A stretch of DNA of 64,000 nucleotides from Candidatus Spongiisociaceae bacterium (GTDB lineage: Bacteria; Actinomycetota; Acidimicrobiia; Spongiisociales; Spongiisociaceae), in assembly GCA_965219685.1 (NCBI GenBank), contig CBDCOH010000002.1:3520001-3584000 (forward strand). The letters are read 5' to 3'. Shown in pieces: positions 1-64,000 of this stretch. The position numbers and the translations under genes were made by a program. The notes beneath the pieces were generated by a model that saw nothing but the letters and a program-made list of their open reading frames with translations, did no database searches and was not told the origin of the DNA. Positions within the stretch are counted from its first letter, which is position 1, and each line of letters starts with the position of its first letter.

Positions 1-49
1 GGGTCGACGACGCGGGCACCGGGCCCGAGACGCAAGGAGACGCATCGCA

Positions 50-337
50 ATGAAGGACCCGCGCGACATCATCCTGCTGCCGGTGATCTCCGAGAAGTCG
101 TACGACCTAATCGAGGTCCACAACACGTACACGTTCATCGTGGACCGGCGGGCCCGCAAGGAGGAGATCAGGGAGGCCGTCGAGACGCTGTTCGAGGTTC
201 CCGTGCTGAAGGTCAACACCCTCAACCGGAAGGGCAAGCGCAAGCGCACCAGGTTCGTGGTCGGCCGGCGCCCCGACACCAAGCGAGCCATGGTGACCCT
301 CCCGCGGGGTCACACGGTCGGGATATTCGGGGTATGA
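50..337 (+). CDS. rplW: 50S ribosomal protein L23
   Basis: PVISEKS...KKA-like L23 motifs; precedes rplB. Confidence 0.96.
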
Positions 338-356
338 GGCCGGAGGAGGTAGTGCC

Positions 357-1190
357 ATGGCTGTGAAGAAGAGGAAACCCACCTCCCCTGGGAGAAGGTT
401 CCAGACCGTCTCGGACTTCGCCACGATCACCAAGTCGAAGCCCGAGAAGTCGCTGCTCGCCAAGAAGAAGCGCTCCTCGGGACGCAATACCCAGGGCAGG
501 ATCACCTCCCGCCACCGGGGAGGGGGGCACAAGCGGCGCTACCGCATCGTCGACTTCCGCCGCGAAAAGGACGGCGTCCCGGCCCGGGTGGCGGCCGTCG
601 AGTACGACCCCAACCGCAACGCCCGGCTGGCGCTGCTCCACTACGTGGACGGCGAGAAGCGCTACATCCTCCATCCGGTGGGGGTCACGGTGGGTGACCG
701 GCTGGAGTCCGGTCCCTCCGCCGAGATCCGACCCGGCAACGCACTGGCCCTCCGCAACATCCCGGCCGGGACGGTGGTGCACGCCATCGAGCTGCGGCCC
801 GGAGGCGGTGCCAAGATGGCGAGGGCGGCGGGCACCGGGGTGCAGCTCATGTCCAAGGAGGGAAACCGGGCTCTGCTGCGCCTCCCCTCCGGCGAGGTCC
901 GCTACGTCCCGCTGGATTGCCGGGCCACCATCGGGCAGGTCGGCAACGCCGAGGCGGAGCTCGTGAAGCTCGGCAAAGCCGGGCGCAACCGGTGGAAGGG
1001 TGTACGGCCCCAGACCCGCGGAGTCGCGATGAACCCGGTGGACCATCCGCTCGGGGGCGGCGAGGGCCGATCCTCGGGGGGTCGCCATCCGGTCTCGCCA
1101 TGGGGCAAGCCCGAGGGCCGGACCAGGGATCGCAACAAGGCCAGCAACCGCGATATCGTGCGGCGGCGCACCAAGAAGGGCCGGAGGTAG
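357..1190 (+). CDS. rplB: 50S ribosomal protein L2
   Basis: [23 protein letters not shown] motifs. Confidence 0.99.
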
Positions 1191-1194
1191 TCAA

Positions 1195-1485
1195 ATGGCA
1201 CGCAGCCGCAAGAAGGGTCCCTTCGTGGACGAGCACCTCCTGAGGAAGGTGGACACCTACAGCCGGACCGGCGACAAGCGGCTGATCCGCACCTGGAGCC
1301 GGCGCAGCACCATCATCCCGGAGATGGTCGGGATGACCATCGCGGTGCATGACGGACGCAAGCACGTGCCGATCTACATCACCGAGCAGATGGTGGACCA
1401 CAAGCTGGGCGAGTTCGCCCCGACCCGCACCTTCCGGGGCCACGCCGGGACGAAGAGGGAACGGGCCACCCGGAGGGTCAGATGA
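1195..1485 (+). CDS. rpsS: 30S ribosomal protein S19
   Basis: [28 protein letters not shown]. Confidence 0.99.
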
Positions 1486-1847
1486 GATCCGTGGCTCGCG
1501 CCCGCCATGTCCGCCAGTCCCCCTACAAGGTGCGGGTGGTCCTCGACCAGGTCCGGGGCCTGTCGGCCGCCGACGCCGAGGTGGCCCTGCGCTTCTCCAG
1601 CCGCCGAGCCGCCGGGCCGATCCTCAAGTGCCTGCGCTCCGCCGTGGCCAACATGAACTCCAAGTTCGAGCTGGGCCAGGATGTGGAGGAACTGGCCGGC
1701 GAGGTCACGGTGGTCGAGGCCTACGCCGACGAGGGGATGACCATCAAGCGCTTCCGGCCCCGCGCCCGGGGCCGGGCCACGCGGATACGCAAGCGCACCT
1801 GCCACATAACGATCGTGGTCTCGGACGGTCGGGAGGAGACGGACTGA
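1482..1847 (+). CDS. rplV: 50S ribosomal protein L22
   Basis: [19 protein letters not shown]. Confidence 0.98.
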
Positions 1848-3145
1848 TGGGCCAGAAGACGCACCCCTACGGATTCCGCCTCGGGATCGTGACCGACTGG
1901 AAGTCGCGCTGGTACTCGGACAAGGAATACACGGCCCTCGCCAACGAGGACTTCCGGATACGCGACTACCTGAGACGGGAGTTGAAGCGCGGGGCCGTCT
2001 CCCGGGTCGACATTGAGCGGACGAGGGAACGGCTCCAGGTCGACGTCCACACCGGCCGTCCCGGCGCGGTGATCGGTCGCAAGGGCAGCGAGGCCGAGCG
2101 GATCCGTTCGGGCATCGAGAGGTTGACAGGCCGCCGGGTGAAGCTCAACATCATCGAGGTCAAGGATCCCGAGACCGACGCGCAGTTGCTGGCCCGGGGA
2201 GTCGCCGACCAGCTCGAGAACCGGGTGGCCTTCCGGCGCGCAATGCGGCGCACCGTCCAGACCGCCCTGAAGGCCGGCGCCGAGGGCGTGAGGGTCGAGT
2301 GCTCCGGCCGTCTCGGCGGGGCCGACATGAGCCGCCGCGAGTGGTACCGCGAGGGAAGGGTCCCCCTCCACACGCTCCGGGCGGACATCGACTACGGCCA
2401 GGCCACCGCCACCACCACGGTCGGCACCATAGGAGTCAAGGTGTGGGTCTACAAGGGTGACGTGGTCACCTCCCTCAAGACCACCCGCGAGAAGATCGCC
2501 GCCGAGGCCGCGCTGGCGGCCGGGCGCCCGGCGGGTCGTATGACCCCCGCCAAGAGCCGCGCCGAGCAGAGGGCCGGCGGGCGCCGCTCCACCCGGGTCA
2601 TCGAGGCCGGGGGCGGCAAGCGGATCATCGAGGCCGGGGGCGGGCGCAAGATCAGCGCCGCCGAGGCCAAGTCGGTGTACGACACGCGCCGTGCCGAGTC
2701 CGAGTCCACCGGGCGGCGCGGAGGCGCCGCCAAGGGCGGTGGCGCCAAGCCGCCGGGTCCAGGCCCCGGCCAGCCGGGCCGCAGGGGCGCCAAGCCCGGT
2801 CAGGGACGCGGCCCGGGTCCGCGCTCCGGTGGGGGGCGTGGCCCCGGCACGAGGGGTGGCCCTGGTGGGAAGCCCGGTCAGGGACGCGGCCCGGGTCCGC
2901 GCTCCGGTGGGGGGCGTGGCCCCGGCACGAGGGGTGGCCCTGGTGGGAAGCCCGGTCAGGGACGCGGCCCGGGTCCGCGCTCCGGTGGGGGGCGTGGCCC
3001 CGGCACGAGGGGTGGCCCTGGTGGGAAGCCTGGTGGGGGGCGTGGCCCCGGGACCAGGGGTGGCCCCGGCAGGGGCCGGTCGGGACGCGGTGGCCCCCGG
3101 AACAGTCCCGGCGGCAAGAAGCCCGACTCGGGGAAGCGGGGGTAG
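1847..3145 (+). CDS. rpsC: 30S ribosomal protein S3 with long Gly/Arg/Pro-rich repetitive C-terminal tail
   Basis: [13 protein letters not shown] starts at ATG 1847 (overlaps rplV stop); [14 protein letters not shown]; the ORF-track start at 1349 is a spurious extension. Confidence 0.97.
2792..3070 (+). repeat. 78-bp in-frame tandem repeat (3 full copies plus a partial) in the rpsC tail
   Basis: [26 protein letters not shown] units start at 2792, 2870, 2948; partial copy at 3026. Confidence 0.95.
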
Positions 3146-3148
3146 ACC

Positions 3149-3562
3149 GTGTTGATGCCGAAGCGCACCAAGTACCGCAAGGTGCACCGGGGCCGGATGA
3201 GAGGCTACGCGAAGGGTGGCACGACCGTGTCGTTCGGGGACTTCGGGATCCAGGCGCTCGAGCCGGGACACATCACCGCCCGCCAGATCGAAGCGGCCCG
3301 GGTGGCCATCACCCGTACGGTGCGGCGGGGCGGAAAGGTGTGGATAACCATCTTTCCCGACAAACCCATGACCGCCAAGCCCGCCGAGACCCGGATGGGT
3401 TCCGGCAAGGGCAACCCGGAATACTGGGTGGCGGTCGTCAAGCCCGGAAGGGTCATGATGGAACTCTCCGGGGTTGCCGAGGAGATGGCCAGGGAAGCTA
3501 TCCGCAAGGCCGGTCACAAGCTTCCCATCAGGACCAGATTCGTGACGCGGGAGCAGCTGTGA
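3149..3562 (+). CDS. rplP: 50S ribosomal protein L16
   Basis: [20 protein letters not shown]. Confidence 0.99.
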
Positions 3563-3605
3563 GGCGAGACTTGGCGAAAGCCGTTCGCGCCGTGAGGGGA
3601 GCGCC

Positions 3606-3815
3606 ATGAAGGCCTCGGAAATGCGCGACCTGACCCCGGCGGAACTCGTCGAGTTGCTCGACGAATCCAAGGAGGAGTTGTTCAACCTGAGGTTCCAGTT
3701 GGCGGTGAGCCAGTCGAGTGACACTGCGTCGCTGGGGCGCCTGCGCCAGCGGATCGCCCGCATCAAGACCGTAATGCACGAGGCTGCTCTCGACGAGAGG
3801 AGGGGCAATGGTTGA
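3606..3815 (+). CDS. rpmC: 50S ribosomal protein L29
   Basis: KEELFNLRFQ...RIARIKT. Confidence 0.97.
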   Translation: MKASEMRDLTPAELVELLDESKEELFNLRFQLAVSQSSDTASLGRLRQRIARIKTVMHEAALDERRGNG

Positions 3816-4065
3816 GCGGGCAACCCGCAAGAGCCGGGTGGGCGTCGTGGTATCGGACGCGCGCAGCCGGACGGTCACCGTCAGGATCGAGCGCACCTCC
3901 CGCCATCCCCGGTACGACAAGATCGTCAGGACCGCCAAGAAGGTCCATGTGCACGACGAGAACGACGACGCCCGGAACGGGGACAGGGTGCTGATCGCCG
4001 AGACGCGGCCCGTGTCCAAGACCAAGCGGTGGCGGCTGGTCAGGGTCCTGGAGCGGGCCCGATGA
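3808..4065 (+). CDS. rpsQ: 30S ribosomal protein S17
   Basis: [23 protein letters not shown]. Confidence 0.98.
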
Positions 4066-4430
4066 TCCAGCAGGAGTCACGCCTCAAGGTGGCCGACAAC
4101 AGCGGCGCCCGGGAGGTGCTGTGCATCCGGGTGCTGGGCGGGTCGCGGCGCCGCTACGCCCGGATCGGCGACGTGATCGTGGCAACCGTCAAGCAGGCCA
4201 GCCCCGGGGCCGCCCTCAAGAAGGGAGAGGTGGTCAAGGCGGTGGTGGTCCGTACCGCCAAGGAGCAGCGACGCCGCGACGGGACCTACATACGCTTCGA
4301 CGACAACGCCTGCGTCATCATCCACGAGAACCGCCTGCCCCGCGGGACCCGCATCTTCGGCCCGGTGGCCCGCGAGTTGCGCGACCGCCGGTTCATGCGG
4401 ATCGTCTCGCTGGCCCCGGAGGTGATCTGA
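4062..4430 (+). CDS. rplN: 50S ribosomal protein L14
   Basis: [16 protein letters not shown]; [13 protein letters not shown]. Confidence 0.99.
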
Positions 4431-4735
4431 TGGCCGTGAGGGAGGGCGACCGGGTCATGGTGATATCCGGCAAGGACCGGGGTCGCCAGTCTCGGGTAGC
4501 CCGGGTGATGCCCAAGCAGGGGAAGGTGGTCGTCGAGAACATCAACACCGCCAGGCGCCACCAGAAGGCCAGGGGCCGGACCATCCAGGCCGGGATCGTC
4601 GACAAGGACATGCCGATCGACATCTCCAATGTGATGCTGGTGTGCGAGGAGTGCGGGCCGGTCCGGGTGCGAGCCGGCTTCAGCGAGACCGGCCGCAAGT
4701 ACCGCCGGTGCGTCAAGTGCGGCGGCGAGGTGTGA
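4430..4735 (+). CDS. rplX: 50S ribosomal protein L24
   Basis: [16 protein letters not shown] motif; ATG overlaps rplN stop. Confidence 0.96.
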
Positions 4736-4760
4736 AGCCCATGAACGAACGGTGCGAAGC

Positions 4761-5327
4761 ATGAATCCGACTCCCAGACTCAAGCAGCTGTACGTCGACA
4801 CGGTCCATGCCCGGATGATGGAGGAGCTCGGCCTTCCCAACCCGATGCTGGTCCCCAGGATCGACAAGATCGTCGTGAACATGGGGGTGGGCGACGCGGT
4901 GGGCGACGCCAAGCAGATCAACGCCGCGATGGACGACCTGGCCACGATCGCCGGGCAGAGGCCCCGGCTAAACCGGGCGCGACGGTCGATCGCGGGCTTC
5001 AAGCTCCGGGCGGGAAACCCGGTGGGCTGCTCCGTTACCCTACGGGGGGATCGGGCCTGGGAGTTCCTCGACAGGTTGATTACCATCTCGATCCCTCGCA
5101 TCCGGGACTTCCGGGGGTTGAGCCCGGCCTCGTTCGACGGCCGGGGCAACTACAGCTTCGGGGTGAGCGAGCAGCTCATCTTTCCGGAGATCGACTACGA
5201 CAAGGTGACGGCGGTGCGCGGTATGGATATCACCATCTGTACCACCGCCTCCGACGACCGGGCGGCGAGGGCGTTGCTGGATGCGTTCGGCTTTCCGTTC
5301 CGGCGCACGGCGCCCATGACCAACTGA
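4761..5327 (+). CDS. rplE: 50S ribosomal protein L5
   Basis: [24 protein letters not shown]. Confidence 0.98.
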
Positions 5328-5342
5328 GATAGAGGCTGGAAG

Positions 5343-5648
5343 ATGGCTAAGAAGTCGATGATTGCCAAGAACAAGCGGCGGGCGGAGCTGATAGAGCGCT
5401 ACCGGGAGCAGCGAGCTGAACTGGTCAGCGTCATCAAGGATCCGGACGCCTCGCTCGAGGCCAAGCGGAAGGCCTACGCGGCCATCGCCAAGATGCCTCG
5501 CGACGCGAGCCCCACCCGGTACCGGAACAGGTGCGGTATCACCGGCCGGCCCCGGGGTTACCTCCGCCAGTTCGGCATGTCCCGCATAGCGGTCCGGGAA
5601 CTCGCCCACCGGGGCGAGCTACCCGGCGTGATGAAGTCGTCCTGGTGA
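5343..5648 (+). CDS. rpsN: 30S ribosomal protein S14, long 101-aa (Zn-independent) type
   Basis: MAKKSMI...[20 protein letters not shown]...[11 protein letters not shown]; only one Cys. Confidence 0.96.
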
Positions 5649-5655
5649 TCCGCTC

Positions 5656-6057
5656 ATGATGACCGACCCCATCGCCGACATGCTGACCCGCATCCGCAAC
5701 GCCAACCTGGCGCTGCACGCCAGCGTGAGCATGCCCTCCTCGAAGATGAAGGAGCAGATCGCCAAGCTCCTCGCCGCCGAGGGATACGTGGAGGGATACG
5801 ACGTGGCGCCCGCCGACCAGGGCACCGAGTTGACGATCAGGCTCAAGTTCGCCGGCAAGGGCAACCGGGACCGGATACTCACCGGTCTGAGGCGCGTCTC
5901 CCGCCCGGGGCGGCGCATCTACAAGGGAGCAAGCGAGCTCCCCCGGTCCCAGGGAGGCCTGGGAACGGTGGTCGTGTCCACCTCCCAGGGACTGCTTCCG
6001 GACCGGGAGGCCCGGCGGCGGCGCCTGGGCGGCGAGCTGGTGTGCGAGGTCTGGTGA
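5656..6057 (+). CDS. rpsH: 30S ribosomal protein S8
   Basis: TDPIADMLTRIRNA, SRPGRRIY. Confidence 0.99.
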   Translation: MMTDPIADMLTRIRNANLALHASVSMPSSKMKEQIAKLLAAEGYVEGYDVAPADQGTELTIRLKFAGKGNRDRILTGLRRVSRPGRRIYKGASELPRSQGGLGTVVVSTSQGLLPDREARRRRLGGELVCEVW

Positions 6058-6061
6058 GATC

Positions 6062-6610
6062 ATGAGCCGTATAGGAAGGATCCCCGTCCCGGTCCCGCCC
6101 GGCGTGACGGTCACCGTCGCCGGCAGTGACGTGAACGTGGCGGGTCCGAAGGGCTCACTCCGTCGCACCTTCGAGAACCGGGTGAGCCTGGAGGTGGTGG
6201 ACGGCCGCTGCGTGGTCACCCGCAGGGACGACGAGCGCCGCACCCGCGCCTACCACGGCCTGGCCAGGGCGCTGGTCAACAACATGGTCATCGGGGTTTC
6301 GCAGGGCTACAGCAAGACCCTCAAGATCGTAGGGGTGGGATACCGGGTCCTTCCCAGGGGCCGGGCGCTGGAACTCCAGGTCGGATTCAGCCACACCGTC
6401 GCCATTCCCGCCACGGAAGGTATCGACTTCGAGGTCCCGGACGCCACCACCATCATCGTGAAGGGCATCGACAAGGAACTGGTGGGCCAGGTGGCGGCCG
6501 ACATCCGCAGCGTGCGCCCGCCGGAGCCCTACAAGGGCAAGGGCATCCGGTACGTGGACGAGTACGTGCGGCGCAAGAGCGGCAAGGCTGCGGGAGCGGC
6601 GGCGCGATGA
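6062..6610 (+). CDS. rplF: 50S ribosomal protein L6
   Basis: [21 protein letters not shown]. Confidence 0.99.
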
Positions 6611-6960
6611 GCGGCGTCCGGTCCCGGGCCCGCATCCGGCGCCACCGGCGCGTGAGGAAGAGGGTGAGAGGCAATGCCTCCCGGCCGCGGCTGGCCGTCT
6701 TCCGCAGCAACCGGTACATATACGCCCAGGTGATCGACGACGACGCGGGCCGGACCCTGGCGGCGGCGTCGTCCCAGGAGGAGCAACTTCGCTCGGCGAC
6801 GCTGACCGCGGCCACGGCCGCCACGGTGGGAAGGCTCATCGCGGCCCGGGCCGCCGCGGCAGGGGTCACCGACGTGGTGTTCGATCGTGGTGGGCATCCT
6901 TTCCACGGTCGCGTGAAGGCACTGGCGGATTCGGCAAGGGAGGCGGGACTTGAGTTCTAG
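6607..6960 (+). CDS. rplR: 50S ribosomal protein L18
   Basis: [26 protein letters not shown]. Confidence 0.98.
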
Positions 6961-6979
6961 GACGAGGCGACGCGACGGG

Positions 6980-7525
6980 ATGGCCGGCTCCGGCCCCCAG
7001 TACGACGAGCGGGTCATCGAGATCAACCGGGTCTCGAAGGTCAGCAAGGGGGGACGCAGGTTCTCCTTCACCGCGCTGGTGGCGCTGGGGGACGGGAACG
7101 GTCGGGTGGGAATCGGCTACGGCAAGGCCAAGGAAGTCCCCACCGCCATCCAGAAGGCGATCGAGTCGGCGCGCAAGTCGATGTTCACCGTGCCGATGGC
7201 CGGTACCACGCTCATACATCAGGTGGTCGGCCGCCACGGTGCGTCGCGGGTGCTCCTCAAGCCCGCCTCGCCCGGTACGGGCGTGATCGCCGGCGGCGCG
7301 GTACGCCAGATACTCGAGGCGGCCGGGGTGCGCGACGCCCTGTCGAAGTCGCTCGGCGCCCCCACCCACCTCAACGTGGCTCGGGCCACCATCGAGGGCC
7401 TCAAGGGCCAGCGCCGCCCGGAGGATGTGGCCAGGGCCAGGGGGAAGACTCCCGAGGATGTCACCCCTCCCGGCCTGCTGGCCGCCTACCGCTCCACCGA
7501 GATGCTACGGGCGTCGGGTGGATGA
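6980..7525 (+). CDS. rpsE: 30S ribosomal protein S5
   Basis: [27 protein letters not shown]. Confidence 0.97.
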
Positions 7526-7535
7526 GGCGGTGGCG

Positions 7536-7721
7536 ATGGCAGAGTCCCGACTTCGTATCACCCTGCGGAGGAGCCTGATCGGCGAGAAGCCGAAGGCCAG
7601 GGCGACCGTCCGCAGCCTGGGGCTCCGCAGGATCAACGCCTCGGTGGAACACCGCGACACCCCCGACATCCGGGGGATGGTCCACCGGGTCCGCCACCTG
7701 GTGGAAGTGGAGCAGTTGTAG
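7536..7721 (+). CDS. rpmD: 50S ribosomal protein L30
   Basis: LRITLRRSLIG..ATVRSLGLRR..RGMVHRVRHLV. Confidence 0.95.
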   Translation: MAESRLRITLRRSLIGEKPKARATVRSLGLRRINASVEHRDTPDIRGMVHRVRHLVEVEQL

Positions 7722-7838
7722 TGGTCCGCCCGCGAGGTGATACGCTGCGATGCTGCCGTCGCACGCCGGACCGCCACCCCGCCGCAACGACAGATATCTA
7801 GAGGACATCGACGCGAGACCTATCCGGAGGAGCCGACC

Positions 7839-8297
7839 GTGGCCACCAAGAGGAATCAACTCAAGCTCCATCACCTGCGACCCGCCGAAGGGTCGAAGCG
7901 TAAGAAGATCCGCGTCGGGCGCGGCGAAGCCGGCCGGCGCGGGAAGACCGCCGGTCGCGGCACGAAGGGCCTCAAGGCCCGGCGCAACGTACGTCCCGGC
8001 TTCGAGGGCGGCCAGACGCCCCTGCAGGCTCGCATCCCGAAACTCCGCGGGTTCAAGCCGTACAACCGGGTGGAGTACACGGTGGTGAACGTCGACCACC
8101 TCGCCGCGTTCGGCGACGGCGCCACCGTCTCCCTGGCCGATCTTCGGGAGCGGGGCCTCGTCCGCAAGCGGGGGAAGGTCAAGGTCCTGGGCAGGGGCGA
8201 GATCGATGCGGCACTGACCGTCGAGGCCCACGCGTTCAGCGGGTCGGCCCGAGAGAAGATCGAGAGCGCGGGGGGTTCGTGCGTGATCGTCGGGTGA
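7839..8297 (+). CDS. rplO: 50S ribosomal protein L15
   Basis: RVGRG..GKTAGRGTKG..GFEGGQTPL; GTG start after GGAGG. Confidence 0.96.
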   Translation: MATKRNQLKLHHLRPAEGSKRKKIRVGRGEAGRRGKTAGRGTKGLKARRNVRPGFEGGQTPLQARIPKLRGFKPYNRVEYTVVNVDHLAAFGDGATVSLADLRERGLVRKRGKVKVLGRGEIDAALTVEAHAFSGSAREKIESAGGSCVIVG

Positions 8298-8362
8298 CGA
8301 CCTCACCGGCGCCGCTGGGCCACCGGACAGCGATCCGTGCCAGGCCCGCCCGGACAAGGGGG

Positions 8363-8391
8363 TTGACCCTGTCACACGCCCGCCCCATACT
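8363..8391 (+). promoter_or_regulatory. putative sigma-70 promoter upstream of secY
   Basis: TTGACC-17 bp-CATACT in the 355-bp rplO-secY gap. Confidence 0.55.
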
Positions 8392-8652
8392 TGGGAACTA
8401 CCAAGCACCTGCGCGGTCCCGGGACTGGACGTCGGCCCGACCGCCGGAGGGATCAGGTCTGCGGAGCGGCCATCCCCGGCCAGCCGGGCGAAGCGCGCTC
8501 CGAACCGAGGACAGGTGGTGGTGGGGGTGGGCCCGGAGGGTCGGCCTGTCGGGGCGTTTTTCGCGGACCGGCGGATCCGGCGCCGCGTCCGGGACTCGGG
8601 TGGACTGCAGTCCGGGTGAAGGTCGGGACAACGGTTACGGAGGGCGGCGCTG

Positions 8653-9975
8653 ATGCTGAACGTGTACCGCCACATGTTCAAGATCCCGGATCTGCGGGGC
8701 AAGATCCTGTTCACCCTCGCCATCTTCGCCCTCTACCGGTTGGGGGCGACGGTCCCGGTTCCGGGGATCGAGTTGGACCGGCTCGACGCCTTGGCCGGCC
8801 AGCGGCAGGGGGGCGCCTTCGGTCTGCTCAACCTGTTCTCCGGGAACGCCCTCGAGAACCTCTCGGTGTTCAGCCTCGGGATCCTCCCGTACATAACCGC
8901 CAGCATCATCATGCAGCTCCTGTCGGTGGTCATCCCGAGGCTGCAGAAGCTCCAGGACGAGGGCGAGTCCGGGAGGGCGGTCATCACCAAGTGGACCCGC
9001 ATCGTCACGGTCGTCCTCGCCCTCCTCCAGTCGACCGGCATCACCTACCTGTTCAGCCGGGGCAGCAGCTTCACCGGAGGGGTGGTGCTGATCGACGACT
9101 ACACGCCCACCCGCGTCGTGTTGATGGTGGTCACGATGACCGCGGGCACGGCCTTCGTGATGTGGTTGGGCGAGCTCATAACCCAGCGGGGCGTGGGCAA
9201 CGGGATGTCGCTGCTGATCTTCATCAGCATCGTGGCGGCACTGCCCAGCCAGTTCTCGCTGATCTGGCAGTTCACCGTTCCTGCCGGGCGCGCCGCCATC
9301 TTCGTGTTCATCATCGCCCTGTTCGTCTTCATGATCGTGGGCATCATCTACGTGGAGCAGGGACAGAGGCGGATCCCGATCCAGTTCGCCAAGCGGATCC
9401 GGGGCCGGCGGGTCATGGGCGGCCAGAGCACCTACATACCGCTCAAGATCAACATGGCCGGCGTGATCCCGGTGATCTTCGCCACGTCGATCCTGTTCTT
9501 CCCGGTGCTGATCTCCACCTCCATCCCCAGCACCGAGGGGTTCTTCGCCACCGTGCGGGAGTTCATCAACGTGCACCTGGCCCCCTCCGGCTACGCGAGC
9601 GGCGCCACGAGCTGGGTCTACATACTGGTGCTGTTCTTCCTGATCGTGTTCTTCACCTACTTCTACACCGCCATCCAGTTCGATCCGGTCCGCCAATCGG
9701 AGATGATCCAGCGCCAGGGCGGGTTCATCCCGGGCCAGCGTCCGGGCCGCCAGACCGCCCGCTACCTGGAGAGGATCCTCAACCGCATCACCCTTCCCGG
9801 CTCCATCTTCCTGGGGATGATCTCGATCCTGCCCGCCATAGCGTCAGCGTTGTGGGCGATCCCGGTGGGGTTCTCCGGGGTCTCGATCCTCATCGTGGTG
9901 GGGGTCGCCCTCGAGACCATGAAGCAGATCGAGAGCCAGCTCACCATGCGGAACTACGAGGGGTTCCTCACTTGA
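8653..9975 (+). CDS. secY: preprotein translocase subunit SecY
   Basis: FSLGILPYITASII, GVGNGMSLLIF, GVIPVIFA; about 10 TM segments. Confidence 0.99.
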   Translation: MLNVYRHMFKIPDLRGKILFTLAIFALYRLGATVPVPGIELDRLDALAGQRQGGAFGLLNLFSGNALENLSVFSLGILPYITASIIMQLLSVVIPRLQKLQDEGESGRAVITKWTRIVTVVLALLQSTGITYLFSRGSSFTGGVVLIDDYTPTRVVLMVVTMTAGTAFVMWLGELITQRGVGNGMSLLIFISIVAALPSQFSLIWQFTVPAGRAAIFVFIIALFVFMIVGIIYVEQGQRRIPIQFAKRIRGRRVMGGQSTYIPLKINMAGVIPVIFATSILFFPVLISTSIPSTEGFFATVREFINVHLAPSGYASGATSWVYILVLFFLIVFFTYFYTAIQFDPVRQSEMIQRQGGFIPGQRPGRQTARYLERILNRITLPGSIFLGMISILPAIASALWAIPVGFSGVSILIVVGVALETMKQIESQLTMRNYEGFLT

Positions 9976-9994
9976 ACGGCCACACCGCCGGGCC

Positions 9995-10552
9995 ATGAGG
10001 CTGCTGTTCCTCGGCCCTCCCGGGGTCGGCAAGGGCACGCAGGCGGCGAACGTATCCACCGCTTCGAGCATCGCCCACATCTCCACCGGCGACATGTTCC
10101 GCCGCCACATATCCGACGGCACCCCTCTCGGGAAGCGGGTGAGGCGCATCATGGACCGGGGCGATCTCGTTCCCGACAGCGTGACGGTCGAGATGCTGAT
10201 GGGTCGCCTGGACCGGGCGGATGCGGCGGACGGCTACATCCTCGACGGGTTTCCCCGCACCCTTCCGCAGGCCCGGGCCCTCGACGAGGCGATCGGCGAG
10301 GACGCCCTCGACGCGGTGATCGTGCTGACCGCTCCGCCGGACGTGCTGGTGGAACGGATGCTGGCGCGCGGCCGGGCCGATGACACCGAGGCCTCGGTGC
10401 GGAACCGGCTGGCGGTCTACGAGCGGGAGACGGCGCCGCTCGTAGGCTTCTACCGGGAGCGGGGCATAGTCATGCCTGTCCGGGGCACCGGCGCCATCGA
10501 GGAGATCACGGATCGCATCCTCGAGGTTCTGGCCGGCCTGTCCCCGGCATGA
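9995..10552 (+). CDS. adk: adenylate kinase (short type)
   Basis: GPPGVGKGTQA, HISTGDMFR, LDGFPR. Confidence 0.98.
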   Translation: MRLLFLGPPGVGKGTQAANVSTASSIAHISTGDMFRRHISDGTPLGKRVRRIMDRGDLVPDSVTVEMLMGRLDRADAADGYILDGFPRTLPQARALDEAIGEDALDAVIVLTAPPDVLVERMLARGRADDTEASVRNRLAVYERETAPLVGFYRERGIVMPVRGTGAIEEITDRILEVLAGLSPA

Positions 10553-11322
10553 TCACCATCAAGAACGAGCGGGAGTTCCGCAAGATGGCCGTGGCCGGGG
10601 CGTGCGTGGCGGCGGTTCACGAGGCGGTGGTCGAGGCGGCGGACGTCGGGGTCACCCTCCGGAGGCTGGACGGGATCGCGGCGGACGTTATCCGCTCTCG
10701 GGGTTGCACGCCGTCGTTTCTCAACTACCAGGGATTCCCCGCCCACATCTGCACGTCTCCCAACGAGGTCATCGTCCACGGGATCCCCGGCGACTACCGG
10801 CTGGCGCCCGGCGACATCCTCTCCATCGACGCCGGCGCGGTCTACGAGGGTTACCACGGCGACGCGGCCCTCACCATCGGCATCGGCGACCTCGACGAGG
10901 AGGCGCGCCGGCTCCTCGAGGTCACCCGCCGGGCCCTGTGGGAGGGGATCGACCAGGCCAGGGCCGGGGGCCGGGTCGGTGACATCGGTCACGCCGTGGA
11001 GCAGGCCGCCGCGCCCTACGGCTACGGAGTGGTCCGTGACTACGTGGGTCACGGGATCGGGCGGGCGATGCACGAGAGTCCGCAGATCCCCAACTACGGG
11101 GTGCCCGGGAAGGGCACCCGCCTGAAACGGGGCATGGCGGTCTGCATCGAGCCGATGTTCAATCTGGGTACCCACGAGACCCTCACCAAGGCCGACGGAT
11201 GGACGGTCGTGACCGCCGACGGGAAGCGGTCGGCGCACTTCGAACACACGGTGGCGCTGACCGCCGACGGACCGGTCGTGACCACCGTCAGCGACTTGCT
11301 AACCGCCAGGCCGCTGCGGTAG
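10549..11322 (+). CDS. map: methionine aminopeptidase type I
   Basis: NEVIVHGIP, GHGIG..MHE, IEPM, SAHFEHT. Confidence 0.98.
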   Translation: MITIKNEREFRKMAVAGACVAAVHEAVVEAADVGVTLRRLDGIAADVIRSRGCTPSFLNYQGFPAHICTSPNEVIVHGIPGDYRLAPGDILSIDAGAVYEGYHGDAALTIGIGDLDEEARRLLEVTRRALWEGIDQARAGGRVGDIGHAVEQAAAPYGYGVVRDYVGHGIGRAMHESPQIPNYGVPGKGTRLKRGMAVCIEPMFNLGTHETLTKADGWTVVTADGKRSAHFEHTVALTADGPVVTTVSDLLTARPLR

Positions 11323-11442
11323 CATGACGCGCCGGCCCGTCGGCCGGTTCTTTCTGCGTGCCCGCCTCCCGCCAGCGTCGGGGGGTCATGCAGGAACATC
11401 CTGGTCTCGACGCCAGACGTAAGCGACGCCCTAGGAGCATCG

Positions 11443-11556
11443 GTGAAGGTACGCCCCTCCGCCAAGAGAATGTGCGACAACTGCCAACTCATACGCCGCC
11501 GCCGGCGGGTATGGGTCGTGTGCACCAACCCCCGCCACAAGCAGCGGCAGGGCTGA
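11443..11556 (+). CDS. rpmJ: 50S ribosomal protein L36 (not in the ORF track)
   Basis: Manual translation [37 protein letters not shown]; AGGAG RBS. Confidence 0.97.
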
Positions 11557-11566
11557 GGAGGTAGAC

Positions 11567-11944
11567 GTGGCGCGCATCGCCGGAGTGGACCTCCCGAGGC
11601 AGAAACGGCTCGAGATCGGGCTGACCTACATCTACGGCATCGGCACCACCACGTCGCGCCGGATGTGCAGCGAGCTCCGTATCGATCCCGACGCCCGCGT
11701 GCACCAGCTCACCGATGAAGAGGTGAGCCGGATCCGCACCTACATCCAGTCGAACCTGAGGGTGGAGGGGGACCTGCGCCGGATCGTGGCGCAGAACATA
11801 AAGCGCAAGATGGAGATCGGCTGCTACCAGGGACTCCGCCACCGGCGGGGCCTCCCGGTGCGAGGGCAGCGAACCCATACCAACGCCCGCACCCGCAAGG
11901 GTCGGAGGATGGCGGTCGCGGGCAAGAAGAAGGTCAAGAAGTGA
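11567..11944 (+). CDS. rpsM: 30S ribosomal protein S13
   Basis: [27 protein letters not shown]. Confidence 0.99.
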
Positions 11945-11988
11945 CGGCGCCCCGGCTAAGCCCGGGATCCTGAGGTCCGGAGGAACGG

Positions 11989-12384
11989 TTGGCCAGGAAG
12001 CAACACCAGAAGCGTGTCCGGCGCCGCGAGCGCAAGAACATCTCGTTCGGGCAGGCCCACATCAAGGCCAGCTTCAACAACACAATCATCAACATCACCG
12101 ACGTGAACGGCAACAGCATCGTGTGGACGTCGGGAGGCTCCGTGGGATTCAAGGGTTCCCGGAAGTCGACCCCGTACGCGGCGCAGGTGGCGGCCGAGGA
12201 GGCCTCGCGCCGGGCCGGCGAGCACGGCATCCGCAAGCTCGAGGTGATCGTCAGCGGCAACGGAGCGGGCCGTGACACGGCCATCCGGACCCTGCAGAAC
12301 ATGGGTATCGAGGTGGCGAACATCAAGGATGTGACCCCGATCCCCCACAACGGCTGCCGGCCCAAGAAGCGCAGGAGGGGCTGA
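11989..12384 (+). CDS. rpsK: 30S ribosomal protein S11
   Basis: [29 protein letters not shown]. Confidence 0.99.
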
Positions 12385-12387
12385 CAG

Positions 12388-13005
12388 GTGGCACGGTATC
12401 TGGGACCCCGTACGAGAAAGAGTCGGCGCCTCGGGCAGTTGCTCGACGACAATAAGGCCAAGTACTACGACCGCCGGCCCTACCCGCCCGGCCAGCACGG
12501 CCGGCGCCGCGGCAGGAGGAGCAACGACTCCGACTACCTGCACCAGCTCCGTGAGAAGCAGAAGATCCGCCAGATCTACGGAGTCCTCGAGCGCCAGTTC
12601 CGCCGCTACTACAAGGAGGCCGCCCGCCGGCGCGGCATCACGGGCGACAACCTGCTGCAGATCCTCGAGTGCCGCCTCGACAACGTCGTGTACCGGTCCG
12701 GGCTCGCCCGGACCAGGCCGCAGGCCAGGCAACTGGTCAACCACGGGCACTTCCGGGTGAACGACCGGAAAGTCGACATCCCCTCGTACCGGGTACGGGC
12801 GGGAGACGTGGTCACGGTCAAGCCCCGCTCCAGGGACATCATCGTGATACGCCACGCGGTGGACACGTCCGGGGATCGCCGGACCCCCGAGTGGCTGGAG
12901 GTGGGTATCGACGAGCGCCAGATCCTGGTCCGCGACGTTCCGAAGCGGGAACAGATCGACACCGCGGTCCGGGAGCAGTTGGTAGTCGAGCTGTACTCCA
13001 GGTAG
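12388..13005 (+). CDS. rpsD: 30S ribosomal protein S4
   Basis: MARYLGP, PPGQHG, LECRLDNVVYR, VVELYSR. Confidence 0.98.
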   Translation: MARYLGPRTRKSRRLGQLLDDNKAKYYDRRPYPPGQHGRRRGRRSNDSDYLHQLREKQKIRQIYGVLERQFRRYYKEAARRRGITGDNLLQILECRLDNVVYRSGLARTRPQARQLVNHGHFRVNDRKVDIPSYRVRAGDVVTVKPRSRDIIVIRHAVDTSGDRRTPEWLEVGIDERQILVRDVPKREQIDTAVREQLVVELYSR

Positions 13006-13084
13006 AGCGGCCCCTCGAATCCACTAGTCCATGCACTCCGATCACTGACCAGCCAACGACGCGAAAAACCGAGAGGAAGACACC

Positions 13085-14038
13085 TTGCAAGCGTTGATCG
13101 TCCAGCGACCACAGATCGAGACCGAGCCGGCCGGCGACACCCGGGCCCGGTTCGTCATCGAGCCGCTCGAGCCGGGCTTCGGCTACACGCTAGGCAACAC
13201 CCTGCGGCGGACGCTGCTCTCCCGGATTCCGGGGGCGGCGGTTTCGTCCATCCGGATCGAGGGGATCTATCACGAGTTCACCACCGTTCCGGGGATCCAG
13301 GAGGATGTGGTCGACCTCATCCTGAACATCAAGGGTCTGGTGATCCGCATGGATGATCCGGAGCCTGCCACCTGCCGGCTGTCGGTCACGGGTCCCGGTG
13401 AAGTGACCGCGGCTTCCATCGCGGCCCCGAGCGGCGTGGAGATCGTCAACAAGGACCTGCATCTGGTCACCATGGCCGAGGGTTCCTCCCTCGAGATGGA
13501 GATGACCGTCGAGCAGGGCGTCGGTTACCGCAGCGCCGAGCGGAACAAGCGGAACGATGCGATCGGGACCGTACCTATCGACTCGGTCTTCTCGCCGGTG
13601 CGCAAGGTCTCCTACCGGGTGGAGAACACCCAGGTCGGTCAGATGACCAACTTCGACCGCCTCGTGGTGGACGTGGAGACGGACGGCTCGATCGAGCCGA
13701 GCGAGGCTCTGTCGTCGGCGGGCAAGACCCTGCGGGAGTTGCTGGGCCTGTTCGCGGACGTCGGCGAGGGCGTGGGCCTGGAGTTGGGTGAGGTCGCCTC
13801 CGACGATGCGGTCTCCCAGGACCTGGACCTGCCCATAGAGGCGCTGGATCTTTCCGAACGTCCGAGGAACTGCCTGAGACGTGCCCAGATCAACACGGTG
13901 GGGGACCTGGTGCTCAAGACGAGGGAGGACCTGTTGGATATCACCAACTTCGGGCAGAAGAGCCTGGAGGAGGTGGTCTCGAAGCTGGATGAGTTGGGAC
14001 TCGGCATCTCCGCGTCCCGAGACGGGGACGGCAACTGA
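13085..14038 (+). CDS. rpoA: RNA polymerase alpha subunit
   Basis: [30 protein letters not shown]; exact start uncertain. Confidence 0.98.
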
Positions 14039-14388
14039 TGCCCCGCCCGAGGAAGGGCAAGCGGCTGGGAGGCAGTCCCTCCCACCAGAAGGCCATCCTC
14101 TCCAACCTCGCCGAGGCGTTGATCTGGGACGAGCAGATAACCACCACCCTCACCAAGGCCAAGGTGTTGCGGCCCTACGTCGAGAAGATCATCACCAAGG
14201 CGCGCCGCGGGGATCTCCATTCGCGCCGCCTGGTGCTCAAGGACCTCCACGATCTGGAGGTCGTGACCAAGCTGTTCGACGAGATCGCCCCCCGCTACCG
14301 GAGGCGTCCCGGCGGCTACACCCGCATCGTCAAGATCGGACCCCGGCGCGGCGACCACGCCGAGATGGCGGTAATCGAACTGGTGTAG
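14038..14388 (+). CDS. rplQ: 50S ribosomal protein L17
   Basis: [18 protein letters not shown]...RRGD.AEMA.IELV. Confidence 0.99.
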
Positions 14389-14466
14389 GTACGCGGCGGG
14401 TTGCCCGCCGCTCCGACACGGCATCGGGCTCCGAACCCGAGCGAGTCAAGGACCGGTGAAGTGAGT

Positions 14467-16206
14467 ATGGATCGTCCTCATACGTCGCGATCTTCCCCTC
14501 CGGTTCAAGGCTCTTCCAGACCTTTGCTGTCCCGGCTGGTCCTGTATATGGCCGCCCCGGCCATGCTCGTCGTATCGCCGCTGACGGGATTGGCCTTCCA
14601 TTCTGATCAACGTATAGCGATCTACGAGTTTGCGGTTCGTTTGGGCGCCAACCCCTTCCGGATCATCAGGGAGAACATCGCGGAGATAGGCGACTTCATT
14701 CAGAAGGGCAACTTCCGGCCTGCAGGCCGTTTTGTCTTCTATCTGGAGGAGTCGGCTCGGTTCGAGGTAGCGATGGCCCTCGGGATCCCTCCGCACGTCG
14801 TACAGGGCTTCTTGCGCATGTTGATGGTTGGTCTACTCGCATGGGCGGGTACCAGCCTCGTGCTACTACTCCACAGGTCGGTCCAGCACAACGCGCCGGT
14901 CGAAGGCGAAGCAGGTTCCGGCTCCGCAGGCGGTCGAGAGCAGGAACCGCCGAGAAGCCCGGCCCTGCTGTCGGTGTTCCCGCTGTTGCTGGCCGGCACC
15001 TTGATAGTTATGCAACCACTCCATCCGATCTCCTCCTTCCCGGTGTTCCTGATCGGAATGGCGACCGTCGTCCTGCTGGTACCTCTCTATTTCGCCTCGG
15101 ACAGGGCGATGTCCGGCCGAGGAATCACCGCGGGTTCCTTCATCGTGTCCGCGCTGCTGGGTTCGCTCTCAGCGATGACCTACGAACTCCTGTACCTTCT
15201 CCCGCTGGTCATCGTCACGATGATCTATCTGCGCGCCAACCTGGCCCGTCGTTCGATACGCGACGTCCTCTCGTCTGCCGCGAGTTACAGGTTCCTTGTG
15301 TTTCTCGGGTCGTTTCTGCTGGTCTTCATCCCGAGCAGGCTCGCCATCGCGAGAGCCTGCGCGGCGAATGAGTGCTTCGGCAACACCGAGGTGGTCATAT
15401 CCGATCTGTCGGTTGGCCAGTGGCTGGGTCGCGCCTTGTCGGGGTTCCCTCTGATCGAGTGGGTTTCCGTTCTGAGTAGCGAGAGCACGCGAGGGATCCA
15501 TCCCGTCGGGTTCAGAGACATCGTGGGGAACGTCTGGCTGGCGATCGCGGCCATAGCAATCATTCTGCTGGCGGTGCGGGCCTCCAAGCAGTTCGTCGGC
15601 GAGTTGGGCCGGCCCGCCACAACCGCGCCCTACCGGGACCTGGGCATCTCACTCGTGGGCCTGGGCACCGTGCTGGCCCTGGCGGTGACACTCATGGTCA
15701 GTGCGTCAGAAAGCCTGCAAGGCTGGAACGATCAGGGACAAGGCCTCCATCAGTGGCGAGACACACTCCTCGTCCAGGTCGGTTGGGCATTCATCCTGTA
15801 TGGAGCGCTTGTCCTGGTGGTTTCGGCGCGTGCTGCGCCGGACCGTTCGCGAAGGCGGGCCCCGAGGTTGCCCAGGTCGTTCGCCACGGTGGCATTAGCG
15901 GTCGCCTTCACCATGATGCTGGTCCTCACCTTGTCGGCCAACGACCGGTACGCCAAGGCACAGCGGACGAGAGCGGACGCCAACCTCGTCAACCTCATGT
16001 CGGCTGCCAGCATCGAGTTCGAGCGTACGGAGGAGGGAAGCGAGCGGCGTTGCCGGCTCATCGCCGATTACGCCCCGCTGGCCTGCGAAGGTTGCCGGCA
16101 CAGCGGGCGACGGCTCCTGGAGCAACTCAACAACCTGTCGTTGTCCAGGTACGGTTCGGCGTTCTGCCCCGTGCCGTTCGAGGAGCTCCAAGCCGATCGC
16201 GGGTAG
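14467..16206 (+). CDS. polytopic membrane protein, possibly GT-C-fold glycosyltransferase-like
   Basis: About 11-12 hydrophobic segments; acidic residue after TM1 (HSDQ), GNFRP motif and YE motif reminiscent of GT-C proteins; Cys-containing C-terminal tail. Confidence 0.55.
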   Translation: MDRPHTSRSSPPVQGSSRPLLSRLVLYMAAPAMLVVSPLTGLAFHSDQRIAIYEFAVRLGANPFRIIRENIAEIGDFIQKGNFRPAGRFVFYLEESARFEVAMALGIPPHVVQGFLRMLMVGLLAWAGTSLVLLLHRSVQHNAPVEGEAGSGSAGGREQEPPRSPALLSVFPLLLAGTLIVMQPLHPISSFPVFLIGMATVVLLVPLYFASDRAMSGRGITAGSFIVSALLGSLSAMTYELLYLLPLVIVTMIYLRANLARRSIRDVLSSAASYRFLVFLGSFLLVFIPSRLAIARACAANECFGNTEVVISDLSVGQWLGRALSGFPLIEWVSVLSSESTRGIHPVGFRDIVGNVWLAIAAIAIILLAVRASKQFVGELGRPATTAPYRDLGISLVGLGTVLALAVTLMVSASESLQGWNDQGQGLHQWRDTLLVQVGWAFILYGALVLVVSARAAPDRSRRRAPRLPRSFATVALAVAFTMMLVLTLSANDRYAKAQRTRADANLVNLMSAASIEFERTEEGSERRCRLIADYAPLACEGCRHSGRRLLEQLNNLSLSRYGSAFCPVPFEELQADRG

Positions 16207-16289
16207 CGGGTAGCGGGTAGCGGGCGGCGGGCCCGCGATGCGCCCGGCCCCGCCACCGGAAGCGGCCGAAGGACCGGGGGCTGGTAGCC

Positions 16290-16808
16290 TTGCTCCTACC
16301 CGCATCTCCCGGAGCTTCGAGGGTACCCGTGCTTCATCAGATGGTCCGCGCCGGGCGGCTTGAGCCGTCCTTCTACACGTCACTGCTCTACGACGGCTAC
16401 GCCACCGGCAATGCGGTCCTGATCGTCGCCGTGGTCGGGTTCATCCGCGGCCTGCGGAACCTGTCGTTGCTGGACGCGGCGTTCGCCGCGGTGTCGGGCG
16501 TCGTGCAGGCCGGGATCGTTGCGCTGGCGGTGTGGGCGGCGGGGGTCTACCTGTTCCGGCGCTACGGCCAGATCCCCGTCTCGTTCCGTCTGGTCGGCTT
16601 CGCCAACGTCGCCCTTATCCCTTTCGCGGTCGGCGTCTGGTTCGCGGCCCGGTCGATACAGATTCTGCTGGTGGTGGTATCCGCCGTATGGTTCTTCTTC
16701 GCGGTGCGGGTGATCGCCCGCTCCCAGTTCGATCTGGAGCATCCCGAGGACAGTTTCGTCGCGGGTGCCGGGGTGCTGGCCTGGTATGTCGCGTCGATCC
16801 TGTTCTGA
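16290..16808 (+). CDS. small membrane protein (Yip1-like, about 5 TM)
   Basis: Hydrophobic helices, FRLVGFAN.ALIP motif; start uncertain. Confidence 0.6.
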   Translation: MLLPASPGASRVPVLHQMVRAGRLEPSFYTSLLYDGYATGNAVLIVAVVGFIRGLRNLSLLDAAFAAVSGVVQAGIVALAVWAAGVYLFRRYGQIPVSFRLVGFANVALIPFAVGVWFAARSIQILLVVVSAVWFFFAVRVIARSQFDLEHPEDSFVAGAGVLAWYVASILF

Positions 16809-16941
16809 GCGACCCGGACCGCCGGGCCGCGCCGTCGAGGCCGCGGGTCGACCCCCCGGATGCGGCCGGGACACCCACCCGTCCGGCAGCTCGCCGCGTT
16901 CCCCCCTGCCGCACGGCTGATCGGCGGGAACGGCCTGAACA

Positions 16942-17673
16942 GTGGCTATCTACCGTATCGACCTTTCCTACGACGGCTCCGGCTTCCACGGCTATGCCCG
17001 CCAGCGCGACGTCCGGACTGTCCAGGGAGAGCTTGAAGCGGCGCTCGCCCGCATCCTCGGGCCCACCACCACGGAGGTGGCCGGGCGCACCGACGCCGGT
17101 GTCCACGCGCGCCGTCAGGTCGTCTCCTTCTCCACGGACTCCCCGGTCGACTGCGACCGTCTCGCCCGGTCCCTGACCGGACTGCTCGCCCCCGAGATCG
17201 TCGCCCTCGGCTGCGAGCGGGCGCCCGACGGGTTCTCGGCCCGCTTCAGCGCCCTCCGCAGGACCTACCGGTACGACATTCTCAACCGGCCGTATCCCGA
17301 TCCCCTCCGCCGTGCCGTCGTCTGGCATGTCAAGCATCCGCTCGACGTGGCCGCCATGAACCGGGCGGTCACTCACCTGGTGGGCGAGCATGACTTCGCC
17401 TCCTTCTGCCGGAGGGCGGAGGGCGGCTCGACGGTCCGGACGGTTCTCACGGCCGCCTGGACGAGGGCTCCCGACGATCTGGTGCGGCTGGAGATCGTCG
17501 GCACGGCGTTCTGCCACCAGATGGTGAGATCCATCGTCGCCTTCTGCGCGGAGGTGGGAAGGGGTCGCCTGGCGCCGGAGGACACCCCGCGGGTGCTGGA
17601 AGCCCGCGACCGCAGTGCTGCGAGAGGCGCGGCGCCCCCTCACGGCCTGATCCTTTGGGGAGTAGGTTATTGA
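16942..17673 (+). CDS. truA: tRNA pseudouridine(38-40) synthase
   Basis: YDGSGFHG, AGRTDAGVHA, FCHQMVRSIV. Confidence 0.98.
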   Translation: MAIYRIDLSYDGSGFHGYARQRDVRTVQGELEAALARILGPTTTEVAGRTDAGVHARRQVVSFSTDSPVDCDRLARSLTGLLAPEIVALGCERAPDGFSARFSALRRTYRYDILNRPYPDPLRRAVVWHVKHPLDVAAMNRAVTHLVGEHDFASFCRRAEGGSTVRTVLTAAWTRAPDDLVRLEIVGTAFCHQMVRSIVAFCAEVGRGRLAPEDTPRVLEARDRSAARGAAPPHGLILWGVGY

Positions 17674-17893
17674 GTCGGTGGTCGGTGGCCGGCCTGCCTA
17701 GCACGCGACGCCCGACACCTGGTGCCTGGCACCCCATCTGGCGCCTGACCGGGAGGTCCGCTAGACTGCGGTTTCCCCGATCCCGGCTTGCATGCCGCGT
17801 TCAGGTGGCGGTCCCGATCCAGCGCCGAGCCTCCGGTTCGCCTACGCGCTCCGGGGCCTGCCGGGCCGTCCGACCGATAGATCGAGCGAGACC

Positions 17894-18352
17894 GTGAAGA
17901 GACTCAAGACATATGCGCCCAAGCCGGCCGACGTCGAGCGCGGCTGGTTCGTAGTCGATGCGGCCGACCTGCCGCTGGGACGCCTGGCCTCCAACCTCGC
18001 TCCGATCCTCTCCGGCAAGCGCAAGCCCGGATACGCGCCCCACGTGGACGGCGGCGACTTCGTGATCGTCGTCAACGCCGAGAAGGTCGCGGTCACCTCC
18101 AACAAGAGCCGGGACAAGATCTACTACCGGCACTCCGGCTACCCGGGAGGGCTGAGGGAGGAGTCGTTCGAGAACCTCATCAGCCGCCGCCCCGAAGCCG
18201 TGATAGAGCGGGCGGTGCGGGGCATGCTTCCCAAGACGAAGCTGGGTAGGAGGATGATCCGCAAGCTGAAGGTATACGCGGGGCCTGACCATCCCCATGG
18301 CGCCCAGTCGCCCGTACCCCTCGAACTCGGTCTTCGAAAGGTGGAATCCTGA
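17894..18352 (+). CDS. rplM: 50S ribosomal protein L13
   Basis: [31 protein letters not shown]. Confidence 0.98.
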
Positions 18353-18744
18353 TGGCTGAGGCCCTCACCCAGGCTACGGGCCGCCGCAAGCGGTCGGTCG
18401 CACAGGTCCGACTCTTCAACGGCGCCGGAGCGATCACCCTCAACGAGCGACCCCTGGAGCGCTACTTCCCGACGATGGCCCGCCGCATGAGGGTGCTGGA
18501 GCCGTTGCGTGTCGCCAACGTCGAAGGCCGCTACGACATCGTCGCCAAGCTGCACGGAGGCGGCGTCAACGGTCAGGCCGACGCTCTCCGGCTCGGCATC
18601 GCCCGAGCGCTGGTCGCTCTCGATCCCAGCCTGCGCACGGACCTGAAGAGGGCCGGGCTCCTGAGGAGGGACGCCCGGGTCGTCGAGCGCAAGAAGTACG
18701 GTCTTCGCAAGGCCCGGCGGGCGCCCCAGTTCACCAAGCGTTAG
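18352..18744 (+). CDS. rpsI: 30S ribosomal protein S9
   Basis: TGRRKRSVAQV, ERKKYGLRKARRAPQFTKR. Confidence 0.99.
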   Translation: MAEALTQATGRRKRSVAQVRLFNGAGAITLNERPLERYFPTMARRMRVLEPLRVANVEGRYDIVAKLHGGGVNGQADALRLGIARALVALDPSLRTDLKRAGLLRRDARVVERKKYGLRKARRAPQFTKR

Positions 18745-18820
18745 TGGCCTTCCAGCCGGACGACCTGCCACACCACGAGGGCGCCTTCCGCAGCGCCGTT
18801 CCCCTGACAGGGGGCTAGGC

Positions 18821-20161
18821 GTGGCTCCCGCTCCCGGCGCCGCAGATCGCCGCCTGTTCGGCACCGACGGTGTCCGGGGGGTCGCCAACATCGATCTCGA
18901 CGTGCCGCTCGTCTTCGACCTGGCCCGGGCCGCCGGCGAACTCATCGGAGGCGGGGCGGTGGTCGTCGGCCGCGACACCCGCCGCTCTGGCGACATGCTG
19001 GCGGCCGGACTGCAGGCGGGGTTCCACTCCGTAGGGGTCGACACCCTCGACGCCGGGATCATCCCGGTGGGCGGGGTGTCGTTCCTGATCCCCGAACTGG
19101 GCGCCCGCCTCGGGGTCATGGTGTCCGCCTCCCACAACCCCGCCCCGGACAACGGGGTGAAGTTCTTCGACGCCACGGGAGCCAAGCTGGACGACGGGCG
19201 GGAGGCCGAGATCGAGGCACGTCTCCGGCAGGGCGAGCCTTGGAAGACCCCGACAGGCGCAGGGGTGGGGGCGGCCCGTGCGATCCTCGACGCCACGGAC
19301 CGCTACCTGGCGGCAATCAGGCAGGATGCCGGCAGCTCTCTGGAGGGGCTCCGGCTGGCGCTCGACTGCGCCAACGGGGCCGCGTCCAGGGCTGCTCCGG
19401 AGCTGTTCGCCTCCCTGGGCGCGGACGTGGTCTCCCACTTCGCCTCGCCGGACGGCCTCAACATCAACGAGGCATGCGGCGCCACCACCCCCGGGTACCT
19501 GGCCGAGGTCGCCGACGGACGGCTCGGACTGTCGTTCGACGGCGACGCCGATCGCCTCATGGTGGTCGACGAGGACGGCCGGGTCGCCAACGGGGACGTG
19601 ATCCTCGCCGTCATCGCCCGGCACCTGAAGGAATGTGGGGAACTCCCCGGCAACCGGGTCGTGGCCACGGTCATGTCCAACCTGGGTTTCCGCATGGCCA
19701 TGCACGAAGCCGGTATCGAACTGGCCGAGACACGGGTGGGCGATCGCTACGTCATGGAGGCGATGCTGGCGGAGGGCGCCGTCCTGGGCGGCGAGCAGTC
19801 GGGTCACGTGATCCAACTCGACAGGGGCCGGACCGGGGACGGGCTCCGGACCGCGGTGCGCCTGCTCGATGTCATTACGGCCACCGGACGTACGCTGGCC
19901 GACCTGCGCAGCGAGGCGCTGGTCGAGTTCCCCCAGGTGCTCGAGAACGTGCGGGTCCGTTCCAAGGATCTGGAGGGGGCGGACCGGGTCTGGGAGGCGG
20001 TCCGCGCCGCCGAACGCGAACTGGGCGACGAGGGCCGTGTCCTGGTCCGGGCCTCCGGCACCGAGCCGGTCGTCCGCGTGATGGTCGAGGCCCCCACCAT
20101 GGCGTCGGCTCGCCGTGTAACCCACCGGCTCGTGGAGGTGATTGCCGCCGAACTCTCCTGA
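18821..20161 (+). CDS. glmM: phosphoglucosamine mutase
   Basis: FGTDGVRG, SASHNP, FDGDADR, GGEQSGH, RASGTEP. Confidence 0.97.
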   Translation: MAPAPGAADRRLFGTDGVRGVANIDLDVPLVFDLARAAGELIGGGAVVVGRDTRRSGDMLAAGLQAGFHSVGVDTLDAGIIPVGGVSFLIPELGARLGVMVSASHNPAPDNGVKFFDATGAKLDDGREAEIEARLRQGEPWKTPTGAGVGAARAILDATDRYLAAIRQDAGSSLEGLRLALDCANGAASRAAPELFASLGADVVSHFASPDGLNINEACGATTPGYLAEVADGRLGLSFDGDADRLMVVDEDGRVANGDVILAVIARHLKECGELPGNRVVATVMSNLGFRMAMHEAGIELAETRVGDRYVMEAMLAEGAVLGGEQSGHVIQLDRGRTGDGLRTAVRLLDVITATGRTLADLRSEALVEFPQVLENVRVRSKDLEGADRVWEAVRAAERELGDEGRVLVRASGTEPVVRVMVEAPTMASARRVTHRLVEVIAAELS

Positions 20162-20229
20162 ACCACGAGGGAACTTCAGCGCTTTGTCATGGCAGGGCGG
20201 TAAGATGAACTTGAGGCTGTAAGTTGCTT

Positions 20230-20345
20230 CGGGTCACCGAGGTGCATCGGTCCAACCATCGCCAGGGTCGAATCCCGCTCGCAGGGGTCGACCCTGGTTG
20301 ACGTCTGGCATGTCTACGGCCAAAGCATCCGCCAGGTACGGCGCT
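20230..20345. ncRNA. candidate structured RNA/hairpin cluster at the 3' end of the DUF3800 gene
   Basis: 10-bp perfect stem CCAGGGTCGA/TCGACCCTGG (20262-20297), ACCGA/TCGGT hairpin (20236-20251), and a stem spanning the stop codon. Confidence 0.4.
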
Positions 20346-21063
20346 GGTACTTGACGTGGTCATCGAATAGTTTCCTCACAGCGGTGTCCGATCGTGGATC
20401 GCTCGGGCGGTGTCGGATACGTAGGCGCCGATTGAGGATGAACGCGACGAGATCGGCTAGCTGGATTCCTCTGTTTCGGTCCGATCGATCGAAGTAGACA
20501 TTGTCGACTACGTGGTCGAGCGGGATGTTGATCCCACTAGGCGCACCGATCCGCCCACCAAAGGCCTGCATCTCACTAATCAGATCCAGGGAGAACTGCT
20601 CCTGTTCCTGGTTCTCATCCGCTACCAGGAGCGCCCGCTGGCTAAGGCAGTTTTCTTGTTAACCTAGCCACTGCTCCAGCTTCTCTGTGAGAAACTGAAG
20701 GGCGAAACCATGGGGGTTCGGACTGTCGTAACCACGCGCAGCAAGTCCTTGCTTGTTGATGGATGCGTAGGCGACGCCCGCATCGACATGTCCCAAGACA
20801 GAGAGAGCCCTGGAGTACTGATCGATCCGTTGCCGAGGCGTAATCCCCTCCCATACGCCTGAACCACCGAAGAGTTCTTGACCGTGGTACTCGGTCAGTT
20901 TCTCTCTGGTAGGGGCTCTCGCAGCGAGATCGTCGAGTCGCTGGGACATCTCCTGGATACGATCCTCGCGAACCATCACAGCGACGAGTACGTGAAAGGG
21001 CTGGTCGGGATCACCGAGTTGACGGCCCGTGTTCCCCGACTCGTCGAGATAGCAGATGATCAT
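20314..21063 (-). pseudogene. DUF3800-family (RNase H-like) gene interrupted by one in-frame TAA at 20659-20661
   Basis: N-terminal YLDESG and C-terminal IQLADLVAF motifs; ORFs 20659..21063 and 20314..20571 are in the same frame and open across the gap except for the TAA. Confidence 0.8.
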
Positions 21064-21225
21064 CCGATCCTGCTCCTGCTGCTAGATTCCGTTGTGTACA
21101 TACTAATGACACAGGGCATAGATTGTTAACACTAGTCACTCTGTGAGTAGACGAGCGACGAACGGATTTGCCGCGGCCTTGCCGTTCCTTGCCGCCTAGA
21201 CTGGGCCTGACAACCGGATCGGGAG

Positions 21226-21382
21226 ATCTTTGAAGCGCCTGGCCCCGACCCTGGTCGGGGTGACGAGGAAGAGGGATTATCGAAACTTTCGGCGGATGCC
21301 CTCTCGGCTGTCCACGGTCGTGACGGTTCGGGTCAAAAGCCCCGGGTGACCGGGGTGACAGAGCCCGGATCGACGTGGAGTC
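21226..21382 (+). ncRNA. glmS ribozyme (GlcN6P-activated self-cleaving riboswitch)
   Basis: AAGCGCCTGG-P1(CCCCGACC/GGTCGGGG)-TGACGAGG...TTATCGAA.CTTTCGGCGGATG core and a P4-like AAA.GCCCCGG..CCGGGGTGACA, directly upstream of glmS; cleavage expected at A21234/G21235. Confidence 0.9.
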
Positions 21383-40221: not shown

Positions 40222-40350
40222 AGCCGGTTGATGTTCCTCGGGCTCTTCGATCGGTATCGCTCCCTGCCAGTCCCGTGTCGAAGCACCAGGCACCTTTCAA
40301 CATTCACCATCCCACCATTCACCATTCACCATTCACCACTCACCATTCAG
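40222..40350. repeat. degenerate copy of the 40943-41310 unit plus heptamer tract
   Basis: TCTTCGATCGGTATC..CCTGCC.GTCCC.TG.CGAAGCACCA followed by CACCATT tract. Confidence 0.8.
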
Positions 40351-40845
40351 CCTGGTCCTGATCTGATCGAAGTTCTCGCGGGTCTCTATGCGGAACTCAC
40401 CGAAGCCGGTCGCTAAGGAACGGAGCCCGGAGGCCAAGGAATCGATCCTGGTTCTGTTGCCGTCGATCAGCTCGCGGTTGCCGTCGATCAGTGTGCGGTT
40501 GTGTTCGATCAGTTCGCGGTTGCGTCTGATCTGTGTGCTGTTGTGTTCGATCAGTTCGCGGTTGCGTCTGATCTGTGTGCGGTTGTGTTCGATCAGTTCG
40601 CGGTTGCGTCTGATCTGTGTGCTGTTGTTGTCGATCTTCTGGCCGTTGGCCTGGATCCGCTCGCGGTTGATCAAGATCTCCGCGTTGAGTTCTGCTGTCC
40701 TGGAGTCGATCTGCGCGGCCAGGGCGTGAGTCATTTCGCTGTTCCCGTCGAGCCTGCGCAGGATCTGGAGCATGAGGCCCATCAGCATGACGATGATGAC
40801 CAGCAGGCCGCTGATGAGAGTCAGGGTCGTAGCATCGACTTCCAT
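40333..40845 (-). CDS. membrane-anchored coiled-coil protein with 14-aa repeats, related to 31043/32438
   Basis: MEVDATTL + TM; QIRRNRELIEHN(S/R)T x3 (42 bp); TTGCAA-16-TACCAT promoter 7 nt upstream; stop lies inside a heptamer tract. Confidence 0.75.
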   Translation of the reverse strand: MEVDATTLTLISGLLVIIVMLMGLMLQILRRLDGNSEMTHALAAQIDSRTAELNAEILINRERIQANGQKIDNNSTQIRRNRELIEHNRTQIRRNRELIEHNSTQIRRNRELIEHNRTLIDGNRELIDGNRTRIDSLASGLRSLATGFGEFRIETRENFDQIRTRLNGEW

Positions 40846-40942
40846 AGACATAATGGTAGATAACGAATGATAGATTGCAAAAAGAGGGTGTTATCAGGTG
40901 TTTTGGTGTTAGATGCTAAGTGTTCGGGGGGTCGCGGGGCGT

Positions 40943-41310
40943 CGGTGTCCCCGGTTTTCTTCGATCGGTATCCCTCTCCTGCCCGTCCCATGGCGAAGCA
41001 CCATCCACGAGCCACCACTCACCATTCACCATTCACCATTCACCATTCAGGCGGTTGTCCCCGGTTTTCTTCGATCGGGCTGTCTCTCCTGCCCGTCCCA
41101 TGGCGAAGCACCATCCACGAGCCACCACTCACCATTCACTATTCACCATTCACCATCCCACCACTCACCATTCACCACTCAGCCGGTGTCCCCGGTTTCT
41201 TCGATCGGGCTGTCTCGCCTGCCCGTCCCATGGCGAAGCACCATCCACGAGCCACCACTCACCATCCCACCATTCACCACTCACCACCCCACCATTCACC
41301 ATTCACCACT
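40943..41310. repeat. three tandem ~75-bp units separated by variable-length heptamer tracts
   Basis: CGGTGTCCCCGGTTTTCTTCGATCGG...GCCCGTCCCATGGCGAAGCACCATCCACGAGCCACCACTC at about 40943, 41052, 41183. Confidence 0.92.
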
Positions 41311-41394
41311 ACGGCCAGATCGTCGTCATCGGCTTCTGACACCAGCCCGCGAAAACAAACGTAACAAGGCTCGTCGAGGGTGAATCCTGCGCGC

Positions 41395-41590
41395 AGCCAC
41401 GAGCCACAAGCCACCATCCACGAGCCGCCATCCACCAGCCACAAGCCAACCAGCCACGGCATGAACAAGGATGCAGTTCACTGCTACGCGCCCAAACCGG
41501 TTACGGACCATTGATCACCTACCACGGGCTGCGAACCACAAGCCGCCAGCCACAAGCCGCCAGCCACAAGCCGCCAGCCACAAGCCATCT
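41395..41590. repeat. (CCACAAG/CCGCCAG) heptamer tracts
   Basis: Two tracts at about 41395-41457 and 41535-41587. Confidence 0.85.
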
Positions 41591-41859
41591 CACTGCGGAA
41601 ATGTCCCGGTCTGGACGGCCTCAGCCGTAGTATTGGGGGCGATCAGGAGGTGAAGTGGCTTGCGTTCGCGGCTCCGCGTCGGTACCGTTACCCCCACATG
41701 GCTGATCAGGCCCGCCGCGAAGTTGCGTTAAGCGACGCTTCACATAACATGCGCGTGGGTGGGCGGCGTGTTATATTGCCAGGGCTGGCCGGGATACGGG
41801 TTGTAACCAATTCCCTCTCGGCGGCCGACTAAGCATACGAAGGAAGGAAGGGAGGGCAA

Positions 41860-44214
41860 ATGCCCCTGATAGCAAGGCAGCGTTCGCGGTTGGCTGTGCT
41901 GGCCGTGCTCGCCTTGGTGGGTTCGCTTCTTGCCGTTTCTGCGGTGCCTGCGGTCGCCGCCGAGGACGACAAAGCGGAAGAAACGGCTATGTACTCAGCT
42001 TGCGTGGGTGCCGCTGAAGATGACGCCGGGTTCGCCGACATGAGAGGCAACTTCGCCGAAGATGAGGCCAATTGCTTGGCTCACTATGGGATCACTCTGG
42101 GAACCGGAACCGATGAGGACGGCAACTCTGTGTACGGGCCGAGCAGTTCCGTTACCAGGTGGCAGATGGCTCTGTTCCTGAGCCGCGCGGCCGGTCCTGC
42201 GGGTATCGAGTTGCCGATGGCCTCGGATCAGATGCTGTCCGATATCGGCAGCTTGGACGATGCGACCCAGGACGCCATCAACCAGATGGCCGACTTGGGC
42301 ATCATGGCGCCGCGCTCGTCCGGGATGTTCGATCCCAACGGAGTAGTGTCCCGTAAGGATATGGCTGTCCATCTGGTCGGCTTCCTCTCCAAGGCCCTTC
42401 AGGGTCCCGGCAGCGTTTCCCTTGAAAAGCTTCAGAGCGACGACGGTCTCGGTAGCGGCAAGTCGCCGTTCACCGACATCGGTGATGTCTCGGTCAGCGC
42501 TCACGAGGCCATCAGGGATGTCTTCGAGTTGGGCGTGGCCGAAGGTACATCGGCTACGGAATTCTCGCCTGATGCTCCGGTGCGCCGGGACCAGATGGCG
42601 GCGTTCATCACCCGGGCTTTGGCCCACACCAATGCCCGCCCCGCCGGTCTCACTGCACAGGCCGACGCCGGTGGCGACACCGGGACCGAGGTCTCGATCT
42701 CTGTGTCGGTCCGTGACGACGACCACGGAGTGGTGCCTGACGCACTGGTCGGCAGGATCCATACCACCACCCCGGATACGGCGTTCGATGATGCCGGAGA
42801 GTGCGATGACGCAACCGGTGATTGCACGCTCAACACCGGCAACGAGGCCACGGATCCGGACGGCAACGCTGAGCTCCAGGTCACCCTTCCCGATGAGGCT
42901 GGTACCTTGACGGTATGGGTGTGGACCGGTGAGTCCGGTGACGAATTCGACGCCGACACCACCGACTCCGCGATGCTGGAGATTGACGCGGCTCTTCCGG
43001 CCACGACGGTGAAGGTCAGCAACGACAACAAGGCCGGGTCGCAGTTCCTCAAGTTCGGTGACACGGTTACCTACACCTTGCAGGTTGTCAACAGCGAGGG
43101 TGACCCTGTTGCCAAGGCCGGCGCCAAGGTGCAGGTCACGGCTGACGTCCAAACTGTCACTGTCGCAGCAGAAAATACTCCTGCTCTGAGTGACAATGTT
43201 GTCACCGTTACCCCAGGCGGTGTCTCGAGTAGAACCATTAAGACTCACGAGACGGACGCGGCTGGACAGATCGAACTCTCGTTCACCCACGACGATCCCG
43301 ATGGGGACACTGCAGGGAATCGGGTCCAGTTGAGCCTGGCGCTGGTTCTGACGGTTGATGGGGATCTCGAGACGGTGTCGACTGCGGATCTCAACGACCA
43401 TCTCGTTGCCACTGACACCCTTGCGAACACCCCCGACAACGGTGCGGACAACATCGGAGTCATCTGGTCGGACGCCTCTTCGAGGGCCACGACCATTACG
43501 CTCGGTCAAGCGATCAAGTATCACGAGACCAATGCCAACGGGGTTCGCAACACGATCACGGCCACGCTGGTTGACCAGTACGGTGATCCGGTCAGGGGCG
43601 TGAAGGTTGGACTCTGGTCCGGTGTGACCAATACCGATGCGACTACTACTGCCGCAGCGATTCTTCAGGGACTCGGTGGCGGTACTTCGGGCTCGCCGGG
43701 TGCATCAACCGACATCGCCGATAGTCGCACTACCAACAGGAATGGTGTAGCGACCAAGTCGTATACCCGCAATGTTGTGGATGCGGCTCGGGAGCAGGTC
43801 GGTGCTTCGTACAGCGCGGTTGTCGGCTGTGATGACACAGACACCGGCGGCACCCCTCCCTGCACCGATGTGGCTGATGCGATGGATATTGACATTGCCA
43901 TCACCAACGTGGAAACTGGCGACAATGGTCTCGATCACTACTGGGCTACGCGGCTCGGTGTGGGTACGGTGAACGACCAGGTTGTCCTGGTTGCAGATAC
44001 GGACAACAACACGGTTGTGGCCGGCACTGCGACTGCGCCGACGTTGGCGACCTACGATGCCAATGATCACTTCCAGGTCGACGGCGCCAATACCACCATG
44101 GAAGCCTTCGAGAAGGCTCTCGGTGGCGCCGATGACAACGACACGGTGGATATCACTATCACGAGTACTGCTGATAATGCGATCAACACGTTCAACTTCG
44201 AGAACGTGGCCTGA
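41860..44214 (+). CDS. SLH-domain S-layer-like surface protein (paralog 1, probable major S-layer protein)
   Basis: Signal peptide; YSAC; VTRWQMALFL/VRRDQMAAFI SLH motifs; AHTNARPAG; Ig-like ATLVDQYGDPV; very acidic and Thr-rich; strong RBS. Confidence 0.85.
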   Translation: MPLIARQRSRLAVLAVLALVGSLLAVSAVPAVAAEDDKAEETAMYSACVGAAEDDAGFADMRGNFAEDEANCLAHYGITLGTGTDEDGNSVYGPSSSVTRWQMALFLSRAAGPAGIELPMASDQMLSDIGSLDDATQDAINQMADLGIMAPRSSGMFDPNGVVSRKDMAVHLVGFLSKALQGPGSVSLEKLQSDDGLGSGKSPFTDIGDVSVSAHEAIRDVFELGVAEGTSATEFSPDAPVRRDQMAAFITRALAHTNARPAGLTAQADAGGDTGTEVSISVSVRDDDHGVVPDALVGRIHTTTPDTAFDDAGECDDATGDCTLNTGNEATDPDGNAELQVTLPDEAGTLTVWVWTGESGDEFDADTTDSAMLEIDAALPATTVKVSNDNKAGSQFLKFGDTVTYTLQVVNSEGDPVAKAGAKVQVTADVQTVTVAAENTPALSDNVVTVTPGGVSSRTIKTHETDAAGQIELSFTHDDPDGDTAGNRVQLSLALVLTVDGDLETVSTADLNDHLVATDTLANTPDNGADNIGVIWSDASSRATTITLGQAIKYHETNANGVRNTITATLVDQYGDPVRGVKVGLWSGVTNTDATTTAAAILQGLGGGTSGSPGASTDIADSRTTNRNGVATKSYTRNVVDAAREQVGASYSAVVGCDDTDTGGTPPCTDVADAMDIDIAITNVETGDNGLDHYWATRLGVGTVNDQVVLVADTDNNTVVAGTATAPTLATYDANDHFQVDGANTTMEAFEKALGGADDNDTVDITITSTADNAINTFNFENVA

Positions 44215-44236
44215 TCGATCAGAAGCTCTAGAACAC

Positions 44237-44266
44237 GGAGGGTCCCGGCGAGAGCCGGGACCCTCC
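44237..44266 (+). terminator. 13-bp perfect hairpin after S-layer paralog 1
   Basis: GGAGGGTCCCGGC-GAGA-GCCGGGACCCTCC; no long U tract. Confidence 0.7.
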
Positions 44267-44440
44267 CGCGTTCCGGCCCGCTCAACTGTTCACAACGCCT
44301 CGCTGACGGCCTTTTCGCCTCGAACCAAGGTCCGTCGCGCTGCTTACGCCTACCTAGTTCGGCGATGCTTTAGTTACCACGAATACGGCGGGTTTCCCGT
44401 TAGGCTGGGTGGCTAGACCACGGACAAGGAGCGAGACCTG

Positions 44441-46558
44441 ATGTTGAGGCGTTCACCGTTGGCCACGCTGGCCCTGCTCTCTCTGGTTGCGACGCTCCTG
44501 GCCCTGCCTGTGATTCCCGCCGCAGGCCGGAACGGGGAGGCGGACGACCTCCCCCTCTACACGGCATGCCCAGCGGCCGCGATCGAGTCCGCCGGATTCG
44601 AGGATGTCGCGGCGAGTAGCGTCGCCAGGGATGCAATCAACTGCATGGTCCACTTCGGGATCATGCCGGGTACCTCCTCCACGACCTTCGAGCCCGGCTT
44701 GGGGGTGACCCGCCAGGAGATGGCCCTGATCCTCATCCGGGCGGCAGGTCCCGCCGGGATCGACGTGCCCCGAGCGCGGGACCAAGGCTTCGATGACATC
44801 AGCCACCTGCCCCGTGAGGTTAGAGACTCCATCAACCAACTTGCCGAGCTGGGTATTACCAGGGGCACCACCGCGTCCACCTACGTTCCCGGCGGGGTGG
44901 TCAACCGCCGCGAGATGGCCCAGTTCTTCACCCGCTTCCTGCGGGAGGCGCCGGTAGGCGAAGGGGGCGTAGACGTCGATTCGGTCATACCGGACGACCG
45001 TGTGTTCACCGATATCGAACTTCTTCCCCACGATCCCTACGACGCCATCCGGCTTATATACGAGTTGGGGGTGACGAAGGGCACCACCGCCACCACCTAC
45101 GGTCCTGACGATCCGGTGACACGGGCGCAGATGGCCCTGTTCGTCAGCCGGATGCTGGCCCACACCAATGCGCGTCCGGCCGGTATCACGGTGCAGGTGG
45201 AGGACGCCTCCGTTACCGCTGAAGACACGGTCGACCTCGTGGTGTCCCTCCGGGACGATGACCACCTACCGATGGTCGACGAGCCGATCGACCTCTTCTA
45301 CGTGGCTGCGGGCGACGAGGGCTTCTCCTCTAGCGGCAGGTGCAGCAGCAAGGCGATCATCGAGGCGGGCAGCAGCCGGTGCGCCATCGACCTCGGTGAC
45401 GAGACCACTGACGGCGACGGGAACCTGTTCTACACGATGGAGATTCCCGAAAGCCTGGCGGTTTACGCCTGGACCGGCGACCGCAACGACCGCTTCGATA
45501 TTGACAGCACCGACCATGCCACCCTGAATATTGCCGCGTCCAAGAATCCCGACGGGTTCCTGCTCACCGACAACATGCGCGAAGGCGCGGAGCGACTTCC
45601 GTTCGGGACGACCGTTACCTTCACCTTCCAGGTGGTGGACGAGGACCTCAACCCGGTAGCCGTGGAAGACGCAGAGATCCGCATCCGGACCGAGGAGTGG
45701 AACGACGGCCGCCGGGGTCCGGACCGGACCAGGACCTACACCACCGACTCTTCGGGTCGGGTGCAACTCACCTTCCGTCTCAGCGACCCGGACCCGGACC
45801 GCAACGATCCCCACGGGGAACTCAACCTCGAGGTTCTACGGCATGACTACACGAGGCTGACGGACAAGAGCACGGTAGAGATCGACACCACGGCCAACCG
45901 GCTACGATGGTCGGACGACGACCCTGAACCCAGGACCCTGCTGCTTGAGCAGAGATCGGTGTACAGCAGGGCGACCGCCTCGGGAAGCGCCCACAACCGG
46001 GTGACCGCCACCCTGCTCGACCAGTATGGCGATCCGGTGCGGGGCGTGCGGATCCACTTCACCTCGGGCGACGCGAACGGTCTGTGGTCGAAAGACGGAA
46101 ACGGCACCGACGCTCAGAACGCCTACCGCAAGACCACCAGCAGGCGGGGAGTGGCCACGGTGAACTACACCCGCAACTCGGCCGCCTCGACGATAGAGAT
46201 GATCGATGCACGCGCCGAGAACTGCAGCACATGCAGCAGAACAATCGATCACTACTGGGTGAAGGACACGCCCACGAACCTGCAGGAAGACGGTGTCATG
46301 GTCCGTCACTACGACGCTGATGCGGATACGTTGGTGTTCGAAGTTACCAGCGGCGGGAACGCTGGCGTGTACGCGATCACCTTTGACTCGTTCGACCACT
46401 TCTACGAATTCGATAGCACCACCAGTACGGACGTGCCGATCAGCTACCAGGCGTTCAAAGAGGCGCTGGCCGAGTACACGACTACGGATGCGACCCTCGA
46501 CGTGAACATAATCGGCAGCGATGCCGACGACGTGAACCGGTTCGAGTTGCAGCCTTAA
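44441..46558 (+). CDS. SLH-domain surface protein (paralog 2)
   Basis: Same architecture: VTRQEMALIL, AHTNARPAG, FTFQVVD, ATLLDQYGDPV, HYW. Confidence 0.88.
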   Translation: MLRRSPLATLALLSLVATLLALPVIPAAGRNGEADDLPLYTACPAAAIESAGFEDVAASSVARDAINCMVHFGIMPGTSSTTFEPGLGVTRQEMALILIRAAGPAGIDVPRARDQGFDDISHLPREVRDSINQLAELGITRGTTASTYVPGGVVNRREMAQFFTRFLREAPVGEGGVDVDSVIPDDRVFTDIELLPHDPYDAIRLIYELGVTKGTTATTYGPDDPVTRAQMALFVSRMLAHTNARPAGITVQVEDASVTAEDTVDLVVSLRDDDHLPMVDEPIDLFYVAAGDEGFSSSGRCSSKAIIEAGSSRCAIDLGDETTDGDGNLFYTMEIPESLAVYAWTGDRNDRFDIDSTDHATLNIAASKNPDGFLLTDNMREGAERLPFGTTVTFTFQVVDEDLNPVAVEDAEIRIRTEEWNDGRRGPDRTRTYTTDSSGRVQLTFRLSDPDPDRNDPHGELNLEVLRHDYTRLTDKSTVEIDTTANRLRWSDDDPEPRTLLLEQRSVYSRATASGSAHNRVTATLLDQYGDPVRGVRIHFTSGDANGLWSKDGNGTDAQNAYRKTTSRRGVATVNYTRNSAASTIEMIDARAENCSTCSRTIDHYWVKDTPTNLQEDGVMVRHYDADADTLVFEVTSGGNAGVYAITFDSFDHFYEFDSTTSTDVPISYQAFKEALAEYTTTDATLDVNIIGSDADDVNRFELQP

Positions 46559-46575
46559 CACCACTCCACCCACCA

Positions 46576-46604
46576 GGTGCGGGGAGCCGACGCCTCCCCG
46601 CACC
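46576..46604 (+). terminator. hairpin after paralog 2
   Basis: GGTGCGGGGAG/CTCCCCGCACC stem. Confidence 0.6.
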
Positions 46605-46734
46605 CTCTCCCCCGCTCAGAACGTGAGGCGCAGGTCGTCGCTCCGGTCGTTCCGAGACTCACGTTCGCACGAGACCGCCAGGTCGTGTTGTGGGTGGCCT
46701 AACATGTGTTCACACGAGGAGAGGAGGGACTCCC

Positions 46735-48870
46735 GTGAACTGTCAGGTTTTCATGTCCGTGCCGGCCGCTGGTCTTCGGTCGGCAGTAAGCCTCCCAGGA
46801 ACGGGAAGGGCAGGGTACCGTAAGCGGTGGATGCCGCTGGCTGTCCTGGCGCTTTCGGGTTCTCTACTGGTAGCCTCAGCCGCGCCGGTGCTAGGCGTGG
46901 TAGGTGTTACGGACCATACGGCCCGGCTCTCCGCTTGCGTGGGCGCGGCTCTTGATCCGGCTGGCTTCCACGACACGGAGGGCAGCTTCGCCGAGGAGGC
47001 GGCCGACTGCCTCGCCCACTACGGGATCACCTTGGGGACCAGCCCGGAGATGTTCTCGCCCGGGCAGGTGGTGACTCGCGAGCAGATGGCCCTGTTCCTG
47101 GCGCGGGCGGCGGGTCCGGCCGGGTTCGAGCTACCGGAGGTCTCCGATCAGGGATTCACCGACCTCGACGCCGGGTCCGTCGGCCATGATGCCATCAGCC
47201 AACTGGCCGAGCTCGGAATAGTGGAGGGAACCTCGACCACCGCCTTTGACCCGCAGGGCCCGGTTACCCGCGAGCTGATGGCGTTATGGCTGGCCCGGTT
47301 CCTCAGCGCCGCCCCCACCGGTCCGGGAGGTACGGACATCGATCATGTCGAACCCGATGACGACCACTTCACGGACATCTCCTCGGTCGACTTCAGGACC
47401 CGCGCCGCCATCCGCAAGATCTACGAGATGGGTGTGACCCAAGGGACGTCGGCCTTCACGTTCTCGCCCGCCAAGGAGGTAACACGGGGACAGATGGCCG
47501 TGTTCATCAGCCGCATGCTGGCTCACACCCACGCCCGCCCGGCCGGGTTGACCATCCAGGCAGCCGAGCCGGCACTCTCCGGGGATTCCGATGTCACGGT
47601 GTCGATCTCCTACCGGGACGAGCACCATCGACCCCGGGCGGCCCGGATGGTAGACGTTTTCGCGTCCACGAACCCCGGAATGGCCTTCGACGACGCCGGC
47701 CGATGCACCGGCCACGTCTTCTCGCTGATAGGGCCCGGACAGGCTTGCGTGATGGATAGCTCGGACCACATCACGAGCCCCTCCGGGTACCTGCGGACCG
47801 ATATGGATCTGGCGGATGTCGGCGCGCTGCGGGTCTGGGCCTGGCAAGGTCCCAATGGCACCCTGTACGACGACGACGCCGAAAGGGAGGCGGTCCTCGA
47901 CATCAGGACCCTCAGTTTCCCAATGGCCCTAGAAGTTAGCGACGACATGCGGCCCACCGCCCGCAAGCTCCGCCTGGGCGACACGGTGACGTTCACGTTC
48001 CGGCTGGTCGATGCTGACGGCGCCCCCGTAGCCAAGCCGGGCGTGAAGTTCAGCCTCGGTTTTGAGCAGTCAGTGAACGGGCACAGCCTCGGGCTCCGCA
48101 CCATCGTCAAAGAGACCGCCTCGGACGGCTCGTTCGAGATGGAGTTCCGTCGAGTGGATCAGAACCCCGAGCCCGAGGACCTGGGTGACATAGCGCAGTT
48201 GGACCTTGATGTTCTGGACAGCGGCATGCTGGGGGTGAAAGACAGGACGACCCTCGGGATGCTGGCGAACGACGGCACCAGCGATGACAGTCTGCTCGAC
48301 TGGTCGGACGAGGAGGGAGTGACCACATCCCTCACGCTGTCCCTGCCGGAGGATTACGTCGTAGCCTCCTCGGAGGGCAGCGGTGCGAGCAACAGGGCAC
48401 GGGCGAGCCTCACCGATCAGTACGGATCCGGAGTGGCTCGTGGCGGGGCGATAACCTTCACGTCCACCGACCCCTCGGTGGCGCCTAACAATGTCAACCG
48501 CGCCGCCAATGTGGGAGGGGTGGCCATCCTCGATTACCACCGGGACTCCGACTCCGGCGCCACGGAGTGGATCACTGCCCGGTCCGGCACGCTCACGGCC
48601 GGGGCCCGCCAATACTGGGCCGGCCGCATCCCCGCGGGCACCGGCGGTTCCGGAGAGGTAGTGGTGGTCGACCCCGGCAACAACCGGGCGGTGCTGTTGA
48701 GCGGCGACGATGTCTGGCTCGTGGAGTACAGCTTCGCCGACCGCTTCGAGATCGGCGGCGAACGCGTCCGGATCTCCACCTTCGAGGACACCTTGACGGT
48801 GGGGAACACCCTCGCCTTCGAGATCTCACCATCCGGCGCAGCCAACACCTACACCCTCACCAGCCGCTAA
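46735..48870 (+). CDS. SLH-domain surface protein (paralog 3)
   Basis: VTREQMALFL, AHTHARPAG, FTFRLVD, LTDQYG; start uncertain (GTG 46735 after GGAGG or ATG 46831). Confidence 0.85.
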   Translation: MNCQVFMSVPAAGLRSAVSLPGTGRAGYRKRWMPLAVLALSGSLLVASAAPVLGVVGVTDHTARLSACVGAALDPAGFHDTEGSFAEEAADCLAHYGITLGTSPEMFSPGQVVTREQMALFLARAAGPAGFELPEVSDQGFTDLDAGSVGHDAISQLAELGIVEGTSTTAFDPQGPVTRELMALWLARFLSAAPTGPGGTDIDHVEPDDDHFTDISSVDFRTRAAIRKIYEMGVTQGTSAFTFSPAKEVTRGQMAVFISRMLAHTHARPAGLTIQAAEPALSGDSDVTVSISYRDEHHRPRAARMVDVFASTNPGMAFDDAGRCTGHVFSLIGPGQACVMDSSDHITSPSGYLRTDMDLADVGALRVWAWQGPNGTLYDDDAEREAVLDIRTLSFPMALEVSDDMRPTARKLRLGDTVTFTFRLVDADGAPVAKPGVKFSLGFEQSVNGHSLGLRTIVKETASDGSFEMEFRRVDQNPEPEDLGDIAQLDLDVLDSGMLGVKDRTTLGMLANDGTSDDSLLDWSDEEGVTTSLTLSLPEDYVVASSEGSGASNRARASLTDQYGSGVARGGAITFTSTDPSVAPNNVNRAANVGGVAILDYHRDSDSGATEWITARSGTLTAGARQYWAGRIPAGTGGSGEVVVVDPGNNRAVLLSGDDVWLVEYSFADRFEIGGERVRISTFEDTLTVGNTLAFEISPSGAANTYTLTSR

Positions 48871-48915
48871 TCTCCCCAGGACGCGCGCCAGCCGCCACGC
48901 GCCGGAGGAAGGGGC

Positions 48916-48945
48916 TAGTCAAGGCCGCCGGTTAGTCCTTATAGT
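48916..48945 (+). promoter_or_regulatory. putative promoter, duplicated at 51279-51307
   Basis: TAGTCA-18-TATAGT here; TAGTCA-17-TATATT in the copy. Confidence 0.5.
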
Positions 48946-49247
48946 TCGGACGAGAGCCAGAGAGAAGAACTTGCGTGACCGCGATCACCGAACGGCTGGT
49001 CGATGCCACAGAGCAGGCCCGCGAAGCCGCGTCCCACACCAATCTCGCGCAAGCCACGCACTCCTTCGAGAAACGGGTCAATCCAGGTCGGCTTCCGTAT
49101 CATCGCGATCGTGATACACGCCAAGATCGCCTCGCAGCCCTAGTGTTAGCCTTCCTCAATCGACCAACGCCGCCGCTGGCGGCTTGTAGATTCTGATGCG
49201 ATAGTCTAACGTAGATAGCACTACATCATTGCGATGGAGAGGTAGAA

Positions 49248-50603
49248 GTGACAGCTGAGGTCGCCATCCTCAACCGTGAAGCCGTTGCCATGGCCGCCGA
49301 CAGTGCTCTCACGCTGGGCGGGCCTGTCGGCAAGGTCTACAACAGTGCCAACAAGCTCTTTGCCCTGTCGAGGCTGGAACCAGTGGCTGTCATGGTCTAC
49401 GGAGCGGGTTCGTTCGAGGGAATCCCCTGGGCGACGGTTGTCAAGGAGTATCGCCGTAAGTTGGCTGCAGGCACATTTGCAACGATCGAGGACTACGCGT
49501 CGGATTTCATCGGATACCTCTCATCCCTGGTACATCACATGCCGGCCGACTTCCGGCGACGAAGTGTTCTTCTGAGGGTGTCCTGGGAGCTCGACCAGCT
49601 ACGGGATGCGATTGACGCCAAGGTATCCGGCGATCTTTCCGATGACAACCAGGTGACTGATCACATACTGGATCGGATTGAGTCGAGGATCGGCCAGCTA
49701 GAAGCGGAGGGTGATGAGACCGGGCCCGATGAGTCGGCGGCTGTTCAAGAGTTCAACGAGGCCATTGACGACTGGGACGGTTTGATTATGACGTTCCTGA
49801 AGGATTTGCCAGCGACGGATACTGTCAAGGAGAGGGCCCGGGCCATGGTGTGTACCTCGCTGCGGGTCGCCACTTGGTCGCCGGCATCGTCCGGTGTCGT
49901 TGTCGCCGGCTTCGGGACTTCACAGCTGTTTCCGGCCCTTTCCCACCACTTGGTAGATGGCATCCTCGTGGACCGGGTCCGAGTTCGTCAGATTCAGGGG
50001 GTCCAGATTGGTTGGCAGCAGTCTGCTGTGATCTGTCCGTTCGCGCAGCAGGACATGGTGCAAACATTCATGGACGGTCTACATCCGGACTTTCCACACG
50101 CGCTTGGCGGGTTCATTGATGAAACGATGCGGCTGTACGCGAGTCACTTCGGCGAGCAGGTTCAGAATGCTCTTCCCTCCGACGAGTACGGGGGACTGAT
50201 GGAAAGGATGGCCACGGCGAGATCCGAGACTGTCAAATGGTTCCAGGAGCAGATGAGGGATCTGCTGGAGCAGCAACATTCAGGTCCGATCATGTCGATC
50301 GTTAGTATGTTGCCCAAGGAGGAACTGGCGGAGATGGCCGAAGCGCTCGTCAACCTCACGTCTCTTAAGAGGCGGGTCACTCCGGAGGACGAGACCGTAG
50401 GCGGTCCGGTCGATGTTGCGGTGATCTCGAAAGGTGATGGACTTATCTGGATCAAGCGCAAGCACTACTTCGCCCCAGAGCTGAACCACCGGTTTTTCGA
50501 CCGTGACCAAGATCTGTCAACAGGTAAGACAGGTAGCCTTTCTTGCCGAAGGGCTCCGGACGATCGGACTGAAGATCGGGACGGGACAGGAGGCAGGTTA
50601 TGA
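49248..50603 (+). CDS. Ntn-hydrolase/proteasome-beta-like protein with large helical insertions
   Basis: M-T-AEVAILNREAVAMAADSA.T N-terminus (Thr nucleophile), KLF, VVVAGFG, TVGGPVDVAVISK; lower GC. Confidence 0.7.
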   Translation: MTAEVAILNREAVAMAADSALTLGGPVGKVYNSANKLFALSRLEPVAVMVYGAGSFEGIPWATVVKEYRRKLAAGTFATIEDYASDFIGYLSSLVHHMPADFRRRSVLLRVSWELDQLRDAIDAKVSGDLSDDNQVTDHILDRIESRIGQLEAEGDETGPDESAAVQEFNEAIDDWDGLIMTFLKDLPATDTVKERARAMVCTSLRVATWSPASSGVVVAGFGTSQLFPALSHHLVDGILVDRVRVRQIQGVQIGWQQSAVICPFAQQDMVQTFMDGLHPDFPHALGGFIDETMRLYASHFGEQVQNALPSDEYGGLMERMATARSETVKWFQEQMRDLLEQQHSGPIMSIVSMLPKEELAEMAEALVNLTSLKRRVTPEDETVGGPVDVAVISKGDGLIWIKRKHYFAPELNHRFFDRDQDLSTGKTGSLSCRRAPDDRTEDRDGTGGRL

Positions 50604-50782
50604 ATAGAAACATGGAAGAGGAGCTTCATCGAGTGATGGTCGAGAAGAACCGTCCTCCGCACCGCACGGTGTTCAATCCGGGTGATGACCCGGAGGAATT
50701 CGGGCGTCGTGCTGCCCGAGATCTGTTCGATCGGTACATCAGGCACGCGACCAGCACCCCCGCGCAGTCTAAGAAGGGCTGA
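50600..50782 (+). CDS. small hypothetical protein coupled to the Ntn-hydrolase gene
   Basis: ATGA overlap, GGAGG RBS. Confidence 0.5.
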   Translation: MNRNMEEELHRVMVEKNRPPHRTVFNPGDDPEEFGRRAARDLFDRYIRHATSTPAQSKKG

Positions 50783-50822
50783 ACGCACCCACCAAACCTG
50801 GTACTTCGCTGCAAGGCAGGAG

Positions 50823-51236
50823 TCACGTCCACCGACCCATCCGCAATGTCGAACAACATCAACCGTTCCGCCAGTGTGGGCGGCGTGGCCAGCTTCGACT
50901 ACCGGCGAGACTCCGACTCCGGCGCCACCGAGACGATCACCGCCCGGCACGGCACCCTCACGGCCACGGCCCGCCAGTACTGGGCTGCCCGGATCCCCGC
51001 CGGCGCCAGCGGTTCGGGAGAGGTGGTGGTGGTCGACCCCGGTAACAACCGGGCGGTGGTTGTGACCGGCGATGACGTCTGGCTCGTGGAGTAACAGCTC
51101 CGCCGATCGCTTCGAGATCGACGGCGAACGCGTCCGCATCTCCATCTTCGAGGATGCCATGACCGTAGGGGATACGCTCAGCTACGAGATCTCACCCTCC
51201 GGCACAGCCAACACCTACACCCTCACCAGCCGCTGA
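50823..51236 (+). pseudogene. orphan alternative 3' end of SLH paralog 3
   Basis: Colinear with 48458-48870 (STDPS...NTYTLTSR); +1 A frameshift at about 51093. Confidence 0.92.
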
Positions 51237-51487
51237 TCCCCCAAGGCTCGCCCAGCCGACATGGGCTTCGAAAGGGGCTAGTCAAGGCCAGCGGTAGCTC
51301 TTATATTCCCAAGAAGAGGTCAGCGCGGGAGGGGTAGCCAGTGACCGCAGTCACCGGGGCCGTGGTCGATGTCGAAGACCAGGCTCGCTAAGCCGAGCCC
51401 CGTACGATCTTCGCATAGGCATTGAACGCCCGCAGATCGGCAACATCTGAGCGGTGATACAGTCCCTCGCGACAAAAGGAGCAGGAA

Positions 51488-51832
51488 GTGGCATCCACGA
51501 CTGTCACAACCAGAACACAGCCGACTGCTGGCGCGTCCACCGTAGGGAGTGCATCCCCGACCCTATCGGCGGACCGGTTACGGGATGTTGAGCAGCAGAT
51601 CCAGAGAATGGTTGTTCTGCTGGCGCCACATCGGCGTGATCTCGACCTACTAGGTCAAGTCTTGAGACGTTGGGCAGCAACGCAGCCACCCTCCCCTTAC
51701 GAGCACATAAGGGAGGCGTTCGCCGAGCAGGCTAACGATATCCGGTGCCATTGGGAACAGGTGGGCTTCTACCTTCAGAGAGCCCTAGACGACTTCGAGA
51801 CAAGACCGGAACGTCGACCTCCGTCGGGCTAG
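51488..51832 (+). CDS. hypothetical protein
   Basis: AGGA RBS, helical 114-aa ORF. Confidence 0.45.
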   Translation: MASTTVTTRTQPTAGASTVGSASPTLSADRLRDVEQQIQRMVVLLAPHRRDLDLLGQVLRRWAATQPPSPYEHIREAFAEQANDIRCHWEQVGFYLQRALDDFETRPERRPPSG

Positions 51833-51929
51833 GGTGCTGGCCCGTTGAGCATCCACGGTAGGAGTTCGTCTTGCCGCTCGTGTAACACCCGCGGATAATT
51901 TCATCAGGGTGATTCCATCGGAGGGAGAT

Positions 51930-52166
51930 GTGATGCAGGCAGAGGCTACGGCTGTACGTTCCCGGAAGGAAGAGGTGTTCGCGGTCTTCGAGCAACGCGA
52001 GAAGGCACAGAAGCCTCCATTCGACGACGTGCTCGTGTTGTTCCACCACATGAGGGATCGCGGCTCCGACATCGACGACGTCGGGCTGGCTGTAGCGATC
52101 AGTCGCCTCGTACGCGAAGGAAGACTCCGCTATGCCCTCGACGGCATCCGGGTGATTCATCGGTGA
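51930..52166 (+). CDS. small hypothetical protein, possibly winged-helix
   Basis: GGAG RBS; LAVAISRLVREGRLRY pattern. Confidence 0.45.
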   Translation: MMQAEATAVRSRKEEVFAVFEQREKAQKPPFDDVLVLFHHMRDRGSDIDDVGLAVAISRLVREGRLRYALDGIRVIHR

Positions 52167-52414
52167 GCGGTCGGTAAGGCCGACTCCGCCGATCAAGTCT
52201 CGGTGATCCTCGAGAGAGCGTCCACGGGTATGGGAGTTCTTGACCGCTGAACGAACCAAGCTGACTCCGAGGCATCCCGGGACGGTCTCGTCGAACCGGA
52301 GATTGCGTTCTGACCCGGATTCGCCTGGAACCCTTCCCGGCACGGTCGGTCGCCCCACAAGGTTGATCGGCCGTTATCCTGGGAGGTAGAACGCGAAAAA
52401 CGTGGGAGGAACTG

Positions 52415-54508
52415 ATGTTCCCGTCGAGGAGAAGTACCTGGTCGGCGGTGGTCCTGGTCTCGGTCCTGCTGGGGATCTCGTTGGTTCCGGCCTCCGCCTG
52501 GAACGGGGAAGCCGACGAGCCGGCCCTCTACTCGGCCTGCGTGGGTCCGGCGTTGGAAGAGGCCCGGTTCTCGGATGTCCGCAGGTACCCGGCCGAGATG
52601 AGGCAGGCCATAAACTGCCTCTCCCATTACGGGATCACCTACGGCACCGGCGTCGACACCTTCTCACCGGACGCTCCGGTAAGCCGCGAGCACATGGCGC
52701 TGTTCCTGGTCCGGGCGGCCGGACCGGCCGGGATCGACGTGCCCAGGGCTTCCAGTCGGCCCGCTCGGGACTTCACGGATGTGGAGGGGCTGTCCGACGA
52801 GTCGCTGGAGGCAATCGACCAACTGCTCCGGATGGGCATCACGGTCGGCAAGACCCGCTCCACGTTCGCTCCCCACGAGACGGTCACCCGAGACCAGATG
52901 GCCCTCTTCCTGTACCGGTTCCTCGATCTGGCCCCGGTCGGTCCGGGAGGGGTCGATGTCGAAGACGCCTTCCCCGACGACAGGCACTTCGAGGATCTGA
53001 GGGACTTGCCGATCAGGACTTACGACGCGGTGCGTACCCTGTTCGAGATGGGGGTGGTGGAGGGCACCTCGAGAACCACCTTCAGCCCCCACCGGCCGGT
53101 GACCCGAGCCCAGATGGCGCTGCTGATCACCCGGATGCTCGGCCACACCAACGCCCGGCCCGCCGGCCTCACCATGCAAACGGACGGCGTGGTGGTGGAC
53201 GCCGAAGCCGACGCCGAGGTGGTGATCTCGATACGGGACCGGTGGCATCGCCCCGTACCCGATGAGCTGGTGGACGTGTTCGAGTGGACCGTGCCGGACT
53301 CCCGCCGGGTCGACCCCTTCGATACGCAAGGCCGGTGCGAGGAGGACCAGGTCCGGGTCGTGTTCGGGAACGATCCCTGCGAGATCGATCAGAGCGACGA
53401 CACCACGGACCCGGACGGGAACCTGGAGTTCGAGCTGTTCGTGGACGACGACCTGACCCTGTGGGCGTGGAGCGGGGACCTGCGAGATCGATTCGATCTG
53501 GACCGCACGAACTATGTCTCGATCGAGTTCACCGCCGTGGAGCCGCCAGACGCCTTCAAGGTGACCGACGACATGCATCCCGAAGCGGAGAAGATGCTGT
53601 ACGGGAACTCGGTCACCTTCACGTTCCAGCTGGTTGACGAGGACGGGAAGCCGGTGCGCCGGGGGGACGTGGAGATCGAGATCCAGACTGAGGAGATGAG
53701 CAACAACCAGCTGGCCAGGAGGGAGACCAAGACCTACTACACGGACTCGGGCGGGGAGGTCACCCTCTACTACCGCATCAACCGCGCCCGGTACGGCGAC
53801 ACCAACACCGAAAGCGAGTTGAATGTCATCGTGCTGGACTCAGCCGGTCTGGATGTGACCGACGAGACCACAGTGGACGTCCTGGGCACGGACGTGCTGG
53901 TGTGGTCCAGAGAGGAGCGCGAGCCCACCACCTTGGTGCTGTCCCAGACGCTCGAGTACCACACCGCCGAAGCCAGCGGAGGCCGCAACCGGGTGACCGC
54001 CACCCTCATAGACCAGTACGGCGACCCGGTGCGGGGCGAGATGGTCCACTTCAGGTCGAACGACAGTGCCGGCCTGGACGCCGATTCGACGGATCCGAGC
54101 CTGGCCAAGGAGAACTACCGGAAGCCGACCAGCAGGCGAGGAGAGGCCACGGTCACCTACATCCGCGACTCCGCCACCCCGGAAACCGAAGACTTCGCTA
54201 CCACCTTCGTTGAAGGCGAGACGGTGACCGTCGCTGGGATGACCAAGCATTACTGGGTGCTCCCCGCTCCAGCAGGACAGACCAGCGGCGTACTAGTTCT
54301 CCACGACACCAGGAGGAGCACCCTCGTGTACGACCCGACGAACGCCGGTCCCTACACGATCGCTTACGACTCCAGAGACTATTTCTACCTAGGAGCCAGC
54401 CCGGAAAGCTACGACAGTTTCCGCGCGAAGGTGATGGAAGGCCAGACCCTGACGGTAGACGTGACCTCTCACAGAGCGAGCGACGTCAACACCTTCACGC
54501 GCAGCTAG
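52415..54508 (+). CDS. SLH-domain surface protein (paralog 4)
   Basis: LYSACVG, VSREHMALFL, GHTNARPAG, FTFQLVD, ATLIDQYGDPV. Confidence 0.88.
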   Translation: MFPSRRSTWSAVVLVSVLLGISLVPASAWNGEADEPALYSACVGPALEEARFSDVRRYPAEMRQAINCLSHYGITYGTGVDTFSPDAPVSREHMALFLVRAAGPAGIDVPRASSRPARDFTDVEGLSDESLEAIDQLLRMGITVGKTRSTFAPHETVTRDQMALFLYRFLDLAPVGPGGVDVEDAFPDDRHFEDLRDLPIRTYDAVRTLFEMGVVEGTSRTTFSPHRPVTRAQMALLITRMLGHTNARPAGLTMQTDGVVVDAEADAEVVISIRDRWHRPVPDELVDVFEWTVPDSRRVDPFDTQGRCEEDQVRVVFGNDPCEIDQSDDTTDPDGNLEFELFVDDDLTLWAWSGDLRDRFDLDRTNYVSIEFTAVEPPDAFKVTDDMHPEAEKMLYGNSVTFTFQLVDEDGKPVRRGDVEIEIQTEEMSNNQLARRETKTYYTDSGGEVTLYYRINRARYGDTNTESELNVIVLDSAGLDVTDETTVDVLGTDVLVWSREEREPTTLVLSQTLEYHTAEASGGRNRVTATLIDQYGDPVRGEMVHFRSNDSAGLDADSTDPSLAKENYRKPTSRRGEATVTYIRDSATPETEDFATTFVEGETVTVAGMTKHYWVLPAPAGQTSGVLVLHDTRRSTLVYDPTNAGPYTIAYDSRDYFYLGASPESYDSFRAKVMEGQTLTVDVTSHRASDVNTFTRS

Positions 54509-54529
54509 CCACTAACTAGCCGCCAGCCG

Positions 54530-56623
54530 TCAGGCCGCGTTGACGCTGATGGTGTGGTAGCCGGTTGCTCCGTCGGGTCGGGGCGGTTGGACCCTGGCGG
54601 TCTGGGTGGAACCGGTGCCGTCGGCTGCTCTGACCGCGATCGTGTGGGGACCGGGGGTGAAGTCGTGTTCCAGGTACCACTGGCGCCAGGTATCTATGGA
54701 CAGTTCCTGGGGAAGGGTCGCGTTCGTCCATGGGCCGTCATCGACCTGGACCTGTACCCTGATGATTCCCCGGTTCTGGGCCCACGCGACTCCGGCGATG
54801 ACGTTGGGGCCGGCTTTGATCTTTCCCTCCCTGGGGGTGTCGATCCGTGACTGGGTCTTGATGGGCGCCTCCTTGGCCCATCCTCTCGGGATCCAGTAGG
54901 CGTCGAAGTCGTTCCATCCGGTGAACTCCACCTCGGTCAGCCACTTGGTGGCCGACACGTATCCGTACAGGCCGGAGACGACCAGGCGGGCCGGGAACCC
55001 GTGTCGGAGCGGGAGCGGCTCACCGTTCATTCCTACCGCCACCAGGGCCTCGCGCCCGTCGAACACCGCGCTGGTGGGGAAGCCCACCGTGAACCTGTCG
55101 ACCGACCGGCCAACCAACTGGGTGCCTCCCCGCCGGACACCGGCCCGCTCGACGAGCTTCCAGAGTGGAACGCCCAGCCACTTGGCGTTGCCGACCAGAT
55201 TCCCGCCCACCTGGTTCGACACGCAGGCGAGCGTGATGTAGCGCTCCACCAGCGGCATGGCGATCAACTCGTCGTAGGTGATGCTGAAGGGGGTGTCCAC
55301 CTGGCCGGTGAAGGAGAGGGTCCAGGTCCGGAGGTCGACAGTGGGAGTGCCGATGGCGGTGTCGACCACGTAGAACTCGTGGTTGGGCGTGATCAGGTCC
55401 GAGACGCCGTCGACGGGTGCGATCTGGGCACGGGTCGGAGCCGCCACGCCGGAAACGGCCGGCTCGGTTGTGGTGGTCGTCTGGACTGGCTGGGTGGTTG
55501 TGGTGGTCGTCTGGACTGGCTGGGTGGTCGTGGTGGTCGTCTCGACTGGCTGGGTGGTTGTGGTGGTCGTCTGGGCCGGCTGGGTGGTTGTGGTGGTGGT
55601 CTGGACTGGCTGGGTGGTTGTGGTCTCGACCGGCTGTGCTGTGGTGGTGGCCCCCTGCGTCGTCTCGGTGGTTGCGGGCTGGGTGGTTGTGGTTTCGACC
55701 GGCTGTGCTGTGGTGGTGGCCCCCTGCGTCGTTTCGGTGGTTGCGGGCTGTGTGGTGGTGGCGTCGGACGGCTGGGTCGTTCCGGCGGTCTCGGCGGCGG
55801 CAGGGACGGTCTCGTTCGTGGCGGGTGCCTCCGGCGCCTGGGTGATCTCGGCGGCGGCGGCGGTGGAGGGCGCCTCGGCCGCCTGAACGGTGTCGGCGGA
55901 GGCCGATGTGGGTTCGGTGGCAGCCATCGTGTCGGCGGCGGCCGTCCCCGTCGTGGTCGCGGTGTCGTCCGCCGACGGAAATGCGGTGGGGAGTGTCACC
56001 TGCTCCCGTCCGATGACGGCCGACCGTACCCGGCTTCCGAGGTAGCGGCCGAGGAGAGTCTCGCCCACCGATACGGCCACCGTCGCGGCCGACGCGGTGA
56101 GGAAGACGCGCCGTGATCCGGCGGCGACGCCTCCCTCGGGAGAAACGGAACGCTGCAACAGGAAGCGGAGTCCCAACAGCACCCCTACGCCCATGGCCGT
56201 AGCAGCCGCCGCGGCGACCAAGGGAAGAAGGGCTCCGGCCAGCGGGTCGGTCCGCCCTGCCGCATAGCCGACCATGCCGAACACTACGAAGCCGGCCGCG
56301 GCCAGACCCGGACGGTCCCTGGCCAGGATGCCGAGAAAAGCGCCGATCACGAGGGAAACAACGACGATCCCGATCACCAGCACCAACTTGTCATTGGTGC
56401 CGAAGGTGGCGATGGCCCAATCCACGACAGGTACCGGGCTGTTGTCGATGACCCGTTGACCGATAGTGCGTATCAGAGACGGCGCGGACAGGAAGAGACC
56501 CGCCACCAGCTCGGAAACGGCGAGAGCGGCGCCCGCGGCGACCACACCCAGCAGAGCGAAGTCGAGCCGGGACCGCAAGGAGATGCGACGCCTGGGTTCC
56601 GGAGCCTGGTCTTCATGCTTCAT
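54530..56623 (-). CDS. membrane-anchored molybdopterin oxidoreductase (sulfite-oxidase family) with Thr-rich linker
   Basis: N-terminal TMs, SRRVFL; TLACVSN.VGG.LVGNA.W.G; GEPLPLRHGFPARL..GLYGYVSATKWL; GVAWA, WRQW. Confidence 0.9.
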   Translation of the reverse strand: MKHEDQAPEPRRRISLRSRLDFALLGVVAAGAALAVSELVAGLFLSAPSLIRTIGQRVIDNSPVPVVDWAIATFGTNDKLVLVIGIVVVSLVIGAFLGILARDRPGLAAAGFVVFGMVGYAAGRTDPLAGALLPLVAAAAATAMGVGVLLGLRFLLQRSVSPEGGVAAGSRRVFLTASAATVAVSVGETLLGRYLGSRVRSAVIGREQVTLPTAFPSADDTATTTGTAAADTMAATEPTSASADTVQAAEAPSTAAAAEITQAPEAPATNETVPAAAETAGTTQPSDATTTQPATTETTQGATTTAQPVETTTTQPATTETTQGATTTAQPVETTTTQPVQTTTTTTQPAQTTTTTTQPVETTTTTTQPVQTTTTTTQPVQTTTTTEPAVSGVAAPTRAQIAPVDGVSDLITPNHEFYVVDTAIGTPTVDLRTWTLSFTGQVDTPFSITYDELIAMPLVERYITLACVSNQVGGNLVGNAKWLGVPLWKLVERAGVRRGGTQLVGRSVDRFTVGFPTSAVFDGREALVAVGMNGEPLPLRHGFPARLVVSGLYGYVSATKWLTEVEFTGWNDFDAYWIPRGWAKEAPIKTQSRIDTPREGKIKAGPNVIAGVAWAQNRGIIRVQVQVDDGPWTNATLPQELSIDTWRQWYLEHDFTPGPHTIAVRAADGTGSTQTARVQPPRPDGATGYHTISVNAA
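55465..55765 (-). repeat. 30-bp (x5) and 69-bp (x2) Thr-rich in-frame repeats
   Basis: QPVQTTTTTT and QPATTETTQGATTTAQPVETTTT units. Confidence 0.9.
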
Positions 56624-57133
56624 CCATCCAAGAGTAGAGGGATCTGGTGGATTGTGGATGGTGGAATTAGTGGCTTGTGGCGAGCCCCGAGTCTTCATCG
56701 ATCGGGGTTTGTAGGGGTTGACGGAGCGGGAGTTCTGGAATCCTGACCTGGCATTACGGCTACCGATAGCCTTGTCCTGGAGACGGTGCGAGTTCACCCG
56801 CCGCGTGAAGGCGGCCTCTACGGAGTCCATAGGGTTCAACTGGCCTGATGTACATCGGTGTGCCGGGGACATGAAGATGCTTCTATGACGCTCCCATATT
56901 GTGGAAGTCGGTTGTCGGTATCTATCCACTATTGAGATCGGGTGGAGAGATGATGTTTGTGGCCCGGCGCGCTCGAGTGCTGGGATAAGGCTGTGTTGTG
57001 TCCGGAGGCTCCGGCGGCCCGCATGGTGGTGACGCCTGCACCACCCACGATGCACCGCCAGAGGCCCCGGATCCCGATCCGATCCCAGGTCGCCCCACCA
57101 GCCACAAACCACAAGTCACAAGCCACCGTTACT

Positions 57134-59236
57134 ATGTCTCCAGGCAAGCAGACGGAGGTAGTGCGGGTGTTGCAGGAGGCTAAAGGCCGTTGGCGGTGGA
57201 TCGGGCCGATCCTCCTAGCGGTGGTCGGTTCCCTTCTGGCTGTTCCAGCGGTTCCCGTAGCCGCGCGGTCCGGGCATGCGGACCATCCCGCCCGGTATTC
57301 GGCCTGCGTGGGGGCCGCGACCAAGCCGTTCGGGTTCGATGACACGGAAGGCAACTTTGCAGCGGCGGCCATAGATTGCCTGGCGCACTACCGGATCACC
57401 AAGGGGACCTCGGCGACCTCATACAGCCCCGGCGAGGTGATACCACGGTGGCAGATGGCTCTCTTCCTCGCTCGGGCGACCGGCCCGACCGGCATCACGC
57501 TACCGCCTCCCGTCGCGCGGGGATACACCGACATCGCCCGGTTGAGTCCCGCTGCCCGCGATGCCATCCACCAGCTGGCGCAGTTGGGGATCATGCTCGG
57601 CACGTCCGCCACAACCTTCGACCCGTACGCGCCGGTGACCCGCGTGCAGATGGCGGTGCTGCTTGCCCGGTTCCTGGACGCCGCCCCTACGGGTCCGGGA
57701 GGAACGGACATCAAGGACGTGGAACCCGACGACAATGTCTTCCGTGATCTCAGCGGGGTGCCGTTCAGCACGTACCAGGCGATCCGCCGTCTCTACGAAC
57801 TGGACGTCACCGAGGGCACATCGGCCAGCACCTTCTCGCCTGCCGCGCCGGTGAGCCGGGCCCAGATGGCCGCTTTCATCACCCGGATGCTGGCCCACAC
57901 CAACGCCCGCCCGTCCGGCGTGTCCGTGCAGACTCCCGAGGAAGATGTATTCGCGAACTCTGACGCCCTCGTGCTGGTCTCGGTGCGTGACCCCAATCAC
58001 CAGCCGTTCTTCGAAGCGAGCGTGGACATCTTCATGGCCGCCGATCCCACCAAGGCCTTCGACAAGGACGGCCGCTGCACGGAGAAAGCCCTGGCTGCGG
58101 CGGGTGCGCTGGCGTGTGTCATGGACAACTCCGACCCGGAGACCGATGCCGCGGGCAACGCGTCGGTCCCGGTGGAGGTCGGCGATGACGACTCCCTGCG
58201 TATATGGGCGTGGAGAGGGGAAGACGGCGCGGCTTTCGACGAGAATACCTCCGAGGCGGCGACCGTCGACATCGAGCTTCTCAGCGACGCCACCGCCTTG
58301 GAGGTCACCGACGACCTCGCACCCACCGCCCGCAAACTCCGCTTCGGCGGCTCAGTGACGTTCACGTTCCAGTTGATCGACAGGGACGGCGACCCGGTGT
58401 CGAAGCCGGGCGTCAGCTTCAGCATCAACGTGGCGGAGTCGAGGGACAACGGCCGCACCTTCGACCGGAGCGTCATCACCAAGGAGACCGGTGTCGACGG
58501 CGCCGCCCAGGTGACCTTCCTCCACTCGGACCCCACCGCCCAGCCGGGTGACGTGGCCAGCCTCGACCTCGATGTCAGGATCGGCAACAACCTGGGCGTC
58601 GTGGACGCCACCACCATCGGGATGGTGGACGACGACGGCACCAACGACGATCCCCTGCTCGACTGGGTCGACGAACGCGCCGAGCCCACTTCGCTCGTGC
58701 TGACGGTGCCCAGGGAATACCGGGTCGCCTCCTCGGAGGACACCGGCGCGGGCGGCGCCGTGAGGGCTACCCTCACCGACCAGTTCGGCGGACCGGTGGT
58801 TCGCGAGCAGATCTCCTTCAGGTCGAGCGATCCCATGGGGGTTCCCAGCGGGGTGCGGCGCGCCACCAACTCGAGCGGCGTGGCCACCCTCCACTACCTG
58901 CGGGACTCCGCGGCGGGCGGCGTCGAGAGGATCACCGGCCAGTACGAGCGGGTGGTGGCCACCGTCCGCCAGTTCTGGGCGGGCCGGGTGACCGGCGCCG
59001 CCACCGGCTCCGGTGAGGTGAGGGTCGTGAACACGGACGACAACACGGTGATCGTGGTGGCGGGCCGCGACGTCCGGCTGGTCGCGTACGACGCCAACGA
59101 CCACCTCTACATCGGCACGGAGACGGTTCACATAGACGGATTCGAGGAAGCCCTGAGCGTCGGCGACACCCTCGCCTACGAGATCAGCAGCACGGCCGAG
59201 AACGCGATCAACACCTTCACGCTCACCGACAGTTGA
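57134..59236 (+). CDS. SLH-domain surface protein (paralog 5)
   Basis: RYSACVG, IPRWQMALFL, AHTNARPSG, FTFQLID, LTDQFG; start approximate. Confidence 0.87.
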   Translation: MSPGKQTEVVRVLQEAKGRWRWIGPILLAVVGSLLAVPAVPVAARSGHADHPARYSACVGAATKPFGFDDTEGNFAAAAIDCLAHYRITKGTSATSYSPGEVIPRWQMALFLARATGPTGITLPPPVARGYTDIARLSPAARDAIHQLAQLGIMLGTSATTFDPYAPVTRVQMAVLLARFLDAAPTGPGGTDIKDVEPDDNVFRDLSGVPFSTYQAIRRLYELDVTEGTSASTFSPAAPVSRAQMAAFITRMLAHTNARPSGVSVQTPEEDVFANSDALVLVSVRDPNHQPFFEASVDIFMAADPTKAFDKDGRCTEKALAAAGALACVMDNSDPETDAAGNASVPVEVGDDDSLRIWAWRGEDGAAFDENTSEAATVDIELLSDATALEVTDDLAPTARKLRFGGSVTFTFQLIDRDGDPVSKPGVSFSINVAESRDNGRTFDRSVITKETGVDGAAQVTFLHSDPTAQPGDVASLDLDVRIGNNLGVVDATTIGMVDDDGTNDDPLLDWVDERAEPTSLVLTVPREYRVASSEDTGAGGAVRATLTDQFGGPVVREQISFRSSDPMGVPSGVRRATNSSGVATLHYLRDSAAGGVERITGQYERVVATVRQFWAGRVTGAATGSGEVRVVNTDDNTVIVVAGRDVRLVAYDANDHLYIGTETVHIDGFEEALSVGDTLAYEISSTAENAINTFTLTDS

Positions 59237-59564
59237 GTTCCTCGGCAAAGGGGTGGACAGTGGTCGGTGGTCGGCTCCCCAGGTACGAGCACGGTCGGCG
59301 CCGGGTCGTGACCCGCAGGGCGTACCCCACGCGCTCAGCGGCCATCGTCGGAGGCGCCGCCCGATCGGATAACGGAGAGGGCCGGCTCTCGCAGCCCGAG
59401 TGAAGGAACTCACCCGAACCGGTGTTCCGGCTGATCCGGATAGATCGGGTTAGGACGACCTTTCCACTAGCCTTCACCGGTGGGACCGCCATGATCCGAG
59501 GGACCGGACATCCCGGCGGGGATTGGCTCGAAGAAACCGCAAGAGGCCGGCACATGACAGGCAC

Positions 59565-61661
59565 ATGACAGTTTTCTCGAATCGTACGGGTGCGATCCTG
59601 GCGACGACCATGGTCGCTTCCCTGCTCGTGCTGGCACCCGGACCGCTGAAGGCGGTCGACGGCAGGTCCGACAACGTGGCGGCCTACTCCGCCTGCGTGG
59701 GTCCTGCAACTGTATCGGCGGATTTCGCCGATACAGTTGATCACTTCGCCGAGAAGGCCATCGACTGCCTCGCGTACTACGGGATAACGCTGGGCACCGC
59801 CGCGGGCCAGTTCTCCCCCGACCAGTTCATCACCCGCGCGCAGATGGCCCTATTCCTCGTCCGGGCGGCCGGTCCGGCGGGGGTGAGCCTGCCCACGCCG
59901 GCGAGCCGGGGGTTCTTGGACATCTTGGGCGAGGCGCAATTCGTCCGGGATGCGATCAACCAGATCGCGGCGCTCGGAATCACGGCGGGCACGTCAGCCA
60001 CCACATTCCACCCTGACGTCCACATGGACCGCCGGACGATGGCCCTCTTCCTCTACCGGTTCCTCCTGCTGACCCAGCAGGGACCGGGCGGGACCGGCGC
60101 GGCCCTGGTGACGCCCGACGACACATTGTTCGAAGATTTGGGCAACGAGGACGATGCGGTTGTCAACGCAGTCGGCGTGCTCTACGAGATGGGCGTGACC
60201 CACGGCAAGACGGCTACGACCTTCGCTCCTTCCGACCTGGTGACTCGGGCGCAGATGGCGCTGTTCATGACCCGGGCCCTGGCGCACTCCAACACCCGGC
60301 CGGCCCGCGTGACCATCCAGAGCCGGGCCGACGTCGTTCCCAGCGGGGACACACTCGAGGTGAGTATCTCCGTCAGGGACACCAGGTTCCGCCCGAGGTC
60401 AGGGTCGCTGGTCGACGTGTTCTCCACCCCTTCCCGAGACCCGTACGCCTCGTTCGGTCAGGACGGGGACTGCCTCCGAAGGGTGGAGGTGGCCTTCGGA
60501 AGCCGAGTCTGCGTGATCGATCAATCGGACCGGCGCCTGGACCAGATGGGCAACCTGGTAGTCGTCCTCGAACCCACCGACAACCTGCTGCTATGGGCAT
60601 GGACGGGTTCTTCGGGCGAGGAGTTCCGCACCAACGCCACCGAGTACGGTTCCATCCGGATCGAGGTGCTCAAGCCTGCCACGGCGGTGAGGGTCCGTGA
60701 CGACATGAAACCTGCGGCCGCCATCCTGAAGTTGGGCGAAACCGTGGAGATGACGTTCGAACTGGTCGACGAAGACGGTCGCCCGGTCGCCGAGTCCGGG
60801 GTACGGATCCAGCTGGCCACGACCTACGAGACGAACGGCGTGATCGGCCGGACCAACATCAGGACGCACCGGACCGACGGGGATGGGCGGGTGGTGGTTC
60901 CGCTCTCGGCGGCGGACCCCGACCTCACATCCGGTGGCGACTCGGTGAAGGTCGACATCGATGTGCTGGTGCAGGCGCTCGAGGTGGTGGATCGGAGCAG
61001 CCTGCGGGTGGTGGAGAACGATGACGACGACAGCACCGACACCCTGATCACCTGGTCCGAGGCGGCCCCGGTGGCCTGGACCCTCCGGTTGCGCCAAGCC
61101 TCCACGTACAACCAGCTGGACGATTCCATCCTCGGTCCGGTGAACGTGGTCCGGGCGACGCTCAGGGACCAGTACGGCGATCCGGTGGAGGCCGCCATGA
61201 TCCAGTTCTCCTCGGATCAGCCCTTGGGCCTTGGTACGACCGGTGTGACCAGGACCGCAGGGGTCGACGGGGTGGCCACCCTGCGGTATATGTGGAACGG
61301 TTCCGGGTCGGCGTCCGAACTCATCTCCGCCGAGGCCACAGGCTTGGACGTCGAGGCTGTGTCCGTTCACCACTACTGGGCGGTTCTCCAGGCGGGAGGC
61401 AGGTCCGCCCTGGCGGTCCCCATCCTGGCGAGCGACATCTACAGGAACGTCATCCTCCACGACGCCAGGTCGCCGCGGCTGCTCCGTTACGACGCCAACG
61501 ACCGTTTCTCGATCCGGGACACCGTCGTCAGCATGACCGCCTTCGAGGAGGCCCTTACCAGCGGCGACTACAGCCGGATCACCTACACCAAGTACTTCGA
61601 CGAGCCCGAAGATGTCAGCTTCTTCGACCTCACCAACACCAGGATTTTCGACGACGCCTAG
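59565..61661 (+). CDS. SLH-domain surface protein (paralog 6)
   Basis: AYSACVG, ITRAQMALFL, AHSNTRPAR, LRDQYGDPV, HYW. Confidence 0.87.
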   Translation: MTVFSNRTGAILATTMVASLLVLAPGPLKAVDGRSDNVAAYSACVGPATVSADFADTVDHFAEKAIDCLAYYGITLGTAAGQFSPDQFITRAQMALFLVRAAGPAGVSLPTPASRGFLDILGEAQFVRDAINQIAALGITAGTSATTFHPDVHMDRRTMALFLYRFLLLTQQGPGGTGAALVTPDDTLFEDLGNEDDAVVNAVGVLYEMGVTHGKTATTFAPSDLVTRAQMALFMTRALAHSNTRPARVTIQSRADVVPSGDTLEVSISVRDTRFRPRSGSLVDVFSTPSRDPYASFGQDGDCLRRVEVAFGSRVCVIDQSDRRLDQMGNLVVVLEPTDNLLLWAWTGSSGEEFRTNATEYGSIRIEVLKPATAVRVRDDMKPAAAILKLGETVEMTFELVDEDGRPVAESGVRIQLATTYETNGVIGRTNIRTHRTDGDGRVVVPLSAADPDLTSGGDSVKVDIDVLVQALEVVDRSSLRVVENDDDDSTDTLITWSEAAPVAWTLRLRQASTYNQLDDSILGPVNVVRATLRDQYGDPVEAAMIQFSSDQPLGLGTTGVTRTAGVDGVATLRYMWNGSGSASELISAEATGLDVEAVSVHHYWAVLQAGGRSALAVPILASDIYRNVILHDARSPRLLRYDANDRFSIRDTVVSMTAFEEALTSGDYSRITYTKYFDEPEDVSFFDLTNTRIFDDA

Positions 61662-62019
61662 CCCCAGCGGCAACGGCGGCATCGACTCGAGCGAGGCGAG
61701 CCGTCGGCGGACCGGTGGCCGGTGCCCGGCCGTTCGCCTGCCCCTGACCCCCCGAAATCGCACCGAACCGCCGGGTTTGCCGTATGAAAATGATTATCAA
61801 GGAATGTCTTGTCCGATTTGCCACCGTTCGGCGCTCTGGTCTGGTATTTTTGCGCCACCCGTAGTTCGCGCTCTTGTCTGCCGGAAAGCCCCTGAGGCCG
61901 TCCGGATCGGGCAGGAAGCCGGTTGGCGGACTGCACAGAAGATCCGGTTAAGGGGTCGGTTTGAGAAGTTCGGTACAGGCTGGTCCGCTGTCCCAGCGGC
62001 TTAGATTCACATTTCAGTT

Positions 62020-62880
62020 GTGAAAGGAGTTGACCAACTGCTCTCAGACACAATGAAGAAGCGCTACGAGCGGGAGTGGGCCCGGTGGGAGACCTGGGCT
62101 TCGTCGCACGGGTATTCGTCGCTTCCCGCCGAGACGGCCCACATCGCCGAGTACGCGATGGGCCTGCTGGCGTTGGGGGCTGCGCCCTCGGGTGTGGGGA
62201 TGGTGCTGTCCTCCATCCGGTGGCGCCACCATATCGCGAACGCCGACCCTCCTCCCGACAATGAGCTAATACCGGCAACCTCGAGCGCTCCCTCCGAAGG
62301 GGAGCCCATCACCCGGGCCGACGCCGCCGCCCTGATCGAGGTCACCAGCCTGCGAAGGTCCTACCGCGTGGGGAGGGGCGTCAGGCGGGAGCGGCAGTCG
62401 CGCACCAACAAGCGCGCCGTCATCGACTCGGTCATCATCGGGCTGGTGTGGGAGACGCTGGCCACGGCCAGCGAGATCGCCGGCCTGGAGTGGGCCGACG
62501 TGGATCTGGCCGGACGCAGGGTGCGGTACGCGGAGCGGGACGGCTGGTCCCCGGTCTCGGAGGGGCTCGCCCACCGGCTCACGCTGCTGGCCGAGTTCCA
62601 GAACGCCACCACGAGTGTGGTGGGACTCTCGCCCGCCTCCGTCAGGCGCCGGGTACGCGAGGCTGCCGAGTACGGAGACCTCGGCTCCGGCTGGTCGCTG
62701 CGCCGGCTCCGGACCGGAGCGGTCCAGGCCATCGCCGAGCGCGGGGCGTCGATGGCGGATGTCACCCGAGCCGGCCTGTCGCTGCCCGGCACGGCCGGAC
62801 AGGCCGAGAGCGAGGCCATCGGAGTTGGTGAAGGCCTCGCCGCCCACCTGCAGGACTCGCCGGTACCGAAACCCGACTGA
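62020..62880 (+). CDS. Cre-like tyrosine recombinase homolog, catalytically degenerate
   Basis: T.K.Y...W..W..W....G..SLPA N-terminal SAM-like domain; box I reads LATASEIAGL (Arg lost); box II reads SLRRLRTG (His lost); no GRW..Y motif. Confidence 0.7.
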   Translation: MKGVDQLLSDTMKKRYEREWARWETWASSHGYSSLPAETAHIAEYAMGLLALGAAPSGVGMVLSSIRWRHHIANADPPPDNELIPATSSAPSEGEPITRADAAALIEVTSLRRSYRVGRGVRRERQSRTNKRAVIDSVIIGLVWETLATASEIAGLEWADVDLAGRRVRYAERDGWSPVSEGLAHRLTLLAEFQNATTSVVGLSPASVRRRVREAAEYGDLGSGWSLRRLRTGAVQAIAERGASMADVTRAGLSLPGTAGQAESEAIGVGEGLAAHLQDSPVPKPD

Positions 62881-62889
62881 TCGGTCACC

Positions 62890-63223
62890 GACCGGGCGGA
62901 TCCCGTTCGGTGCGGGGACTCCCGGAGATTCGGAGCAGGCGATCGGGTCTGCACGATCGACACGTCCGACCTGCGTCTCGACGGGTCCTTTACGGCGACA
63001 CCATGCGCAACGTCATCCTGCACGACGAAGTGGCCCCGTTGCTGCTGCGCTAGGACGCCAACGACCGCTTCTCGATCCGGGACGCCGTCGTGACCATGGA
63101 CGTCTTCGAGGAGGCACTGGCGTCCGGGAGCTACGGGCGGGTCAGCTACAGCCGGTACTCCTCGGACCCGCCGAGGTCAGTAACTTCGACCTCACCAACA
63201 CCAGGATCTTCGACACCGCCTAG
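62890..63223 (+). pseudogene. orphan, internally deleted alternative 3' part of SLH paralog 6
   Basis: RVCTIDTSDLRLD matches about 60505-60545; RNVILHD..LLR*DANDRFSIRD...FDLTNTRIFDTA* matches 61440-61661. Confidence 0.88.
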
Positions 63224-63226
63224 ATG

Positions 63227-63332
63227 GGTTAGGTCTTAGGTAGTGAGCGGTGGTTAGCGTTAGATCGGATAAGTTGCTGGTCTCGGTGTGTGCTGTCCGA
63301 GCTTCCACCCCCGCTAAGCGGGACCTTCACGA
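63227..63332 (+). repeat. dispersed structured repeat, copy B
   Basis: GGTAGTGAGCGGTGGTTAGCGTTAGATCGG...GTCCGAGCT...CGCTAAG..CCTTCACGA, immediately after TAG 63223. Confidence 0.85.
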
Positions 63333-63603
63333 AAGAGAAGTATGGGAGACCCGTGGCGAGAGACACTGATGCAAACGAGTGGCGGCTGCGTTGTGCATCG
63401 ATAGTTCAGTGCGATCCTCCAGATCGGATGGCTTGGAACTCCTGATCAAACCGGCCGCATTCGCTTTCGAACAGCCGATCATGGATCGCCGGATCCGGAT
63501 CTCCGGCCCGCCCGCACCGCCGGTGGTCACCCCCGCCTGACAAGGAGAACCGCCAGATCCGGTTCGTAGACAATGCAGTCGTGATGCGGCATGCTGCATG
63601 ACG

Positions 63604-64000
63604 CTACCGCCCGAAGAACTTGTCGAACAGTTCAATCTGGCCGTCTCGAAGGCTGGCAACTTCCGTCTTGACGCCGGCGACGTCGTTTTGGAGACCGCCG
63701 ATGTCCTCTCGAATGCTGGCGACCTCGGTTTTGACGCCGGCGACGTCGTTTTGGAGACCGCCGATGTCCTCTCGAATGCTGGCGACCTCGGTTTTGACGC
63801 CGGCGACGTCGTTTTGGAGACCGCCGATGTCCTCTCGAATGCTGGCGACCTCGGTTTTGACGCCGGCGACGTCGTTTTGGAGACCGCCGATGTCCTCTCG
63901 AATGCTGGCGACCTCGGTTTTGACGCCGGCGACGTCGTTTTGGAGACCGCCGATGTCCTCTCGAATGCTGGCGACCTCGGTTTTGACGCCGGCGACGTCG
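63604..64000 (-). CDS. 3' part of a coiled-coil repeat protein (start lies outside the window)
   Basis: Open frame of KTEVASIREDIGGLQNDVAGV repeats ending ...LRDGQIELFDKFFGR*. Confidence 0.7.
   Translation of the reverse strand, partial: DVAGVKTEVASIREDIGGLQNDVAGVKTEVASIREDIGGLQNDVAGVKTEVASIREDIGGLQNDVAGVKTEVASIREDIGGLQNDVAGVKTEVASIREDIGGLQNDVAGVKTEVASLRDGQIELFDKFFGR
63670..64000. repeat. perfect 63-bp tandem repeat, at least 5 copies
   Basis: Units start at 63670, 63733, 63796, 63859, 63922, 63985. Confidence 0.97.

What the first reader, a model, noticed from the sequence alone, without database searches (positions are those of the whole stretch)
61662..63223. Catalytically dead tyrosine recombinase between S-layer paralog 6 and its displaced alternative tail
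Seen: a second instance of gene / cargo / orphan 3' end. The cargo is an uninterrupted 286-aa Cre-like ORF lacking the catalytic Arg, His and Tyr motifs, preceded by an AT-richer region. The orphan tail has a stop, a frameshift and a ~0.9-kb internal deletion. Inference: relic of the integrase that drove tip replacement, or a recombinase domesticated as a DNA-binding regulator of the S-layer locus.
Basis: partly seen in the sequence, partly recalled or inferred. Interest (0 to 1): 0.7.

Follow-up and report, generated by a model that had tools for sequence, protein, structure and literature searches.

The report
Dead Cre-like recombinase in S-layer locus
A gene sitting among the cell-surface (S-layer) genes of a sponge-associated bacterium encodes a protein shaped like a DNA-cutting recombinase that has lost its cutting residues yet is kept intact by selection, so it has probably been re-used as a DNA-binding protein.

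Summary
62020-62880(+) is a real 286-aa gene (GC3 0.86). Its model has the two-domain tyrosine-recombinase fold (XerA Z 16.2, Cre Z 13.6). It lacks Arg-I (Thr149 in 22 of 22 family members), the Lys hairpin, His-II (Arg228 in 20 of 22), the Trp and the Tyr nucleophile. Only Arg-II remains.

It is not a relic. 21 homologues at 52-93% identity share the same losses. pN/pS is 0.34 against the nearest species (binomial p 2.6e-5). Two metagenome strains carry an in-frame 9-nt deletion in the disordered linker.

In species-representative genomes it occurs only in the three closest species of one genus of sponge-associated Acidimicrobiia, always inside the SLH-gene array.

However, it is a decayed S-layer paralogue older than the split from the nearest species. 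A full-length gene holds that position in a third species. The same gene/cargo/orphan pattern occurs with other cargos.

"Integrase that drove tip replacement" is therefore not supported. "Domesticated DNA-binding protein" is the best reading, by analogy with MrpR/YopR/SroF and TnsF. Binding and target remain untested.

The parts
59523..61661 (+). S-layer paralogue 6 (712 aa; SLH domains plus Ig-like domains), immediately upstream
   Evidence: Pfam SLH E 3.7e-23, with Big_1 and Invasin_D3 below their cut-offs. Against the G007 neighbour gene, the N-terminal half is 75-88% identical and the C-terminal half only 53-61%. pS is 0.435, against 0.141 for the recombinase-like gene.
61662..61748 (.). 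Variable spacer after the S6 stop codon
   Evidence: Homology to G007 stops here: G007 has 418 nt in place of 87. The 8375-nt contig of run X5 has 81 other letters in place of 61708-61748 (table 5).
61749..62019 (+). Conserved upstream region of the recombinase-like gene; AT-richer; presumed promoter and leader
   Evidence: It lies within the block 61749-62897, which is 91% identical to G007; alignment A3. GC is 0.587 at 61800-62099. The simple scans found no sigma-70 consensus site and no terminator, and Rfam found no family.
62020..62880 (+). 286-aa catalytically inactive Cre-like tyrosine-recombinase-fold protein. By the DSSP helices of the model, the N-terminal helical domain is about aa 1-108 and the C-terminal domain about aa 110-250. 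The disordered linker is aa 252-267. The conserved C-terminal helix is aa 271-278.
   Evidence: ORF. GC3 0.86. 21 homologues. AF2 pLDDT 85.8 and pTM 0.84. Foldseek and VIA top matches are XerA and Cre. Catalytic columns. pN/pS 0.34.
62938..62986 (+). Pseudogene fragment A: remnant of the middle of an S6-like paralogue
   Evidence: 79.6% over 49 nt to nt 1135-1183 of the G001 763-aa gene (E 3e-7). 80% over 35 nt to nt 1021-1055 of the G007 723-aa gene. The peptide resemblance can be seen.
62986..63223 (+). Pseudogene fragment B: the last ~79 codons of an S6-like paralogue, with TAG at 63051-63053 and a 1-nt deletion after 63170
   Evidence: 83% to the G007 gene 3' end, 78% to S6 and 70% to the G001 gene. 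Stop and frameshift located. A 93-nt piece of it (63067-63159) is also present downstream of the gene in G007 at 89%.

Best explanation
The ORF encodes a member of a small, previously unnamed family derived from Cre-like tyrosine recombinases. The family keeps the two-domain DNA-clamping fold but lost the active site before it diversified. It cannot make the phosphotyrosine intermediate.

The gene is maintained by purifying selection. It is inherited vertically as a resident of the SLH (S-layer) gene array in one subclade of a genus of sponge-associated Acidimicrobiia.

The most likely function (inferred, not shown) is sequence-specific DNA binding as a regulatory or architectural protein. This is how the recombinase-fold repressors MrpR/YopR and SroF work. 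The nearby S-layer genes or its own conserved upstream region are the obvious candidate targets.

The downstream fragment is a decaying S-layer paralogue, not a tail displaced by this protein.
For: Fold:
- AF2 model pLDDT 85.8.
- Foldseek probability 1.00 to XerA and Cre.
- VIA: XerA Z 16.2 (161 aligned, rmsd 3.4); Cre Z 13.6 (215 aligned, model residues 1-251).

Descent from active enzymes:
- 360 distant relatives at E<=0.001.
- 10 of 10 scanned relatives pass the PF00589 cut-off.
- Of 114 aligned relatives, 105 have Arg-I, 72 His-II and 99 Arg-II. 65 have all three plus a Tyr in the expected stretch.

Loss of the active site:
- Thr149 in 22 of 22 members.
- Arg228 in place of His-II in 20 of 22.
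- Arg-II kept in 21 of 22.
- No Tyr after Arg-II in 19 of 22.

Selection:
- G000 v G007: Sd 33, Nd 30, pN/pS 0.34, binomial p 2.6e-5.
- N-terminal domain 0.32, C-terminal domain 0.30, tail 0.80.
- Against G001: 0.50 uncorrected; NG86 omega 0.32-0.35.
- pS of 0.141 is no higher than that of a housekeeping control (0.224), which fits vertical descent.
- Runs X7 and X8 show an in-frame 9-nt deletion at about 62786-62797, inside the low-confidence linker. The indels listed for X5 and X6 lie upstream of the start codon.

Context:
- Inside the SLH array in G000, G007 and G001, i.e. 3 of 3 species with the gene.
- An 8375-nt contig of run X5 carries S5-S6-gene in the same order at about 97% identity.

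Precedent: passages read in PMC10516654 (MrpR) and PMC10293859 (TnsF). SroF, YopR and MrpR are structural neighbours at Z 12.7, 10.7 and 10.6.
Against: - No DNA-binding evidence of any kind.
- The calculated pI is 6.6 (29 R, 5 K, 35 D+E), not the basic value typical of Cre-type proteins (that comparison is recalled).
- No motif is shared by the regions upstream of the S-layer genes and this gene beyond shuffled controls.
- pN/pS of 0.3-0.5 is looser than for the housekeeping control (0.16).
- The family was found in only 3 of 8 genus genomes, so it is dispensable.
- Context is known for only three species plus one strain. The contigs of the other 20 or so database homologues could not be inspected.
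Confidence: 0.55

Rival explanations
1. It is the repressor or immunity-type remnant of a degraded mobile element. A recombinase-fold repressor like MrpR/SroF was left behind after the rest of an island decayed, and is kept because it silences or excludes related elements rather than acting on S-layer genes.
For: Recombinase-fold phage repressors are structural neighbours: SroF Z 12.7, YopR 10.7, MrpR 10.6. Compared with G002, G000 carries about 3.2 kb extra between S6 and the next SLH gene. That extra DNA holds this gene, the pseudogene and a coiled-coil ORF. The G000-G007 block with clean borders is 61749-62897. The contigs of runs X5 and X7 stop matching after 62884. In G001 a Schlafen/AlbA_2-type gene lies one gene further downstream.
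Against: No phage or transposon genes were seen among the neighbours scanned. None of the 55 candidate stretches in viral contigs encodes a relative. There is no paralogue in the genome. Synteny within the array is stable across species whose housekeeping gene differs by 9-18%.
Confidence: 0.15
2. It is a non-catalytic DNA-targeting or synapsis partner. It marks sites in the S-layer array so that homologous recombination, or an active recombinase encoded elsewhere, can exchange the variable C-terminal halves of paralogues and pseudogene cassettes.
For: S6 and its G007 counterpart are mosaic: N-terminal half 75-88% identical, C-terminal half 53-61%. Their pS is 0.435, against 0.141 for the adjacent gene. 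Orphan gene fragments recur in arrays of this genus. TnsF shows that an inactivated recombinase domain can serve as a target selector (PMC10293859, passages). The genome has 4 canonical PF00589 genes elsewhere.
Against: Orphan fragments and mosaicism also occur where this gene is absent: the first instance in this window, and G004 and G005. Only one decayed cassette lies next to it. No repeated candidate site was found.
Confidence: 0.1
3. It is a neutrally decaying relic of the integrase that once inserted the cargo and displaced the tail.
For: The gene sits between a complete gene and a 3' fragment of a similar gene. Catalytic residues are missing.
Against: The frame is intact in every copy whose DNA was read, namely G000, G007 and G001 with its two near-identical metagenome copies. 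pN/pS is significantly below 1. 51 invariant columns are seen across 22 sequences down to 52% identity. An in-frame indel occurs in strains. The orphan fragment predates the G000-G007 split, and its position holds a full gene in G001.
Confidence: 0.04
4. It is still an enzyme with a rebuilt active site, using other invariant residues (for example Tyr170, Tyr115, His70, His276 and Arg228/Arg231) to cut or join DNA.
For: Several Tyr, His and Arg residues are invariant. In one alignment Tyr170 falls on the Lys column of active relatives. Two basal members have a Tyr near the position of the nucleophile.
Against: In the larger alignment, the Tyr170 column is a gap in 111 of 114 distant relatives, so the correspondence is not robust. 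The segment that should carry the nucleophile is variable in length and has pLDDT below 50. No precedent is known to me (recalled).
Confidence: 0.04

Closest known systems
Cre recombinase of phage P1 and uncharacterised Cre-like tyrosine recombinases
   Same: Same two-domain architecture, collinear over residues 1-251 (Z 13.6, 215 aligned). Cre is the best solved-structure sequence match for the family profile. The nearest active relatives carry the Cre-type GRW motif (Trp in place of His-III) in 9 of 11 aligned.
   Different: Arg-I is Thr, the Lys hairpin is shortened, His-II is Arg, and the Trp and Tyr are absent. The Pfam PF00589 score is 14.1 bits, against a cut-off of 27.1. The protein is chromosomal, single-copy, inside an S-layer array, and no lox-like inverted repeat was identified.
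MrpR/YopR (SPbeta) and SroF (phi3T): recombinase-fold phage repressors
   Same: Tyrosine-recombinase fold with lost recombinase function. MrpR binds repeated DNA elements and represses (PMC10516654, abstract and passages read). All are structural neighbours of this model: Z 12.7 for 9rgl, 10.7 for 8bj6 and 10.6 for 8a0a, each over the C-terminal domain only.
   Different: No sequence relationship was detected: they are not among the 19 sequences listed at E<=10. MrpR keeps the Lys and Tyr (paper, Table 3 passage), whereas this family lost both. The context here is not a prophage. The loss of activity is therefore independent.
TnsF of Tn6022-like Tn7 transposons
   Same: [quoted passage not shown]
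   Different: TnsF has N-terminal zinc fingers and works with Tn7 transposition proteins at comM. Pfam found no such domain here, and the neighbours are SLH genes.
Crypton-derived DUF3504 genes of eukaryotes
   Same: Domesticated tyrosine-recombinase domains (PMC3212892 and PMC13465315, seen only in the search listing and abstract starts).
   Different: Eukaryotic and unrelated in context. Not compared by any search here.

Membership tests
Tyrosine recombinase superfamily (DNA breaking-rejoining fold) | N-terminal helical core-binding domain plus C-terminal catalytic-domain fold | tested here: met
   AF2 pLDDT 85.8. Foldseek probability 1.00 to XerA, Cre, lambda Int and XerD. VIA Z 16.2 to 11 for these.
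Tyrosine recombinase superfamily (DNA breaking-rejoining fold) | Catalytic residues Arg-I, Lys-beta, His-II, Arg-II, His/Trp-III and the Tyr nucleophile | tested here: not met
   Thr149 in 22 of 22. No conserved Lys. Arg228 in 20 of 22. Arg231 kept in 21 of 22. No conserved Trp or His. No Tyr after Arg-II in 19 of 22.
Pfam PF00589 Phage_integrase | Score at or above the gathering cut-off (27.1 bits) | tested here: not met
   14.1 bits, E 0.041, covering residues 129-170 only. NCBIfam and PHROGs matches were weaker.
Recombinase-fold DNA-binding repressors (MrpR/YopR/SroF type) | Recombinase fold with lost recombinase chemistry | tested here: met
   Fold and residue losses as above. Z 10.6-12.7 to 8a0a, 8bj6 and 9rgl.
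Recombinase-fold DNA-binding repressors (MrpR/YopR/SroF type) | Sequence homology to MrpR/SroF beyond the superfamily level | tested here: inconclusive
   Not among the 19 sequences listed at E<=10 in the profile search of solved structures. No direct profile comparison was run.
Recombinase-fold DNA-binding repressors (MrpR/YopR/SroF type) | Specific DNA binding and repression | not testable with these tools
   Needs EMSA, DAP-seq or a reporter assay.
TnsF-type target selectors | Zinc-finger N-terminus and Tn7-type transposition genes alongside | tested here: not met
   No further Pfam domain in the protein. The neighbours scanned are SLH, coiled-coil and oxidoreductase genes.
Pseudogene / decaying relic | Frame disruptions or neutral substitution pattern | tested here: not met
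   Open frame in G000, G007 and G001. pN/pS 0.34, p 2.6e-5. In-frame 9-nt indel in X7 and X8.

The most novel reading that the evidence does not exclude
The dead recombinase is a locus-specific DNA-recognition or synapsis factor. It brings S-layer paralogues and silent 3' cassettes together so that the exposed C-terminal halves of S-layer proteins are swapped by homologous recombination. That would be a recombinase-derived guide for surface variation in uncultured sponge symbionts. The mosaic S6 gene and the recurring orphan fragments would then be its footprints.
Probability: 0.07. Interest if true: 0.8.

Novelty: new variant of a known kind. Interest (0 to 1): 0.45.

Why it matters
Catalytically dead tyrosine-recombinase-fold proteins re-used as DNA binders are known from only a few cases: SPbeta and phi3T phage repressors, TnsF, and eukaryotic Crypton-derived genes. 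This family appears to be an independent bacterial example. It has no Pfam coverage, is chromosomal, is under selection, and is tied to a fast-evolving S-layer gene array in sponge-associated Acidimicrobiia.

If its target lies in that array, it would link a domesticated mobile-element protein to control or diversification of the cell surface of a symbiont. Practically, it shows that annotation as "integrase" (the name one source gives a homologue) is misleading for this family.

Tried and rejected
- Homodimer prediction: no verdict (score 0.00, below the mark), so nothing can be said about oligomerisation.
- RNA evidence: no RNA holder is listed among the 14 runs, so expression is untested.
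- Rfam: 0 matches at E<=0.1 in 61400-63700.
- Promoter and terminator scans: 0 sites each.
- Repeats in 61500-63700: only the S6/orphan direct repeats stand out. The 18 inverted pairs are short and imperfect. One pair brackets the ORF (61969-61986 / 62853-62870, 83%), but its right arm lies in coding sequence for the conserved C-terminal motif. I did not treat it as a site.
- Shared 12-mers (<=2 mismatches) among 8 upstream regions of S-layer genes, cargo 1 and this gene: at most 4 of 8 regions share one, while 20 shuffles reach 3-5. No motif.
- Paralogues in the genome: none; the next hit has E 0.035.
- Viral contigs: 0 of 55 candidate stretches.
- Metagenome scan: 2 of 99 stretches. Both are at least 99.9% identical to the G001 locus over 20.8 kb, so they add no independent context.
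- Active integrases beside SLH genes: in G002-G006, none lies inside the arrays. The nearest is in G002, 15.8 kb beyond the last paralogue.
- Earlier findings of this scan: nothing on record.
- Literature: searches found no paper linking an inactive tyrosine recombinase to SLH or S-layer loci. The search for "Spongiisocius" found nothing.
- Lys column: the assignment of Tyr170 to the Lys column is alignment-dependent (v 78), so I dropped it as evidence.
- Technical failures: one search timed out and was replaced; one search was a script error.

Full report
OBSERVATION

The ORF 62020-62880(+) is open for 286 codons. Its GC by codon position is 0.69/0.56/0.86. That is the pattern of the neighbouring S-layer genes and not of the overlapping antisense frames. 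GC dips to 0.587 just upstream.

The gene upstream (59523-61661) has SLH and Ig-like domains. It is the sixth full-length SLH paralogue of an array that starts at 41860.

Downstream lie two pieces of an S6-like gene.
- 62938-62986 matches the middle of relatives.
- 62986-63223 matches their last 239 nt.
- There is a TAG at 63051-63053 and a 1-nt deletion after 63170.
- The gap between the two pieces equals about 0.88 kb of an intact relative.

WHAT THE PROTEIN IS

The standard libraries barely see it. Pfam PF00589 gives 14.1 bits against a cut-off of 27.1, and NCBIfam and PHROGs are weaker.

The large protein collection holds 21 clusters at 52-93% identity with no precomputed Pfam domain (alignment A1, with 51 invariant columns).

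A profile of these finds Cre as the best solved-structure sequence. The match is weak (E 0.012) but collinear over both domains.

The AlphaFold model built on A1 is confident (pLDDT 85.8, pTM 0.84). The exception is residues 252-267.
- Foldseek gives probability 1.00 to XerA, Cre, Brujita Int, lambda Int and XerD.
- VIA gives XerA Z 16.2 (161 aligned, rmsd 3.4) and Cre Z 13.6 (215 aligned, model 1-251).
- The protein-language-model atlas also puts it next to integrase clusters.

An exhaustive HMMER search finds 360 more distant relatives at about 25-35% identity. Ten of ten scanned pass the PF00589 cut-off.

THE ACTIVE SITE

In alignment A2, the 11 distant relatives carry the canonical motifs:
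- LLRxSE (Arg-I) in 10 of 11.
- SKTD (Lys) in 10 of 11.
- GHSxRVG (His-II) in 9 of 11, with Arg-II in 11 of 11.
- GRW in 9 of 11.
- The Tyr in 9 of 11.

In a larger alignment of 114 relatives, Arg-I is present in 105, His-II in 72 (14 gaps) and Arg-II in 99. Sixty-five have all three plus a Tyr in the expected stretch.

The family instead has the following:
- Thr149 in 22 of 22.
- A shortened hairpin without a conserved Lys.
- Arg228 in 20 of 22.
- Arg231 (Arg-II) in 21 of 22.
- No conserved Trp or His.
- No Tyr at all after Arg-II in 19 of 22.

The three exceptions have a Tyr in the variable linker. In two basal members it lies near the nucleophile's expected position, but their closest kin lack it. 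So the active site was lost before the family diversified.

SELECTION

Against the nearest species (G007) there are 33 synonymous and 30 non-synonymous differences. pN/pS is 0.34, and a binomial test against neutrality gives p 2.6e-5.
- Both domains are constrained (0.32 and 0.30).
- The last 36 residues are not (0.80, not significant).
- NG86 omega is 0.32, and 0.35 and 0.34 against G001. YN00 gives 0.20.
- A CoA-transferase control has pS 0.224 and pN/pS 0.16.

The gene's pS of 0.141 is therefore what vertical descent predicts.

In public metagenome contigs, runs X7 and X8 show a 9-nt in-frame deletion at about 62786-62797, within the disordered linker. The single-base indels listed for X5 and X6 lie upstream of the start codon.

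DISTRIBUTION AND CONTEXT

No paralogue exists in the genome. Four canonical PF00589 genes lie elsewhere.

Counts across collections:
- 61 related genomes: the family is in 3, all in one genus (3 of 8 genus members including G000; 0 of 53 outside).
- The whole family-level set: 3 of 29.
- The scan of all species-representative genomes: 2 of 344 candidate stretches.
- Viral contigs: none of the 55 candidate stretches encodes a relative.

By CoA-transferase identity, the three carriers are the three nearest genomes. G007 is at 91% and G001 at 82%; the others are at 76-81%. That fits one gain.

Record titles of the nearest named hits for that gene read Acidimicrobiia and Candidatus Spongiisociaceae MAGs. 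The DNA holders are mostly sponge, coral and marine metagenomes.

Gene order in each carrier:
- G007: a 723-aa SLH gene, this gene, then a short remnant at the contig end.
- G001: SLH 715 aa, SLH 691 aa, this gene, a full-length 763-aa S6-like gene, then a Schlafen/AlbA_2-type gene.
- The 8375-nt contig of run X5: S5, S6 and this gene, at about 97% identity.

All five genus genomes without the gene still have the array and an S6-like gene at 53-61% identity. In G005 and G006 the S5-like and S6-like genes are about 320 nt apart. In G002 the S6-like gene is followed directly by the SLH gene that lies 3.2 kb further on in G000.

THE ORPHAN FRAGMENT

It is not a tail that this protein displaced.
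- A 93-nt piece of it (63067-63159) lies downstream of the gene in G007 at 89% identity. The fragment therefore predates the species split.
- In G001 a complete paralogue occupies that position.
- Fragment A shows that the remnant once reached at least to the middle of a gene.
- The same layout occurs with a 451-aa ORF of no known family in this window.
- It also occurs with 1.4 kb of other DNA in G004.
- G005 has an orphan 5' fragment.

Something does replace S-layer sequence here. S6 and the G007 gene are 75-88% identical in the SLH half but only 53-61% in the distal half. Their pS is 0.435, about three times that of the adjacent gene. No result ties that process to the recombinase-like protein.

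The conserved G000-G007 block with clean borders is 61749-62897. In run X5, 81 other letters replace 61708-61748, and the X5 and X7 contigs stop matching after 62884. This could mean a discrete module. It could also simply reflect decay of the non-functional flanks.

MECHANISM

Shown: the fold, the loss of catalytic residues, purifying selection, and residence in the array.

Inferred: that the protein still clamps DNA and acts as a regulator or architectural factor. This inference is carried by precedent. According to the passages I read in PMC10516654, MrpR of SPbeta has the recombinase fold, lacks key residues, shows no recombination activity, and represses by binding repeated elements. According to passages in PMC10293859, TnsF is an inactivated recombinase derivative used as a target selector. 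SroF, YopR and MrpR are structural neighbours of the model (Z 12.7, 10.7 and 10.6). Active enzymes score higher, and no sequence link to the repressors was seen, so the inactivation looks independent.

Against a simple DNA-binder picture stand three points: a near-neutral pI of 6.6, the lack of any detectable repeated site, and the gene's absence from 5 of 8 genus members.

LIMITS

- Context is known for three species and one strain only. The contigs of the other homologues could not be fetched.
- Supplementary files of the cited papers were not opened.
- The run search listed no RNA run holding this stretch, and the homodimer prediction gave no verdict.
- pN/pS rests on pairwise counts, with saturation likely for the G001 comparisons.

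VERDICT

The protein is a genuinely dead but conserved recombinase-fold protein. It is an independent variant of a known kind of domestication, with an unusual home in an S-layer gene array. The "integrase that drove tip replacement" reading is not supported.

Noticed in passing
window 46690-51094: First instance of the same layout: SLH paralogue 3 (46690-48870), a 451-aa ORF with no Pfam match (49248-50603), then an S3-like 3' fragment (50846-51094) whose peptide closely follows the S3 C-terminal region.
   Followed up: partly
window 59523-61661 v L001 397-2568: S6 and the neighbour gene of the nearest species are mosaic. The SLH half is 75-88% identical and the distal half 53-61%. pS is 0.435, against 0.141 for the adjacent gene. 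This suggests replacement or very fast evolution of the exposed half.
   Followed up: partly
L022 (G004) 7576-11506; L021 (G005) 11511-12209: Other genus members also carry orphan S-layer gene fragments without any recombinase-like gene. G004 has a duplicate 3' end 1.4 kb after its S6-like gene. G005 has a duplicate 5' end several kb after its array, amid short ORFs I did not scan.
   Followed up: partly
window about 41394-41587: A short sequence upstream of the first SLH paralogue matches dozens of places in G007 at 79-91%, several at contig ends. It is probably a dispersed repeat or miniature mobile element.
   Followed up: no
window 63604-64245 (-), seen in L009: A 213-aa ORF made largely of tandem 21-residue repeats that gives only generic coiled-coil Pfam matches. 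It lies between the pseudogene and the next SLH gene and has no counterpart at that spot in G002.
   Followed up: partly
window 54530-57112 (-): An 860-aa ORF with a molybdopterin-oxidoreductase domain interrupts the S-layer array. It carries a long Thr/Pro/Gln-rich tandem repeat (TTTQP-like) in its middle. In G001 its homologue lies on another contig.
   Followed up: no
window 33913-37869 (-): A 1318-aa protein with 14 RCC1-repeat matches, a eukaryote-like repeat family, lies close to the S-layer array.
   Followed up: no
L002 13433-15184: In G001 the gene after the S6-like paralogue has Schlafen AlbA_2, HATPase_c_4 and DUF5635 domains.
   Followed up: no
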